Notes: generated from the letters alone by a model not told the origin. 64,000 bases of DNA from Balneolaceae bacterium (GCA_009711805.1 VEMX01000028.1:59307-123306), one strand, 5' to 3'. Shown: positions 1 through 64,000, counted from the stretch's first letter. Translations and numbers: made by a program.

Positions 1-1941
1 GTACATATAAACGGTGCTATTAAAGGAGAAAATGCAGGACAAGCATTTGTAAATGGCGAAACCATAAGCTGGGATGCCAGTGCCACTGCAACTCTTGAAA
101 ACGTAGGAGGCGACTATTGGGAAGGAACTTATCAGATGATCAAAGGAGATACTCTTCTCTACAAATATCGCTATTACAACACCGATACAGAAGCTTCGGA
201 TGATGAAAATGGATTCGCAACAGATAATAACCCGGCTGGCTGGGACACAAGAGGTGTTGTCATTTCATCCGATACCGTTCTATCTATTGATTATTTCAAT
301 GAAAGATCAGATTCACCTGAACCGGAAGATGTAAAACCATTTACATCAGTTGAAGACAGCCTCACTGTATATTTCAGAGTAAATGTGGCAGCACAAGTTC
401 AGGATCAATCATTTGATCCGGCTACAGATTCAGTAGGTGTGCGGGGTAATCCGGTATTTTTTAATAACCCAGGCGACTGGAGTTCTTCAGCCTTCCATCT
501 TGAACAGGATGCCGTGAATGAAGAGAATTATTTCTATAGCGGCTATGCCCGTATTCACAAAGATTCTGCTGCAGCAATCACAGATCCCGTAATCTTTAAA
601 TATGTACTGGAAGATGATGAAGGTTCTGTAATATGGGATAACAGAGACGATAGATCATTTTCTATACCAAGTGCTGATACCACTCTGCAGTGGGTTTATT
701 TCAGTGATACACCACCCACAACTGCTGAAATTGTAGAAACCAATCTCAATTTTGAAGTGAATGTGGGTATTCTTGAAGGACTGGGTTTCTTTAACTCAGC
801 TATAGATACCGTTTTTGTACGAGGTACCTTTAACGGTTGGGGAACGAGCGATCAGATGGCCTTTAACTCTTTTTCCGGTAATTATGATGCTTCGGTTCCT
901 CATACCGGGGCTGTAGATTCGGAAGTAGGCTATAAGTACTATGTGAAGTGGGATGAACGAAGAGATGATTCCGAAAGTGAATTTTATCTTCCGCAGATTA
1001 CCCATGATGGCTCAGGATGGGAAGAACCCGGTGTTACCGGAGGAGCCGACCGAACCTTTACGCTTACATCCGATGCCGACCAGGAAACACAGAATAATTT
1101 TTATAATGGGGTAGAACCCAAGGCGTTGATAACCTCGGATAATGTAGAAAATGGAGCCATTACCGTTACATTTTCTATTAATATGACTCCTGCTTTAACC
1201 TATGAGGCTGATCCGTTTATTCCCGAATCAGACTCGGTATACTTGTTTGTTGATACTCCATTTTTTGCCTTAACAAACGATATAGTGGTTCCCGGTGATG
1301 ACGGAGGAAACTTTATTTCTCAGTCAGAAGAAGAGATCGAACGTCTGCGTTTTACCGATGCCGATGGTGACAGTGTGTATACACTGGATCTGGAATTAAC
1401 ACTCCCCACCCTGAACCATATTGGCTTTAGAATTGCTTACGGTTCAGCTCTGGATGAAAACGGAGAGCTACTGGCAAACGGGGGTGGTTTCGATGCCGGC
1501 CGGCGCCATTATCAGTATGTACAGCCGAATGTAGATTCGGAAGGAAATGTAACATGGCCATCTACTTACACCATGGCTACTCTTGACTGGAAACGGGACG
1601 ATCTGCCCTGGGAAACCCCACCAGACTATTCCGAGACTACAACTTCGAATGAAGATGATGATACAGGAACACCAAGAACCTTTGCATTGTCTCAGAACTA
1701 CCCGAACCCATTCAACCCAACTACAACCATCAACTTTACATTAGGCACTGCTGCCGACGTAAACCTGACGGTATATAACTTGTTGGGACAAAGAGTATCT
1801 ACCCTGGTAAATAACAAGAAGTTGAATTCTGGTACTCACGCTATTAGTTTTGATGCTTCAAATTTATCATCAGGTATATATTTCTACCGAATTGAAGCAG
1901 GAGACTTTATCCAGCAGAAAAAAATGACACTTATTAAATAG
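1..1941 (+). CDS. Secreted multi-domain protein with CBM-like beta-sandwich repeats and a T9SS C-terminal sorting domain. The 5' end lies upstream of the window.
   Basis: Frame 1 is open from nt 1 with no stop before the first ATG at 136, so the gene is cut by the window edge. The C-terminus [19 protein letters not shown]...[19 protein letters not shown] is a typical Por/T9SS CTD. Three internally similar modules (VYFRVNV..VGVRGN..W; [18 protein letters not shown]; ITVTFSINM) look like starch-binding-type beta sandwiches. Confidence 0.75.
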
Positions 1942-1961
1942 AAACACTTTACATAAACTTT

Positions 1962-1991
1962 CACAGGTGTTTTGAAAGGCACCTGTGTTTT
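1962..1991 (+). terminator. Intrinsic terminator-like hairpin after the CBM/T9SS gene
   Basis: cacaggtg (1962-1969) pairs perfectly with cacctgtg (1980-1987) across a 10-nt loop, followed by tttt. It lies 21 nt after the stop at 1941. Confidence 0.6.
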
Positions 1992-3022
1992 CACAAAACC
2001 ATACAGATTTGGCAGCAACAATATACGACATAGCAAAAAAAGCAGGGGTAAGCATCGCTACAGTTTCCCGGGTGTTTAATCAAAGCACCAAGGTTTCTGA
2101 GTCGACCAGAAAAAAAATACTTGCTATAGCCGATGAAGTAGGTTATCACCCCCGTGCACATGCCCAGGGATTGGCAAGCCGCAAAAGTAACTTAGTAATG
2201 GTAGTAGTACCTGTGATTTCCAATTACTTCTTTATGGAAGTATTGGGAGGGATCCAGGATAAGCTAAGCGAACAAAATTACGAGCTCAGTATTTTTAATA
2301 TATCTCCCAATAAGGATGCCGCCGAACAGGTTGGCCATGTAATGAAACGGAGATGGGCGGAAGGTTATCTCTTTATTTCCATTCACCTGCAGAATGAGCA
2401 GTGGGAGCAGCTAAAAAAATATAATGTCCCCATCACTCTTGTAGATGAACACTTCGAAGGATTTGATTCCGTTTCCGTTGATAATGAGCAGGGGGCATAC
2501 CGGGCGGTAAAAAGTTTCCTGGAAATGGATTACAAACGCATTGCAATGCTGTCTGCTCTGGAAACGTCTAAACCAATCAGTAACCGGATAACAGGTTACA
2601 AAAAAGCCCTGCAAGAATATGACGTTCCTTTTGACGAAAGGCTTATTATCGAAGGTAACAGTATGTACCGCGATGGTTTCACCGAGAAAGCCGGCTATGA
2701 AGCCATGAAAAAAATTCTGGAAATAAATCCCATGCCAGACGCCTGTTTCTGTGCTTCTGATATACAAGCAGTAGGCGCCCTTAAGGCAATGATGGACACC
2801 GGGAAGAAAATCCCCATTATTGGATACGATGATATTGAGTTGGCCGAGTACATTGGACTCTCCACTATCCGCCAGCCAATGAGAGATATGGGTTTCTTTG
2901 CCACCCAAAACCTGATCGACCGGATGAACAACCCCCAAAAAGCGATCTCCCAGACTATTTATACCCCGGAACTGGTAGAACGTACATCCACATCTACTTT
3001 TAAGGATCTGAAAGCCAAATAA
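1985..3022 (+). CDS. LacI-family transcriptional regulator; true start probably TTG at 2009
   Basis: N-terminal HTH TIYDIAKKAGVSIATVSRVFN followed by a periplasmic-binding-protein-like sugar-binding core. The GTG at 1985 lies inside the upstream terminator stem. TTG at 2009 gives AATIYDIAKK, a typical LacI N-terminus. Confidence 0.88.
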   Translation: MFSQNHTDLAATIYDIAKKAGVSIATVSRVFNQSTKVSESTRKKILAIADEVGYHPRAHAQGLASRKSNLVMVVVPVISNYFFMEVLGGIQDKLSEQNYELSIFNISPNKDAAEQVGHVMKRRWAEGYLFISIHLQNEQWEQLKKYNVPITLVDEHFEGFDSVSVDNEQGAYRAVKSFLEMDYKRIAMLSALETSKPISNRITGYKKALQEYDVPFDERLIIEGNSMYRDGFTEKAGYEAMKKILEINPMPDACFCASDIQAVGALKAMMDTGKKIPIIGYDDIELAEYIGLSTIRQPMRDMGFFATQNLIDRMNNPQKAISQTIYTPELVERTSTSTFKDLKAK

Positions 3023-3032
3023 AGGAACCCCT

Positions 3033-5927
3033 ATGAAACTGCTGAAGATAGTCTTTTGTATAGGACTGGTTTTCTTAACAAATAATGTGACTGCCCAGGA
3101 TTCCCTGGATGTCACTTTCCGATATACCGCTACCGAAAATACTCTTCGGGCTTTTGTACCCGGTGAGTTTAACAACTGGGGGAATAATACAAATGGACGC
3201 ATACCCACAGATGACGGGTCATTAATGATTAAAGATCAACAACAGGGGTATTGGTATAAAACAATTCGCCTGGAAGTTGGCGGGGGGGGAGCAACGCATG
3301 AAGGAGCTTCAGGTTATGCATATAAGTTTCATGAACAGTACAACAGTTCTGGCAGTGACTGGCAGTGGTTTTCCGATTCTTTAAACCCAATTACTGTAGG
3401 TAATTTGGGGGATTCATTTGTTGAAGTAACCCATCCATTTATTGCCCAGATGCAGCCGAAAATGAATGGGTTCCACCAGGATTCCCTTCCACAGCTTTGG
3501 GCAACCGTTTCGGCTAAGGATGAAGATCCCATCCAAAGTACCGAGTCCCGGATTTATATAAATGATGAACAGGTGGCTTCGTTTGAAAATTTCTATGATG
3601 CTGAAAGAAAACTCTTGCATATTGAATCCCCGGCCGATCTTAACATAGATCTGAATTATGGTTCCAATGAATTTAAAATTGTGGCAGTAACCGAAGCCGG
3701 TGCCATACGAACCGATTCAACTCAATTTAGTTATATTGCTGCTCCCGATGTTGTAGAACAAAGCCGCCCGGAAGGGTTGAGGGATGGGATCACCTATTCA
3801 ACAGAAAACGATAGCACGGTTTTCTTTTCACTATTTGCTCCCGCTAAAGAATTTGTATACCTGACCGGGGACTTTACTGACTGGACCGTACAGCCTGAGT
3901 TCCTGATGAAACGAGATTCGGTTAATGCCGACAGTGTTTGGTACTGGATAGAAATAAATGGCTTGACCCCCGGACAGGAATATGCCTTTCAATATTTTGT
4001 AAACGGTGAATTGAAAATAGCCGATCCCTATTCGGAATTGATACTCGATCCCTATAACGATGAATTTATACCTGGTGAGGTATATCCACAGCTTAAAGAT
4101 TATCCGGAAGGCAGCACTGAAGAGATTGCTGGGATTATACAGCCAGGGAAACAAGAATATGAATGGCAGGCTGCGAATTACCAGCGCCCAGCTAAAGAAA
4201 ATTTAGTTATTTATGAACTGCTGATTCGGGATTTTGTTGAAGATCACAATTACCACTCACTCATCGATACCCTCGATTACCTGGACAAACTGGGAATAAA
4301 TGCTATTGAACTGATGCCCGTAAATGAATTCGACGGCAATGAAAGCTGGGGGTATAATCCAAGTTTTCATTTAGCCCTCGACAAATATTATGGGACTCGG
4401 CAAGCATTTAAAGAGTTTGTTGATGAGGCACACAAAAGAGATATAGCGGTTATTCTGGATGTTGTGCTTAACCACGCAACAGGCCAGAACCCGCTTTATC
4501 GTTTGTATGAGATCAATAACCCTTACTTCAATAAGAATCCACGTCACGCCTATAATGTGTTTAACGATTTCAACCATCAGTATGCGGGAACCCAGTATTA
4601 TGTGAAGCGTGTGATTGAGCATTGGGTAAATGAATACAAGATTGATGGCTTTCGATGGGACTTAACCAAAGGATTTACCCAAAATTGTTCTGAAGGCGAT
4701 GGGGGATGTACAGGGGCATACCAGCAGGATCGTGTTGATGTACTAAAGCAATATGCCGATTACCAATGGGCAGCCGATCCGGATTTCATTGTTATTTTTG
4801 AACACCTGGGTACTGAAGATGAAGAGAAAGAATGGGTAAACTACCGCCTGAATGAAGGCAAAGGGGTTATGGTTTGGGGCAACATGAATTATCAATACAA
4901 CGAAGCCACTATGGGCTACGATTCTAATTTGTATGGGGTGCTCTCAGAGTCCAGAAGCAGTTTTAATGCCCGGCATTTGGTAGGCTATATGGAAAGTCAC
5001 GATGAACAGTGGCTGATGTTTAAGAACCGCAACTTTGGGAATTCTTCAGGCAATTATGACATAACAGAACTAAACACGGCTCTGAACCGGCAAAAGCTGG
5101 CCGGGGCTTTTTTCTTCACGCTTCCCGGCCCCAGGATGATATGGCAGTTTGGTGAATTGGGATATGGAGGAGGTCCGGGAGAGTGTCTTAAACCCGGAGG
5201 GGGAGACAGCGGCGACTGCAGTGCGAGCGATCCCGGTCGTGTAAGCCCCAAACCTATCCGGTGGGATTACTACAACAATCCGGATACTCCCGAACGTCTC
5301 AAACTGTACAAAACCTGGAGTGCGTTAATCCAACTCCGGCTAAGCAGCCCGGTATTTACTGACCCGGAAAGTGAGAGCTATTCTCTGTCGGGATCGGTAA
5401 AAACAGTTACTCTTGAACACGAAGATTCGGATGTGGTTATCGCAGGGAACTTTGGGGTGAATGCCGTCACTTTTGAGGCTGAATTCACTACAACAGGTAC
5501 TTGGTATGATTTTTTTACAGGAACACCCATCGACGTCACTCAAACGGAGGAAGAGATATACCTGGAACCGGGGAAATTTAAAATCTATACCAGCAGGGAG
5601 TTTGAGACTCCTGAACAGGATATTGTTACTTCCAAAGAGCAAGAAACAGCGGACGGGGTACCTGCTGAGTTCAGTTTATCACAGAACTACCCGAATCCGT
5701 TTAATCCTTCCACAACCTTTAGTTATGAAATCCCCTCAGCAACACATGTTGTTCTTGAGATTTTTGATGTAACAGGAAGGCAGGTAGCTGAGCTTGTAAA
5801 CAAACGAAAGACTGCCGGAATATATACGGTACGATATAATGCCAGCCACCTGGGAAGCGGAGTTTATATATACAGATTGCGGGCCGGCGAAAAGGTTATG
5901 AGTCGAAAAATGATCCTCATTAAATAA
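3033..5927 (+). CDS. GH13 alpha-amylase-family enzyme (pullulanase/branching-enzyme-like architecture), secreted via T9SS
   Basis: Signal peptide MKLLKIVFCIGLVFLTNNVTAQ. GH13 conserved regions DVVLNHA, DGFRWDLTKG, IVIFEHLG and YMESHDE. C-terminal [17 protein letters not shown]...GVYIYRLRAGEK..KMILIK is a T9SS CTD. Confidence 0.9.
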   Translation: MKLLKIVFCIGLVFLTNNVTAQDSLDVTFRYTATENTLRAFVPGEFNNWGNNTNGRIPTDDGSLMIKDQQQGYWYKTIRLEVGGGGATHEGASGYAYKFHEQYNSSGSDWQWFSDSLNPITVGNLGDSFVEVTHPFIAQMQPKMNGFHQDSLPQLWATVSAKDEDPIQSTESRIYINDEQVASFENFYDAERKLLHIESPADLNIDLNYGSNEFKIVAVTEAGAIRTDSTQFSYIAAPDVVEQSRPEGLRDGITYSTENDSTVFFSLFAPAKEFVYLTGDFTDWTVQPEFLMKRDSVNADSVWYWIEINGLTPGQEYAFQYFVNGELKIADPYSELILDPYNDEFIPGEVYPQLKDYPEGSTEEIAGIIQPGKQEYEWQAANYQRPAKENLVIYELLIRDFVEDHNYHSLIDTLDYLDKLGINAIELMPVNEFDGNESWGYNPSFHLALDKYYGTRQAFKEFVDEAHKRDIAVILDVVLNHATGQNPLYRLYEINNPYFNKNPRHAYNVFNDFNHQYAGTQYYVKRVIEHWVNEYKIDGFRWDLTKGFTQNCSEGDGGCTGAYQQDRVDVLKQYADYQWAADPDFIVIFEHLGTEDEEKEWVNYRLNEGKGVMVWGNMNYQYNEATMGYDSNLYGVLSESRSSFNARHLVGYMESHDEQWLMFKNRNFGNSSGNYDITELNTALNRQKLAGAFFFTLPGPRMIWQFGELGYGGGPGECLKPGGGDSGDCSASDPGRVSPKPIRWDYYNNPDTPERLKLYKTWSALIQLRLSSPVFTDPESESYSLSGSVKTVTLEHEDSDVVIAGNFGVNAVTFEAEFTTTGTWYDFFTGTPIDVTQTEEEIYLEPGKFKIYTSREFETPEQDIVTSKEQETADGVPAEFSLSQNYPNPFNPSTTFSYEIPSATHVVLEIFDVTGRQVAELVNKRKTAGIYTVRYNASHLGSGVYIYRLRAGEKVMSRKMILIK

Positions 5928-5935
5928 GTCCGAAT

Positions 5936-8320
5936 ATGATGAAACGTCAGTGGAACAAATCAATACAATATTCAGCCCTGCTAATTATTGCGTTGGCCAT
6001 GATAGCTACAGCATGTACGCAGCAGGAGAATTTCCCCAAAGCCTCCCAAATGGTAGGCCTGGCAACTCCCATTACCCTGGATTACGGGCAAACAAGTATT
6101 TTAACCCAGGATTATTTCATAGATCATACCCGTATAGATTCCGTTACTTCCCCAAAAGGGTTAACAGCTGAGCTAAATGGTGATAAAAGCGAAGTACTTT
6201 TAAAGGGAAATCTTCCACAAAAAATGGGGGTGTTGGCATACTGGCTGAACGGTACAGCCTATCATCAGTTAATTAAGGAATCTGCCAAGCAAGAGCTTAC
6301 CATAACTTTTGATCCCCGGGGAGAAGAATATGAAGTAGTACAGCTGAAAGGAGAAATGAACCGATGGAATCCGTCTTCTACCGTGCTTGAGAAGGAAGGA
6401 GATCTGTGGAAAACTACCATGTTGGTGAACCGGGGAGTGTACCAGTATTTATTTGTAGTGGATGGAAAGGAAATGTTGGATCCATCTAATCCGGAAACTG
6501 TTCCCAACGGGCTTGGTGGTACAAATTCACTATTAAGAGTAGGGAAGCCGCCTGCAGAATTATGGCTTCAAACCCATGAAGAGGATGGAGGAAGCGTATC
6601 TCTGAAATCGGAAGCTGCAGAGAATGTGATGGTATTGTGGCAAAACCATCTGCTTGAACCGAAAGTGGAAAAGGAAATAGCAACAGTTAAAATTCCAGAT
6701 GCGGCCTCTTCTATGGAGCGGTCTTATATCCGGGCCTGGACCTTCGATGAGCAGAGTGTATCTAACGATGTGCTCATTCCTCTGGAGTATGGGGCGATCG
6801 TGAATCAGTCGAATCAACTTAACCGGCACGACCTGGAAAACTGGAACATGTATTTTGTGCTTATTGACCGTTTTAAGGATGGAAATCCATCCAATACAAG
6901 AAAAGTGGATGATCCACAGATTCACCCTAAAGCAAACTATTATGGTGGCGACCTGGAAGGGATCATTCAAACTATAGAAAGCGGATATTTTAAAAACATT
7001 GGCGTAAATAGTTTATGGCTTTCTCCCATTACACAAAATCCTGAAGGAGCTTATGGTCTTTGGGATAAAGGCGGTGTTACCACAACCTTTTCCGGTTATC
7101 ATGGCTACTGGCCCATATCTTCGTCAAAAGTGGACGACAGATTTGGTTCCGGGGAGAAATTCCAGGAATTGCTGGATGTAGCCCACCGCCATGGTATGAA
7201 TGTGATCCTGGATTATGTGGCCAATCATGTGCACGAACTGCATCCGGTATACCAAAAGCATAAAGACTGGGCTACAGATTTGTACCTGCCGGATGGGAGA
7301 TTGAATACCGAACTCTGGGAAGAACAGCGCCTGACCACCTGGTTCGATACTTTTATGCCTACCCTTGATTTTTCCCGTCCCGAGGTTATTGAAACCATGA
7401 GTGACTCAGCGCTTTTTTGGGTCAAAGAGTATGACCTGGATGGTTTTCGACATGATGCCACCAAGCATATTCAGCTCGAATTCTGGAGAACACTGACAAA
7501 AAAAATAAAAGATTCAGTTATAGTTCCTCAAAACAGGAAGGTGTTCCAAATAGGAGAGACTTACGGAAGCCGGGAACTCATAGCCAGCTATATCAATTCC
7601 GGGTTGCTGGATAGCCAGTTCGACTTTAACATTTTTGATGCAAGCGTAAATTCGTTTGGCAAGGGCGTTTCATTTGAAAGCCTTGAAACACAAATGAACG
7701 AAAGCTTTAAATACTATGGGTATCATAATAAAATGGGCTACATATCAGGTAATCATGACAAAACCCGGTTTATTACCCTGACCAGCGGAGAGGTAAGCTG
7801 GGGGGAAGATGGTAAACTGGCCGGCTGGACAAGAGAAATAGAATCACCGCAGGCTTTTGCTTACGATCGTTTGAGTATGCTGCATGCGTTTAATCAAACC
7901 ATTCCCGGTATCCCCGTTACGTATTATGGAGATGAATTTGGAATGTCCGGAGCTAACGATCCGGACAACCGCAGGTGGATGAGGTTTGCCGAAGAGGATC
8001 TTTCTGAGCTTGAACTGAGAAACCGAAATATATTCACCAAACTTGCCAAACTCCGAAATAGTCATATGGCACTGCTATATGGCGATTTCCGGTTTCATAT
8101 TACCGAAGAGAATACCATGGCATATTCCAGGGCATACTTTGGGAATCAAGTGATAGCGGTTTATAATAAATCGAACCGGCAGGAACAGGTTTTAGTATCC
8201 CTGAGAAGAGGTTTTGATTATGCCGAACTTAAAGCTGAGTTTGGTTCTGATTTTGAGATAGAAGACGGAGTGCTAACTATTACACTTCCCGCCAATAGTT
8301 TTGAATTGTTAACTTTATAA
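5936..8320 (+). CDS. GH13 alpha-amylase-family lipoprotein (SusG/cyclomaltodextrinase-like)
   Basis: Lipoprotein signal LLIIALAMIATAC. GH13 regions ILDYVANHV, DGFRHDATKH, FQIGETYG and SGNHDKTRF. Confidence 0.9.
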   Translation: MMKRQWNKSIQYSALLIIALAMIATACTQQENFPKASQMVGLATPITLDYGQTSILTQDYFIDHTRIDSVTSPKGLTAELNGDKSEVLLKGNLPQKMGVLAYWLNGTAYHQLIKESAKQELTITFDPRGEEYEVVQLKGEMNRWNPSSTVLEKEGDLWKTTMLVNRGVYQYLFVVDGKEMLDPSNPETVPNGLGGTNSLLRVGKPPAELWLQTHEEDGGSVSLKSEAAENVMVLWQNHLLEPKVEKEIATVKIPDAASSMERSYIRAWTFDEQSVSNDVLIPLEYGAIVNQSNQLNRHDLENWNMYFVLIDRFKDGNPSNTRKVDDPQIHPKANYYGGDLEGIIQTIESGYFKNIGVNSLWLSPITQNPEGAYGLWDKGGVTTTFSGYHGYWPISSSKVDDRFGSGEKFQELLDVAHRHGMNVILDYVANHVHELHPVYQKHKDWATDLYLPDGRLNTELWEEQRLTTWFDTFMPTLDFSRPEVIETMSDSALFWVKEYDLDGFRHDATKHIQLEFWRTLTKKIKDSVIVPQNRKVFQIGETYGSRELIASYINSGLLDSQFDFNIFDASVNSFGKGVSFESLETQMNESFKYYGYHNKMGYISGNHDKTRFITLTSGEVSWGEDGKLAGWTREIESPQAFAYDRLSMLHAFNQTIPGIPVTYYGDEFGMSGANDPDNRRWMRFAEEDLSELELRNRNIFTKLAKLRNSHMALLYGDFRFHITEENTMAYSRAYFGNQVIAVYNKSNRQEQVLVSLRRGFDYAELKAEFGSDFEIEDGVLTITLPANSFELLTL

Positions 8321-8331
8321 GACCAAATTTA

Positions 8332-9702
8332 ATGAAACGATTTTTCAGCCTTCCTTTAATACTTGTTCTGTTAAGTGTGTTTGTAAAATGCAACCAAGCC
8401 GAACAGCAAACGGAAGAAAAAACAGCAGTCCCCAAGAGCTCCGTAGAACAGCTGGAATGGAGCAAAAATTCCAGTATATATGAAATCAATGTCCGCCAAT
8501 ATTCCGAGGAAGGAACTTTTGATGCGGTAAGAGAAGATCTGCCGCGGCTTAAAAAAATGGGAGTACAGATTTTATGGTTCATGCCCATACATCCCATTGG
8601 AGCAAAGAACCGAAAAGGGACTTTGGGAAGCTACTATTCGGTACAAGACTACAAAGAGGTGCATCCCGCCTATGGTACTAAAGAAGATTTCCGGCGTTTT
8701 GTAGATGAAGCGCATGAGATGGGTTTTAAGGTAATTATAGACTGGGTGGCCAATCATACCGCCTGGGACAATCCCTGGACAGAAAACAAAAGCTGGTATG
8801 TGCTGGATGAAGAAGGGGGTTTTATGCCTCCGCGGGGCACCGACTGGACCGATGTGATTCAGCTGGATTACGAGAATGAGGAGATGCGGGCAGCGATGAA
8901 AGATGCACTGGAATATTGGGTGCGTGAGTTTGACATCGATGGCTACCGCTGTGATGTAGCCGGAATGGTTCCAACCGACTTCTGGAAAGATGCCATAGCA
9001 TCTCTGAATGAAATAAAACCAGTGTTTATGCTTGCCGAAGATGGAGAGCCAGAGCTATTGATAGAAGCTTTTCAGATGAATTATGCATGGCAATATGCTC
9101 ATGTAATTCGGGAAATAGCAAAAGGCAAACAATCCCTGGATGATTTGAGCAAGTTGATGGCAGAGACCAAAGCCAATTATCCCCCCTCATCCTATAGAAT
9201 GTATTTTACATCTAATCATGATGAAAACTCCTGGAAAGGAGCAGATACAACCTTGTATGGAGATAATTTCCAAAATTTTGCTGTACTATCGGCTACTATT
9301 TCAGGAATGCCGCTTATTTATAACGGCCAGGAATCCGGATTGGATAAGCAGTTGGAGTTTTTTGAAAAAGATCCCATTGAATGGAAAGATTATAAGTACC
9401 AGGATTTTTATACAAGCCTGGTCCGTTTAAAAGGGCAGGAGCCAGCGCTTTGGAATGGTGACTTTGGCGGGGAACTGGAAATTCTCGAAATGCCGGAGGG
9501 AATGTATGCCTATAAAAGAGTAAAAGGAAACAGTGAAGTAGTGGTAGCATTGAATTTCAATTCCAAAGCAGGGATGTACCCGGTTAAGTTATCAACACTG
9601 GGAGTGGATGAATCATATACTGTATATAACTCACGCAATATGATGGTTACTTCGGAGGAAGTGAACCTAAATGCCAATGAATGGATCATCTTTGTTAAAT
9701 AG
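8332..9702 (+). CDS. GH13 alpha-amylase (compact, exported or lipoprotein)
   Basis: Signal with LLSVFVKC. GH13 regions IIDWVANHTA, DGYRCDVAGMV, MLAEDGE and FTSNHDENS. Confidence 0.9.
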   Translation: MKRFFSLPLILVLLSVFVKCNQAEQQTEEKTAVPKSSVEQLEWSKNSSIYEINVRQYSEEGTFDAVREDLPRLKKMGVQILWFMPIHPIGAKNRKGTLGSYYSVQDYKEVHPAYGTKEDFRRFVDEAHEMGFKVIIDWVANHTAWDNPWTENKSWYVLDEEGGFMPPRGTDWTDVIQLDYENEEMRAAMKDALEYWVREFDIDGYRCDVAGMVPTDFWKDAIASLNEIKPVFMLAEDGEPELLIEAFQMNYAWQYAHVIREIAKGKQSLDDLSKLMAETKANYPPSSYRMYFTSNHDENSWKGADTTLYGDNFQNFAVLSATISGMPLIYNGQESGLDKQLEFFEKDPIEWKDYKYQDFYTSLVRLKGQEPALWNGDFGGELEILEMPEGMYAYKRVKGNSEVVVALNFNSKAGMYPVKLSTLGVDESYTVYNSRNMMVTSEEVNLNANEWIIFVK

Positions 9703-9725
9703 AACAGCATAATCCGGAGTCGTCT

Positions 9726-11258
9726 ATGAATGATGCAATAAAGAGAAAGCCCAGGCTGTCGTTTTGGGAAATTTGGAATATGAGCTTTGGCTTTTTGGGG
9801 ATACAGTTTGGTTTTGCCCTTCAAAATGCAAATGTAAGCCGTATTTTTGAAACCCTCGGTGCCAGCGTTGATGATATTCCCATCCTGTGGATTGCAGCTC
9901 CCTTAACCGGTTTAATTGTACAACCCATCATTGGTTACTTCAGCGATCAAACCTGGACGCGACTTGGAAGAAGGCGTCCGTATTTCCTGTTTGGAGCTAT
10001 ACTTGCATCCATTGCCCTGGTCATTATGCCCAATTCCCCGGTACTTTGGATAGCGGCCGGCATGCTCTGGATTATGGATGCCTCCATCAATGTGTCTATG
10101 GAACCTTTCCGGGCTTTTGTGGGGGATATGCTGCCATCCGAACAGCGAACAAAAGGTTTTGCCATGCAGAGCTTTTTTATAGGTACCGGAGCTGTTGTTG
10201 CTTCTCTGCTGCCCTGGATGCTGAACAACTGGCTGGGGGTGGCTAATACGGCCCCAGAGGGGATGATTCCTCCTTCCGTTAAATGGTCGTTTTACCTGGG
10301 AGCTGTTGCTTTTATAGGGGCGGTATCCTGGACGGTATACAAAACTAAAGAGTACTCGCCCGAAGAACTTGAACAGTTCGAACAAGCCGAAAAAGAAGAA
10401 ATCACTGATCCGGATGCCCTGCGAGAAGTGCCCATAGAAGCAGGAAAAGGGCAACAGAAAATGATGTTGGGGATTGTGTTTGCTGTTGTAGGTGTAATTA
10501 CTACCTACCTGACTTATACCTACCAACTGGATAAGGAAGTATATGTAGCTACCGGAGGGTTAAGCTCGGTGGGTTTGGTCGCTTTAATTGCAGGTTTTAT
10601 TCAAAAATCAGGCAAAACAAAAAATGGGTTGGTTGTGGTGATGCATGATTTTATTCACATGCCCAAAACCATGAAGCAGCTGGCGATTGTGCAGTTCTTT
10701 TCCTGGTTTGCCCTTTTTGCCATGTGGATTTATACCACATCGGGAGTAACCGCACATATTTACGGAACCAGTGATACAACCTCAGTGCTCTACAATCAAG
10801 GGGCCGACTGGGTGGGAGTGATGTTCGGTGTGTATAATGGAGTAGCCGCTATTGTAGCTTTTGGATTGGCTCCCCTGGCCAAAAAATTAAGCCGTAAGCT
10901 GGTACATGCCCTTTCCCTGATTTTAGGAGGTGCAGGCCTTATGCTCATCTATTTTATAACAGATCCTATGATGCTTATTATTTCCATGATTGGCGTGGGA
11001 ATAGCCTGGGCTTCTATCCTGGCAATGCCTTATGCTATACTGGCAGGTTCACTTCCGGCTCAGAAAATGGGGCTCTATATGGGAATCTTTAATTTCTTTA
11101 TTGTACTGCCTCAGCTGCTGGCTGCTACCATTCTGGGTTTTATAACCCGTACTTTCTTTAATGGTCAGGCAGTATATGCGCTGGTACTGGGAGGAGTTAT
11201 CATGATTGTAGCTGCTTTCAGCATGTATTTTGTAGACGATGTAGATGAAAAGAACTAA
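9726..11258 (+). CDS. MFS sugar transporter of GPH/SLC45 type (likely maltose/maltodextrin:cation symporter)
   Basis: Polytopic hydrophobic protein of 510 aa with RLGRRRPYFLFG after TM2, typical of glycoside-pentoside-hexuronide/SLC45-like carriers. It is embedded between GH13 genes. Confidence 0.85.
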   Translation: MNDAIKRKPRLSFWEIWNMSFGFLGIQFGFALQNANVSRIFETLGASVDDIPILWIAAPLTGLIVQPIIGYFSDQTWTRLGRRRPYFLFGAILASIALVIMPNSPVLWIAAGMLWIMDASINVSMEPFRAFVGDMLPSEQRTKGFAMQSFFIGTGAVVASLLPWMLNNWLGVANTAPEGMIPPSVKWSFYLGAVAFIGAVSWTVYKTKEYSPEELEQFEQAEKEEITDPDALREVPIEAGKGQQKMMLGIVFAVVGVITTYLTYTYQLDKEVYVATGGLSSVGLVALIAGFIQKSGKTKNGLVVVMHDFIHMPKTMKQLAIVQFFSWFALFAMWIYTTSGVTAHIYGTSDTTSVLYNQGADWVGVMFGVYNGVAAIVAFGLAPLAKKLSRKLVHALSLILGGAGLMLIYFITDPMMLIISMIGVGIAWASILAMPYAILAGSLPAQKMGLYMGIFNFFIVLPQLLAATILGFITRTFFNGQAVYALVLGGVIMIVAAFSMYFVDDVDEKN

Positions 11259-13077
11259 GTATTCTATAGCCATGGGAATGGAGAATATGAAAAATAGTAT
11301 TGTATTGATTTTAGCGTGTTTACTGACGACAGCCTGCTCGGGAGAACAGCAGACACAAAAACGGGCTTCGTATGATCCCCCCAAGTGGGCTGAAGGAAGA
11401 ATTTGGTATCAAATATTTCCGGAACGTTTTAGGAATGGAGATCCCTCTAATGATCCGGACAGAGCCCGGGCTCGCGGACCGGAAGGTTGGGAAATAAGTG
11501 AATGGACAACCGATTGGTATGCACGGGCTTCGTGGGAAAAGGAGGCTACGGATGATTTTTACGCTATCGTCAGAGAGCGAAGATATGGGGGAGACCTCCA
11601 GGGAGTCATCGACAAACTGGATTATTTGAAAGAACTGGGGATTGGCGGCATCTATTTCAATCCAATTTTTGATGCACAATCAATGCATAAATATGATGGC
11701 TCCTATTATCATCATATAGACCGGAATTTTGGCCCAAACCCAGAAGCTGATACTGCATTATTTAACAGGGAAGATCCGGGAGATCCTGCAAGCTGGGAGT
11801 TTTCTTCAGCTGATTCTTTATTCTTGGAATTGCTTGAAGAAGCTCATAAACGCGATATCAAAATTGTAATCGATGGAGTTTGGAATCATACCGGGACCGA
11901 GTTTTGGGCATTTCAGGATTTAGTGAAAAACCAGCAAAATTCCCCTTATAAGGAATGGTATATTGTTAATTCCTTCGACAATCCTGCTACAACGGACATC
12001 AGTGAATTTGATTATGAGGGCTGGTGGGGGTTTAAAGGTTTGCCCGTTTTCAGAGAAGAACAGGAAAACCTGGTTCGTCCAATTCGTGAGCATATTTTTG
12101 CCGTCACCCGCCGGTGGATGGACCCGAATGGAGATGGAGACCCCTCGGATGGAGTGGATGGCTGGCGGTTGGATGTAGCCTCGGAAGTGGGAAAAGAATT
12201 CTGGAAAGACTGGCATGAGTTAGTGTATCAGTTAAACCCGAAAGCCATTACTTTTGCGGAAATATGGACGGATGAAGCCAAAGAATTTATCAGCGCAGAT
12301 TTATTTACTTCTGTAATGAATTACCGTTTTGCCTATGCAGCCAAGGATTTCCTGATTGATGATCGTATTGATACGCAGAAATTTATTCGACGGCTAAATG
12401 CACTGGAAGATGAATATCCGGAAGGAAGTGTATATGTACTCCAAAATTTACTGGATAGCCATGATACGGCCCGCCTGGCATCGATGATTGTAAATCCTGG
12501 CCTGGAATACGACCGTGACGGGCATCCACGGGATGGTTTTAAAGTACGTAAACCAAACACCAAAGAAAGGAAAGTGCAGCGGTTGGTTGCCTTGTTTCAG
12601 TTTAGCTGGAGAGGAGCACCTATGATCTATTATGGAACAGAGGCCGGGATGTGGGGAGCTGATGATCCTGATGATCGTAAACCTATGGTATGGAATGATT
12701 TATCTTATGAACCCGAGTCCGTGCATCCTTTGGGTAAAGAACGTCCCCAAGACGACAATAATTTTGATGAGGAACTTTTCAAATACTACCAACAGTTAGC
12801 TGAACTGCGCACTCAATCGCAAGTATTACAGAGGGGGAGTGCTGAGTTCATCTACCAGGATGCTGCTGCAAAAGTAGTTGCCTTTCAGCGGGAACTGGAG
12901 GGGCAAAACCCGATTTATGTATTCCTGAACCGCTCAGCTGATTCCCAGTTTGTGACTATTGAACTACCTGTTGCCAAAGACGAACTAACAAACCTGATTT
13001 CAGGTGAAAGAGTGCAGCTAAAAGAAGGAACTCTTGCCTTTGAAATACCATCAGTATCTGGAGTAGTACTTCAGTAG
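11245..13077 (+). CDS. GH13 alpha-glucosidase/neopullulanase-like lipoprotein
   Basis: GH13 regions VIDGVWNHTG, DGWRLDVASEV, FAEIWT and LLDSHDTARL. A start at ATG 11287 gives MKNSIVLILACLLTTAC (lipobox). The 11245 start would overlap the MFS gene by 14 nt. Confidence 0.9.
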   Translation: MKRTKYSIAMGMENMKNSIVLILACLLTTACSGEQQTQKRASYDPPKWAEGRIWYQIFPERFRNGDPSNDPDRARARGPEGWEISEWTTDWYARASWEKEATDDFYAIVRERRYGGDLQGVIDKLDYLKELGIGGIYFNPIFDAQSMHKYDGSYYHHIDRNFGPNPEADTALFNREDPGDPASWEFSSADSLFLELLEEAHKRDIKIVIDGVWNHTGTEFWAFQDLVKNQQNSPYKEWYIVNSFDNPATTDISEFDYEGWWGFKGLPVFREEQENLVRPIREHIFAVTRRWMDPNGDGDPSDGVDGWRLDVASEVGKEFWKDWHELVYQLNPKAITFAEIWTDEAKEFISADLFTSVMNYRFAYAAKDFLIDDRIDTQKFIRRLNALEDEYPEGSVYVLQNLLDSHDTARLASMIVNPGLEYDRDGHPRDGFKVRKPNTKERKVQRLVALFQFSWRGAPMIYYGTEAGMWGADDPDDRKPMVWNDLSYEPESVHPLGKERPQDDNNFDEELFKYYQQLAELRTQSQVLQRGSAEFIYQDAAAKVVAFQRELEGQNPIYVFLNRSADSQFVTIELPVAKDELTNLISGERVQLKEGTLAFEIPSVSGVVLQ

Positions 13078-13089
13078 AATCGCCCACAT

Positions 13090-13147
13090 GGGCTTGGTTC
13101 TATGTAATGCCCCCCGATACTCGCTGTAAGACTTAAGAGAGCTTTAG
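13090..13147 (+). repeat. Copy 1 of a roughly 58-nt intergenic repeat
   Basis: gggcttggttctatgtaatgccccccgatactcgctgtaagacttaagagagctttag. The last 29 nt (13119-13147) are identical to 13477-13505. Confidence 0.85.
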
Positions 13148-13445
13148 GGTGGTCCACTACCTTAATCAGTATTGATATGGTTAGTTGCTATGAAGGCTGA
13201 GGTTGCCATATACTTTCACCTCACCTAAATCCTCTCCTGGAGGAGAGGACTTGCTGGGTAATCAATAGATTGTTTGCTCACTTTTAAGATTTTGGATTTT
13301 CTGCTTCTAAACTTATTGGAGGGTATGTACAACAATTCTTCCTCCTAAAGCAAGTCAGAGACTTGCGTGGCTACTGTCCTTAAGACAGCCCTCGCAGAAG
13401 AAGCCTAATTCATCGATCAGACCGGGGATCGGTCAGATCGGGTAC

Positions 13446-13505
13446 GGGGTTTGTTCTGTGTAATGAAACCCCGATTACTCGCTGTAAGACTTAAGAGAGC
13501 TTTAG
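13446..13505 (+). repeat. Copy 2 of the roughly 58-nt intergenic repeat
   Basis: ggggtttgttctgtgtaatgaaaccccgattactcgctgtaagacttaagagagctttag. It contains a 7-bp hairpin, ggggttt (13447-13453) with aaacccc (13467-13473). Confidence 0.85.
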
Positions 13506-13536
13506 ATTCAAAAAGTGAGGGGAAAGAATGATTATA

Positions 13537-13683
13537 TCACTGAAACTTTTTTGCCAGGCTATTTCTGAATTCTTTATTTCTGAGAACCTTCAATTCAAAA
13601 GCATTCATACTTTGTTGAATGGTTAAACTTTCTGTGCGATTTAAATCATCCAGGAAATAAGCCATTTCAATATCAGTGCCCGG
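13537..13683 (-). pseudogene. 3'-terminal remnant (about 48 codons) of a serine beta-lactamase-like paralogue
   Basis: Translates to PGTDIEMAYFLDDLNRTESLTIQQSMNAFELKVLRNKEFRNSLAKKFQ*. This aligns with the C-terminus of the intact gene at 14392-15462 (SGTDIEMAYFLDNLSSVENMSIKQSMNSFELEVLSNSSFREKLS...). Homology stops abruptly at about 13683, where repeat A1 starts. The tracked ORF 13537..13857 is a chimera of this remnant and the repeat. Confidence 0.8.
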
Positions 13684-13823
13684 TGAAATCACACTATCAA
13701 ACCAATCTCCCAGCCTTTTTTTAGTCTCTTTTTTTCTCGCAGAGGCCCGCAGATGAACCGCTGAGTTGCGCAGATGGTGCTGGAATACCGAACGGCATGA
13801 GCGTATCAACTTCAATGTGGCAT
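13683..13823 (+). repeat. Repeat A1 (141 nt), member of the ctcgcaga...gatgaaccgctgagttgcgc family
   Basis: Differs at 2 positions by eye from 14164-14304. Core sequence: tttctcgcagaggcccgcagatgaaccgctgagttgcgcagatgg...tggaataccgaacggcatgagcgtatcaacttcaatgtggcat. Confidence 0.9.
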
Positions 13824-14064
13824 CCAGGCAGTATTCATCCATGAAGATCCGGATCAAAAGACCGTAGCATTCAAACGTTCATTAAAAGGGGAAAGCCCGA
13901 TGTATGTTTTGCTGAATCGATCTGGATCTGCTCAGAGTGTTACTATTTATCTGCCTGATGCCAGGCAGGAACTCCTAAATGCCCTTACCGGAGAATCCGT
14001 TGAGCTAAATAACCAAAACCTTACCATAGAACTCCCTCTGATATCGGGTGTTATTTTGCGATGA
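13822..14064 (+). pseudogene. 3'-terminal remnant (about 80 codons) of a GH13 paralogue
   Basis: Translates to IQAVFIHEDPDQKTVAFKRSLKGESPMYVLLNRSGSAQSVTIYLPDARQELLNALTGESVELNNQNLTIELPLISGVILR*. It is colinear with the last roughly 80 aa of the 11245-13077 product (SAEFIYQDAAAKVVAFQRELEGQNPIYVFLNRSADSQFVTIELPVAKDELTNLISGERVQLKEGTLAFEIPSVSGVVLQ*). There is no start codon or upstream part of the gene. Confidence 0.8.
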
Positions 14065-14125
14065 ATTGATGTGGGTATGTGTGTGCACAGGTTAAGGCGA
14101 TATTTATTTTCTTCTCGTTGTGCCC

Positions 14126-14304
14126 CTCCGCGCAACTCCGCGTCTAACTCTGCGAAACTCTGCGTGAAATCACACTATCAAACCAATCTCCCAGCCTTTT
14201 TTTAGTCTCTTTTTTTCTCGCAGAGGCCCGAAGATGAACCGCTGAGTTGCGCAGATGGTACTGGAATACCGAACGGCATGAGCGTATCAACTTCAATGTG
14301 GCAT
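14126..14304 (+). repeat. Repeat A2, with a leader of four degenerate decamers (AACTCYGCG-type) plus the 141-nt unit
   Basis: 14126-14164 reads ctccgcgcaactccgcgtctaactctgcgaaactctgcg. It is followed by 14164-14304, which is nearly identical to A1. Confidence 0.9.
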
Positions 14305-14391
14305 TCCTAAAAACCCAATTATCCGGCCCGTAAACAACCTGACCTCCCTCCGCTAAAAACTTAATTGGGTTAACGTATTAACGCGGGCATG

Positions 14392-15462
14392 TTATTTCCC
14401 CTCAAGCATGGTCGATAGTTTCTCTCTGAACGATGAGTTGCTGAGGACTTCCAGCTCAAAACTGTTCATACTTTGTTTTATCGACATATTTTCCACAGAA
14501 GATAAGTTGTCAAGAAAATAAGCCATTTCAATATCAGTGCCCGATTTGGTAGTGGCATATAACGCCTTGGTAAGAACAAAAGCCGTAGAACCGCCCTTCA
14601 TACCTGAGTGTTCTAACCACTCTTGGTTAGCGGGATTTGTCATAACTACTTCCATAATGGGGTTTAGGGTAGCATGAACTTTCTCCGAAAAGTAGGACCG
14701 GCTGTTAATTTTGTCCATGACGGAGGTATAAGTTGAAGCTGTAGAAGCCGGTAAATGCTCAGACCATATTTTTTGGGCATCCATAGTAAGCGAGCTAAGG
14801 CTAAATTCGTTTTTCATGGAAGTGTCACTTTGAAGAGTATAGAAGACATCAGTACTTTTTTTACGATACTCATTGAGTGATAATTCCGAAGCATCGATGG
14901 TCTCATCATTAAACAGATACAGAGAGGAAATAAAAGGGTAGATGGGTTCATGATTTTTGATATCAAGACTGTCCAATCGGTTATTTACATTCTCTATACC
15001 CAGTTTCATGAGCAGAAACTCCGTATTGGCATTAGAGCTGAACCAGATCATGCCCTTTGCAACATCATGCAGAGTCACTTGTCCGTTGTTTACCAATCCT
15101 TGTTTGGTAATCATATTTAGCCAGGCAGGGTGTGTGCCTCCATCGGTATTGGGAATATAGAATCGCCTCAGTTCAGAAAGCGAGACCCTTTCACCGGGAT
15201 CTATTGTTCCGGCGGCCGCTTGTTCTGCAAACTCAACAGCTATTATGATTTTTACTGTACTTGCAAGAGGCATCATTCGATCCGCATTATAGTTTACCAG
15301 CACAGAATCATCCACAACCAAATGCAAAGATGCTTTCTCAGGATTATTCTTTATAAACTCGGCGATCTGCTTAGGAGAGGAAACGAGGTTTAGGTGAGAG
15401 GTAGTCCCTGTTATCACTATCAGTGTGGTGCAAACAGAAAGGCAAAAGAGAAATCGTTTCAT
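14392..15462 (-). CDS. Serine hydrolase, class A beta-lactamase / penicillin-binding-protein-like
   Basis: Signal peptide. SxxK motif LASTVKI, SxN motif FSSNANTEF, and a KTG-like motif MKGGST. Confidence 0.8.
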   Translation of the reverse strand: MKRFLFCLSVCTTLIVITGTTSHLNLVSSPKQIAEFIKNNPEKASLHLVVDDSVLVNYNADRMMPLASTVKIIIAVEFAEQAAAGTIDPGERVSLSELRRFYIPNTDGGTHPAWLNMITKQGLVNNGQVTLHDVAKGMIWFSSNANTEFLLMKLGIENVNNRLDSLDIKNHEPIYPFISSLYLFNDETIDASELSLNEYRKKSTDVFYTLQSDTSMKNEFSLSSLTMDAQKIWSEHLPASTASTYTSVMDKINSRSYFSEKVHATLNPIMEVVMTNPANQEWLEHSGMKGGSTAFVLTKALYATTKSGTDIEMAYFLDNLSSVENMSIKQSMNSFELEVLSNSSFREKLSTMLEGK

Positions 15463-15520
15463 CGTTTCGTTTTATTCATTAAGGTTCTAACTTTGCACTT
15501 TACGAAATAAACTATTTAGA

Positions 15521-16048
15521 ATGCGCTTAAAAGAAAAACAGTTTGTTCCTTTCATAGTAGGGGTAGCATTATTGTCTGTGATTGTGATTGTATTTTCTTC
15601 TTTCCGTTTCAAGCAAAAACAAGAGAGAATGTTTGCAGAAAACCTGCAAAAGTCGAAGCTGCTTCAGTCAACGATGATGTACAAGGTTGGGAGCCCGGAT
15701 AGTTTGACCCTATCCAGTTTAAAGGGAAAAAATGCGTTGTTGGTATTTTGGGCCAGCTGGTCCGATAAGTCTGAGTTGATGCTTAATGAGATTGATTTAT
15801 TAGCCAGCGAAAGAGACTCCCTGGTGGTGCTGGCTGGATTGGTAAAAGATGCCGAGGAATCGTTCTCCAGTGTAAAAAAATACAAAGGCTTTGTTTATGT
15901 TGACGGAACCTATCTGTTCAACGAGCTGAAAGTGCCGGGTATACCCAGTTATGTGCTCTTTAATAAAGATGGGACGGTTATGCATTCCAATATAGGCTAT
16001 CAAAAGGGAGTGGGATACGATACCCTTAAAGCCCGGCTAAATGAATAA
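15521..16048 (+). CDS. Membrane-anchored thioredoxin-fold (TlpA/ResA-like) protein lacking the CxxC cysteines
   Basis: N-terminal TM segment. LLVFWASWSDKS stands where TlpA-type proteins have WAxWCxxC. The fold signature VPGIPSYVLFNKDG is conserved. Confidence 0.7.
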   Translation: MRLKEKQFVPFIVGVALLSVIVIVFSSFRFKQKQERMFAENLQKSKLLQSTMMYKVGSPDSLTLSSLKGKNALLVFWASWSDKSELMLNEIDLLASERDSLVVLAGLVKDAEESFSSVKKYKGFVYVDGTYLFNELKVPGIPSYVLFNKDGTVMHSNIGYQKGVGYDTLKARLNE

Positions 16049-16898
16049 ACCAAGCTTTATATTGCTGGATGGCACATTGTGTGAAGAATCAGAAGCCTTG
16101 GTTTCTCCAATCAACAGAGGTTTGATGTATGGAGACAGCTGTTTCGACACCTTAAGATTATATCATGGGCAGTTTCTGCAGTGGGAACGGCATTTTGCAC
16201 GGTTAAAGGAAGGATTAGGATATCTTCGTATGGGCTGTCCGTGGTCTTCTTCAGAATTAAAAAAGGACATAATGAAATTACTCCGGGAAAATGGATTAAC
16301 CCAGGGGGATGCCATGGTCAGGCTCCAGGTATGGAGAGAAGGTGGCCGGGGATATAGAACCGAGGCAAGCGGGGCGAGATGGATGATACAAGCCTCACCT
16401 TATGAAGCCGATAAAGACAAAGCACTTAATCTAACAATAGCAGAAACCCGCTGTATCCCATCCAAATCACTAAAGCGAACCGTTAAGCTGGGGAGCGGCT
16501 TGAACTACGTACAGGCTGCCGCTGAGGCCCGCGATGCGAATTGTGACAATGCTCTTATGTTCACCATTGATGATTATATAAGTGAAACCACCACCGCCAA
16601 TGTATTTTGGGTAAAAGGTCACAGGTTGTTTACTCCTTCTGTAAGCTGTGATCTGCTGCCTGGTGTAATGAGAAGTATAATCATAGATCTGTGTAAACAG
16701 GAAGGAATCCCGGTTATCCAAGGAGAATACCAGCGTGATGAGTTAAAGGAAGCGGAAGCCCTGTTCTGCTGCAATTCACTCATAGAGATACAACCGGTGC
16801 ATACCGTGGGAGATTTAACCTTTGATGAAGATCACCAACTCATCCAGAAGCTGAAACAGCTAATATCCGGCTATAAAGAAATTCATCTCAAAGAATGA
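16041..16898 (+). CDS. pabC: Class IV aminotransferase-fold enzyme, probably aminodeoxychorismate lyase
   Basis: PLP fold-type IV features (NRGLMYGDSCFDT.., ..SETTTANVFWV.., GVMR). Start and stop overlap with the upstream gene and with folC, a context that favours PabC over IlvE. Confidence 0.7.
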   Translation: MNKPSFILLDGTLCEESEALVSPINRGLMYGDSCFDTLRLYHGQFLQWERHFARLKEGLGYLRMGCPWSSSELKKDIMKLLRENGLTQGDAMVRLQVWREGGRGYRTEASGARWMIQASPYEADKDKALNLTIAETRCIPSKSLKRTVKLGSGLNYVQAAAEARDANCDNALMFTIDDYISETTTANVFWVKGHRLFTPSVSCDLLPGVMRSIIIDLCKQEGIPVIQGEYQRDELKEAEALFCCNSLIEIQPVHTVGDLTFDEDHQLIQKLKQLISGYKEIHLKE

Positions 16899-18142
16899 GC
16901 CGCTTCAAAACAATAGAAGATGTATGGGATTACCTGGATGCCATCCCCCGGTTTCAGTCTGCAGGAGATAAGGCAGTGCATTATTCTCTGGATACAATCA
17001 AAGCATTTTGTGCATCTGTGGGCAACCCTCAGGATAGGTTTCCATCTATACACGTAGGTGGAACCAACGGTAAAGGGACAACCAGCCATATTTTGGCAAA
17101 TATATACAATGATGCAGGCTTCACTACCGGTTTGTTTACTTCACCTCATTTGGAAGTCTATAATGAAAGGGTGCGTGTTGCGGGAAAGAATATCACCGAT
17201 GAGCAAATGGTGATATTCTTTCGTAATTATGAAGAGCTGTTAAACCAGTATAACCTCAGTTATTTTGAAATCAGTACAGTTCTCGCATTTTGGTATTTTT
17301 CCGAAGCAGAAGTTGACCTGGCTATAATTGAAGTGGGATTGGGAGGGAGGCTGGATTCCACAAATATCATTACACCGGGGCTATCAGTAATAACCAGTTT
17401 AAGCCTGGATCATCAACAAATGCTGGGGGACCAGATCCAGGATATAGCACATGAGAAAGCAGGTATTATCAAAAAAGGGGTGCCGGTTGTTGTTGGAAAT
17501 CTGCCCGGTGAAGCTCTGCAGATCATACAGGAAAGAGTAAGAAAGACGGGCAGCAAAATGTATGCTGTTTCTGATTTAGAACCGAAATGGAAGCACGGAT
17601 TGTTTACGCTCAAAACAGTGGGTGTCACTCTTAAAACAAATGTAAGAGAACCTATAAATAAATGGAACCTGGCGATGGCCTGGCAGGTAGTACAGTTATT
17701 GAATGAAAAGTTTCCGGTTGCCAACGAATCACTTAAAACTTCGTTAAGCGAATTTAAAGGTGCTCGCGGAAGATTTGAGAAGCTCAGTCCCGAATATGAA
17801 TGGTATTTTTCCGGTTCTCATAATATGGAAGCAGTAGATGCCCTGTTGGAGACCGTTAGAGAGTTGGGTGAAATTACAGAGACAGTATTGGTGTTCTCAT
17901 CAGTGAAGGATAAGATCAGTAAAGAGTATCTGGAACGCTTTCAAGGTTTTAAAAAAGTATATTTTTATCAGCAAGAAGGAGAAAGAGCGGCTAAAAATGA
18001 AGATCTGTCGGGCATTATAACCCCTGAATTGATCGATAATGACAATTTTGAGATTATTTTAAAGGAATTGCAGACAGAGTTAGTAATTTTTGCAGGAAGT
18101 TTTTACTTTTATCCTATCATTAAACGATGGACCAAGGCTTAA
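16895..18142 (+). CDS. folC: Bifunctional folylpolyglutamate synthase / dihydrofolate synthase
   Basis: Mur-ligase-family P-loop HVGGTNGKGTT, SPHLEVYNERV, and the HEKAGIIKKGVP motif. Confidence 0.9.
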   Translation: MSRFKTIEDVWDYLDAIPRFQSAGDKAVHYSLDTIKAFCASVGNPQDRFPSIHVGGTNGKGTTSHILANIYNDAGFTTGLFTSPHLEVYNERVRVAGKNITDEQMVIFFRNYEELLNQYNLSYFEISTVLAFWYFSEAEVDLAIIEVGLGGRLDSTNIITPGLSVITSLSLDHQQMLGDQIQDIAHEKAGIIKKGVPVVVGNLPGEALQIIQERVRKTGSKMYAVSDLEPKWKHGLFTLKTVGVTLKTNVREPINKWNLAMAWQVVQLLNEKFPVANESLKTSLSEFKGARGRFEKLSPEYEWYFSGSHNMEAVDALLETVRELGEITETVLVFSSVKDKISKEYLERFQGFKKVYFYQQEGERAAKNEDLSGIITPELIDNDNFEIILKELQTELVIFAGSFYFYPIIKRWTKA

Positions 18143-18256
18143 AAACATTCTTCCATCGCATTTTTATCCTTACCTGATTGAATATCCTGTCTCGTTACTT
18201 TGGTAACATGATGTTCACCCCAAACTCAGTAAGTATCATAATAACAGCTACAATTT

Positions 18257-19798
18257 ATGTCAGATAATCAGACCGCCGGAATTACGGCCGGGGACTTAGA
18301 TTCTTTAGAAAAGAAGAAACTCCACGAGCTGCAAACATTTGCAAAATCTTTAGGAATAAAGCGCGTAACAGGAATACGTAAAGCCCAGCTCATCGAAAAT
18401 ATTCGGGAAAAAGCTCAATCTTTAAATGCTGAAAAAAAGCATCGGGAAGAAGAAAACCAGAAGGATGGCAGAAATTCTGCAAACAAAGAAGATGAGATGA
18501 CTTCCTATGGGGGGCAAGACCATATTGTCTCTTATAAAAAGCAGGAAGAAAAGAAAGAGAATAAAAAGAAGAAATCGCACAATCGAAATACTCAGCGTCG
18601 CAAAGGGCATGAGCACAACAAGCTGCCGGAGTCGGAAGCAACTACTCTTGAAGAACGCATTGAAGAGTTAAGACCTGGTTTGGGGCCATACCTTTTTAAT
18701 GAAGGTACGCTTGAAATTTTACCCGATGGTTATGGGTTCCTCCGCTCGGTGAACTACAATTATAAAGCCAGTCCGGATGATATTTATGTATCTCCTTCAC
18801 AAATTAAACGCTTTAGACTAAAGCAGGGCGATTGTGTAATAGGGATTATCCGTCCCCCAAAAGTAGGTGAACGATATTTTGCTTTACTCCGGATTGAAGG
18901 TGTTAATGGGCGTATTCCCCATGACATGGACAATCGCAAAGATTTTGAAGACATGCTCCCCATTCACCCCGACCAGCGATTCCGCCTGGAGCATAAGTCT
19001 ACTGAATACTCTACCCGCCTCATTGATATGTTTGCTCCATTAGGAAAAGGCCAAAGGGGATTGGTAGTGGCACAGCCAAAGACAGGTAAAACCACTATTC
19101 TCCGGAATATTGCCAATGCCGTTTCTGAAAATCATCCTGATACAAAAATTATTATTGTACTGATTGATGAACGCCCGGAAGAGGTTACCGAAATGGAACG
19201 CACAGTTGAAAGTGCTGAAGTAGTTGCCTCAACCTTTGATGAAAAACCAGAAAACCATATTGGCCTTGCAGAGATTGCTTTTGAAAAAGCCAAACGACTG
19301 GTTGAAAGCGGTCATGATGTATTGCTATTGATGGATTCTATTACCCGTTTGGCACGAGCATATAATATCTGTGCATCTAACAAGGGGCGTACCATGACCG
19401 GTGGTGTTGATTCTGAAGCTCTTAAAGCTCCCCGTCAGTTATTCAGTTCTGCTCGTAATATTGAAAACGGTGGTTCGCTTACCATCCTGGCTACAGCCCT
19501 TATCGATACCGGCTCGCGTATGGATGATGTGATTTTTGAAGAATTCAAGGGTACCGGTAATATGGAAATATACCTCGATCGCCGACTCTCGGATCGTCGT
19601 TTATATCCCGCAATCGATATTTTCCGGAGTGGAACACGACGTGAAGAGTTATTGGTTGCCGAGGAAGAACGCGAGAAGATAGTACTACTTCGACGTTACC
19701 TCACCAATATGAATGCGTTTGAAGCCATGGAATTCCTGCTCGACAAAATTAAAGGAACTAAAGACAACGAAGAGTTTCTCATTTCAATGAATAAATAG
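18257..19798 (+). CDS. rho: Transcription termination factor Rho with a K/E/N-rich N-terminal insertion
   Basis: Rho N-terminal helix bundle [14 protein letters not shown]. Charged low-complexity insert of about residues 55-125. CSD-like [14 protein letters not shown]. Walker [20 protein letters not shown]. Confidence 0.95.
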
Positions 19799-19828
19799 GC
19801 GCCAATGTGTACGTGGATGGTGAACTGG

Positions 19829-19980
19829 TCCGCGCGAAACTACTATACCCAAACCAACCTCCCGGCCTTTTTTCCAGTTCCCTTTTCTCGCAGATTCCCG
19901 CTGATGAACCGCTGAGTTGCGCTGATGGTTTTTGGAATACGGACGGCATGAGCTTAAGAACTTAAATCCCCATCATCCGG
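19829..19980 (+). repeat. Repeat B1 (diverged member of the A-repeat family)
   Basis: ...cgaaactactatacccaaaccaacctcccggccttttttccagttcccttttctcgcagattcccgctgatgaaccgctgagttgcgctgatggtttttggaatacggacggcatgagc...atccggcccg. It is colinear with A1/A2. Confidence 0.85.
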
Positions 19981-19983
19981 CCC

Positions 19984-20116
19984 GCTCCGCGTAACTCTGC
20001 GCATAACTCCGCGAAACTCCGCGTGAAACTATTCTACCCAAATCAACCTCCCGGCCTTTTTTCAGTTCCCTTTTCTCGCAGATTCCCGCTGATGAACCGC
20101 TGAGTTGCGCCGATGA
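19984..20116 (+). repeat. Repeat B2 (decamer leader plus core, 3'-truncated)
   Basis: ctccgcgtaactctgcgcataactccgcgaaactccgcgtgaaactattctacccaaatcaacctcccggccttttttcagttcccttttctcgcagattcccgctgatgaaccgctgagttgcgccgatg. Confidence 0.85.
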
Positions 20117-20160
20117 ATTTAGTGAGGATGAAAGAACAGATTATGGAATTTCATCTTTAG

Positions 20161-20259
20161 GCTTTTTCTCTACAGGAAGCCGGAGCTTCTCTCCTAAAGG
20201 ATGACCATATCACAGGTTGTATTAAGAAGCCAGAGTTTCTCATCTCAATGAATAAATAG
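20161..20259 (+). pseudogene. Short diverged duplicate of the rho 3' end
   Basis: Translates to [32 protein letters not shown], compared with the rho C-terminus [27 protein letters not shown]. The last 27 nt (20233-20259) match 19772-19798 at 26 of 27 positions. Confidence 0.65.
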
Positions 20260-20458
20260 AAGATTTGGTGTCTTCTCCCAAAGCGGATTAACCTGGTTTA
20301 GAAGGTGTAATGTGTGCAAAATGTCGCTTCGAAAGGAATTGAAAGCGCTTCCTGTAATTTGTCTTACTTTTTTGTTGGCATTTTAGGATAATATCAGATA
20401 TCCTCAGCTACCTTATTAATTCAATATGTAGTAGTAACAAGCACCAAAAGAACACTCA

Positions 20459-22261
20459 ATGGCTTTATCGGGATTAGACTGGGGTATTATTGCTCTATTT
20501 TTCATCATTGTGCTGGCAATCGGCTGGATCACTTCCAAAACAGCAGGCAAAAACACCGAAGAATATTTTTTAGGGGGGCGATCTATGCCGTGGTGGCTGC
20601 TGGGTATTTCAATGGTAGCTACTACCTTTTCAGCGGATACCCCAAACCTTGTTACTGGCTTTGTGCGCGAAGGTGGAGTTGCCAAGAACTGGGCGTGGTG
20701 GGCTTTCCTGATTACAGGGATGGTCACCGTTTTTATATATGCGAAATTATGGAGGCGATCGGGAGTTGCCACCGACCTCGGACTCTATGAACTGCGATAT
20801 GGCGGTAAACCGGCTTCTTTCTTAAGGGGTTTCAGGGCTTTATATCTTGGTCTCTTTTTTAATTGCCTGATTATGGGTACGGTAACCCTGGCAGCGATTA
20901 AGATTGGAGGGATAATGCTGGACCTGGAACCTTTCACAGTGGTGGGCATAGTAAGTGTGGTTGTAATTATATACTCAAGTCTTGGGGGGATTAAAGGGGT
21001 CATCTGGACTGATTTCTTTCAATATGGGATTGCTACCGTAGGAGCGATTTATGCAGCTTACGTAGCGGTCAATCAACCCGAGATCGGCTCACTCGCAAAT
21101 CTGCTGGATAACCCGGTTTTACAGGGTAAATTGAATATTATGCCCGATATTTCTGACCCGTCGGTATTTGTGACTATGCTGATTATCCCCATAGCCGTTC
21201 AATGGTGGGCCGTGTGGTATCCCGGGGCAGAACCAGGAGGCGGCGGCTACATAGCCCAACGTATGCTTTCGGCCAAAGATGAAAAAAATGCCATCGGAGC
21301 TACCCTTCTTTTTAACTTTGCACATTATGCTTTAAGGCCCTGGCCCTGGATTATTGTAGCTTTGGCTTCCATTATCCTGTATCCCGATCTGGCTTCTATC
21401 AAGGCAGAGTTTCCCAATATTACAGATCAATATCTTGGACATGACATCGCCTATCCGGTTATGCTCACCAAGCTGGGCACAGGCTGGCTTGGACTGGTAG
21501 TAGCCTCGCTGATTGCGGCGGTAATGTCAACCCTGAGTACTCACCTCAATTGGGGGGCTTCCTATATTGTTAGTGATTTCTATCAGCGTTTTCTAAAACC
21601 TGATGCAACAGAGAAGCAACAAGTTATGGTTGGGAGAATATCCACCGCTGTATTAATGATATTGTCGGCCATACTGGCATTAACCATTCTCGAGAATGCT
21701 ACCCAGGCTTTTGATATTCTGTTACTCTCTGGAGCTGGATCCGGGGCTATCTATCTGTTGCGATGGTTCTGGTGGCGGATCAATGCCGTAACGGAGATTG
21801 TAGCCATGGTATCAGCCACTATTACTGCTTTTATACTGGTATTGGTGGTTCCGGATGAAGCCGTAGCTACTGCCTTATTAGATGCTTCCTCGGTTAAGCT
21901 GCTGATTGCTATTGCTATTACAACGGTGGTGTGGCTGGTAACTACATTTACTACCAAGCCCGAGTCAATGGATGTTCTTATCAATTTCTGCAAAGAAGTG
22001 CACCCGGGTGGACCTGGCTGGAGAAAAGTGTCGGAAGAAGCAGAGGCCCGGGGAATTGAATTAAAACAATCCATGACAAAATGGGATATGCCAAGTAGTC
22101 TTTTAAGTGTAATGCTGGGGTGTATTGGTATCTACAGCTCATTGTTTTCGGTAGGTAACTTCCTGTATGGCAATGTAATACAGGGAAGTCTGCTGGCTGT
22201 GGTTGTAGGAATTTCCATTTTCTTGCTCATGAAAGTGTGGACTAATTTAAATATAGAATAA
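20459..22261 (+). CDS. Sodium:solute symporter family (SSS) transporter
   Basis: 600-aa polytopic protein with the typical SSS layout (..GGRSMPWWLLGISMVATTFSADTP.., ..IYLLRWFWWRINA..). Confidence 0.85.
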   Translation: MALSGLDWGIIALFFIIVLAIGWITSKTAGKNTEEYFLGGRSMPWWLLGISMVATTFSADTPNLVTGFVREGGVAKNWAWWAFLITGMVTVFIYAKLWRRSGVATDLGLYELRYGGKPASFLRGFRALYLGLFFNCLIMGTVTLAAIKIGGIMLDLEPFTVVGIVSVVVIIYSSLGGIKGVIWTDFFQYGIATVGAIYAAYVAVNQPEIGSLANLLDNPVLQGKLNIMPDISDPSVFVTMLIIPIAVQWWAVWYPGAEPGGGGYIAQRMLSAKDEKNAIGATLLFNFAHYALRPWPWIIVALASIILYPDLASIKAEFPNITDQYLGHDIAYPVMLTKLGTGWLGLVVASLIAAVMSTLSTHLNWGASYIVSDFYQRFLKPDATEKQQVMVGRISTAVLMILSAILALTILENATQAFDILLLSGAGSGAIYLLRWFWWRINAVTEIVAMVSATITAFILVLVVPDEAVATALLDASSVKLLIAIAITTVVWLVTTFTTKPESMDVLINFCKEVHPGGPGWRKVSEEAEARGIELKQSMTKWDMPSSLLSVMLGCIGIYSSLFSVGNFLYGNVIQGSLLAVVVGISIFLLMKVWTNLNIE

Positions 22262-22270
22262 CATCAGATT

Positions 22271-23620
22271 ATGGATAGAAAAACATTTATTCGAAATGGA
22301 ACAATAGCTACTGCAGGAACGATACTGGGGGCTCCATCAATATTGCGAGCCGGGCAAAAACTGGATAAAACAGTACGAATTGGCTTTGTAGGCACGGGCC
22401 TGAGAGGGCGTAATCACGTCAACAATATCCTGGATTTGGATGGAGTAGAATGCCCTGCTTTTTGTGATATAGATCCGGAAGCCGTAAAGCTTACCAACGG
22501 AATTTTTAAAGAAAAAGGTAAGGAAGCTCCAAAAGTATATAGTGCTCACGAACGCTCGTTCGAGGAGATGCTGGAAAACGAAGATCTGGATGGAGTAATT
22601 GTAGCTACCAACTGGAAGTGGCATTCTCCCATCTGCCTTAAAGCCATGGAAGAAGGTGTATATGTAGGTACGGAAGTATCAGGCGCTTTTTCTGTGGATG
22701 AATGCTGGGATCTGGTGAATACCCACCAGGAAACGGGTACGCACTTAATGTTTCTCGAAAATGTGTGTTACCGGCGGGATGTGATGGCTGTACTTAATAT
22801 GGTGCGGGATGATGTTTTTGGAGAATTACTCCATTTCCGAGGAGGGTATCTCCACGACCTGCGGGCTATTAAATTTAATGACGGCGATGGTGGCTTAGCT
22901 TATGGTGAAGAGAGTTACGGTGAAGCCCGCTGGCGAACCAATCATTCAAAACATAGAAATGCTGACTTGTACCCAACACACGGACTGGGACCTATAGGCG
23001 TAATGGCGGATATGAACCGGGGGAACAGGCTCACCAGTATTTCTTCTTTTGCCACAAAATCCCGTTCACTCAAAAATTATATAGATAAGCATCCCGATGG
23101 AGGAGAGGATCATCCTTACAGCAAAATTAATTGGGAGTTGGGTGATATTGTCACTTCAACCATTACCACTGCACGTGGAGAAACGATTATACTTACCCAC
23201 GATACCAACACCCCCCGGCCGTATTCACTGGGCTTCAGGGTTCAGGGAGTAGACGGATTAACCGATTTCGATTATTATTCGCGACGGGTGTATGTTGAAG
23301 GAACATCCGATCCACACCGATGGGATAAAGCCCAGGAATGGTTCGATAAATATGACCACCACTTGTGGGAAAAATATGGTGAGATCGCCAGGGGGGGTGG
23401 ACATGGCGGGATGGATTACTTCCTTGACCGTGCGTTTGTTGAAAGCGTTCGCCAGGAACTGCCGCCGGTGCTGGATGTATATGATGGAGCCGTATTGCGG
23501 GCTATCACCCCACTTTCCGAGGTTTCAATTCAAAATGGAGGAGCTCCTCAGGCTATTCCCGATTTTACCGAAGGTAAATGGATAAGCAGAAAGCCAGTAT
23601 TTGGCTTGGGAAATTTGTAA
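22271..23620 (+). CDS. Tat-exported Gfo/Idh/MocA NAD-dependent oxidoreductase / GH109-like glycosidase
   Basis: Tat-like N-terminus DRKTFIRNGTIATAGTILGAPSILRAG. Rossmann motif IGFVGTGLRGRNH. The roughly 450-aa size and architecture match the GH109-like family. Confidence 0.75.
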   Translation: MDRKTFIRNGTIATAGTILGAPSILRAGQKLDKTVRIGFVGTGLRGRNHVNNILDLDGVECPAFCDIDPEAVKLTNGIFKEKGKEAPKVYSAHERSFEEMLENEDLDGVIVATNWKWHSPICLKAMEEGVYVGTEVSGAFSVDECWDLVNTHQETGTHLMFLENVCYRRDVMAVLNMVRDDVFGELLHFRGGYLHDLRAIKFNDGDGGLAYGEESYGEARWRTNHSKHRNADLYPTHGLGPIGVMADMNRGNRLTSISSFATKSRSLKNYIDKHPDGGEDHPYSKINWELGDIVTSTITTARGETIILTHDTNTPRPYSLGFRVQGVDGLTDFDYYSRRVYVEGTSDPHRWDKAQEWFDKYDHHLWEKYGEIARGGGHGGMDYFLDRAFVESVRQELPPVLDVYDGAVLRAITPLSEVSIQNGGAPQAIPDFTEGKWISRKPVFGLGNL

Positions 23621-23629
23621 AACATAACT

Positions 23630-24529
23630 ATGAAACCAACACTTATTGTTTTAGCTGCCGGAATGGGCAGCAGGTATAGAGGTCTTAAACAGCTGGATGA
23701 AGTAGGCCCTTCGGGCGAAGCTATTATGGATTACACTATCTATGATGCGATTCAAACCGGCTATGGCAAAATTATTTTTGTAATCCGCGAAAGTATGGAA
23801 AAAGCTTTCAGGGATGCTATCCTCAGCAAAATACCTTCGGATATAGAGACCGATATTGTATTTCAGGCGCTTGATGACCTTCCGGGAGGACTCAGTGTGC
23901 CTGACAAGAGAACCAAGCCTTGGGGCACTGCTCACGCTTTGTGGGTGGCAAGAGAGGTTGTACAAGAACCCTTTGCTATGGTTAATGCAGATGACTATTA
24001 CGGACGGGATGCTTTGCAAGCGATGAATTCACATCTTGCAGAGCTAAATGCGGATACCGTATCGGCTTGCATGGTGGGCTTTAGGCTGGAGAATACATTA
24101 TCTGAATTTGGATCGGTTTCCCGGGGAATCTGTGAAGTAGATAATAAAGAACACCTCATTGGTATAGAAGAACGAACCCAAATAGAGAAGAATAAAAACG
24201 AGATTTTCTTTGAGGAAGAGGATGAGCGTCATCCATTAACAGGGAATGAGATTGCTTCTATGAACTTAATCGGCTTTACACCTCCGGTGTTTCAGCTCAT
24301 TGAAGAAGGTTTTATTGAGTTTTATAACAGCAAAGGAGAGGATCTTAAGGCAGAATATTATGTACCGGAAGTGCTTAAAGACCTGATAGCTGATGGATAC
24401 CAGGTTCCGGTGCTCCCCACAACTTCACAATGGTTTGGCGTTACGTACCGGGAAGATAAACCTTATGTAGAACAACAGCTTTTAGCGTTGGTAGAGAAAA
24501 GGACTTATCCGAAGCGTTTGTGGAGTTAG
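23630..24529 (+). CDS. Sugar-1-phosphate nucleotidylyltransferase
   Basis: N-terminal nucleotide-binding loop LAAGMGSRYRGLKQL. GT-A-like NTP-transferase fold (..NADDYYG..). Confidence 0.8.
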   Translation: MKPTLIVLAAGMGSRYRGLKQLDEVGPSGEAIMDYTIYDAIQTGYGKIIFVIRESMEKAFRDAILSKIPSDIETDIVFQALDDLPGGLSVPDKRTKPWGTAHALWVAREVVQEPFAMVNADDYYGRDALQAMNSHLAELNADTVSACMVGFRLENTLSEFGSVSRGICEVDNKEHLIGIEERTQIEKNKNEIFFEEEDERHPLTGNEIASMNLIGFTPPVFQLIEEGFIEFYNSKGEDLKAEYYVPEVLKDLIADGYQVPVLPTTSQWFGVTYREDKPYVEQQLLALVEKRTYPKRLWS

Positions 24530-24530
24530 A

Positions 24531-25601
24531 ATGTGTAAAGATGTATTGGCAGTAATTCATAAGTTTTCAATATCGGGAACGCCAGTGAAAGCGGTTCCTT
24601 TTGGCGGCGGACACATCAATAAGACTTATAAAGTTACAACTCAGGAAGAGCATTCGGCCGATTATCTGCTTCAGCGGATTAACCATAATGTATTTTCTGA
24701 TGTGAAGGGCCTTATGGAGAATATCTATAAGGTTACAGCTCATATCAAAAAGAAAACAGCACTCGGAGAAGAACACGTACTTACGATTGTTAAGACCCGG
24801 GATGATAAATTATACTACAAAAACGGAAACGGATACTGGCGGGTATTTGAGTTTTTAAAAGGAGCACAATCATTCGACAAAGCTCAGACCCAAAAGCACG
24901 CCTTTGAAGGCGCCCGGATGTTTGGGTTGTTTCTCAAAGATTTGGCCGATTTCCCGGTGGGTGAACTTCATATCACGATAAAAGATTTCCATAACATCGA
25001 TTTTCGACTTCGACAGTTTGAGGAAGCTTTGAAAAGTGCAGATGAAGATCTAATTGAACAGGCGGCCGGGCAAATTCACCTGGTTCAAAAGTATTCTGAT
25101 CTTATGTCAGGGATATATAACAAAGCAGTTTCAGGTGGGTTACCCCTCCGCGTTACCCATAATGATACCAAGTTTAATAATGTACTGTTAAACAAAGATG
25201 GCATGGGGCAGTCCGTCATAGATCTGGATACTGTGATGCCTGGTTTTGTTTTTTATGATGTTGGAGACGGAATAAGGACGGGCGTTATTAACGCGGATGA
25301 AGATGAACAAGATCTGGATGATGTTGTTTTAGACATCGACAAATACCAAGCTTATATAGAAGGGTATTTAGATGGGACAGGAGATATTTTGACACCTGAA
25401 GAACTAAAGAGCATTCCGTATTCGGGAGCGTATATGGCCTATATAATGGGAGTGCGTTTTCTCACCGACTACCTGAATGGAAATATCTATTACCGCGTGC
25501 GTTTTCCGGAACACAATTACTACCGGTCTCGGTGTCAGCTCTATGTGACTTCACTGCTATTGGAATATACCAGGACAATTAAAAGCCTTATGAAGGTGTA
25601 A
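24531..25601 (+). CDS. APH-fold anomeric sugar kinase (NahK/AmgK-like)
   Basis: Catalytic loop VTHNDTKFNNVLL and metal-binding IDLDT of the aminoglycoside/choline-kinase fold. About 356 aa, starting 2 nt after the nucleotidyltransferase stop. Confidence 0.7.
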   Translation: MCKDVLAVIHKFSISGTPVKAVPFGGGHINKTYKVTTQEEHSADYLLQRINHNVFSDVKGLMENIYKVTAHIKKKTALGEEHVLTIVKTRDDKLYYKNGNGYWRVFEFLKGAQSFDKAQTQKHAFEGARMFGLFLKDLADFPVGELHITIKDFHNIDFRLRQFEEALKSADEDLIEQAAGQIHLVQKYSDLMSGIYNKAVSGGLPLRVTHNDTKFNNVLLNKDGMGQSVIDLDTVMPGFVFYDVGDGIRTGVINADEDEQDLDDVVLDIDKYQAYIEGYLDGTGDILTPEELKSIPYSGAYMAYIMGVRFLTDYLNGNIYYRVRFPEHNYYRSRCQLYVTSLLLEYTRTIKSLMKV

Positions 25602-25621
25602 AACCATTTCCTGTAAATAGG

Positions 25622-26470
25622 TCAGGGTTTTATCTCCTTAAGGCCAAACTTTTTGTTTTTTGTTCGCTCCAGGCGGCCTGCTTTAACATGGATGGAATGG
25701 TAAAAAAGGAGATACGCTTTTTCTTTCAGTGCTTGTTTCAGAATCAGGGTTTTGGCTTTTTTGGATTGCAGGGGATCCACATGCATTTGTTGAATGGAGT
25801 AATTCAATTGATGTTCGGAAGGAATTAGGTCTCCCAAAAAATAAGCATACTCTCCTGAATCGTAGATTTTAACAATTTGATGGCCTGGTGTATGTCCGCC
25901 GGTTCTAATAAGCTCAATTCCCGGAAGCAGCTCAAAGGAGGTATCGGTAATCATAACCAGCTTATCATCAGCGGCAAGTTTATACATTTCGTCCATTTTG
26001 TAGCCGGCTTCCAGCTTTTTTGCAGGCTCTCCAAGCTGCTGCAGAGCATAGTGCCATTCCTTTTTTTGAAGGAAGTAATTGGCATTAGGCAGGGTAGGTT
26101 GAGTGGAGGAGCTTTCATCCACATAGGTTGAACCGGCGGCATGATCAAAATGGAGATGGGATAAAACCACGTGGGTTACATCAGAAGGGGAAATGCCAAA
26201 AATATCAAGATTGGTAATGAGGTTAGAGGTGTCTTCATACTCACTTTTATGGTCAAGCCCCCAACCAAGGCCTGTATCAATAATCACCACCTGCTTGCCA
26301 TCCCTGATTAAAATAGGGTTGATTCCAATAGTGGTTGCCGAGTGCCTGGAACGGTCCATTTCAGGAGGGGAGGTAATGTCGTGGGCGTCTATTTTTGTGA
26401 TGACTCCACCAGTGTAAACATCAAAAATGCCTTCACTTAACTGTTCAATTTGAAAGCGACCTATTCTCAT
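25622..26470 (-). CDS. Metallo-beta-lactamase-fold hydrolase
   Basis: HxHxDH motif LSHLHFDHAAG, and a later GGHTPGH. Confidence 0.85.
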   Translation of the reverse strand: MRIGRFQIEQLSEGIFDVYTGGVITKIDAHDITSPPEMDRSRHSATTIGINPILIRDGKQVVIIDTGLGWGLDHKSEYEDTSNLITNLDIFGISPSDVTHVVLSHLHFDHAAGSTYVDESSSTQPTLPNANYFLQKKEWHYALQQLGEPAKKLEAGYKMDEMYKLAADDKLVMITDTSFELLPGIELIRTGGHTPGHQIVKIYDSGEYAYFLGDLIPSEHQLNYSIQQMHVDPLQSKKAKTLILKQALKEKAYLLFYHSIHVKAGRLERTKNKKFGLKEIKP

Positions 26471-26570
26471 ACATTCCCTGAATTAATAATGACCCTCTGT
26501 AGTTTGTTGATTTGACCACAGACAACATAATAAATCTTTGGTTTCTATCAATTCATTTTATCTTTGAAGC

Positions 26571-28175
26571 ATGAAAAAATATGACGCTATAATCATAGGT
26601 TCAGGCCATAATGGATTGGTTACCGCTTGTTACCTGGCAAAAAATAACTATAAAGTGTTGGTGCTTGAGCGCGATGATACAATAGGAGGTGCCGTTCGCA
26701 CCGAAACGATGTTTCAGTCCAAAGAGCATCCGCATGGCTTTAGAATGGATGTAGGATCCTCGGTTCACATCATGATTCACCAAACGGGCATTATCGAAGA
26801 ACTGGAACTGGAAAAATATGGGCTCGAGTATATCGATATGGACCCTATTATGTCGTACCCGGTACCTACGGCTAAGGGGGTTATTCATTTTTGGAAGGAT
26901 ATAGAACGTACGCTTGATTCTATTGCTAAAGTGGCTCCCGAAGATGTGTCGAATTACCGGGATTTTATACAATTCTGGGGGAAGATTAATCAAGGGGTCC
27001 TCAAAGCTTTTATGACAACACCTTCTACCGCTAATATTATTTCTGAAATAGCAAAATCTCAATTTAAAGATGGAGCTATGTTCCGAAAAGGGGAGCAGGC
27101 AGCTGGCCTACAAAAAATCCTTTCCAGCTATGGTAAAGTGGTGGATGATGCCTTCGAAAGTGAATATATGAAAGCCGCTGTACTTTGGTTTGCGGCTCAA
27201 TCAGGTCCCTTGCCGGATCACTCTGCTACCGGCGATTTTGCAGGATGGCAGTCTATGTTACACCAAAGCGGAGCCAAACATCCCAAAGGAGGTAGTGGGA
27301 TGCTTACCCAGGCCATGAAGGCTATGATAGAGGCACATGGAGGAATAGTAGAGAGCGGTAAACCCGTAGAAAAAATCCTGATTGAAAATGGAAAAGTATT
27401 TGGAGTCCGAACAAATGAAGGGGAAGAGTATAGGGCCGATACCATAGTTTCAAATGCCCATGTTCAAACTACCATGATGAAGATGGTGGGGCGGGAACAT
27501 TTAGAGGACTCCATGTTTAAGAAAGTTGGTGATATTAATGTAGGCAATGGTTTGGGAATGGTAATACGCTGTGCCGTTGAGGAATTACCGCAATACACAG
27601 CTGCTCCGGATGATGCCTACATACACAACGGCATTCAATTGCTGGCCCCCTCGGTGCAGTATATGAACAATGCCATAGGAGATTATATGAAAAAATTTCC
27701 GCCTGAAAATCCGGCTGTGCTTTGCATGACATTCAGTAAAATTGATCCTGAAGTGGCACAGGATGGGAAGCATACATTATTTGCCTGGGCTCAATGGCAC
27801 CCCTACGAATTAGCCAATGGCATGCATTGGGATGACATCAGGGAAAGGGAAGCTCAAAAAATTTATGATGTAGTGGTAAAATATGCCCCCAATATGGAGG
27901 ACAAACTAATTGATTGGTATATTCAGTCACCTTTGGACATTGAACGGAAACACGGGCTTCTGCGGGGAAACGTGATGCATGTTGAAATGAATTTTGATCA
28001 AATGTTTATGTTTAGGCCCATTCCTGAAATGAGCCAATATGAAACCCCTATTCAAAATCTGTACCTGGCAAGTGCTTCCTGCCATCCCGGAGGGGGCGTA
28101 TTTGGAGCTGCAGGACATAATGCGGCACAGGTTATTCTCAAAAATAACAACAGAAAACTATTTTCATTTCGCTAA
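26571..28175 (+). CDS. Phytoene-desaturase-family (CrtI-like) FAD-dependent oxidoreductase
   Basis: Dinucleotide-binding YDAIIIGSGHNGLVTACYLAK..LVLERDDTIGG. C-terminal LASASCHPGGGVFGAAG, typical of the family. Confidence 0.8.
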   Translation: MKKYDAIIIGSGHNGLVTACYLAKNNYKVLVLERDDTIGGAVRTETMFQSKEHPHGFRMDVGSSVHIMIHQTGIIEELELEKYGLEYIDMDPIMSYPVPTAKGVIHFWKDIERTLDSIAKVAPEDVSNYRDFIQFWGKINQGVLKAFMTTPSTANIISEIAKSQFKDGAMFRKGEQAAGLQKILSSYGKVVDDAFESEYMKAAVLWFAAQSGPLPDHSATGDFAGWQSMLHQSGAKHPKGGSGMLTQAMKAMIEAHGGIVESGKPVEKILIENGKVFGVRTNEGEEYRADTIVSNAHVQTTMMKMVGREHLEDSMFKKVGDINVGNGLGMVIRCAVEELPQYTAAPDDAYIHNGIQLLAPSVQYMNNAIGDYMKKFPPENPAVLCMTFSKIDPEVAQDGKHTLFAWAQWHPYELANGMHWDDIREREAQKIYDVVVKYAPNMEDKLIDWYIQSPLDIERKHGLLRGNVMHVEMNFDQMFMFRPIPEMSQYETPIQNLYLASASCHPGGGVFGAAGHNAAQVILKNNNRKLFSFR

Positions 28176-28184
28176 GGAGATTCA

Positions 28185-29249
28185 TTGCTAAGACCAAAAG
28201 TAGTAGTACATCTTTCAAGATTCGATAACAACCTTCAGCTCATACGGTCAAGAACGAAGCCCGGGGTCCAGGTTATGGCCGTTGTGAAGAATGAAGCCTA
28301 TGGGCATGGCCTCATACCGGTGTGTGAGCATTTGAAAGACCAGGTTGATTGGTTTTGTGTGGCCCGTACCGAAGAGGGGGTAAAAATGCGTGAGGCGGGG
28401 ATCGAGAATCCCATTCTTGTGTTTGAAGTTCCATGCGAAGAAAACATCCGGGACTTTAATACACACGACCTGACGGCCACGATCAGTGATCTTGCTCATT
28501 TTGATTTGTTGGAAGAAGGCACCCAATGTCATATGAACTTCGATACAGGCATGACACGGTTGGGAATTCGGGCAGAGGACGTATCCCAGGCCGTGCAGAA
28601 GTTTGATGACAATAAGCAGTTAAACATAACAGGAATCTACACGCATTTCTCGGATGCTGATGCTCCACAAAAACCCGCAACTAAAGAACAGCTTAGTCTG
28701 TTTAACAAAATTCGGTCTCAGTTTCCTGCCATTTTATATACCCATGTGTCGAATAGCGGAGGAATTTTTTATCATGACAGTAAAGAGACGGCATTTAATG
28801 GAGTGCGCGCCGGAATTTCACTCTATGGGTATGAGGCGGGGGAACAGCCGATTCCAGAACTTCAACCGGTTATGGAATTGAAATCGAGCCTGGTACAGGT
28901 GAAAAAAATCCAGAAAGGAGATGCCGTCGGTTATGGAGGACGCTGGATAGCCGAAGAAGAAGGCTGGCTGGGTATTATCCCTGTAGGCTATGCGCATGGC
29001 GTACCACGGCCGTTAAGCGGACAGATTAAAGTTCAAATCAAGAATCGTTTATATCCACAGAAGGGGACTATCAGCATGGACTATATGACCGTCTTTCTCG
29101 GGGACGATAAGCTTGAAGAAGGAACTTCACTTACCCTATTGGGAGATAATCCTATTTCTGCTAAGACATGGGCCAGGATATTGGGAACCATTCCTTATGA
29201 GATCATTACCACTATTCCGCAGTTTGTTGCCAGGGAATATGTGAACTAA
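28185..29249 (+). CDS. alr: Alanine racemase
   Basis: PLP-lysine motif AVVKNEAYGHG, and the C-terminal domain GYGGRW..VGYAHG. TTG start with AAGGAGA about 5 nt upstream. Confidence 0.88.
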   Translation: MLRPKVVVHLSRFDNNLQLIRSRTKPGVQVMAVVKNEAYGHGLIPVCEHLKDQVDWFCVARTEEGVKMREAGIENPILVFEVPCEENIRDFNTHDLTATISDLAHFDLLEEGTQCHMNFDTGMTRLGIRAEDVSQAVQKFDDNKQLNITGIYTHFSDADAPQKPATKEQLSLFNKIRSQFPAILYTHVSNSGGIFYHDSKETAFNGVRAGISLYGYEAGEQPIPELQPVMELKSSLVQVKKIQKGDAVGYGGRWIAEEEGWLGIIPVGYAHGVPRPLSGQIKVQIKNRLYPQKGTISMDYMTVFLGDDKLEEGTSLTLLGDNPISAKTWARILGTIPYEIITTIPQFVAREYVN

Positions 29250-29725
29250 AGAATGATCTTATCAAGTTCCAGGTCCACACGAATGGTATCATCGGGAAAA
29301 GTTCTATCTCTGTGAAGTTCAGGAGGAACAAAAAGTACCCTCTTTCCACCATTTTTCATACCAAGTACCCCTTCCTGTATCCCTTCATGCAAAAAGACAG
29401 AACTATTGCCTGTAGGAGAAACTGAAGCAGTAACAGGTTGTGAGTTTAGATTGATATAAGAACTTTTGATAATGGTACCTTCGCTGCTTCTTAAGGTATA
29501 GTATACCGTTATAAAGTCTCTGAATACCACTCCGTATTGGCCACTGCCTTCCTTTACTTTGTAATAGATGAGCCCGGAGTCTGTTTCTACCTTAGTGGCA
29601 CCTTCCAGTGAAAAAGGATCGGGAACAAGGGAATAATCAATTTTAAAAGGGTCTTCTTCGTTACAAGACACGAGTATTAAACAGAATACAAAAAGGGTAA
29701 ATAGTTTGGCTAAAGGTTTACTCAT
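29246..29725 (-). CDS. FKBP-type peptidyl-prolyl isomerase lipoprotein
   Basis: Lipobox CLILVSC. FKBP signature GMKNGGKRVLFVPPELH. Confidence 0.8.
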   Translation of the reverse strand: MSKPLAKLFTLFVFCLILVSCNEEDPFKIDYSLVPDPFSLEGATKVETDSGLIYYKVKEGSGQYGVVFRDFITVYYTLRSSEGTIIKSSYINLNSQPVTASVSPTGNSSVFLHEGIQEGVLGMKNGGKRVLFVPPELHRDRTFPDDTIRVDLELDKIIL

Positions 29726-29848
29726 TAAAATAGCTTTGTGAGATTCTTTTCTGAATTAAATTTTTTTAAACACTTATTATTATAAAAGCAAGTTTAAAGA
29801 TACGAGATGATGACTTTAAAACCATACCAATCTTAGATTGTACTTTAA

Positions 29849-30697
29849 TTAGTCGGATGCTGAATTAGCAAGGGCCTTTTCCATCTCTTTTTCCCGTTTG
29901 CGGTTGGCATAGCCACTAATCCATATAGAAAGTTGATAGAGCAGTGTTAAAGGTACAGCTATCAGAATCTGGGAAACAGGATCGGGTGGAGTAAGCATGG
30001 CAGATAAAACCAAACAAAGTACAATGGCATGCCGGCGGTATTTTCTAAGAAAGTCGGGAGTCAGGATTCCAATTTTAGATAGCATGTAGCTGACTACAGG
30101 GATTTGAAAAACGACTCCACAAGAAATAGTCCACATGGCCATCGAAGAAAAGTAGTTGTTGATATCAAAATCATTGCGGATGACGTCAGCAATCTGAAAT
30201 TGTGTAAAAAACTGGAGTGCAAAGGGCACAAGTATCAAATAGCCAAATGCTACTCCCGTCAGGAAAAAAAAAGTAATGGCAATGGCGCTTAAAATACTTT
30301 TCTTTTTTCCGGAAGACTCCAGGGCCGGCTCTACAAAGGCCCACATTTGATAGATAAATAAAGGAGAGCCAAGTATAAAACCAACTACAAAAAGAGATCC
30401 TATGTACATGAAAAACTGTCCGGGCAGCCTACGGCTCTGCAGAACTAAATCCTGAGCCTCCACCCGGAGTAAATCATACATAAAAAAGGTTTTCTTGGCA
30501 GGCCCCAGTACTACCTCATTAATGATAAAGTCCGAGAAGAAGAACGCAATAGCTACTCCCAGCAAAATACCTCCCGTCCCTTTAATAATTCTCCACCGGA
30601 GTTCTTCAAGATGCTCCAGAAAAGACATATTATCGGTAAGATCCTTTGGCTGTTTGGCCTTGGGAGGTTCTTTCTCCATTATTTGACGTTCTTGCAA
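29849..30697 (-). CDS. tatC: Twin-arginine translocase subunit TatC
   Basis: MSFLEHLEELRWRIIK followed by six TM segments and a conserved LTPPD motif. Confidence 0.92.
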   Translation of the reverse strand: MQERQIMEKEPPKAKQPKDLTDNMSFLEHLEELRWRIIKGTGGILLGVAIAFFFSDFIINEVVLGPAKKTFFMYDLLRVEAQDLVLQSRRLPGQFFMYIGSLFVVGFILGSPLFIYQMWAFVEPALESSGKKKSILSAIAITFFFLTGVAFGYLILVPFALQFFTQFQIADVIRNDFDINNYFSSMAMWTISCGVVFQIPVVSYMLSKIGILTPDFLRKYRRHAIVLCLVLSAMLTPPDPVSQILIAVPLTLLYQLSIWISGYANRKREKEMEKALANSASD

Positions 30698-30710
30698 ATC
30701 AGAGTATGGT

Positions 30711-32009
30711 TTAAGCGGTTATAAAATCATAGAGTGGAAATTGCTCGCATAAATCACGCACTTCCTGTTCTACTTGTTGCTGAACCGCTTCATTAGCAGG
30801 GTCTTGCAATACTTTATCGATCAGAACTACAATTTGTTCAAATTCAGCTTCTTTAAGACCCCGGGTAGTCATTGCTGGAGAACCGATTCGGATTCCAGAA
30901 GTCACAAAAGGGCTCTCGGTATCAAACGGAACCATGTTTTTATTTACGGTAATGGCCGCTTTTTCGAGTGCCTCCTCCGCAATTTTTCCATTCAGTTTTT
31001 TATTGCGTAAGTCAATCAACAGCAGATGGTTGTCGGTTCCACCACTTACCAGGTCATATCCTAAATCAACAAATTTTTGGGCCATGGCCCGGGCGTTTTT
31101 TTGTACCTGATTTTGATATTCTTTAAAGGAATCTTCAAGTGCTTCGCCAAATGAAACGGCTTTAGCTGCAATCACATGCATTAAAGGCCCCCCTTGTGAA
31201 CCTGGAAATACAGCTGAATTCAATACTTCGCCCCAGTTTTTGGTACGTCCCGATTTACGGGCGGTAACCCCCAGGGTGTTCTCACCGTCATTTCCTAACA
31301 AAATCATGCCACCTCTTGGTCCTCTCAGAGTTTTGTGAGTTGTAGTTGTTACAACATGGGCATGCGGAAGTGGATTCCTGAGGTTTCCTGTTGCAATAAG
31401 TCCGGCAGTGTGAGCCATGTCCATCCAAAGATAGGCTCCTACTTCATCCGCAATATTTCGAAATGCTTCGTAGTCATAATCCCGGGTATAGGCTGATGCG
31501 CCAATGGAAATCATTCTTGGTTTAACTTCTTTTGCACGTTCCCGGATTTTATTCATATTCAAACGGCCGGTTTCCTTCTCAACTCCGTAAAACTCTGCCT
31601 TGTAAGTGAGCCCGGAAAAGTTAACCGGAGATCCGTGTGTAAGGTGTCCGCCATGAGATAAATTTAGTCCCAGCAGGGTATCTCCAGGTTTCATAAATGC
31701 CAGGTATACAGCAGCATTGGCTGAAGCCCCTGAGTGCGGCTGGACATTAACCCAGTCGGCATTAAACAATTTCTTAGCCCGGTCTCGGGCTATATCCTCA
31801 ACATCATCAACGACATCACAACCACCGTAATACCGTTTCCCTGGATATCCTTCAGCATATTTATTAGTTAGGGCTGTCCCCATAGCCTCAATAACTGCTT
31901 TAGAAGCAAAATTTTCAGAAGCGATCAATTCAAGGTTAAAATTCTGTCGGTCTGTTTCCTTTTCAATAAGGTCAAAGATGGCGGGGTCCTGAGACTGAAG
32001 GTTTTTCAT
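30711..32009 (-). CDS. glyA: Serine hydroxymethyltransferase
   Basis: [16 protein letters not shown], and the PLP lysine in [14 protein letters not shown]. Confidence 0.97.
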
Positions 32010-32458
32010 TTATTTGTATTTTTTTGTGTTAAAGATTCAATTTTTTTTGTCCTGCGTTCATGGCGGCCTCCTTCAAAGTCTGTATCAAGCCATGTTTGCA
32101 CTAATTCTTTAAGTTGTTGTTCTTCGAGCTCACGACCGGGTAAACAGAGAATGTTAGCATTGTTATGCAAACGAGTCATCTTAGCAGATTCAGTATTATA
32201 GACCAATCCCGCACGAATCCTGGGATATTTATTGGCAGTCATACAAACACCCTGTCCACTTCCACAAATCAAAATGCCAAGCTCATATTCATTCGAGTTC
32301 ACTTTTTCAGATACCTGTACGGCATAATCCGGGTAGTCAACAGAGTCTTCTGAATGGGTTCCGAAATCAATAGGGGTGTGCCCGTTTTCTTCGAGAAAAG
32401 CTTTAACAATTTCTTTGGCTGGGTAACCTGCGTGATCACTTGCTATGGGAATTATCAT
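32006..32458 (-). CDS. rpiB: Ribose-5-phosphate isomerase B
   Basis: RpiB/LacA signature [17 protein letters not shown]. 150 aa, overlapping the glyA start by 4 nt. Confidence 0.92.
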
Positions 32459-32622
32459 TGAGAGTTTGTTTGAGGATAAGATTTTAAGAAAAGAATATCC
32501 TCAATTTTTAACTGAGATTAAAGAAAACAATAGCTAATAAAGTTAAAATATATGAGACCATTTTTGAAAAGATGAAATGGTTATCTTGAAACGAATTTTC
32601 ACAGTAAAGCCAAAGCTACACA

Positions 32623-33435
32623 TTGGATTACAAGCACGAAAGTATCATTGCGCAAGAAGCAGCTTCACAAGCGGCTGCAATTATCAAAGAATATGCCTCC
32701 AAAAAATCATTTGAGATCGAATTAAAAGGTAAAAATGATTTGATTACGGATGCCGATCTTGCATCAGAAAAAAAAATTATAGAAACGATTAAGGAATCTT
32801 TCCCGGATGATGAGATCCTGGCAGAAGAAAGCAATGTATTACAGGCTTTACCTGCCGGGCGGGTATGGATTATAGATCCTATTGACGGAACTACTAATTT
32901 TGCACATGGCTTTCCGGTGTATTGTATATCTATTGCTTTGTGGGAAGATAATGAACCCAGGGTGGGGTTGGTTATGGAAGTGGTATCGGGCGAGGTGTTT
33001 ACTGCTGTGAAAGGAAAGGGGGCATTTTTGAATGGAGATTCTATTTCTGTTTCCCATATTGAGGATTCCAAACAAGCACTTATTGGAACAGGCTTCCCAT
33101 ATAGCAACCTTGAACTGGTGGATAGCTACCTGCGGCTCTTCCGAAGTTTAATGGACAATACCCACGGCCTGCGAAGGCCCGGTTCTGCTGCATGGGATTT
33201 ATGCAATGTGGCATGCGGACGGTTCGAAGGATTCTATGAATATGGGTTAAGTCCCTGGGATGTGGCGGCCGGCTCGCTAATTATACAGGAAGCAGGCGGG
33301 GTAGTTACCGATTGGGAAGGAGCTGATAATTGGTTGTTTGGGAAACGAATTATTGCGGGAAATTTTTCTATCCGGAAGTTCTTACAGTCCCAGATCCATA
33401 CTTTCTTTAAGCAGGATGATTTATCCAGGCAGTGA
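32623..33435 (+). CDS. Inositol monophosphatase family protein (SuhB-like)
   Basis: Motifs LAEES.., WIIDPIDGTTNF and GSAAWDLCNVACGRF. Confidence 0.88.
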   Translation: MDYKHESIIAQEAASQAAAIIKEYASKKSFEIELKGKNDLITDADLASEKKIIETIKESFPDDEILAEESNVLQALPAGRVWIIDPIDGTTNFAHGFPVYCISIALWEDNEPRVGLVMEVVSGEVFTAVKGKGAFLNGDSISVSHIEDSKQALIGTGFPYSNLELVDSYLRLFRSLMDNTHGLRRPGSAAWDLCNVACGRFEGFYEYGLSPWDVAAGSLIIQEAGGVVTDWEGADNWLFGKRIIAGNFSIRKFLQSQIHTFFKQDDLSRQ

Positions 33436-33437
33436 GC

Positions 33438-33968
33438 TTAGGATAAGTCCTGAAAGGTATTCTTATATACCTCCAAATCTTGTTCAGAAAACAAAACAAA
33501 CCGTATGAGCTGCAGAGAAGAGAGCTCAGGAATTATTCTTTTAACAGTATCCCGGCATATCTTGGTTGCTTCTTCGATGGGATAGCCGAATGCACCGGTG
33601 GAAATGGCCGGGAAAGCAATAGAGATTATTTGACGTTGCTCGGCTATATTCAGTGCGTTGGTATAACAATCCGCAAGAATTTGATCTTCAGGGATATCTT
33701 TTCCATAAACCGGTCCCAGGCAGTGGATTACATATCTGTTGGGGAGGTTGTGAGCACTGGATATGACGGCTTCTCCAGGTTGAATAGGAGCTTGGGCGGC
33801 GCACTCTTTTGCCAAGCCGGGGCCTGCAGCCTGATGAATGGCTCCTGCAACTCCACCACCGGTTTGTAACCAGGCATTTGCTGCATTTACGATAGCTTCA
33901 ATCTCATCTTGCCGGACTATATTTCCCTGCAGACATTCGAGAGTGATATCATCAATATGTAATTGCAT
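33438..33968 (-). CDS. Macro-domain protein (O-acetyl-ADP-ribose deacetylase-like)
   Basis: AIVNAANAWLQTGGGVAGAIHQAAG and AFPAISTGAFGYP. Confidence 0.88.
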   Translation of the reverse strand: MQLHIDDITLECLQGNIVRQDEIEAIVNAANAWLQTGGGVAGAIHQAAGPGLAKECAAQAPIQPGEAVISSAHNLPNRYVIHCLGPVYGKDIPEDQILADCYTNALNIAEQRQIISIAFPAISTGAFGYPIEEATKICRDTVKRIIPELSSLQLIRFVLFSEQDLEVYKNTFQDLS

Positions 33969-33970
33969 GG

Positions 33971-34708
33971 TTATCGTTTGGGGTTACTTTCAAAAAATAA
34001 ATTCATGCTGTTCAGTGGAACGGGTTTGTCATAGTATTTAAAGGGTTCACCAAACTCAAATCCACCGAGGTGACCAAAGTATCTGCACCGAGCTTCCATC
34101 TGCTTAAAATAATTAGTTGATGAAATATAGGTTGCAGGTTCATCTCCCGGATTTTCTACATTAAATTGGGAAGAGTATGCTAATATAGACTGTTTCTTTT
34201 TATCCATAAAACCACTGACATCAAAAATGAAATCCGGTTCCATGGGACGATCTTGCATGTAGTGTAGGATGTGTTTGGGACGCCAGGGGGTATGTTGCGG
34301 GCTATCTCCGGGCTCAATTTTTTTAAGACCTGCATAGAAAAGAGCATCCAGCACAAGATCTGTTCCATATCCATGATCCGGATGCCGGTCTCGGGGCGCA
34401 CCAACCAAGCAGATATGAGGTTGAGTTTTTCGAACCTCCCGAATAATTTTAAGCTGGTTTTCCCGATTGTTTTTAATAAGAGTATCGGGTATTTGAAGAT
34501 TGTTTCTGTAAGATACCCCAAGAATTTTTGTAGCCTTTTCAGCTTCTTTCATTCTGAGCGTTGGTGTACCTCGGGATCCCATTTCTCCTTGAGTGAGATC
34601 TACAATTCCTGCTTTTTTACCGTTTGCACAAAGAGCCGCTATTGTACCTCCGATACTTAATTCGGCATCATCAGGATGAGAGGCAAAAACGAGAATATCT
34701 AATTTCAT
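33971..34708 (-). CDS. PIG-L/LmbE-family deacetylase (BshB1-like)
   Basis: ILVFASHPDDAELSIGGTIA, a later DRHPDH zinc-binding motif, and about 245 aa. Confidence 0.8.
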   Translation of the reverse strand: MKLDILVFASHPDDAELSIGGTIAALCANGKKAGIVDLTQGEMGSRGTPTLRMKEAEKATKILGVSYRNNLQIPDTLIKNNRENQLKIIREVRKTQPHICLVGAPRDRHPDHGYGTDLVLDALFYAGLKKIEPGDSPQHTPWRPKHILHYMQDRPMEPDFIFDVSGFMDKKKQSILAYSSQFNVENPGDEPATYISSTNYFKQMEARCRYFGHLGGFEFGEPFKYYDKPVPLNSMNLFFESNPKR

Positions 34709-34852
34709 AAAGGATTATTTTTCACATAAAGTAAGCAAAAAAAATTATGAATCTGGAAATCTGAATTGAGTTACACCTTTTTTCAAAAAAAATGTAACGA
34801 TTCAATATAACATGCGTAGGTGATTTGTCTACTTCAACTTTTAGAATAAGCG

Positions 34853-36079
34853 ATGAGAAGAATATTAAACAGTTTATTGGAAGGCCTGAAAATAGCATTT
34901 AAGGCTCTTAGTATTAATAAAATCAGGTCGGTACTTACTGCTCTTTGCATTATCATCGGGATTACCATGGTTACTATAGCAGATGCAGTAACTACCGGAA
35001 TGGATATCACTTTTGATAACAGCATGGCCATGATGGGGCAAAATGTGGTATATGTTGAAAAATGGCCTTGGGATGGTGGAGACGATTGGTGGAAATACCG
35101 CAGCCGTAAAGAAATGGATCTTGAATATGTTGAAGAGCTGAGAGACGCCAGTTTATATGCTTCAAATGTATCAGCATCAGCTAACCGCAGATCTACGGTA
35201 AGATACAAGGATAAAAATGCCGAAGCAGTAGGAATAAGTGGAACCACTTCTAATTACCTTGATACACAGGGGCTGGATATAGAAGAAGGGCGTATGTTTA
35301 CCGAAGAAGAAGCTCGTAGAGGGGCTAATGTTGCTGTAATAGGGGTAACATTAAAAGAGGCTCTTTTCGAAAATGAGATAGCTTTGGGTAAAGTTATCCG
35401 GATTTCCGGGAAAAAGTACACCGTTATAGGAGTGCTTGAAAAACAGGGGAGTTTTTTGGGACTGGGAGATTCTGATAATAGAATTTTAACCCCTATCAAA
35501 GCCTTTGGCCAAATATTTGGGTTACGGTCCGGAATACAGATAGGGGTGAAGTTTCCAACAAAGGAAGCCTTGGCGGAGGGGGAATATGAAGTAGAAGGAA
35601 TCATGCGAAGAATCCGACAGTTGGAGGCGACCGAAGAGAATGATTTTGCCGTAAATAAACCGGAGACTTTTAAAAAGCAACTCGAAGGTATTAAATCTGC
35701 AATATACAGTGTGGGTTTCCTATTAAGTGCTCTTTCTCTACTTATTGGAGGCATTGGGGTAATGAATATCATGTTTGTGTCAGTCAGGGAACGGACCAAG
35801 GAAATAGGCATCCGTAAAGCCGTAGGAGCCAAATCGTGGGAAATATTATTACAGTTTTTATTTGAAGCTGTGGCAATCTGTATAGTAGGCGGGGTCTTTG
35901 GAGTAGCCCTGGCAGGTCTTATTACGATTGGGATAAACCAGGTGTTTGTCGCAGTCATGAACTTTGGGGTTGTATTTTTAGGCTTTGCCATATGTACTAT
36001 GGTAGGGCTCATATTTGGCTTTATACCGGCGTACAGAGCAGCAAAGTCAGATCCAATTGAATCATTAAGGTTTGAATAA
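34853..36079 (+). CDS. MacB-type ABC transporter permease (FtsX domain)
   Basis: N-terminal TM, a roughly 230-aa periplasmic domain and a C-terminal FtsX bundle with RTKEIGIRKAVGA. Confidence 0.88.
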   Translation: MRRILNSLLEGLKIAFKALSINKIRSVLTALCIIIGITMVTIADAVTTGMDITFDNSMAMMGQNVVYVEKWPWDGGDDWWKYRSRKEMDLEYVEELRDASLYASNVSASANRRSTVRYKDKNAEAVGISGTTSNYLDTQGLDIEEGRMFTEEEARRGANVAVIGVTLKEALFENEIALGKVIRISGKKYTVIGVLEKQGSFLGLGDSDNRILTPIKAFGQIFGLRSGIQIGVKFPTKEALAEGEYEVEGIMRRIRQLEATEENDFAVNKPETFKKQLEGIKSAIYSVGFLLSALSLLIGGIGVMNIMFVSVRERTKEIGIRKAVGAKSWEILLQFLFEAVAICIVGGVFGVALAGLITIGINQVFVAVMNFGVVFLGFAICTMVGLIFGFIPAYRAAKSDPIESLRFE

Positions 36080-36082
36080 AAA

Positions 36083-37309
36083 ATGAATATCACAGAAACC
36101 ATAGTACAGGCACTAAGCTCACTCAAAGCGAATAAACTTCGCTCATTTCTAACCTTATTAGCTCTTGTAATAGGGGTATTCTCCGTAATTGTATCAACTA
36201 CAGCTGTAGCTGTATTGGATAGTTACTTTAAAGATACGATGAGTATTATGGGGAGTGATGTAATTACCATCACTAAAACCCCTGCGGTACAAATGGGTCG
36301 GCTTGACAAAAATATTCGCAATCGTAAAAATGTTAGCTTTGATGCCGCTCTCGAGCTTGAAGACAGAATGCAGCTTGCAAAAGGCATGAGTCCGCTTGAG
36401 ACTTTTGATATCACTAAAATTGTTTATGGAGAGCATGAAACCGATCCAAGTGTGCGGGTGGTGGGAAGTAACCAGAATTATTTGATTAATAATGCCTTTG
36501 AATTAGGAGATGGACGTAATTTTTCTGAAGACGATATACAATATGGACGGAATGTGGTTATTCTGGGAAAAGATGTTCAAAATGATCTATTTCAAAATGA
36601 ATATCCCTTAGGGAAATCCATTCGTATTGCAGGCCGTCCGTACACTATTATTGGGCTGCTGGATGCTAAAGGCCAGATTTTTGGACAATCTTTCGATGAA
36701 CTTGTAATTATCCCATATACAACAGCTTTGAGTGTGTATGGCGGCTTTAACAGGAATATTGCTGTACAGGTAAGAGCTCCGGAGATATCATTAGTTGAAC
36801 AAGCCGTTGAGGAAATTACCGGAATTATGCGTGTAATCCGCAAGGTAATTCCCGGAGAAGAAAATGATTTTGAAATATCTACTAACGAATCATTATCGGG
36901 GACCTTTGATACATTTACAGGGGCATTGTATACCGCCGGTTTTGCTATTGGCTTTATTACCCTATTGGGTGCCGGGATTGGTGTTATGAATATAATGTTG
37001 GTTTCTGTGTCGGAACGAACCAGGGAAATAGGAGTTAGAAAGGCTGTAGGAGCAACCCGCAAGGCTATTGTGAATCAGTTTTTGATGGAGGCTATTTTTA
37101 TTTGCCAAATTGGTGGAGTATTAGGAATGATTTTTGGAATAGGGGCAGGTAACGTTGTTGCCATATTAATTGATACTCCGCCTGTAATACCGATTTGGTC
37201 GGTAGCCGGTGGGTTTTTTGGGATGTTTATTGTTGGGCTTGTGTTTGGTGTTTACCCCGCATTTAAAGCTGCTAAGCTTGATCCGATTGAAAGTCTTCGG
37301 TATGAGTAA
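36083..37309 (+). CDS. MacB-type ABC transporter permease (paralogue of the preceding gene)
   Basis: Same 408-aa architecture. RTREIGVRKAVGA, and C-terminal KLDPIESLRYE. Confidence 0.88.
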   Translation: MNITETIVQALSSLKANKLRSFLTLLALVIGVFSVIVSTTAVAVLDSYFKDTMSIMGSDVITITKTPAVQMGRLDKNIRNRKNVSFDAALELEDRMQLAKGMSPLETFDITKIVYGEHETDPSVRVVGSNQNYLINNAFELGDGRNFSEDDIQYGRNVVILGKDVQNDLFQNEYPLGKSIRIAGRPYTIIGLLDAKGQIFGQSFDELVIIPYTTALSVYGGFNRNIAVQVRAPEISLVEQAVEEITGIMRVIRKVIPGEENDFEISTNESLSGTFDTFTGALYTAGFAIGFITLLGAGIGVMNIMLVSVSERTREIGVRKAVGATRKAIVNQFLMEAIFICQIGGVLGMIFGIGAGNVVAILIDTPPVIPIWSVAGGFFGMFIVGLVFGVYPAFKAAKLDPIESLRYE

Positions 37310-37379
37310 ATTTATGTGAGGAAATGATTTAAGGATCACTCTCAATTTGTTATATTGATGGAAAGAAAATTCAGGGCAT

Positions 37380-37589
37380 ATGAACGAAGAAATCATCCAA
37401 AATATAAACGAACGACTCGACAAAGCTATACACAAAGGCCGTAAAATCATTGATGATGAAGATCTTCAACAACAACTTGAAGATTTGAAAAATAGTACGG
37501 AAGAACGGGTTCGTAAAAATCCGGTAAAGTCTGTATTGATTGGTTTTGCCATTGGCTTTGTAGCCGCAAAAATTCTAAACTCCGACTAA
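37380..37589 (+). CDS. Small C-tail-anchored protein, ElaB/YqjD (DUF883)-like
   Basis: 69 aa. Charged coiled N-terminus followed by NPVKSVLIGFAIGFVAAKIL, the typical DUF883 C-terminal anchor. Confidence 0.6.
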   Translation: MNEEIIQNINERLDKAIHKGRKIIDDEDLQQQLEDLKNSTEERVRKNPVKSVLIGFAIGFVAAKILNSD

Positions 37590-37600
37590 TCAGGAGCTTT

Positions 37601-38020
37601 ATGGATCAGATTGGAGAAAGAGTAAAACATATTACAAACGACCTCAAACAATACCTCGAGAAGAGGTTTGAGTTATTTATATTATCGGCCAGCGATCGTA
37701 TTGCTTTTCTTGTTGGCCGATATATTCAAAAAATGGCTGGTTACTCCGTATTGTTCATTGGCCTTGTTTTTGCACTTCTTGCCCTGGCTCTTTACCTGGG
37801 TGATCTGCTTGAAAGCCAACCTCTGGGATATTTAATTGTTTCGGCACCAATGGTGTTGATCGGTATTGTTTTAGTATTCTCTAAACCGAGTGCAATTGCG
37901 TCCAGAATTCAACAGCAGCTAACGGCTGAAGTATTGGAAGGCCTGAAGGAAAAAGACAGGAAAGCCCGCCAATTATCGCTTACCGAAGAAAATAAAACTG
38001 AACCTCTTTCAAATGGCTGA
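37601..38020 (+). CDS. Two-TM membrane protein, YqjE / holin-X-like
   Basis: 139 aa with two hydrophobic helices (YSVLFIGLVFALLALALYL; LGYLIVSAPMVLIGIVLVF). It sits between two DUF883-like genes, as in the yqjD-yqjE-type arrangement. Confidence 0.5.
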   Translation: MDQIGERVKHITNDLKQYLEKRFELFILSASDRIAFLVGRYIQKMAGYSVLFIGLVFALLALALYLGDLLESQPLGYLIVSAPMVLIGIVLVFSKPSAIASRIQQQLTAEVLEGLKEKDRKARQLSLTEENKTEPLSNG

Positions 38021-38375
38021 TTCAAAAGTAACAGAGATAGAAAAAAAGAAAAAAGAACTGGAGACAGAACTAACCAGGATCCAGCATGATTTGGATAAGT
38101 CTTTTGATGAAGTAAAAGAGGATGTTAGTTCTTCTTTAGATCCTAAAGCCATTATACGAAAGCATCCGCTTCCAGCTTTGGGAGCATCAGTAGTATTGGG
38201 CTTTTTGTTGGGAAGTGGAAAGAGAGGAAAAGGATCAGACAAAAATCGGTCTTCCGGTGGACTGGGATCGGTGTTGGGGCATGAAGTTAAGAAAGCCTTA
38301 ATGAAAAGAGGGGTCAGTTTACTGTTCAGTTATCTTGATGACAAAGTTGAGGAGCTTAAAGAGCATTCAGAATAA
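38013..38375 (+). CDS. Small membrane-associated coiled-coil protein (DUF883-like)
   Basis: 120 aa. Charged coiled-coil N-terminus followed by KHPLPALGASVVLGFLLGSG. Overlaps the preceding gene by 8 nt. Confidence 0.5.
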   Translation: MADSKVTEIEKKKKELETELTRIQHDLDKSFDEVKEDVSSSLDPKAIIRKHPLPALGASVVLGFLLGSGKRGKGSDKNRSSGGLGSVLGHEVKKALMKRGVSLLFSYLDDKVEELKEHSE

Positions 38376-38503
38376 AACCTTTTTACACTTCCCTGTGCGA
38401 TAGGCTGTAAAAGCTTATAAAAATCAAAAATAGCTCAACTATTTTGTAACTATTTTCGTCCAACCTCGTGAAAGCGTACCGAAAACATAAAAGAACCACA
38501 CAC

Positions 38504-39859
38504 ATGAAAAAACTATTTTCACTATTCCTCTTCATCCTTTTCATTTATGGGGGTACATCATTTGCTCAGGAGTCACGCACTATTACTCTCCAGGAAGCAA
38601 TCGAGATTGCTCTTGAAAATAACTACCAGCTAAAACAGGCAAAGAATAATCTTGATTTAGCCGATAAACAAATTACAAGTGAATATGCTGATTTTCTTCC
38701 CAACATAAGTTCCAGTTTAAGTTATGGAAAAACAGCGGGGCAGCAGTTTATTCAAGACCAGGTAAGTTTTTCGGATGTTACATCAGCATCCGCATCTGGC
38801 AGAATATCGGCTTCTATTTCGTTATTTGATGGATTTAATAATATCAATACTCTTCGACAAAGTGAGTACAGTAAATTATCCAATGAAGAACAATTAGAGC
38901 GAGCAAAAGAAAATGTAATTTTCAATACAGCCTCAGCTTATCTCTCGGTTTTAGTAAATACTGAGCTATTGGAAATAGCAGAAGACAACCTGGAAACCTC
39001 AAAGAAACAACTTGAGCAAACTAAGGCCCAGGTAGAAGTAGGTTCAAGGCCTTCTGTTGATTTATATACCCAGGAATCTGCAGTAGCGACTAATGAGTTG
39101 AATGTAATACAACGAGAGAACCAATTAAGATTAAGCAAGGTTCAATTAATTCGGCAACTTCAGATTGATCCACTCATAGAATATGAATTTGAAATCCCGG
39201 AAATAGCAGGAGATTATGAACTATCAGGTGTTGATAGCTACCATTTAAGTGAGCTTATTGATGATGCTTTGTTAAACCGTTCTGACCTCAAAAGTGAAGT
39301 AGCGAATATCCGGTCTCAGGAATTTCAACTCAAAATAGCGAAGGGTAGTTTATATCCTTCTATATCAGCAAATGCTACTCTTTCTACGCGATGGAGTGAT
39401 CGGTATTTTTTACCTGACGCTACCTTCTCAGATCAGTTTTTTGATCAACAGGTTAATAAAGGCTTTGGTTTTTCTTTTAACTTGCCCATTTTCCAAAACT
39501 GGAACCGGATACATAGTATACAATCGGCAAAAATTCAGCTTAAAAATTCCAAGCTTTCCTTAGAAAATTCTAAGCTGGGAATTATCCAGGAAGTAACCCA
39601 GGCATACAACGATTACATTGCTTATCAACAACAGTTAGAGTCTTCCAGAAAAGCATTAACGGCAAGTGAAAAAGCTTTTGAAACACAACAAGAGCGTTAC
39701 AAAGTAGGAGCAAGTACACTCATTGAACTAAGTCAGACTCAGTCTGAATATGTTTCTGCTCAATCTGATTACACTCAGGCTCAGTATAACTTGATTTTCC
39801 AAGAGAAATTGTTGGATTATTTCTTAGGAAAACTGAACAAAGACACCGTAAAATTTTAA
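38504..39859 (+). CDS. TolC-family outer membrane efflux protein
   Basis: ATG at 38504 gives the signal peptide MKKLFSLFLFILFIYGGTSFAQ; the tracked ORF starts at GTG 38468. Two OEP repeats (LTLQEAIEIALENNYQLKQA ...). Confidence 0.88.
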   Translation: MKKLFSLFLFILFIYGGTSFAQESRTITLQEAIEIALENNYQLKQAKNNLDLADKQITSEYADFLPNISSSLSYGKTAGQQFIQDQVSFSDVTSASASGRISASISLFDGFNNINTLRQSEYSKLSNEEQLERAKENVIFNTASAYLSVLVNTELLEIAEDNLETSKKQLEQTKAQVEVGSRPSVDLYTQESAVATNELNVIQRENQLRLSKVQLIRQLQIDPLIEYEFEIPEIAGDYELSGVDSYHLSELIDDALLNRSDLKSEVANIRSQEFQLKIAKGSLYPSISANATLSTRWSDRYFLPDATFSDQFFDQQVNKGFGFSFNLPIFQNWNRIHSIQSAKIQLKNSKLSLENSKLGIIQEVTQAYNDYIAYQQQLESSRKALTASEKAFETQQERYKVGASTLIELSQTQSEYVSAQSDYTQAQYNLIFQEKLLDYFLGKLNKDTVKF

Positions 39860-39891
39860 TCAACACAATTTTTTAATTAAGGGATAGGAAA

Positions 39892-41289
39892 ATGAGTAAA
39901 AAGAAATCATCAACAAAAAAGCTTCTTATATGGACAGGAGTTATTTTTGGGATCATTATAGTTGGAGGGCTTGGATTGAAATACGCCGGTGTTATTGGCG
40001 GAAATGATTCGGGTATAGGAGTACAAACAGCACAGGCTAAACTTAAAACTATTACGCAGCTTGTTTCTGCCTCAGGTAAAGTTCAGCCAGAAATAGAAGT
40101 GATTATTCGCCCAGATGTATCGGGTGAGATTATTAAACTTGCTGTAAAAGAAGGTGACTTCGTACGTAAGGGAGATTTACTGGTTCGCATTAAACCGGAT
40201 ATTTATCAAGCCAGAATTGATGAACTCAATGCTGCTTTATTGACACAGAAAGCACGGCTTGAACAAACCCGGGCCTCACTGATACAGGCAGAATCATCCT
40301 ACTTGAAGAATAAGGAGCTCTATGAAAAAGATATAATTTCAGAAATGGATTACATCCAGGCTAAATCGAATTGGGATTCCCAAAAAGCCAGCCTTAAAGC
40401 TTCTGAATATCAAATTCAAAGTGCAGAAGCTCAGCTTCAACAGGCAAAAGAAGAACTGGAACAAACAGTGATTCGAGCCCCCCAGGATGGAACCGTAACC
40501 GGACTTGCTGTCGAAGCCGGGGAACGTGTATTAGGTAATTCCCAGATGGCGGGTACCGAAATGATGCGTATTTCCCTCCTCGACATGATGGAAGTTTTGG
40601 TAGAGGTTAATGAAAACGATATCGTAAATGTAAGCAGTGGAGATACCGCTCGTATAGAGGTTGATGCATATCCTGAACGAAGATTTAATGGAGTGGTAAC
40701 TGAAATTGCTAACTCTGCTAGAATCCAGGGAACGGGTACGAATGAACAGGTTACAAATTACCAGGTAAAAGTTCGTATCGTAACTCCTCACAATCTCTCT
40801 AAGAGTGGAGAGCAGTTGGTACGGAATCAAGCTTCAGAAAATCCGGAGAAAACATTTACACCTGATTTTAAACCTGGAATGTCTGCAACGGTAGACGTAG
40901 AAACAAAGACTGCTACCAATGTGGTATCTATTCCTATTCAGGCTGTAACCGTTCGTGATTTTGCAAAAGACAAGGACCCAGACTCTACGAAAACAACTAC
41001 TACAGAAGCTCAAATTGTGAATGCTTCCGATCAAGTATCTGACGATAATTTGACTGTGAATAAAGAAGATATTCGAAAAGTTGTGTTCATCGTGGAAGAT
41101 GGAATTGCAAAAAGAAGTGAAGTTGAGACAGGAATTAGTGATAATACTCATATTCAAGTATTATCCGGAGTGGAAGCAGGTGATGAGATTGTAATTGGTA
41201 GTTACCGTACACTTTCAAAAGACCTGGAAAACGGTGATAAAGTAAATGTTAATAATGAAAAGGCTGTATTAGCCAATTTAGAAGATTAA
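39892..41289 (+). CDS. Periplasmic adaptor (HlyD/MacA membrane-fusion protein)
   Basis: N-terminal anchor, lipoyl-like [25 protein letters not shown], a long coiled coil and a beta-barrel domain. Confidence 0.88.
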
Positions 41290-41303
41290 AAACAGGATAT
41301 TTG

Positions 41304-42029
41304 ATGGATAATGGAGCAGTAATACAGATAACGGATCTTACTAAAGTATATCAAATGGGCCAAACAGAGGTTCATGCGCTTGCCGGGGTAAGCTTTGATG
41401 TAGAGGAAAATGAGTATATCGCCATCATGGGGCCATCCGGTTCAGGAAAATCTACCTTGATGAATATGATTGGATGCCTGGATACTCCAACAAGTGGGGA
41501 ATATATATTAAATAACAACCGGGTAAGCGAGATGGATGATGCAGAACTCGCTGAAATTCGAAATCGTGAAATTGGCTTTGTATTCCAGACGTTTAATCTT
41601 TTGCCAAGAACCACCTGTATCTCAAATGTAGAACTCCCGCTTATTTATTCCGGAATGAGGTCTTCGGAACGAAAGGAGAAAGCTATACAGGTACTTGGAA
41701 AAGTAGGCTTGGGAGACAGGGTAGATCATAAACCTAACGAGCTCTCCGGTGGTCAGCGTCAGCGTGTGGCTATTGCTCGTGCGTTGGTTAACAGCCCCTC
41801 TATATTATTAGCCGATGAGCCGACCGGTAACCTGGATACCAAAACAGGAGAAGAGATTATGCATCTTTTTGAAGAATTATACCGGCAGGGAAATACCATT
41901 ATTGTAGTAACCCACGAAAATGAGATTGCTGAACATGCACGACGAATTATTCGCCTGCGAGATGGTCTTATTGAATCGGATACAAACGTTGAAAACCCAA
42001 CCCTGGCAAATCTGGAAATTGCCGTCTAA
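41304..42029 (+). CDS. ABC transporter ATP-binding protein (MacB/LolD-type)
   Basis: Walker [11 protein letters not shown]-loop, signature [15 protein letters not shown], Walker [13 protein letters not shown]. Confidence 0.93.
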
Positions 42030-42057
42030 CTACCGGTTACAAAAACATTTTCACTTT

Positions 42058-42090
42058 AAAGGCGCCTGATTATTCAGAGCGCCTTTTTTT
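42058..42090 (+). terminator. Rho-independent terminator of the efflux operon
   Basis: aaaggcgc...gcgccttttttt. The ggcgc/gcgcc stem (42061-42065 with 42079-42083) is followed by a T7 run. Confidence 0.8.
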
Positions 42091-42134
42091 GTACTTACAT
42101 TCAAGGATTTAAACTAATCGGAGACTGGTGTAAG

Positions 42135-42621
42135 CCGGAACGAGGGTACTTCCCAGAAAAGTGTGTCTTCCGGTAGCATAAAAAAGTCTTCTTGTGTAGG
42201 TTTGGCGGCGCTGGCAGGAGTCTGTGAGAAATGGCGAGGAAAATACCAGCGATTTGCCTCCTTAAACAATGAACCAAGATATCGGGCGGGGTTCACCTCT
42301 CTAAACTACGGGGGTATTAAAGAAGGTGCAACCCATGTGGCGGGAGATCCCGGATCGGCGACTTCACTTCGTTACGCCTTGTCCGGGATGACGGGGTTTT
42401 CCCGCACGCATCCCGATTTGATCGGGAGAAGATGCGGAGTCACCTTGTTAGGGCATGTAGCCATGGACAAGCGGTGCTACCGAAGAAAAGTACCCAATTA
42501 AATACGATACGAATCTTTTTCCACCTGAGCCAGCTACCAACTAACTCAAAAAATAAGTGCGTTGTTAACCTACACAAGCATGACCTCCGGACACACTAAT
42601 TGGGTAAGTACCGGAACGAGG
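42135..42621. mobile_element. GC-rich noncoding structured element with imperfect inverted ends and 11-bp flanking direct repeats (MITE-like, or a large structured RNA)
   Basis: - Direct repeat ccggaacgagg at 42135-42145 and 42611-42621.
- Left end ggtacttccc..gtgtgtc..cttgtgtaggtt (42145-42202) is complementary to the right end aacctacacaag..gacacac..gggtaagtacc (42567-42612).
- No credible ORF.
- It lies between convergent genes. Confidence 0.55.
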
Positions 42622-42643
42622 TTAAACCACTTTTGATTAAATA

Positions 42644-43765
42644 TTATCTGATACTAATACCAATTCCGGCATTAGCCGTGAAATATTCGGCAAGGGTAGC
42701 TTCACCATAGATAGCTAAAAATCCAAGTTTGAGTCGAAATCCACCCAAAAGATGAGCATTTGATTCACTGTCAATTTCAAATGAGATGGGATCTTGCAAT
42801 ACAATATAATCCTGGGTAACAGTAGTGGGATTAAACGATGGTACCGGGTAGTCGCCCTCAATATCGAGCTCAAATGTAGCTTTTTGAAAACCAATACCGC
42901 CATACACAGATATCAGTGGCAGGGACTTGCCCACCAAGGCATTAAAGACAAACGTATTAGTGGTTGCGGTAACAAGCTGAGAACTAAAATCAGGGTTGGG
43001 ATTAGAGACTAATGAGGGATCATTTGGATCTCTTGTAGCCGACGGTGAAGGGGGTAAACTGAGGTCTCCATCCATATTCATTTGAGTAAAGCCCACCATT
43101 AGCGAAATATCAACCGGAAGAAGTTTATCACCAGGCAGCCACTGGGTAATATCATGTTTGATGGCTCCCCCCAACAGTCCAATACTTCCATAATTTCCAA
43201 TATCTGTTTCAGGCACAAATCGTGCTGTTATATCAGTTCCCTTCATGAGGCCTAGTCCAGCTTGTACAATAGGGGCAGGAACAACAGGCAAACCTGTACC
43301 TCCCGGCATATTAAACTGACCAAGTTCATTGCGGTTTGGATCATCAGGATCATCATAGATTTTTAAGAGAGGGCCGTCATCATTACTTCCCGCTATGGTC
43401 TGGGTAACGGGATTCCCTCCCTGGGCAACATTAATTTTTTGAAGGGTCAGGGCAGAAATATCAAATTCCCGGGCCGAGGAGGGGACAAAAGCAAGAGAAG
43501 AGCGTATCTGAAGACTCAATCCCAACGTCTTCTTGGGTGCTGCTGTCTCGGTCCAACCAGCGTTTAAACCTGTACCAAAGCCTGTTGGAAAAGGCTTTAA
43601 GTATTCTTTTGTCAATAAGGTAGCATCTTCTTTTCCTGCCCTTAAAAAAGCACCAACACTGGTAAACTGTGCTGCAACAGGGGCAATACTTAACAGAGTA
43701 ATAAGAACTGTTAACGCAAAACTCTTGGCAGTGGGGGAGTAATTCTCTTTCATGACGATCCTCAA
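42644..43765 (-). CDS. Predicted outer-membrane beta-barrel protein of unknown function
   Basis: Signal peptide (MKENYSPTAKSFALTVLITLLSIAPVAAQ if the start is 43753). Alternating amphipathic beta-strand pattern rich in G/T/N. No recognisable family motif. Confidence 0.55.
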   Translation of the reverse strand: MRIVMKENYSPTAKSFALTVLITLLSIAPVAAQFTSVGAFLRAGKEDATLLTKEYLKPFPTGFGTGLNAGWTETAAPKKTLGLSLQIRSSLAFVPSSAREFDISALTLQKINVAQGGNPVTQTIAGSNDDGPLLKIYDDPDDPNRNELGQFNMPGGTGLPVVPAPIVQAGLGLMKGTDITARFVPETDIGNYGSIGLLGGAIKHDITQWLPGDKLLPVDISLMVGFTQMNMDGDLSLPPSPSATRDPNDPSLVSNPNPDFSSQLVTATTNTFVFNALVGKSLPLISVYGGIGFQKATFELDIEGDYPVPSFNPTTVTQDYIVLQDPISFEIDSESNAHLLGGFRLKLGFLAIYGEATLAEYFTANAGIGISIR

Positions 43766-43840
43766 CTATTTGGGTTTAGGCTCAATATCGAGATAAAATA
43801 TCAATTGTTAAAAATGAAACGCCGTCGGGAGCTTACAACA

Positions 43841-44749
43841 TCACTTCAGGGAATCGAGCATACCCAGGTAAGACTTATACCTGCTTAAGGCTATCTCTCC
43901 ATTCTCAAAAGCTTCAATCACACCACAACCTGGCTCGTGATCGTGTGTACAGTTACTGAACTTGCAATGTTCCCTTGGTTCACTCATTTCAGGAAAAAAA
44001 AGCGATAATTCCCAGGGTTCAATATTCACCAAGCCAAATTCCCGGATACCGGGAGTGTCAACCAGGTAACCTCCAAACGAAAGAGGTACCAGGCGGGCAA
44101 AGGTAGTGGTGTGTTTTCCTTTATTTGAAGAAGTGGATACATCTGCAACTCTAAAATTATACTCGGGGTCAATGGTGTTAATGAGGCTGGTTTTGCCAAC
44201 ACCTGATGGCCCTATAAAGGCTGAAGTCCGGGTTTTGAGAAGCTCTTTAAGTTCTTCTAACGATTGTTGGTTATGAATGCTGGTAGTGATAATGGAATAT
44301 CCCAAATCTTCATACAAAGCAACGAGATCTTCAACTACAGCTGTATCTTGTTTTTTGGCTAAATCTGTTTTGTTGATAATGATACAAGCCCGAACTTCAT
44401 AAGCCTCGCATGTTACCAGGAAACGATCGATAAATCCCTCTTTGAATTGTGGTTTTCTAACCGATTGTACCACACACGCCTGATCTAAATTGGAAACCAG
44501 AATGTGTCGTCCACGTTTGCCATGTGTGGCCTTCCGCGGAATATAATTCTCCCGCTCATGGATCTTTTGAATATTTCCAGAACCATCATCGTTTACGGTG
44601 AAATCTACAAAATCACCTACGGCTATAGGATTTGTTTCCTTTTTCCCGGATAAACGAAACTTTCCCGGCAGTCGTGATTCTATAATTTCATCCCCGGTGT
44701 CTACATGATACCAGCTTCCGGTTGATTGTATAATTCTTCCTTTTTGCAT
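43841..44749 (-). CDS. rsgA: Ribosome small-subunit-dependent GTPase A
   Basis: Circularly permuted GTPase motifs NKTDL, then GPSGVGKTSL, then DTPG. C-terminal zinc finger CKFSNCTHDHEPGC. The likely start is MQKGRIIQSTGSWY; the tracked ORF extends to 44782. Confidence 0.92.
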   Translation of the reverse strand: MQKGRIIQSTGSWYHVDTGDEIIESRLPGKFRLSGKKETNPIAVGDFVDFTVNDDGSGNIQKIHERENYIPRKATHGKRGRHILVSNLDQACVVQSVRKPQFKEGFIDRFLVTCEAYEVRACIIINKTDLAKKQDTAVVEDLVALYEDLGYSIITTSIHNQQSLEELKELLKTRTSAFIGPSGVGKTSLINTIDPEYNFRVADVSTSSNKGKHTTTFARLVPLSFGGYLVDTPGIREFGLVNIEPWELSLFFPEMSEPREHCKFSNCTHDHEPGCGVIEAFENGEIALSRYKSYLGMLDSLK

Positions 44750-45270
44750 GGGGGAAAATAAACAAGAAGCGGGATACTGCAATAAAAAAGGCAGTTTTAT
44801 TTTCAGTCAAAGAATTCCCTCAGACCTGGACAGGGATGCTACATAAAGAATCACGAAACAGCTGTGAGATAAAGCAATTGGAATATGTGATAGTATAGTA
44901 AAACCCTCTCCTTGCTGCGATGCAGACATTCAGTAAAAGTTCCACTCGCGAGGAGTCCAAATCTTAAATAAGGTCCGGTACCGCACCGACGCAGCGATCT
45001 CCATAAATATGGTTGGGATATACATCAACGCTGACCACAGTCGTTGCCATAAGCAAGTAGACTGCCACGGGCTGGTTCGCCAAGCTCACACATCCCTCGC
45101 AGATGGGGCTTTATTTTTTTTTCTTTCTCGCCCCAAAAAAGAGTCAGAGATATATTGATAACCAAGGGAGCAATAGCACATATATTAACCTGGATAAGAT
45201 CCCGATAGCCAAACAATTAGATTCATTCCACTAAAATCGGTATTGTTCGCAAAACCTAAATTAATCTAAT

Positions 45271-45747
45271 ATGATGCTTCAATTAATTCTTTGGCCGTTA
45301 ATGGCGTTTATACTTCCATTTAATTTTACGAACTACAATCCCGAAATAGATGCTGTTTGGGATGAAGTTTCGCGAGTGGTAGCAAAAGGAGATTACGAAG
45401 GTTATGCAACATTATTCCATGAAGATGCAGTGTTGGTGGTTGGAATGTCGGACTCATCAATGCCCATTTCCAAAGCTCTGGAAGGTTGGAAAGCCGGATT
45501 TGAAAATACCAAGTCTGGAAAAATGGAAGCGTCTGTAGAGTTTAGATTCAGCAAAAGAATGCACAGTAATACTACCGCACACGACACAGGAATTTTTAAA
45601 TATACATCGGCAAAATCAGGAGAAGAAGCTCAATCTATATACATTCATTTTGAGGCACTTATGGTAAAAGTTGAAGGGGAATGGAAAATGACCATGGAAT
45701 ATCAAAAGGCTATGGCCACAGCAAAAGAATATGAGGCTTTACAATAG
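45271..45747 (+). CDS. SnoaL/NTF2-like (DUF4440-type) protein
   Basis: 158 aa with a hydrophobic N-terminus. The pattern ..VAKGDYEGYATLFHEDAVLV.. and a C-terminal beta-sheet are typical of the NTF2-like fold. Confidence 0.5.
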   Translation: MMLQLILWPLMAFILPFNFTNYNPEIDAVWDEVSRVVAKGDYEGYATLFHEDAVLVVGMSDSSMPISKALEGWKAGFENTKSGKMEASVEFRFSKRMHSNTTAHDTGIFKYTSAKSGEEAQSIYIHFEALMVKVEGEWKMTMEYQKAMATAKEYEALQ

Positions 45748-45751
45748 GCAT

Positions 45752-46114
45752 ATGAATAGGATTAATTATCACGGGCGAAGCTTTCGGTCATCATCAAATT
45801 CGGATACAGGAGAAGTTTCTGATGAGACTATTTTTCATTACCACCAAGATGGTAAGGTTATTTGGGCAGAGTATTCGGGAGGAGCTATTGTAAGGGGAAG
45901 TATTATCGGCAAGGTGAATGAGGACAATAACCTGGATTTTGTCTATCAGCATATCAACAGGAGGGGAGAGCTTAAAACAGGTAAATGCCATTCTACTCCC
46001 AGAATACTGGATGATGGACGAATTGAACTGCAAGAAAAATGGACATGGACATCGGGAGATTGCACCTCCGGAACATCTACTATCGAAGAAATAAAAAATA
46101 GCCGCAAGCTTTAA
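45752..46114 (+). CDS. Conserved hypothetical small beta-barrel protein
   Basis: The ORF reads NSDTGEVSDETIFHYHQDGKVIWAEYSGGAIVRGSIIG.... Start chosen at ATG 45752 to avoid overlap with the previous gene. No functional motif recognised. Confidence 0.5.
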   Translation: MNRINYHGRSFRSSSNSDTGEVSDETIFHYHQDGKVIWAEYSGGAIVRGSIIGKVNEDNNLDFVYQHINRRGELKTGKCHSTPRILDDGRIELQEKWTWTSGDCTSGTSTIEEIKNSRKL

Positions 46115-46199
46115 GCAGGACGCTTAATAAGGTGGGTATATTAATATATAACTGCGTTTCCCATTTTGAACAATCTTCAGCTATTCGTAGTATTCAAAC

Positions 46200-47030
46200 A
46201 TGAAATATCCTATCCAAAAAAGGTATCAGTCTTTTAAAGAAAGGCGGAAGAAAAGAAAACAGATAAAACCGCCTACAAACAAACGAATAGCAGTCCCCAG
46301 TTTTTTTACGCTGATGAATCTGTTTAGCGGATTCCTGGCCATCATATCTATTTCGGATGGAGACTTGATACGCGGAGCCTGGCTTATTGCTTTAGCAGGC
46401 CTTTTCGATGTGTTTGATGGCCTGATGGCTCGCTTGGCCAATGCCACCAGCGACTTTGGTGTTGAACTGGATTCTATCTGTGATATGGTTTCCTTTGGTG
46501 TGGCTCCCGGTTTCCTGATATATTCATTTGGCTTGGAGAAACTGGGCTTTTTTGGAGTTATTGTGAGCGCCCTGCCGCCTTTATGCGGAGCTGTACGCCT
46601 GGCTCGTTTTAATGTAAATGCTCGTATTCTACCCCCGAAGGATCAATTTATTGGGCTGCCAATTCCAGCACAGGCCATTATGTTGTGTGCATTTGTACTT
46701 ACATTTAAAGATCAACTTGAATTGTTTTCCGTTTTTGAAAATGGAGTGACTACGGTGGTTATTCCAGTCGTTGTTGTTGTGTCATTCCTGATGGTAAGTA
46801 CCATTCCGTTTGATAAAATACCCCGTTTTGATCGCAAGACTATTCGGGAAAAAAAGGGACGTATTGTCCTGTTCATATGTTATTTATTGTTGATTCTGCT
46901 ACTGCAGGAATATGGACTGATAGCAGTTTTTTCCATATTTATCTTCAAAGGTATCGTAGCCGGGGCCATTCGCTTTTTCAAAGGTGACTATGACATGTAT
47001 GGAGCCGAAGAGTTCCAGGATTATAGCTGA
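46200..47030 (+). CDS. pssA: CDP-diacylglycerol--serine O-phosphatidyltransferase
   Basis: CDP-alcohol phosphatidyltransferase motif DVFDGLMARLANATSDFGVELDSICD, plus multiple TM segments. Confidence 0.85.
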   Translation: MKYPIQKRYQSFKERRKKRKQIKPPTNKRIAVPSFFTLMNLFSGFLAIISISDGDLIRGAWLIALAGLFDVFDGLMARLANATSDFGVELDSICDMVSFGVAPGFLIYSFGLEKLGFFGVIVSALPPLCGAVRLARFNVNARILPPKDQFIGLPIPAQAIMLCAFVLTFKDQLELFSVFENGVTTVVIPVVVVVSFLMVSTIPFDKIPRFDRKTIREKKGRIVLFICYLLLILLLQEYGLIAVFSIFIFKGIVAGAIRFFKGDYDMYGAEEFQDYS

Positions 47031-48133
47031 TTCTCAATAATATCCCGAATCTTACGAGCAGCGTTGCCCTCTCCAAATACCGAAGAGGGAGGGGGTTGAT
47101 CAGCTGATCCTTTCAAAATGGTATTTGCTTCAGCAATAATTTTTTGGGTATCCGTGCCTGTTAAAATGCCCAGACCAGAATCAATAAGCTCTTGCCGTTC
47201 GGTTTCATTGCGGAGCACTAATACGGGCTTTCCAAGAGCAGAAGCTTCTTCTTGTATTCCACCCGAGTCTGTAAGAATAATGTCGGCTCGTTCAATGAGC
47301 TTAAGAAATGGCAGGTATCCGAGAGGGGATAACAGGTGGAAACGGGAATGATCTATTTTAACCTTACTTAGTGCCTGTTCTATTTTGGGATTTGGGTGCA
47401 TGGGAAAAATAACCTCAAGATGATCATGTTGGGTTAACAATTCCCGGATGGATTCAAAAATACGCTCCATTGGAGCGCCATGGTTTTCCCTGCGATGAGT
47501 CGTTAATAAAAGCAGATCCTGTTCCTCTGAAATATGGGATAGAATAGAAAGGGGTGAATCGTTAAAAGCATCCGAAGAACGAATTAAATTCAAGGCATCA
47601 ATAACGGTGTTACCAGTTACATAAATGGAATGGCTATTGATACCTTCATTCAAGAGGTTGTCTCTGTTTAAGGGGGTAGGGGCAAAGTGAGCAGTTGCAA
47701 TTTGAGAAATGAGCTTACGGTTCATTTCTTCCGGAAAGGGATCATACGGTTGATGGCTGCGAAGTCCCGCTTCAACATGCAAAACCGGAATTTGTAAGTA
47801 GTAAGCAGATATGGCAGTCAGGTAGCTGGAGGTGGTATCTCCCTGTACAATTATATAATCGGGGTTTTCGGCCTTAAGGTACTTTTTAAGTTTTGGAGTA
47901 AGGGCCTCGGTTAAATCAAACAGATCCTGTCCCTCCTTCATAACACGCATATCCAGGTCGGGGCTAAGTTCAAAGATATCCAGCATAGGCTTAACCAGCT
48001 CGCTATGCTGGCCGGTATGCAGAATGCGAATTTCATGGCTGCTTTGCTTCAGTTCTTTGATTACGGGGGCAAGCTTAATCACTTCAGGCCGGGTACCAAA
48101 AGAGATCAGTATTTTTTTTCTACTCATGGGCAA
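47021..48133 (-). CDS. wecB: UDP-N-acetylglucosamine 2-epimerase (non-hydrolysing)
   Basis: KILISFGTRPEVIKLAP, HVEAGLRS and LTDSGGIQEEA motifs. Confidence 0.92.
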   Translation of the reverse strand: MPMSRKKILISFGTRPEVIKLAPVIKELKQSSHEIRILHTGQHSELVKPMLDIFELSPDLDMRVMKEGQDLFDLTEALTPKLKKYLKAENPDYIIVQGDTTSSYLTAISAYYLQIPVLHVEAGLRSHQPYDPFPEEMNRKLISQIATAHFAPTPLNRDNLLNEGINSHSIYVTGNTVIDALNLIRSSDAFNDSPLSILSHISEEQDLLLLTTHRRENHGAPMERIFESIRELLTQHDHLEVIFPMHPNPKIEQALSKVKIDHSRFHLLSPLGYLPFLKLIERADIILTDSGGIQEEASALGKPVLVLRNETERQELIDSGLGILTGTDTQKIIAEANTILKGSADQPPPSSVFGEGNAARKIRDIIENQL

Positions 48134-49155
48134 AGCTGTTTATAAACATCTACAGTTTGTTTGGCTACCTGATTCCACCCAAAATGTTGAAGCAAGTGAT
48201 TCTTGAGGGTATGATCTGTGGGCTTGGCAAGGGCTTTTTGAATAGCCTCTGCCAATGATGCTTTTGAATTGGGGTTGATATACTCTGCAAAGTCGCGGAA
48301 ATACTCTTTGGTTCCTCCTTTTTCCGTGATAACAATACGCGCCCCCGCAAGAGCTGCTTCCATAGCTGCAATTCCAGGGGTTTCGAAGTAGGAAGGGAGT
48401 ACAAAAACGCGGGCTGCAGCATAGGCCGAAGCAAGCATATCAGAAGAATGATCCAATGTTTTAATAAGTTGTACATGATCTGCTTTGTCAGCCAGTTTTC
48501 TACACTTTTGGCCGTATTCATTATCAGCAAAAGAGCCAATAATAACGATAGGGGTTTGAAATGTGTTTGCTGTTTCAAGCAGCATGTGCACGTTTTTGCG
48601 TGGTGCACCTGCATCACCTGCAAAAAGAATAAAATCATTCACACCATATGTTTTTGAAAATAAATCATCACTGGCTTCCGCAAACCGTTTTTCTACTCCA
48701 TTGGGAACGACCGTTATTGCAGAAGAATGAACTGAGAACCCTTTTTCCACCATTGAGGCCTCTTCAAGTGTATTAGGTACAACATGGTTTGCCATTTGGC
48801 ATATCTGCGCCTTAACGCTAAAATCAGAGCGAATACCGGAGCCCAGAAAGTGGGTTAACAACTCAAGATTTATGGAGAGTTTTATGGTTGAGGCACTACG
48901 GTTCGAAAAAAATACGGGAGAAACAACAAAAGGTATTTCCAGAGCCTGAAGGTTCTTGGCAATGCCTATATTTTCAACGGTAGCACCAAAAATATGGACC
49001 AGGTCCGGCGGTCGGTTTTCAATGGAGGTCCAGGGGGTAATTTCCTGAGTGTTTACACCCAGTTTTTTAACCTCACCTATAGTACACAATGCCTGGTTGC
49101 GTAAGCCTCCATTTACGGCTGCAATACTCATAGGTGCTATATAACCTACCTTCAT
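48124..49155 (-). CDS. GT4-family (GT-B) glycosyltransferase
   Basis: C-terminal EX7E-type region VLPSYFETPGIAAMEAALAGARIVITEKGG. Confidence 0.85.
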   Translation of the reverse strand: MKVGYIAPMSIAAVNGGLRNQALCTIGEVKKLGVNTQEITPWTSIENRPPDLVHIFGATVENIGIAKNLQALEIPFVVSPVFFSNRSASTIKLSINLELLTHFLGSGIRSDFSVKAQICQMANHVVPNTLEEASMVEKGFSVHSSAITVVPNGVEKRFAEASDDLFSKTYGVNDFILFAGDAGAPRKNVHMLLETANTFQTPIVIIGSFADNEYGQKCRKLADKADHVQLIKTLDHSSDMLASAYAAARVFVLPSYFETPGIAAMEAALAGARIVITEKGGTKEYFRDFAEYINPNSKASLAEAIQKALAKPTDHTLKNHLLQHFGWNQVAKQTVDVYKQLCP

Positions 49156-50690
49156 AAACGAATCCTGTTTTTCCAGTCCAGAAGAGTCGTCTTCAACAGA
49201 CTTAGGTTTCTTTTCTTCATGTGCTTCATTTCTTCGATGGAGGGAAGATAGGGTAAAGAATATTCAAATTCGGGGGAATCGGTTAAGGGGTATTCTTTTT
49301 TTGATACAGGAACAAGGTCAAATGTTGTATGCGAGGTGGATACCTGTAAAAACAGATTAGAAGAGAGCTGCCGGCTTTGTATATGGATGGTATCATCTTC
49401 AAAACTTAGCTTAGATGTTGTAGTGTTTCTTTTTCTCCAAAAGCGGGCATATTCCTGGAAAGTTAAATTGGTGAGATCATGGTCACGACTGAGTTTGAAA
49501 AGATGTTCAACGGCAGACAAGCCTGGCTGCATGGGGTGATGATACATCGAAACCGGTTTAAAGCGGCTGCACTTATTGTTGAATACGTATTCAAAATATG
49601 AGGCCATATCCTTTTCCGATACCTGTTGACGCCTCAGGCTACCGGTACAAATGGGGTGGACAGGAAGCTGAAGGGGCAGCCCGGCTTTGGCATGCCCGAG
49701 TGGTAATCCGTCATATACAAAGGTAAACTCAGAGCTGTAACAGAATTTAAATTCACTTATGGCTTCCTTAAGAGCTTTGTTCCATATACCATATGGTGCA
49801 CAATACCCTTCAGAGTTAAATCCATTGGTCAGCAATAAGTTATGAGCTTCACCTATATTCTTGATCACACTGTCATAGGAGGTAGAAGTTCCATGCTTAT
49901 AGCCATGAAGGGCAATTTCCTGGTCATCCCAGTCTTTGAAATGTTCCAGCCAATCTTCATGAGCTTTAACATGCATAAACCAGCTCAACGATAGTTCGTA
50001 GTTTCGGGCCTGTTCGAGAATATTATCCATCGATTTCGGAGTTCCGTAATCACTGTCTATTCTAAAACTGAAGACTGCTTGCTTCCGGGGCGAATGCCAT
50101 TTACAAACAAAGGGTAGGGTTTGTTTGAAATGTAATTCCCGGAGTACTGCGATAACAAGTTCCGAGAGTTCTTCTTTGGATACGGCTGAAACAAGTTCAT
50201 CGGGATTGCCCCCGGATGGATTGAAAAAACGTTTACGAATATAGTGTGCGTTTTGCATTAACGCAGCGGCTTCACATCCAAAATGAGCAGCATATCCTCC
50301 ATTCAACTCTGTAATGTGAATTAGTCCGCCGAACAGGCTCTGATCGTGGTGTAAATTTACTTTTGTATGTAGATCTACCCCCCGTATGTGTTGAAAAGCC
50401 GGGTGATCGGAAGTGTTGAAGAGCGAACTTCTAAAGGAGTATTCGGTAGACGAACGGCTAAAGAAAGTATGCGCATCTCCGGTTTCGAGCAGGCCCCCTC
50501 CCAGTTGGAGGTAGGCTGAAAGCTGTTGGCTATGTTCTTTTTCGGCCTGCCGGTTCAGAATAATGACTGAATAACTGGTAAATAGTTCTTTTTGGTAATT
50601 AATCTCTTCAAACCAAACGCCTATTTGTTCCAGAAGGCACTTCCAGGAAGGGGTTAAATCGTGTATGCCTATGCAAAGTTGTCTGCTCAT
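49152..50690 (-). CDS. Cytoplasmic two-domain protein with an unknown N-terminal domain and a CE4 (NodB)-like polysaccharide deacetylase domain
   Basis: No signal peptide. FRIDSDYG (Asp-Asp-type motif 1) and IALHGYKHG (H-x3-H motif 2) resemble CE4 metal and catalytic motifs. The N-terminal roughly 200 aa is unassigned. Confidence 0.55.
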   Translation of the reverse strand: MSRQLCIGIHDLTPSWKCLLEQIGVWFEEINYQKELFTSYSVIILNRQAEKEHSQQLSAYLQLGGGLLETGDAHTFFSRSSTEYSFRSSLFNTSDHPAFQHIRGVDLHTKVNLHHDQSLFGGLIHITELNGGYAAHFGCEAAALMQNAHYIRKRFFNPSGGNPDELVSAVSKEELSELVIAVLRELHFKQTLPFVCKWHSPRKQAVFSFRIDSDYGTPKSMDNILEQARNYELSLSWFMHVKAHEDWLEHFKDWDDQEIALHGYKHGTSTSYDSVIKNIGEAHNLLLTNGFNSEGYCAPYGIWNKALKEAISEFKFCYSSEFTFVYDGLPLGHAKAGLPLQLPVHPICTGSLRRQQVSEKDMASYFEYVFNNKCSRFKPVSMYHHPMQPGLSAVEHLFKLSRDHDLTNLTFQEYARFWRKRNTTTSKLSFEDDTIHIQSRQLSSNLFLQVSTSHTTFDLVPVSKKEYPLTDSPEFEYSLPYLPSIEEMKHMKKRNLSLLKTTLLDWKNRIRL

Positions 50691-52090
50691 TACCAGAGTT
50701 TACTTTTTATCCATCGAATTTGTGATTCTTCAAGCAGGTTGAATTTAAAAATGAGTAACAGGAATACCGGAGCAGCAATTACTGCACTTACAATTTGTGG
50801 CCCCGGCATGTATAAGCTCCCCAAAAAAAGTAAAAAAGCAGCCGGATAGCAAAGAAGTAATGGCCGAATAAAGTTAATCTGAATGGCTTGCTTAAACTTC
50901 CAATAAGTGAAAACTGTAATAACAATTTCTGCTATTGATACAGAAAGAGCCGCTGAAATAACATTCCCGAAATAGGTCATTACAAGAATAATGAACCCGG
51001 CTATGGTTCCCCCGCTTACCATGGCTGTAAAGTAGTCGTGATCTTTATTGGTGGCTATCAATCCAAAAGAAAAAAGACTGTTGATGAAGGTGACGGCTAT
51101 TAATACCGAAAGTACCTGAAGCAGTATGATGCTCTGCACATATTCTGGATTAAACAGAAGCTCGATGATATGATTGGCGCATATGGCAATAATCATGGCT
51201 ATAAATGCTCCACCGGCCGCTACCAGGCGGTACACTGTATCGATGCGTAAAACAGCGGTGGTTTTGTCTACGCTCCATAGAGTAGATAGATTGGGTAAGA
51301 GAATATTTACAAATACACGGTCTATCAGCATCGCAATAATGACAATTTTGAAAGCGACCCCATATTCTCCAGCAGCATTCAGTGAAAGAATGGCGCCAAT
51401 AGCCAGGGGAGGAAGGAGCTGAATCATTTGTCCAAAAAACCGGCCTGTACCGAGCAGAGAACTGCTTTTTATTAAATCCTGGTAAATATGGATGCCGCGG
51501 GTAGGAAGAGCAAAAGGCTTACTGCTGAAAGCAAAGCCGGCGAGAATGAGAGACGCTGTAGCAATACCTATGGTATACAGATAGGGAACCAGGGTAATGT
51601 CTTCGGCGGTTTGTATAAAAATGATAACCAGGCTAAAATAAGCAGCACCATTTAAAATTTTGGAGAGGGCTATTTTTCCAAATTCCTGTTTCCCTGCATA
51701 GAACCAATCTAACAGAAGTACATAGGGGATTATAGAAAACAGGTAGCTCAGTACCACCTGTTTTTGGAGGTCTTCCAATTCGATGAGATATACCGCACCG
51801 GAAGCGAATACAAGAACGATGATACCCAGAAATAAACGGGTTCTGAATATTTCTGTAATCCTGAACAGCCGTTTCTCTGGTGGTTTAGCTGTCTCCCGGG
51901 TTCCCATATTGATCAACCCCAGATCAGAAAACCAGGTAGCATACCCCAGGATGGAAATAGCAACCGTGATTAAGCCATAATATTCTTTTCCCAGGGTGTT
52001 GGCCAGGTATAAAGAAGTAAAGAAAGCAAAGCCGCGCCCCACAATATCGCCGGTAAATATCCAGAAAGCTTTGTGCTTGAGTTTATTCAT
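50690..52090 (-). CDS. MOP-superfamily polysaccharide flippase (Wzx-like)
   Basis: Polytopic protein with about 12-14 TM segments. Start taken at ATG 52090 (MNKLKHKAFW), which overlaps the stop of the upstream gene (ATGAATAA). The tracked ORF extends to 52159. Confidence 0.8.
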   Translation of the reverse strand: MNKLKHKAFWIFTGDIVGRGFAFFTSLYLANTLGKEYYGLITVAISILGYATWFSDLGLINMGTRETAKPPEKRLFRITEIFRTRLFLGIIVLVFASGAVYLIELEDLQKQVVLSYLFSIIPYVLLLDWFYAGKQEFGKIALSKILNGAAYFSLVIIFIQTAEDITLVPYLYTIGIATASLILAGFAFSSKPFALPTRGIHIYQDLIKSSSLLGTGRFFGQMIQLLPPLAIGAILSLNAAGEYGVAFKIVIIAMLIDRVFVNILLPNLSTLWSVDKTTAVLRIDTVYRLVAAGGAFIAMIIAICANHIIELLFNPEYVQSIILLQVLSVLIAVTFINSLFSFGLIATNKDHDYFTAMVSGGTIAGFIILVMTYFGNVISAALSVSIAEIVITVFTYWKFKQAIQINFIRPLLLCYPAAFLLFLGSLYMPGPQIVSAVIAAPVFLLLIFKFNLLEESQIRWIKSKLW

Positions 52091-53099
52091 GGCGGTTTCG
52101 TTGTATTTCCTGCAGAAGGATATCTTCAAGTGGGTCATCAGGGGTAAACAGACGTACATCGGGATGTGAAGATAGTTCGGAAATACATCCTTTATCGGGG
52201 GCCAAGATTCTTTTTTTGTAACTCAGCGCCAAATGCACGCCGCCTGAGGTTAAAATATCCCGATAGTTGAATACACACAGGTCTGTGGCATTATAGAACC
52301 AGGCAACATGCTCTTCTTGTATGAAATGAGGGATAACCAACAACCGGTCTGATGTTTGCTGTAAATTCACCAATTGTTTGTAGATTTTTTTATGCCCCTT
52401 TTTTACCGGTCCGGCTATAATCAGCTTAGCAGGCTCAGGTAATCTCAAAATAATCTGTGCAATTTCTCCCATTTGTTTGTAGCTGCTGATATTTCCAAAC
52501 ATAAGCAGTTTGGGTACTTCGGTATTAATATGGCAGTCATAGAAGTCGTTGATATTCTGAATGGCCGTTTCTTTTGAAAGCTGTTTCATAGGGAAAGATG
52601 GATGCGGACAGATGAAAAACTTATGGTCGGGAACTTTAAGTTTTTCTTTCATAATGTTGGCAGCTCTGCGGCAATGTACATGTAAGGCATCTGCCCAGCG
52701 GGCCATAACAGGGTGAAGCCAGCGATGGAATCCCAAAAATTTTCGATCGTGGGGCACTTCGTTATGGATCGTCCATACAATCTTACCGCCAAAGGTAACA
52801 AAGATGAAAATGCAAAGTAGTTTCCAGGGCATCCCCAAAAGGGATTTTAAACTCTGGAATTCCAGCCAATGGTAATGCAAGATAGCACCTTGATTCTGAA
52901 ATACCTGTAGTATCAGCTTGTAATGCTGAATGGCGGTGAGTGATTCAATCGTGTAGTCTTGGTGCTCTATAAGCTCTTTGTATAAAAGGTAGAGGTAATC
53001 TGAATCTTTGTTGGAATAGCGTATTAAAGGAACAACATATACCAACGATGCATCCGCGTCAAGGGAAGCATACACATCCTTAAGTGACTGTTCCTCCAT
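52083..53099 (-). CDS. Putative glycosyltransferase (GT-B-like, family unassigned)
   Basis: HYHWLEF...VWTIHNEVPHD resembles the N-terminal signature of several O-antigen/EPS GT1/GT4-like transferases. Supported by its position inside the glycan operon. Confidence 0.5.
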   Translation of the reverse strand: MEEQSLKDVYASLDADASLVYVVPLIRYSNKDSDYLYLLYKELIEHQDYTIESLTAIQHYKLILQVFQNQGAILHYHWLEFQSLKSLLGMPWKLLCIFIFVTFGGKIVWTIHNEVPHDRKFLGFHRWLHPVMARWADALHVHCRRAANIMKEKLKVPDHKFFICPHPSFPMKQLSKETAIQNINDFYDCHINTEVPKLLMFGNISSYKQMGEIAQIILRLPEPAKLIIAGPVKKGHKKIYKQLVNLQQTSDRLLVIPHFIQEEHVAWFYNATDLCVFNYRDILTSGGVHLALSYKKRILAPDKGCISELSSHPDVRLFTPDDPLEDILLQEIQRNRHE

Positions 53100-53114
53100 T
53101 TGTATCCCCTTTGC

Positions 53115-54056
53115 TTAGAATTTGTACTTAATTCCAATGGAATGTACAGTTCCAAATCCTGTATTGAAAGGGATTAATGCATAGTCGAATGTGATGGTCT
53201 CGGAATGTATGGAAGCGCCAAATGAGATGGGGCGCACACTGTTCTGTGTTTTGTACCCGGTGCTTACCGAGAGTACTTCTGCAACAGTAAATTCGAAGCC
53301 GAGGTTGAGGTGAGGATCAGGGCTGGTATAATTGGCGTAATCTTTATTATCGGTGCTCTGCAGTGGGTTTACATAGTCTACAGCTACAGAAAAAAGGATG
53401 GGAAGGTCATTATTTTTAGGGGGACTGAACTGAACAATATCTGCCGAAATACCCATCTTAAAATTGCTGGGTAGTTCAGTAGCTTCGTTATTTAGTTTTC
53501 CCATTTCACCAAGGTTGGAAAAGGAAACGCCGGTTCTGATTCTCTCATCAAGGAAATTACGGGCTATACCGAAGTTGAAGGCATATCCCGAAGCCCGGTA
53601 AGAATAGGCTTGTTCATTGAGGTATTGAGCCGTAGCCCCCAAGCTGAAGAGACTAAAATCGTAGGCATAAGCCGCGGAGACCGAGAGGTACTGAATAGAG
53701 AAATCCCCATTGGATGGTCCAGGTTGATTCCTTTGTTGATAATTGGAGCTTCCCGAAGAATAAAAGGAGAATGCAGCAGCTCTGCGATTACTTTTAAAAT
53801 TTACCCCTCCGAATACATTGTCAACATCGGCGATCCAGATTGAATATCCAAGATTTAAGGAAGAGGTCGGGTTCATGACCAATAAAGCCGGGTTTGAGAA
53901 CATGGAGGCGGCCCCATCCGGTACCGATGTAGTAGCCTCTCCTTTGGAAAGGGAAAACGGAGTAGGGGCTATATTCAACATTTCAAGGCCGGTGTCCTGA
54001 GCAAAAACAGGCTGGCCGATAACAATAAACAGTAAAAGTGCTAAGCTGATTCTCAT
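53115..54056 (-). CDS. PorV/PorQ-family outer-membrane beta-barrel protein
   Basis: Signal peptide ending VFAQ. N-terminal ..GEATTSVPDGAASMFSNPALL.. resembles the PorV/PorQ G-A-x-A...NPA motif. Ends in the aromatic residue ..GIKYKF. Confidence 0.65.
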   Translation of the reverse strand: MRISLALLLFIVIGQPVFAQDTGLEMLNIAPTPFSLSKGEATTSVPDGAASMFSNPALLVMNPTSSLNLGYSIWIADVDNVFGGVNFKSNRRAAAFSFYSSGSSNYQQRNQPGPSNGDFSIQYLSVSAAYAYDFSLFSLGATAQYLNEQAYSYRASGYAFNFGIARNFLDERIRTGVSFSNLGEMGKLNNEATELPSNFKMGISADIVQFSPPKNNDLPILFSVAVDYVNPLQSTDNKDYANYTSPDPHLNLGFEFTVAEVLSVSTGYKTQNSVRPISFGASIHSETITFDYALIPFNTGFGTVHSIGIKYKF

Positions 54057-55105
54057 ATGTTAAGTCGTAAAGAAAAAACGTGCATGTTAGAAATTCTATA
54101 GGGTTCCATCACAAAAGCATAGTCAATTGAAGGGGAAAATACATCAAAAGGCAGATGAATGGAAAATCCAGAGCTTAAAGCCCAGCTGTCTGAGTTGGAT
54201 GCATCCGGAAGCCGCCAGCCCCCTCTTAAGGTAAAACGTTCATGGGCATACCAGGAACCTCCTAATCTGAGTATAGCCGTAGCATTAGTAATAGTTTCCT
54301 CATCAACAAGTACGGTGGGCCTTCCCCGGCTTACAAATACATCTGCTTCGGATAATTCTGACTCAGTTACCAATAGTTCCAGCTCACCGGAGAGCGTAAA
54401 CTGCTGATTGTGGTAGGCAGCCCCCGCTTTTAATCGCGCAGGAAATTTGTTTACAACATTCTGAGACTGATCCAGGCTATATAATTCTTTAGAGTTCCAG
54501 CTGTAGGAAGCAAACAAATCCTGTACGGCAAGGCCTATGTTTAGCTGATCTGATGCTTTAAATAAGAAGCCGAGGTCGATGCCCACTGCTACAGGATTAT
54601 CCAGCTGCTGATGATAGTCGGCTATGCTGAATTTAATTCCTATACCCCCATTAAGCCTACTGCTGAAACGAATACCAAAATTGGTTAATAGCTGATACTC
54701 GGAAGCATCAAAATAACCGGTGTGATAACCACTTTGAGACCGACCATCTATATCCTGCACACCGGTTCGAAGGAGAGAAAAGGCAATGCCTGCCGATGGA
54801 GGCATTTGAAAGGAAGCACCTGCACTTTGGAATATCCGGTCGTAGCTAAGGGCGCCTACGGTCATATCTGCCTGGTTCGTTTCAGAAAATAAAGCAGCAT
54901 GTGCCGGATTATAGTACACAAAAGTTCCCTCAGAGGTAGAGGCAGTCATGGCGTTGGCCATAGCCAGGCTTCTTGCATTATATCCCATTCGCAGCGAGGC
55001 TCCGGTAAATCCACCCGTCTGTGCCAACACTTCTGTTGTAAACAGCAAAGCGCAAATAACAGCTAAAACTGAAGCAAATGGTATGTGTTTTGAAAAATAA
55101 TTCAC
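54053..55105 (-). CDS. PorV/PorQ-family outer-membrane beta-barrel protein (paralogue)
   Basis: Signal peptide ending VLAQ. ..ARSLAMANAMTASTSEGTFVYYNPAHAAL.. matches the PorV/PorQ-type N-terminal motif. Beta-strand periodicity throughout. Confidence 0.65.
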   Translation of the reverse strand: MNYFSKHIPFASVLAVICALLFTTEVLAQTGGFTGASLRMGYNARSLAMANAMTASTSEGTFVYYNPAHAALFSETNQADMTVGALSYDRIFQSAGASFQMPPSAGIAFSLLRTGVQDIDGRSQSGYHTGYFDASEYQLLTNFGIRFSSRLNGGIGIKFSIADYHQQLDNPVAVGIDLGFLFKASDQLNIGLAVQDLFASYSWNSKELYSLDQSQNVVNKFPARLKAGAAYHNQQFTLSGELELLVTESELSEADVFVSRGRPTVLVDEETITNATAILRLGGSWYAHERFTLRGGWRLPDASNSDSWALSSGFSIHLPFDVFSPSIDYAFVMEPYRISNMHVFSLRLNI

Positions 55106-56763
55106 TAATCGACCACCAAAATTTTCCCATTAATTTGTTTGCCGGGTACTTCAATAATATAAATATAGGGAGCGTTATTAACCTTGCTGCCTTTGCTGTC
55201 ATATCCGTCCCAAACGGCTTCATAAGTACCTGGAGAAAAAGAGTTGTTTTCAATTTCACGTACCAGGTTCATGCCAAAGTCATAAATTCCGATCTTAACA
55301 TTCCCGGATTTCGGAACTTCAAATTTTAGCCGTACTACTTCATGAGTAGAGGGGGAGAAAGGATTTGGGTATGCATAGCTCTCTACGTCCGGTGCCTCCT
55401 GATCATAGGCGTTGCCTCCGCTAAGCGGGAAGTTGGTTCGGATAATGTCCCAGCTGTTGCCCAGGTCTGAGGTGGATGCAATACCATCACTTGTACCCAC
55501 CCAAACCTTGTTCGTTGTTACAGCCAAAGAAAAGTGCCTGGCTGATGAACGAATAAATGTATTGGGGGATTTGATCCGGGATTGTTTGATCCAGCTTTTA
55601 CCTCTGTCGGGGGAAATAAAAAGCCCGTTATCGCCGGCGGCAAAAATGTAATCGCCTTTAAAATCTATATCGTTAATTCGTTCACCAATCAGGTGATGTT
55701 CAAAACTTTGCCCCCCGTCATTAGTGGAGACAACTCCAAATCCGGAAGCGTTATTACCTTCCGCAATCCAGTTTGTCATCCAGATGGTACCGGTTTGGGG
55801 ATCTTCATCAATTTCTATAATCCAGTTGCTAAGCAGTCCGTCTGAAGAGTTATCATAGGATATATGTCTCCATGAGATACTGTCAATGGGAGCCGTAAGG
55901 GCATTTTCCGATATATTGATGCCGGCCGCACTTCCATACCAAAGTCGGTCCTGGGAATCGATCAGTACGGAAAAACCCAGGAGGTTAAAGTCTCCCAATG
56001 GGTCGTACCGGTTTATGGTAGCAGTGTCAGTATCCTGAATGTCTTCATTGAAGAAAGTAAACCTGGAACTCCAAAAGTAGCTTCCTTCTGGGTGTAAAGT
56101 GGAGGCGTAGGATGGGGGAAGGATGACTCTTTCCCAACTATTTCCGAGATCCGTACTTCTGAGCAAGCCAGTAGCCCAAACAGCCGAAAAAACTGTATTC
56201 CCGTGTATATCGGTACTAAAGGGAACTGATTGCTGGGGCACAGTGATGCGTGTTCTGGTATACATGTTGCCGCCATACTGGAATATGATATCACAGTCGG
56301 GATCATAATCTTCAACTCCCATAGGTTGCTCATATTCCTCGCTGCTGGAAATACACCTATCAGGCGGTTTAGAGTCGAGAGGGAAATCGGAAAATCTCCA
56401 TGACGTTCCACCATCCGTACTAAAGTAGAAACCATAGCCTGTACTTACCGGCCCGGATATTTCGTTTTCGGCCGTAAAACCTAATCCGGCTACAATGGTA
56501 TCCCGCTTAAGAGCCATAGAGAAGGCGCGTCCCTTTCCGTTAATCACACTATCTGCATTTTCAGGACTGTACCAATTGGTTTCACCGTCAATCAGGCGAT
56601 TTAACTTGGGACTGACCCACAGGGTGTCTCCAAAAGCGGCCATAGAGCTCACACTATTTTGGCGAATACTATTAAAAGGAGAATTGACTGTTCCTGTAAT
56701 TTGGCTATAACCAAACGCAGGAGTGATTAAGTAAAAAATCAAAAAAGAAACAACGCTCTTCAT
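55105..56763 (-). CDS. BNR/Asp-box beta-propeller protein with a T9SS C-terminal sorting domain
   Basis: Five SxDxGxxW-type boxes (STDGGTSW, STDLGNSW, TNDGGQSF, SPDRGKSW, TSDLGNSW). C-terminal YAYPNPFSPSTHEV...APYIYIIEV..GKILVVD is a CTD. Confidence 0.8.
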   Translation of the reverse strand: MKSVVSFLIFYLITPAFGYSQITGTVNSPFNSIRQNSVSSMAAFGDTLWVSPKLNRLIDGETNWYSPENADSVINGKGRAFSMALKRDTIVAGLGFTAENEISGPVSTGYGFYFSTDGGTSWRFSDFPLDSKPPDRCISSSEEYEQPMGVEDYDPDCDIIFQYGGNMYTRTRITVPQQSVPFSTDIHGNTVFSAVWATGLLRSTDLGNSWERVILPPSYASTLHPEGSYFWSSRFTFFNEDIQDTDTATINRYDPLGDFNLLGFSVLIDSQDRLWYGSAAGINISENALTAPIDSISWRHISYDNSSDGLLSNWIIEIDEDPQTGTIWMTNWIAEGNNASGFGVVSTNDGGQSFEHHLIGERINDIDFKGDYIFAAGDNGLFISPDRGKSWIKQSRIKSPNTFIRSSARHFSLAVTTNKVWVGTSDGIASTSDLGNSWDIIRTNFPLSGGNAYDQEAPDVESYAYPNPFSPSTHEVVRLKFEVPKSGNVKIGIYDFGMNLVREIENNSFSPGTYEAVWDGYDSKGSKVNNAPYIYIIEVPGKQINGKILVVD

Positions 56764-57578
56764 TAGTTACCTCTGATTCGAAATGTAGTTCGTACTGTGT
56801 CGCTAATTAAATCTCCCTTATCTATAGCGAAGAATTCAATATCAAAATCCCGATCGGGATCCTCTTCGTTGGGAGGAACAGTTTGCGACCAGGTGAAAAC
56901 AAAGTCGTTGGCTGTTTCATCTTCATTGGTGGAGCCATCATCAGACATTAGGAATGGAGAACCTGTAACTTCGCCGGATGCCAGATTTATCACACGAATA
57001 AATACTCCTTTGATAGTACCCTGGCCGTCTCGATCGGTTACTTTTGCTGTGAATAGAGCTAATTTATCAGCTTCTCCCGGAGCAGGGCGGATGATCTCCT
57101 CGGGACTACTGGTCTCAATAATCTTTGGGGGATAGTTGGAAAAACCATCTATTTTGATGACAGTCTGTCCATAATTACCTCTGCCATCTTTCCCGATGGC
57201 AAACACACTTACTGTATATTCTTCAAAAGAGGTGGTCGAGGTTTCAATGTGAATTTCTGTTGAATATATATTGCTGTTCTCTAACTGGCTTAAAACGTCT
57301 TCTGCTACTGTTTCTCCAGAACTTCGATTTGTGAGTGCATACATTGGAGTGTGGCTTTCCTGTAAATATTCTAAGGTAGCCTCTATCGTAAATGTTAGAG
57401 TTGTGTCTTTAAAACCATGTTCCTCTTGAGTAAATACAGCAGTGGAAGGAGAGATCAGAATATCAGTTATTGTCGGAGGATCTGCTAATAAATCATCGGG
57501 CTGCCCGGTAGTATCACAGCTATAAAAAAAGCTACAGCCACTAATCAATATGAAAGTGAAGAGGAGTAGATGCTTCAA
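56763..57578 (-). CDS. Lipoprotein with tandem Ig-like beta-sandwich domains; first gene of the nine-gene operon
   Basis: Lipobox FILISGCS. Two repeats of beta-rich sequence, and no enzymatic motif. Confidence 0.6.
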   Translation of the reverse strand: MKHLLLFTFILISGCSFFYSCDTTGQPDDLLADPPTITDILISPSTAVFTQEEHGFKDTTLTFTIEATLEYLQESHTPMYALTNRSSGETVAEDVLSQLENSNIYSTEIHIETSTTSFEEYTVSVFAIGKDGRGNYGQTVIKIDGFSNYPPKIIETSSPEEIIRPAPGEADKLALFTAKVTDRDGQGTIKGVFIRVINLASGEVTGSPFLMSDDGSTNEDETANDFVFTWSQTVPPNEEDPDRDFDIEFFAIDKGDLISDTVRTTFRIRGN

Positions 57579-57723
57579 GTTTGTTTGGGATAAATTCTCT
57601 TTAGAAATTGGTGCTCTAATGGTACGGAACTGAGTATCTTTATTCCAATACGTTCTTGCAAAATATAAATTGCTAAAGAATTGGATTGCTTTTTCTTTAA
57701 GGGGCTTTTATATTCGGCGCGTT

Positions 57724-57798
57724 ATGATTACACAAAGTATTCAATTACAAAACTGGTGGTGGCCTTATGTTCAAAAGAACAGTGGGCGCTTTGCGTAG
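57724..57798 (+). CDS. trpL: trp operon leader peptide (24 aa) with three consecutive Trp codons
   Basis: atg att aca caa agt att caa tta caa aac tgg tgg tgg cct tat gtt caa aag aac agt ggg cgc ttt gcg tag translates to MITQSIQLQNWWWPYVQKNSGRFA*. Confidence 0.8.
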   Translation: MITQSIQLQNWWWPYVQKNSGRFA

Positions 57799-57857
57799 TT
57801 GAATAGCTAATAAAGAATTTACCAACCCACTGTTCCTCTGGAAGAGTGGGTTTTTTT
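57778..57857 (+). promoter_or_regulatory. Transcription attenuator with an antiterminator alternative and a terminator
   Basis: aacagtggg (57778-57786, inside the leader ORF) can pair with cccactgtt (57826-57834). The same cccact segment otherwise forms the terminator aacccact-g-ttcc tct ggaa-g-agtgggtt (57824-57852), followed by a T-run (57851-57857). trpE starts 86 nt downstream. Confidence 0.8.
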
Positions 57858-57942
57858 GTTTCCGGAGGTTGTGGTTGGTGTACCGGTTAATGATTATTTG
57901 TAAACCAGAACTCAACATCAATGTCTTCTGAGACCAACAATT

Positions 57943-59403
57943 ATGGATAGACAAGAATTTTTAGCACTTAGCAAACAATACACAGCCGTACCGGTGTACC
58001 GGAGGATGCTGGCTGATGTACTTACGCCTGTTTCTCTTTTTATGAATATTAGGGAAGAGGCCGAATTTCCGTTTTTATTGGAATCGGTGGAAGGAGGAGA
58101 GCAGCTGGCCCGGTATTCTTTCCTGGGGAGAAATCCTTACCAAAAATTGATTTTTGACGGAGAACAAACCACTCTTCAACAAAATGGGAAGAAGGAGGTT
58201 GTGAAAGCTTCGTACTTTGATGAGCTCAGGGAACTAACCACGGCTTATTCTGAACCGGTACTTCCCGAACTACCTCGTTTGAAGGGAGGAGCCGTTGGTT
58301 TTTCAGCCTACGATACCTTTCGGCTGGTAGAAGATTTACCCCATCCTCCGAAGGATGACCTGAATCTGCCGGAAGCTATTTGGGCTTTTTATGATGAAAT
58401 TTATGCTTTCGACCACGTGAAGCACCAGGTGGTTTTGATTAAGACGGTGTTTGTGGAGGAAGAAGAGGACCTCAATACAGCTTACAACAAGGCTCAACAA
58501 AGTCTGGATGAGATGGAACAATCGGCCCTGAGGTCTAACTACAAATCCCGTTCGTTCAGTATTGATACGGAAGCCCTTAAATCCAATATAAAGCCGGAGT
58601 ATTTTGAGGAAATCGTCTCCAAAGGTAAAGAATATATTTACGAAGGGGATATATTCCAGGTAGTGCTGTCACAGCGGTTCGAAACCAATATGAGCGGTGA
58701 CCCTTTTATGCTGTACCGGGCCCTGCGCATGGTGAATCCATCCCCATATCTCTTTTATCTGGATTTTGGTGAATTTCAGCTGGTGGGTTCATCCCCCGAA
58801 GTACTGGTTCGGGTGCAGGATCGGGAAACAAGAGTGCTGCCCATAGCGGGTACCCGGCCTCGGGGCAAAAATCACCAGGAAGATTTAGCCCTGGAGGAAG
58901 ATTTGAAAAATGACCCCAAGGAAGTGGCCGAACATATTATGCTGGTTGATTTGGGGCGAAATGATTTGTCGCGGGTGTGTGAACCAGGATCAGTACAGAT
59001 GGAACGTAACCAGGTAATAGAACGATATTCGCATGTGATGCACATTGTAAGTGATGTGGTGGGCACTTTAAGCAAAGACCAAACCTCGGTGGATGCCCTT
59101 ATGCAGTGTTTTCCGGCCGGAACGGTAAGCGGAGCCCCTAAAATCCGGGCCATGGAAATTATTGACGAACTGGAACCCACTAAACGTGGTATTTATGCCG
59201 GAGCTGTGGGATATTTCGATTTTTCCGGTAATATGGATACTTGTATTGCCATCCGTACCATGGTGGTAGCACAGGATAAGGTATTGATACAGGCCGGGGC
59301 AGGTATTGTAGCCGACAGTGATCCCCATAAAGAATTCGAAGAAACAAGAAATAAAGCGGGGGCCTTGGTACAGGCACTCAGCGTAGCTTTAGATATAGAA
59401 TGA
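57943..59403 (+). CDS. trpE: Anthranilate synthase component I
   Basis: LLESVEGGE.., IAGTRPRG, and GAVGYFDFSGNMDTCIAIRT motifs. Confidence 0.95.
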   Translation: MDRQEFLALSKQYTAVPVYRRMLADVLTPVSLFMNIREEAEFPFLLESVEGGEQLARYSFLGRNPYQKLIFDGEQTTLQQNGKKEVVKASYFDELRELTTAYSEPVLPELPRLKGGAVGFSAYDTFRLVEDLPHPPKDDLNLPEAIWAFYDEIYAFDHVKHQVVLIKTVFVEEEEDLNTAYNKAQQSLDEMEQSALRSNYKSRSFSIDTEALKSNIKPEYFEEIVSKGKEYIYEGDIFQVVLSQRFETNMSGDPFMLYRALRMVNPSPYLFYLDFGEFQLVGSSPEVLVRVQDRETRVLPIAGTRPRGKNHQEDLALEEDLKNDPKEVAEHIMLVDLGRNDLSRVCEPGSVQMERNQVIERYSHVMHIVSDVVGTLSKDQTSVDALMQCFPAGTVSGAPKIRAMEIIDELEPTKRGIYAGAVGYFDFSGNMDTCIAIRTMVVAQDKVLIQAGAGIVADSDPHKEFEETRNKAGALVQALSVALDIE

Positions 59404-60395
59404 GTAAAACCAAGACAATTTTATCAGGAATACAGCCTTCAGGTAAACTCCATATAGGAAACTATTTCGGAGCCATCCGCCAGCATATAGCCATGCAGGA
59501 GGAAGGGGAAGCTTTTTATTTTATTGCAAACTATCACTCTCTTACCTCACTGAGTGATGGAGAACAGCTCCGCCAAAATACCATCGATGTTACCCTGGAT
59601 TACCTGGCTTTAGGCCTTGATCCTGAGAAAGCAACCTTCTTTGCCCAGTCGGATGTGCCACAGGTTACCGAACTGGCCTGGATGCTGGGGACACTTTGCC
59701 CGGTAAGCCTGATGGAGAAAGGGGTATCATACAAGGATAAAATTGCCGCAGGACTCAGCCCCAACATCGGGCTGTTTACCTATCCGATCCTCCAGGCAGC
59801 CGATATCCTCATTTACCATTCTGATGTAGTTCCGGTGGGGGAAGATCAAAAACAGAATATCGAGATTACCCGCGACCTGGCCGGTAAGTTTAATCACATG
59901 TATGATGGCGAATACCTGGTGATCCCGGAAGAACATATTGTAAAATCGGTAGCCGTGGTGCCGGGAGTAGATGGCCGCAAGATGAGTAAGAGTTACGATA
60001 ACACTATCAATATTTTTGCAGAGGGAAAGGCTTTAAAGAAACGAGTGATGTCAATCCAGACCGACTCAACCCCGCTGGACGAGCCTAAAGACCCAGGTAC
60101 ATGCAATGTGTTTGCCTTGATTAAGCTTTTTGCTGATGAGGAAACACAGGCTGAAATAGCCGACAAATATCGTGCAGGCGGGTATGGATATGGTCATGCC
60201 AAAAAAGAATTACTTGGGATGATTAAAGAGTATTTTGGAGAAGCCCGCGAGCGACGCAGGGAATTGGCCCTGGATCTTGATTATGTACATGATGTCCTGC
60301 GTGAGGGTAGTAAAAAAGCCCGGGAACGGGCAGAAACAGTGATGGAACCCATCAGGGAAGTCACGGGAATAGTACGCCATTTTAAACATGTATAA
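59400..60395 (+). CDS. trpS: Tryptophan--tRNA ligase
   Basis: Class I motifs GKLHIGNYFG (HIGH-type) and KMSKS. 331 aa, overlapping the trpE stop by 4 nt. Confidence 0.95.
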   Translation: MSKTKTILSGIQPSGKLHIGNYFGAIRQHIAMQEEGEAFYFIANYHSLTSLSDGEQLRQNTIDVTLDYLALGLDPEKATFFAQSDVPQVTELAWMLGTLCPVSLMEKGVSYKDKIAAGLSPNIGLFTYPILQAADILIYHSDVVPVGEDQKQNIEITRDLAGKFNHMYDGEYLVIPEEHIVKSVAVVPGVDGRKMSKSYDNTINIFAEGKALKKRVMSIQTDSTPLDEPKDPGTCNVFALIKLFADEETQAEIADKYRAGGYGYGHAKKELLGMIKEYFGEARERRRELALDLDYVHDVLREGSKKARERAETVMEPIREVTGIVRHFKHV

Positions 60396-60415
60396 CTTAT
60401 AAATATGCTGAAGCT

Positions 60416-60979
60416 GTGATTCTAATCATCGATAATTACGATTCTTTCACCTACAACCTGGTACACCTGGTTGCGGCAGAAACAGACGATTATAAAGTAG
60501 TCCGTAATGATGCCATGACACTGGAAGAAGTAAAAGAACTGAATCCCGATAAGATTCTTATTTCACCGGGGCCCGGCCGGCCTCATGAGGCAGGGATAAC
60601 AGAAGAATTGATTCGGGAGATGGGGAAGGATACACCCATTCTTGGTGTTTGTCTTGGATACCAGGCCATTGGCGAAGTGTTTGGAGCTAAAGTGGATTAT
60701 GCTCCTAAACTCATGCACGGCAAGGTTTCATCAGTATCACATAACGGTGATTCTATATTCAGGGGGCTATCGGAGGGCTTTACGGCCACCCGTTATCATT
60801 CACTGATTCTGGATGCTGAAAGTATACCGGATGTATTGGAAATAACAGCCCATTCCGACGATGGAGTTGTGATGGGTATCCGGCATAAAGATCATCCCAT
60901 TGAGGGTATCCAATTTCACCCCGAAAGCATTTTAACGGTCGAAGGACCCAAAATCATTTCAAACTGGTTAAAACAATAA
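60416..60979 (+). CDS. trpG: Anthranilate synthase component II (glutamine amidotransferase)
   Basis: The GTG start gives (M)ILIIDNYDSFTYNL. Nucleophile elbow ILGVCLGYQ, and the catalytic His in IQFHPES. Confidence 0.93.
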   Translation: MILIIDNYDSFTYNLVHLVAAETDDYKVVRNDAMTLEEVKELNPDKILISPGPGRPHEAGITEELIREMGKDTPILGVCLGYQAIGEVFGAKVDYAPKLMHGKVSSVSHNGDSIFRGLSEGFTATRYHSLILDAESIPDVLEITAHSDDGVVMGIRHKDHPIEGIQFHPESILTVEGPKIISNWLKQ

Positions 60980-62019
60980 TGGATTTTAAAAGCATACTTG
61001 GAAAACTTTCTTTCTCTGAAGACCTCACCCGCGAGGAGGCAGAAGCAGCCTTAAACCTAATCATGAATGGAGAAGTACATGAAGATCAGATTGCTTCTTT
61101 TTTGACGGCCATGCGCCTGAAAGGAGAAAGCATTGATGAACTTACGGCATTTGTGAAGGTAATGCGCGAGAAAGCCATAAAAGTGGATGTGGACGTAAGC
61201 GAAGCTATTGATCTTGTTGGAACCGGAGGTGATAAATCCGGGACGTTTAACATATCCACGGCAGCATCTTTTGTAACCGCGGGGGCCGGGGTGCCTGTGA
61301 TTAAACATGGAAACCGAAGCGCTTCAAGTAAATGCGGCAGTGCCGATGTGCTGGAACACCTGGGTGCGGAAATTGAACTGGGTAAAGAGGAAGTAGAAGA
61401 GGTATACAGGGAAGTGGGGATGAGCTTCATGTTTGCGCCCATGTTTCATCCCGCTATGAAATATGTAATGCCCACCCGCAAGCGACTTGGATTCCGAACG
61501 TTTTTCAATATCCTGGGACCTATGGTGAATCCGGCTGGGGTTAAGCGTTATGTGATTGGGGCTTACAGCAAGGAAGTAGCCGATAAAATGATTCACATCC
61601 TTTCTAACCTGGAAACCGATTTTGCCTACACCTTCAATGCACATGATGGATTGGATGAAGTGAGTTTGACTTCCTACTCCGAGATTTTTGAACTTAAGGA
61701 ACGCATAGTATCCAGATCCATATTGTTTGATCCTGAATCCATAGGCTTCAAAAAAGTGACGATGGAAGAACTGATGGGAGGAGGAAAGGAAAAGAATGCA
61801 GCTATTCTTACTGCGATTCTCTCCAACAAAGCAACCGAAGCCCAGAAGAATATGGCTTTGCTGAATGCAACTTTTGCTATTCAGGCATCCGGTAAAGTGG
61901 ATAAGCTGGGTGAAGCCAAAGAACTGGCTATAGAAAGTATCGAGAGCGGCAGTGCCTGGAAGGTCTTTAATCATTTTATTGAAGCCACTAACGAGGTTAA
62001 AGAGAAAATTGAATCATAG
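60979..62019 (+). CDS. trpD: Anthranilate phosphoribosyltransferase
   Basis: DLVGTGGDKSGTFNIST and VIKHGNRS motifs. The start overlaps the trpG stop (TAATG). Confidence 0.95.
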   Translation: MDFKSILGKLSFSEDLTREEAEAALNLIMNGEVHEDQIASFLTAMRLKGESIDELTAFVKVMREKAIKVDVDVSEAIDLVGTGGDKSGTFNISTAASFVTAGAGVPVIKHGNRSASSKCGSADVLEHLGAEIELGKEEVEEVYREVGMSFMFAPMFHPAMKYVMPTRKRLGFRTFFNILGPMVNPAGVKRYVIGAYSKEVADKMIHILSNLETDFAYTFNAHDGLDEVSLTSYSEIFELKERIVSRSILFDPESIGFKKVTMEELMGGGKEKNAAILTAILSNKATEAQKNMALLNATFAIQASGKVDKLGEAKELAIESIESGSAWKVFNHFIEATNEVKEKIES

Positions 62020-62094
62020 CTGTTAATCATCTGTCAGGCAGGGAATTAATTCTGTTAGGTGATGAACTGTATTAATAGAATTTTGTGTAGTACC

Positions 62095-62904
62095 ATGAAC
62101 ACCATTCTGGATAAAATTGTAGAACAAAGCCGCGAAGATCTTTCCCGACGAAAGCAGAAAGTATCCATGCGGGATTTTAATTCTTTTCAGGGCTATGAAA
62201 AGAAACGGCTTCATTTTGGTGAAACATTGCGTGGAAAGAATCAAATGTCAATCATTGCGGAGGTGAAAAAAGCATCACCTTCAAAAGGCATCATCCGGCC
62301 TGACTTTAAACCGGTAGATATAGCTTTGAGATATGAGGAGGGAGGAGCCTCAGCCATTTCGGTACTTACAGATGAACCTTTTTTCCAGGGAAAACTGGGA
62401 TATTTGGAATCCATCTCTCAAGTTGTGCAACTTCCCCTGCTCCGCAAAGATTTTTTAATTGATCCCTACCAGGTAAAAGAAGCAAGAGCTTTTGGTGCAG
62501 ATGCCGTGCTTATAATTGTGGCCATTACCGAGGGAAAGCAATTAGATGAATTATTACATGCCGCTGATGAATTTGGATTGGATGCATTGGTGGAATGCTA
62601 CAGCCAGGCAGACTTTGACCGGGTTAATTTTGACCTGGTAGACATACTGGGGGTGAATAACCGGGATCTCAGGGAATTTAACGTAGACGTGCACCGGGGA
62701 ATCAGCATCCTCCAACAAGCTCCCGCCGAAACCATATTGGTATCCGAAAGTGGGTTGAAATCGCCTGAAGATATGGCATTGCTCCAAAAAGAAGGTATAG
62801 ACGCTGCCCTTATAGGGGAATCACTTATGAGAGAAGCCGATCCCGGCCAGGCGGTAAAGGATTTACTTGAACAAACTGAAGAAGTGTTTCAAAAAAAAGT
62901 ATAG
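62095..62904 (+). CDS. trpC: Indole-3-glycerol phosphate synthase
   Basis: IIAEVKKASPSKG, LRKDF and ..NNRDL.. motifs. Start chosen at MNTILDKIV; the tracked ORF begins at 62059. Confidence 0.92.
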   Translation: MNTILDKIVEQSREDLSRRKQKVSMRDFNSFQGYEKKRLHFGETLRGKNQMSIIAEVKKASPSKGIIRPDFKPVDIALRYEEGGASAISVLTDEPFFQGKLGYLESISQVVQLPLLRKDFLIDPYQVKEARAFGADAVLIIVAITEGKQLDELLHAADEFGLDALVECYSQADFDRVNFDLVDILGVNNRDLREFNVDVHRGISILQQAPAETILVSESGLKSPEDMALLQKEGIDAALIGESLMREADPGQAVKDLLEQTEEVFQKKV

Positions 62905-63573
62905 ATGAGTCAAACAGACCAAAGAGTGAAAATTAAGATATGTGGAATTACCAACCTCGAAGACGCCCGCTTTGCAGCCGGAGCTCTCGTGGATTATCTC
63001 GGATTTATCTTCTACGAAAAAAGTCCCAGGTACATTGAACCCGGTGAGGCCGGTGCCATCATCAACTGGCTTGAAGGGCCTGATAAGGTAGGGGTATTTG
63101 TAAATCAACCGCTTGATGATGTTAACAATATTGCCAGGCAAACAGGACTCGATTACGTTCAGCTCCACGGTGATGAAAGCCCGGAGTACTGTGAGTTGGT
63201 AGAAAAACCCATCATAAAAGCCATTCACATTGAAGAAGAAACGGTTCCGTATTTGTTAAAGCATACCATTAATCAATATTCAGATGTTGCTGAATACCTG
63301 CTTTTTGATACTAAAATAGATGGGCTGTGGGGAGGAACCGGCCAGTCTTTTGATTGGAATATGCTGAAAGAAGTTGAAAATGAACTTCCCTTTTTCTTGT
63401 CGGGCGGATTGAGTCCATCAAACATAAAAGAAGCGGTAGAAACAGTTCAACCTTATGCGGTAGATATTTCAAGCAGCCTTGAAGCGGAAGCCGGTCTCAA
63501 GGATTTTGGAAAAATTGAAGACTTGATGGAACAGATGAGAGATATCTGGGAAAAGGATTCGATGAGTAGTTAA
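62905..63573 (+). CDS. trpF: Phosphoribosylanthranilate isomerase
   Basis: KIKICGIT.., YVQLHGDE and FLSGGLSPSN motifs. Confidence 0.92.
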   Translation: MSQTDQRVKIKICGITNLEDARFAAGALVDYLGFIFYEKSPRYIEPGEAGAIINWLEGPDKVGVFVNQPLDDVNNIARQTGLDYVQLHGDESPEYCELVEKPIIKAIHIEEETVPYLLKHTINQYSDVAEYLLFDTKIDGLWGGTGQSFDWNMLKEVENELPFFLSGGLSPSNIKEAVETVQPYAVDISSSLEAEAGLKDFGKIEDLMEQMRDIWEKDSMSS

Positions 63574-63699
63574 AACAGAACATAATGCTGAAATTGTTTT
63601 CAGCAACCTTAGACTGAATTATAAAGTGCATAAAGACTTTGAAATGTTCCTGAAATAACTTCAGAGTATGAATCAGAGTCACCTATATACTTACGAAAG

Positions 63700-64000
63700 A
63701 TGACACAGACAAACACCAAACCATATAACTTTCCCGATGCCCGGGGCTACTTCGGCAGCTATGGCGGGAAATTCGTTCCCGAAATCTTGATACCGGCTAT
63801 ACAGGCCCTGGAGCAAGAGTACCTGAAGGCCAAAGACGATCCGGAATTTCAAAAGGAATTTCATGGGCTTCTAAAAGAATATGTTGGCCGGCCAACTGAA
63901 CTCACCTTTGCAAACAGGCTCACCGAGCATTACGGTAAAGCAAAAATCTATTTAAAACGAGAAGATCTCTGCCATACCGGGGCACATAAAATCAATAATG
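63700..64000 (+). CDS. trpB: Tryptophan synthase beta chain (3' end beyond the window)
   Basis: Hand translation from ATG 63700 gives [30 protein letters not shown]...[17 protein letters not shown]. The ORF is open to the window end and is absent from the ORF track because it has no stop. Confidence 0.9.

What the first reader, a model, noticed from the sequence alone, without database searches (positions are those of the whole stretch)
47021..57578. Nine-gene, translationally coupled operon fusing glycan synthesis and flipping with two PorV-like barrels and a T9SS cargo propeller
On the minus strand, in transcription order, the operon encodes:
1. An Ig-like lipoprotein.
2. A BNR/Asp-box beta-propeller with a T9SS CTD.
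3. A PorV/PorQ-like barrel.
4. A second PorV/PorQ-like barrel.
5. A GT-like protein.
6. A Wzx-like flippase.
7. A cytoplasmic CE4-like deacetylase fusion.
8. A GT4 transferase.
9. WecB (UDP-GlcNAc 2-epimerase).

Seven of the eight junctions are start/stop overlaps of 1, 1, 4, 8, 1, 4 and 10 nt. The remaining junction is a 15-nt gap.

No Wzy, Wzz or Wza, and no ABC exporter, is present. In Porphyromonas, T9SS cargo is anchored to an anionic LPS whose synthesis needs a Wzx-like flippase (PorS) and dedicated GTs. PorV shuttles cargo in that system.

A self-contained operon with a cargo protein, two PorV-type barrels and the enzymes for a ManNAc/GlcNAc-derived, possibly de-N-acetylated glycan suggests a dedicated surface-glycan or cargo-anchoring module. 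I do not recognise this module as a described system.
Basis: inference. Interest (0 to 1): 0.75.

Follow-up and report, generated by a model that had tools for sequence, protein, structure and literature searches.

The report
Conserved T9SS barrel–propeller and glycan operon
A nine-gene operon kept intact across the Balneolaceae joins two PorQ/PorV-type outer-membrane barrels, a surface propeller with a type IX secretion tail and a lipoprotein to a small amino-sugar glycan pathway. It probably makes and presents the glycan that tethers secreted proteins to the cell surface, a pathway known so far only from Porphyromonas and Tannerella.

Summary
**Observation: confirmed.**
- Nine same-strand ORFs (47021-57578, minus) have the stated junctions, and eight have the stated families. 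The lipoprotein's Ig-like fold is unverified.
- The window comes from a Balneolaceae MAG.
- Both barrels are PorV/PorQ-family paralogues, not FadL.
- The propeller carries five Asp-boxes and a divergent T9SS C-terminal domain (CTD).
- The "CE4 fusion" is a confident three-domain cytoplasmic deacetylase with intact metal and catalytic residues.
- g9 is true WecB.

**Conservation.**
- g1-g8 (± wecB) are collinear in about 65-78 species, down to 29-45% identity.
- The tight junctions are conserved, including where the flanking genes differ.

**Outside Balneolales.**
- Only a core of GT4, Wzx, CE4 and GT4 persists, in Ignavibacteriota, Calditrichota, Fidelibacterota and Cloacimonadota.
- In 7 of 7 Cloacimonadota-type loci, in two gene orders, this core sits with a WecA/WbaP-type initiating transferase and a PorZ-like gene.

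**Best reading (about 0.45).** The operon makes a Wzx-flipped, partly de-N-acetylated ManNAc/GlcNAc oligosaccharide. This would serve as the T9SS anchor glycan, analogous to A-LPS and to VimE-VimF. The operon also encodes a PorQ-PorZ-like surface module that presents it.

- The propeller is not a PorZ family member.
- The operon lacks an initiating transferase, a ligase and a sortase.
- No function has been tested.

**Verdict.** An undescribed variant of a known kind. Interest 0.62.

The parts
56763..57578 (-). g1: 271-aa outer-membrane lipoprotein and first gene of the operon. No known family.
   Evidence: The signal peptide and Cys21-Asp22 are invariant in 17 orthologues. The only hit is a weak DUF7034 match, and there is no PDB relative. 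It is collinear with g2 in 65 loci, with a median gap of 0 nt.
55105..56763 (-). g2: 552-aa secreted single beta-propeller with five Asp-boxes, a conserved flexible linker and a divergent T9SS C-terminal beta-sandwich domain. Proposed PorZ analogue.
   Evidence: The AF2 model has pLDDT 85.6: propeller about 40-443, linker 444-472, sandwich 473-552. The top Foldseek hits are BT4673/BT4663 sensor propellers and PorZ 5m11, at rank 2. The CTD aligns with the type-A CTDs of cargo in the same window. It hits FlgD_ig, CHU_C and the PorU and PorZ C-termini, but not TIGR04183 or TIGR04131. The CTD is more conserved than the propeller.
54053..55105 (-). g3: 350-aa PorV/PorQ-family outer-membrane beta-barrel (barrel 1).
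   Evidence: PorV_fam scores 78.1 bits (E 8.9e-22), PorV2 48.7 bits and PorQ 46.8 bits. All 20 of 20 orthologues hit PorV_fam and PorQ. It is a paralogue of g4 (hhalign 97.4%). Weak profile hits to PorV 6h3i and TbuX.
53115..54056 (-). g4: 313-aa PorV/PorQ-family outer-membrane beta-barrel (barrel 2), closest to PorQ.
   Evidence: PorV_fam scores 101.7 bits, above the 90-bit cut-off. The PorQ model scores 76.4 bits over its full length. All 19 of 19 orthologues hit PorV_fam and PorQ. The protein ends in a terminal Phe, typical of a beta-signal.
52083..53099 (-). g5: 338-aa divergent GT4 (GT-B) glycosyltransferase, cytoplasmic.
   Evidence: Weak Glyco_transf_4 hit. Orthologues hit Glycos_transf_1. 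The family profile hits GT4 structures including PglA, WaaG and MshA.
50690..52090 (-). g6: Wzx-type MOP flippase, 466 aa from the ATG at 52090. The longest ORF runs to 52159.
   Evidence: Polysacc_synt scores 75 bits. The gene caller in the source record also gives 466 aa. The 8-nt overlap with g5 is conserved in 70 loci.
49152..50690 (-). g7: 512-aa cytoplasmic three-domain protein. It has an N-terminal domain resembling part of GH42 glycosidases, a CE4 deacetylase core and a C-terminal beta-sandwich.
   Evidence: The AF2 model has pLDDT 94.5. Foldseek finds PdaC, HP0310, ArnD and WbmS for the core and GH42 for another part of the model, taken to be the N-terminal domain. D212, D214, H262, H266, P299 and H345 are invariant. 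There is no signal peptide. The family has 492 clusters at 50% identity; nearly all of the 150 listed are about 500-530 aa.
48124..49155 (-). g8: 343-aa canonical GT4 glycosyltransferase with an EX7E motif. It is the most conserved member of the cross-phylum core.
   Evidence: Glycos_transf_1 scores 61 bits. It is 37-43% identical in Cloacimonadota, Ignavibacteriota and Fidelibacterota loci and always sits directly after g7.
47021..48127 (-). g9: WecB, the non-hydrolysing UDP-GlcNAc 2-epimerase that makes UDP-ManNAc. It is the last gene and is absent from the operon in about 37 of the 78 loci that have g8.
   Evidence: TIGR00236 scores 398.6 bits. It scores 290-305 bits against WecB/MnaA structures and about 150 bits against WbpI-type epimerases. 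It is missing downstream of g8 in many loci.
57579..57723 (-). Probable promoter region of the operon. This is the part of the divergent intergenic region not occupied by the trp leader on the other strand.
   Evidence: Inference only. The promoter scan is no better than shuffled sequence. It is the only sizeable non-coding stretch upstream of g1.

Best explanation
The operon couples two things. One is synthesis of a short lipid-linked amino-sugar glycan. [quoted passage not shown]

**Proposed steps**
1. WecB (g9) supplies UDP-ManNAc.
2. On an undecaprenyl-phosphate primer made by a transferase encoded elsewhere, the GT4 enzymes g5 and g8 add sugars.
3. The cytoplasmic CE4 enzyme g7 removes an N-acetyl group and exposes a free amine.
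4. The Wzx flippase g6 moves the unit to the periplasmic face.
5. No Wzy is needed. The unit is ligated to a lipid anchor, such as lipid A-core, and reaches the outer leaflet by the cell's general machinery.
6. The propeller g2 is exported by the T9SS and keeps its C-terminal domain. It stays docked on one of the paired PorQ-like barrels g3/g4, as PorZ does on PorQ, together with the lipoprotein g1.
7. g2 binds the glycan and presents it to the sortase. The sortase joins the C-termini of secreted proteins to the glycan, possibly through the exposed amine.

**Shown here**
- Gene content, families and folds.
- Intact CE4 active-site residues.
- Operon conservation.
- Linkage to PorZ-like genes in another phylum.

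**Inferred**
- The substrate and its lipid carrier.
- Retention of the CTD and docking on a barrel.
- Glycan binding by g2.
- Any role in cargo anchoring.
For: 1. Barrels g3 and g4 are PorV/PorQ family and fit the PorQ model better than the PorV model.
2. g2 is a propeller plus T9SS-type CTD, which is PorZ's general architecture. PorZ 5m11 is the second-best PDB match.
3. Like PorZ, the g2 CTD fits neither the type-A nor the type-B model (PMC10947112). It is more conserved than the propeller, as expected for a retained docking domain.
4. The organism has genuine type-A CTD cargo, so a T9SS is present.
5. g1-g8 stay collinear with overlapping junctions in 65-78 species, including where the flanks differ.
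6. In 7 of 7 Cloacimonadota-type loci the homologous g7-g8-Wzx cluster contains a PorZ-like gene and a WecA- or WbaP-type initiating transferase. These loci show two different gene orders. NF052228 PorZ scores 159 bits, E 1.3e-46.
7. In P. gingivalis, the A-LPS-specific genes include a CE4 putative deacetylase (VimE) followed by a glycosyltransferase (VimF). Cargo is attached through an amine on the linking sugar (PMC7468200).
8. PorZ binds A-LPS and forms a subcomplex with PorQ (PMC8545088, PMC10947112).
9. g7 has no signal peptide and resembles ArnD, which acts on a lipid-linked sugar.
Against: - g2 is not a PorZ family member. It has one propeller rather than two, and profile similarity to PorZ-like proteins covers only the last blade and the CTD. 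The Foldseek hits are generic for propellers, with low TM-scores.
- The operon has no sortase, no initiating transferase, no ligase, no Wbp enzymes and no VimA.
- g9 is WecB-type, not WbpI-type, so the sugar differs from the known linking sugar.
- In Ignavibacteriota, Fidelibacterota and Calditrichota the glycan core has no T9SS-type neighbour. The core may therefore serve a general LPS or glycosylation role.
- The flanking housekeeping genes are also syntenic across most Balneolaceae. Family-wide collinearity alone is therefore weak evidence of functional coupling.
- I could not test whether Balneolaceae also encode canonical PorZ, PorQ, PorU and PorV elsewhere.
- Orthology of g7 and g8 to VimE and VimF was not tested.
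Confidence: 0.45

Rival explanations
1. g2 is an ordinary T9SS cargo protein, a surface glycan-binding or glycan-hydrolysing propeller. It has its own dedicated shuttle and anchor barrels, and it is itself the protein covalently anchored to the glycan the operon makes. The module would be private, one cargo plus its anchor, and not a general attachment device.
For: - g2 has a CTD homologous to type-A cargo CTDs.
- g2 has weak similarity to a BNR-type glycosylhydrolase family, NF045728, at E 5e-11, and to GH74 and Ycf48 propellers.
- Pairing of a CTD protein with a cognate barrel encoded next to it has a precedent recalled from the literature: type-B CTD proteins with PorP/SprF-like barrels. 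PMC10947112 discusses PG1035 with PorP and PorE.
Against: - The CTD, and the low-confidence linkers on either side of the propeller, are more conserved than the propeller. That is unusual for a signal that is cleaved off.
- The CTD misses both the type-A and type-B models.
- In Cloacimonadota the equivalent position holds a PorZ-like machinery component, not a cargo enzyme.
- The operon is a universal, single-copy core locus in the family, not a variable accessory one.
Confidence: 0.2
2. Two functionally separate modules are merely co-transcribed. g5-g9 make a housekeeping glycan unit, such as an LPS O-unit or core extension or a general protein O-glycosylation unit. g1-g4 are an unrelated T9SS-linked surface complex.
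For: - The glycan core occurs alone in Ignavibacteriota, Fidelibacterota and Calditrichota.
- A GT9 heptosyltransferase-like gene replaces the first GT4 in some Cloacimonadota loci, which hints at LPS core chemistry.
- The only non-overlapping junction is g4/g5, a 15-nt gap.
- Flanking housekeeping genes are also syntenic across the family.
Against: - The g4/g5 gap stays small in all 69 loci, at most 59 nt with a median of 14.
- The nine genes stay together where the flanks have changed (L081, L082).
- An independent physical link between the same glycan core and a T9SS attachment protein exists in Cloacimonadota, in two different gene orders.
Confidence: 0.2
3. The PorV/PorQ-like barrels are themselves the outer-membrane export or insertion route for a glycolipid or oligosaccharide made by g5-g9. 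This would use a FadL-like lateral gate. g1 and g2 would act as surface receptors or processing factors. In other words, a new glycan export pathway that stands in for Wza or Lpt.
For: - No Wza, Wzc or ABC exporter is encoded in the operon.
- The PorV family is distantly related to FadL-type channels: weak profile hits to TbuX and to FadL.
- Two barrels are always present.
Against: - No member of the PorV/PorQ family is known to transport glycans. Their known role is binding CTD proteins (PMC10947112, PMC10994853).
- The Cloacimonadota, Ignavibacteriota and Fidelibacterota clusters have the same glycan core without any such barrel nearby. Export therefore does not depend on the barrels.
Confidence: 0.1

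Closest known systems
Porphyromonas gingivalis T9SS attachment complex (PorU-PorV-PorQ-PorZ), in particular the PorQ-PorZ subcomplex
   Same: - It pairs a PorV/PorQ-family barrel with a surface protein built from a beta-propeller and a CTD-type beta-sandwich.
[quoted passage not shown]
- PorZ binds the anchor glycan, A-LPS (PMC8545088, PMC10947112).
- g3 and g4 hit the PorQ and PorV_fam models. The g2 CTD likewise misses the type-A and type-B models.
   Different: - g2 has one propeller, not two. It matches the PorZ model only in the CTD.
- Here there are two barrels but only one CTD protein, plus an extra lipoprotein.
- No sortase is encoded in the operon.
- In P. gingivalis and C. hutchinsonii the por genes are dispersed and are not described as clustered with glycan genes (PMC11611037).
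A-LPS linking-sugar (Wbp/Vim) pathway of P. gingivalis and T. forsythia: VimE (CE4), VimF (glycosyltransferase), PorS (Wzx), and the epimerase next to VimF in T. forsythia
   Same: - A CE4-family putative deacetylase is followed by a glycosyltransferase.
- A Wzx-type flippase is present.
- A WecB-superfamily 2-epimerase lies beside the transferase.
- De-N-acetylation exposes an amine on the sugar that links cargo (PMC7468200).
   Different: - There are no WbpA/B/D/E genes and no VimA acyltransferase.
- g9 is a true UDP-GlcNAc 2-epimerase, not a WbpI-type enzyme.
- g7 is a three-domain protein of about 510 aa belonging to its own family of 492 clusters.
- Orthology to VimE and VimF was not tested.
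Cloacimonadota glycan cluster with an embedded PorZ-like gene (loci L079, L085, L086, L088, L090, L091, L092; found here, not described in the literature searched)
   Same: - It has homologous g7 (26-30% identity) and g8 (37-42%), always adjacent.
- It has a Wzx flippase and extra GT4 enzymes.
- A T9SS propeller-CTD protein lies inside the cluster.
   Different: - The propeller protein is a PorZ-like protein of about 800 aa with Reg_prop repeats.
- An initiating transferase (WecA or WbaP type) is encoded in the cluster.
- No PorQ/PorV-like barrel, g1-like lipoprotein or wecB was seen within 10 kb.
Wzx/Wzy-dependent O-antigen or capsule loci
   Same: A MOP-family flippase, GT4 transferases and a nucleotide-sugar epimerase sit in one operon.
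   Different: - There is no Wzy, Wzz, Wza/Wzc or initiating transferase.
- The locus is invariant and single-copy across a whole family, whereas such loci are typically hypervariable (general knowledge).
- It is fused to T9SS-type outer-membrane genes.
Synthase-dependent Pel/PNAG systems (GT plus deacetylase plus outer-membrane porin plus lipoprotein)
   Same: Superficially, the parts list matches: a transferase, a CE4-type deacetylase, a MOP-like membrane protein, a barrel and a lipoprotein.
   Different: - The deacetylase is cytoplasmic, with no signal peptide.
- There is no GT2 synthase and no TPR-porin.
- The barrels are PorV/PorQ family.

Membership tests
PorV/PorQ family outer-membrane barrels (NCBIfam NF033709) | Full-length match to the family model at or above its curated cut-off of 90 bits | tested here: met
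   g4 scores 101.7 bits over model positions 2-326 of 326. g3 scores 78.1 bits (E 8.9e-22), below the cut-off but full length. All 19 of 19 and 20 of 20 orthologues match.
PorQ (NF033711) or PorV (NF033710) equivalogs | Score above the equivalog cut-off (220 bits for PorQ, 250 bits for PorV) | tested here: not met
   g4 scores 76.4 bits on PorQ. g3 scores 46.8 on PorQ, 16.1 on PorV and 48.7 on PorV2 (cut-off 325). They are family members, not demonstrable orthologues.
   No Pfam or NCBIfam FadL hit for the window proteins. One of 19 g4 orthologues hits FadL at E 4.7e-4. TbuX appears at E 0.023 by profile.
PorZ (NF052228) | Two beta-propeller domains followed by a CTD, with a full-length match to the model | tested here: not met
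   g2 has a single propeller. The PorZ model matches only residues 458-538, at E 0.0042. hhalign against PorZ-like proteins covers only the last blade and the CTD.
PorZ (NF052228) | [quoted passage not shown] | tested here: inconclusive
   There is no hit to TIGR04183 or TIGR04131 at E<0.1, whereas window cargo scores 49 and 43 bits on TIGR04183. Retention cannot be tested. High CTD conservation is suggestive.
PorZ (NF052228) | Binds the anchor glycan and docks on PorQ | not testable with these tools
   This needs binding assays or complex prediction. Only gene adjacency to PorQ-like barrels and glycan genes is shown.
T9SS C-terminal sorting domain | C-terminal beta-sandwich of about 80 aa homologous to known CTDs | tested here: met
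   AF2 predicts a sandwich at 473-552. FlgD_ig scores 26.1 bits against a cut-off of 27, and CHU_C is also hit. The domain aligns with two type-A CTDs of the same window, sharing the YPNPF and GxYxY motifs.
CE4 carbohydrate esterase / polysaccharide deacetylase | NodB-type fold with the Asp-Asp and His-x3-His metal and catalytic motifs | tested here: met
   Foldseek finds PdaC, HP0310, ArnD and SpPgdA, with TM-scores normalised to the target of up to 0.8. D212, D214, H262 and H266 are invariant in 55 sequences. The Pfam score is below the cut-off, 17.8 against 23.1.
Wbp/Vim A-LPS linking-sugar pathway | WbpA/B/D/E enzymes and the VimA acyltransferase present alongside VimE and VimF | tested here: not met
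   None of the nine proteins hits the dehydrogenase, aminotransferase or acetyltransferase families. The epimerase is WecB-type.
Wbp/Vim A-LPS linking-sugar pathway | g7 orthologous to VimE and g8 orthologous to VimF | not tested
   No VimE or VimF sequence was reachable with the tools. The resemblance is at the level of family and gene order, taken from PMC7468200.
Wzx/Wzy-dependent polysaccharide locus | Wzx together with Wzy polymerase, a chain-length regulator and an initiating phosphoglycosyl transferase | tested here: not met
   Only Wzx is present (Polysacc_synt, 75 bits). No other membrane protein is encoded in the operon.
WecB (TIGR00236) | Score above the equivalog cut-off, and closer to UDP-GlcNAc 2-epimerases than to WbpI or NeuC types | tested here: met
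   g9 scores 398.6 bits against a cut-off of 210. It scores 290-305 bits against WecB/MnaA structures, about 150 against WbpI-type epimerases, and 91 on the NeuC model.

The most novel reading that the evidence does not exclude
This operon, together with its Cloacimonadota counterpart carrying a PorZ-like gene, identifies the T9SS cargo-anchoring glycan pathway outside Porphyromonas and Tannerella.

- A Wzx-flipped oligosaccharide carries a CE4-exposed free amine on ManN or GlcN. That amine serves directly as the nucleophile for sortase-type attachment of secreted proteins.
- The glycan is delivered by a previously unrecognised single-propeller PorZ analogue. This protein is held on a pair of PorQ-like barrels together with a dedicated lipoprotein.
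- Balneolaceae would then carry a compact, genetically linked 'attachment module'. The three-domain CE4 family, with 492 clusters, would mark this pathway across FCB phyla.
Probability: 0.3. Interest if true: 0.8.

Novelty: new variant of a known kind. Interest (0 to 1): 0.62.

Why it matters
**The open question.** How T9SS cargo is tethered to the cell surface is understood only in P. gingivalis and T. forsythia. There the glycan genes and the attachment-complex genes are scattered. For all other T9SS-bearing phyla, the anchor glycan and PorZ-type delivery are unknown.

**What the linkage offers.** A conserved physical link between a PorQ/PorZ-like module and a small, defined glycan pathway gives a concrete, testable candidate for that anchor system. 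Four results support the link:
- It is found in every Balneolaceae locus examined that spans the region.
- It recurs independently, with a PorZ-like gene, in all seven Cloacimonadota-type loci examined.
- The organisms include cultivable marine bacteria such as Gracilimonas tropica.
- The work defines a new three-domain cytoplasmic CE4 family that could serve as a genomic marker.

**If the link is only co-transcription.** The finding would reduce to a well-conserved but ordinary surface-glycan operon.

Tried and rejected
1. **PDB sequence and profile searches for g1, g3 and g4.** These gave nothing useful beyond weak PorV and TbuX hits.
2. **g2 as a true PorZ.** Rejected. Only the CTD and last blade are similar, and there is one propeller.
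3. **Pel/PNAG-like synthase-dependent system.** Considered because of the GT4, deacetylase, MOP protein, barrel and lipoprotein. Rejected because:
   - g7 is cytoplasmic;
   - there is no synthase and no TPR-porin;
   - the barrels are PorV/PorQ family.
4. **Glycolipid pathway (GlcNAc-lipid, then deacetylase, then flippase).** Suggested by generic GT4 hits to glycolipid synthases. It is not excluded. It is disfavoured because Cloacimonadota relatives carry WecA/WbaP-type undecaprenyl-phosphate transferases in the cluster.
5. **g9 as a WbpI-type epimerase of the Wbp/Vim pathway.** Rejected.
6. **Promoter and terminator scan.** Uninformative: promoter-like sites were no more frequent than in shuffled sequence, and no convincing internal terminator was found.
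7. **Rfam scan of the window.** No hits.
8. **Literature searches.** Searches for T9SS in Balneolaceae, PorV2, and porZ-glycan clusters found no description of this module.
9. **Horizontal transfer.** Operon GC of 0.42-0.45 matches its neighbours, so there is no sign of recent acquisition.
10. **Taxon names for distant g7 relatives.** Cluster look-up gave little: Calditrichota and 'Bacteroidota bacterium'.
11. **Could not be done.**
    - A whole-genome inventory of PorU, PorV, PorQ and PorZ in Balneolaceae.
    - A direct comparison with VimE and VimF.

Full report

Yes. Nine ORFs lie head-to-tail on the minus strand between 47021 and 57578.
- Overlaps of 1, 1 and 4 nt, then a 15-nt gap.
- An 8-nt overlap if g6 starts at the ATG at 52090. 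The gene caller in the source record also chose that start.
- Overlaps of 1 and 4 nt.
- A 10-nt overlap for a TTG start of g9. An ATG two codons downstream gives a classic ATGA 4-nt overlap and is more likely.

The window comes from a Balneolaceae MAG (locus tags FH748_08575 and FH748_08600). GC content across the operon (0.42-0.45) matches its surroundings.

**2. What are the nine proteins?**

- **g9** is WecB. It scores 398.6 bits on TIGR00236. It scores 290-305 bits against solved UDP-GlcNAc 2-epimerases and only about 150 against WbpI-type epimerases.
- **g8** is a canonical GT4.
- **g6** is a Wzx-type MOP flippase.
- **g5** is a divergent GT4. The window copy gives only a weak Pfam hit. 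Orthologues hit Glycos_transf_1, and the family profile finds PglA, WaaG and MshA structures.
- **g7** gives only sub-threshold CE4/DUF2334 hits.
  - The alignment-based AlphaFold model is very confident (pLDDT 94.5).
  - Its core superposes on CE4 enzymes such as PdaC, HP0310, ArnD and SpPgdA.
  - Another part of the model, taken to be the N-terminal domain, resembles GH42 glycosidases. A C-terminal beta-sandwich follows the core.
  - The Asp-Asp and His-x3-His motifs are invariant in 55 sequences.
  - It has no signal peptide.
- **g3 and g4** are paralogues (hhalign 97.4%) of the PorV/PorQ family.
  - g4 exceeds the family cut-off, and g3 falls just under it.
  - All 19 and all 20 orthologues tested hit both PorV_fam and PorQ.
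  - FadL appears once, weakly.
- **g2** has five Asp-boxes visible in the sequence.
  - Its model (pLDDT 85.6) shows one propeller at about residues 40-443, a low-confidence linker, and a C-terminal beta-sandwich at 473-552.
  - That domain is homologous to the type-A CTDs of two genuine cargo proteins in the same window.
  - It carries a FlgD_ig-like insertion and misses both the type-A and type-B models.
- **g1** is a lipoprotein with an invariant Cys-Asp and no detectable family.

**3. Is the arrangement more than chance?**

A genome-collection scan with the g7 family returned 80 loci. Mapping all nine proteins onto them gave the following:
- g1-g8 are strictly collinear in essentially every Balneolaceae locus that spans the region, down to 29-45% identity.
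- wecB is present downstream of g8 in 41 of the 78 loci that have g8.
- Median inter-gene distances over 41-78 species are 0, -1, -4, +14, -8, -4, -4 and -4 nt. The tight coupling is therefore itself conserved.

There is a caveat. The flanking housekeeping genes (anthranilate synthase upstream, a CDP-alcohol phosphatidyltransferase downstream) are also syntenic in most loci. Family-wide collinearity alone could reflect slow rearrangement. Against that, two more divergent loci keep g1-g9 intact although their flanks differ (L081, L082).

**4. What happens outside Balneolales?**

HMMs built from the orthologues, together with further look-ups, show that only a four-gene core survives: a GT4, Wzx, g7 and g8.
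- It is found in Ignavibacteriota-like, Calditrichota and Fidelibacterota contigs, with no T9SS-type neighbour.
- In Cloacimonadota-type loci the picture differs. All seven loci examined carry the following genes inside the same cluster:
  - two or three additional GT4 genes;
  - a WecA-type or WbaP-type initiating transferase;
  - a protein of about 800 aa made of Reg_prop propellers plus a CTD.
- These seven loci show two different gene orders (L079, L085, L086, L088, L090, L091, L092).
- The L079 copy of the propeller protein scores 159 bits (E 1.3e-46) on the PorZ equivalog model. That is below its 260-bit cut-off, but it is clearly PorZ-like.
- The initiating transferase in these relatives indicates an undecaprenyl-phosphate-linked oligosaccharide.
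- The g7 family comprises 492 clusters at 50% identity with E ≤ 1e-30. Nearly all of the 150 listed are about 500-530 aa.
- Named members come from FCB-group phyla.

**5. Comparison with what is known**

In P. gingivalis:
- Cargo is attached to A-LPS by the PorU sortase within an attachment complex of PorU, PorV, PorQ and PorZ.
- PorZ has two propellers plus a CTD. It binds A-LPS and forms a subcomplex with the PorQ barrel.
- The A-LPS-specific genes include VimE, a CE4 putative deacetylase. Directly downstream lies VimF, a glycosyltransferase.
- The amine-bearing linking sugar is the point of cargo attachment.
- In T. forsythia an epimerase gene lies next to vimF (PMC7468200).

The order g7 (CE4), g8 (GT4), g9 (2-epimerase), together with a Wzx, echoes this arrangement. 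That is a lead, not a test, because I could not obtain VimE or VimF sequences. The differences are clear:
- There are no Wbp enzymes and no VimA.
- g9 is WecB-type.

In the studied Bacteroidota the por genes are dispersed (PMC11611037). No paper in the searchable library describes T9SS in Balneolaceae or a por-glycan cluster of this kind.

**6. Best explanation and its limits**

I consider it most likely (about 0.45) that the operon does two things. It makes a Wzx-flipped, partly de-N-acetylated ManNAc/GlcNAc oligosaccharide that serves as the T9SS anchor glycan. It also encodes a PorQ/PorZ-like surface module (g1-g4) that binds and presents that glycan.

Support specific to g2 as a component rather than cargo:
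- Its CTD (63% mean identity) and the two low-confidence linkers are more conserved than the propeller (53%).
- A PorZ-like gene occupies the equivalent position in Cloacimonadota.
- PorZ 5m11 is the second-best structural match. However, TM-scores are low and generic propellers follow closely.

Evidence against:
- g2 fails the PorZ membership test. It has one propeller, and similarity covers only the CTD and last blade.
- The operon lacks a sortase, an initiating transferase and a ligase.
- The glycan core stands alone in three phyla.
- Nothing functional has been tested.
- I could not determine whether canonical PorZ, PorQ, PorU and PorV exist elsewhere in these genomes. The rest of the window is housekeeping, plus a starch-utilisation cluster with CTD cargo.

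Rival explanations:
- g2 as private cargo with its own anchor glycan: 0.2.
- Two unrelated modules that are merely co-transcribed: 0.2.
- The barrels acting as a glycan or glycolipid export route: 0.1.

**7. Verdict**

- The module is an undescribed variant of a known kind: a T9SS attachment and anchor-glycan system.
- It is of real interest to T9SS and cell-envelope specialists because it offers a compact, testable candidate for cargo anchoring outside the Bacteroidota models.
- Interest: 0.62.

Noticed in passing
window 57724-57860, + strand (between g1 and trpE): This looks like a classic trp attenuator. A 24-codon leader ORF, MITQSIQLQNWWWPYVQKNSGRFA*, carries three consecutive Trp codons. 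An antiterminator segment, GAACAGUGGG, is complementary to the 5' arm of a terminator hairpin (CCCACUGUUCC...GAGUGGG plus U7). All of this lies upstream of trpE, whose ATG is at 57943. The fold z-score is -3.2 and there is no Rfam hit. The TGGTGGTGG triplet recurs at the same intergenic position in about 50 of the Balneolaceae loci.
   Followed up: partly
window 136-13077, + strand: This is a starch/maltodextrin utilisation cluster. It has a LacI-family regulator, four GH13-type enzymes and a GPH symporter. Two of its proteins (136-1941 and the 964-aa amylase-family protein at 3033-5927) end in genuine type-A T9SS sorting domains (TIGR04183, 49 and 43 bits). They are natural reporter cargo for testing the operon's role.
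   Followed up: partly
L085:1169-2881, L079:1282-2988, L092:1551-3236: The type-I Cloacimonadota clusters begin with a cytoplasmic protein of about 570 aa that has no Pfam or NCBIfam hit. Its C-terminal part resembles g7 by eye (for example '...FMQIAQWWKKRE...' against g7 '...FQEYARFWRKRN...'). The three copies are 36-41% identical to each other.
   Followed up: no
L086:8835-10004, L090:8859-10004, L091:8859-10004: In type-II Cloacimonadota clusters, a GT9 (heptosyltransferase-like, LPS-core type) gene takes the place of the GT4 directly upstream of g7. A radical-SAM/SPASM gene precedes it. This hints that the glycan is connected to LPS core chemistry.
   Followed up: no
L060:342-2756 (Calditrichota MAG): A single 804-aa ORF matches both the g5 (GT4) and g6 (Wzx) profiles. 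It is either a real GT-flippase fusion or an assembly or frameshift artefact.
   Followed up: no
window 55105-56763, g2 residues 23-39 and 444-472: Two segments of the propeller protein are predicted with very low confidence (pLDDT <50). Yet they are among its most conserved parts, with column conservation of 0.71 and 0.74 against 0.65 for the propeller. One example is the motif NFPLSGGNxYD just before the CTD. They are likely partner-binding segments.
   Followed up: partly
window 47021-47030: The 3' ends of wecB (minus strand) and the convergent CDP-alcohol phosphatidyltransferase gene (46200-47030, plus strand) overlap by 10 nt. This leaves no room for a terminator between them. The neighbour is conserved in this position in about 70 loci.
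   Followed up: no
window 33971-34708 (-) and 42644-43765 (-): A PIG-L/LmbE-family de-N-acetylase (PF02585) and a DUF6588 protein lie elsewhere in the window. The first is a second, unrelated sugar de-N-acetylase candidate in the neighbourhood. Neither is linked to the operon.
   Followed up: no
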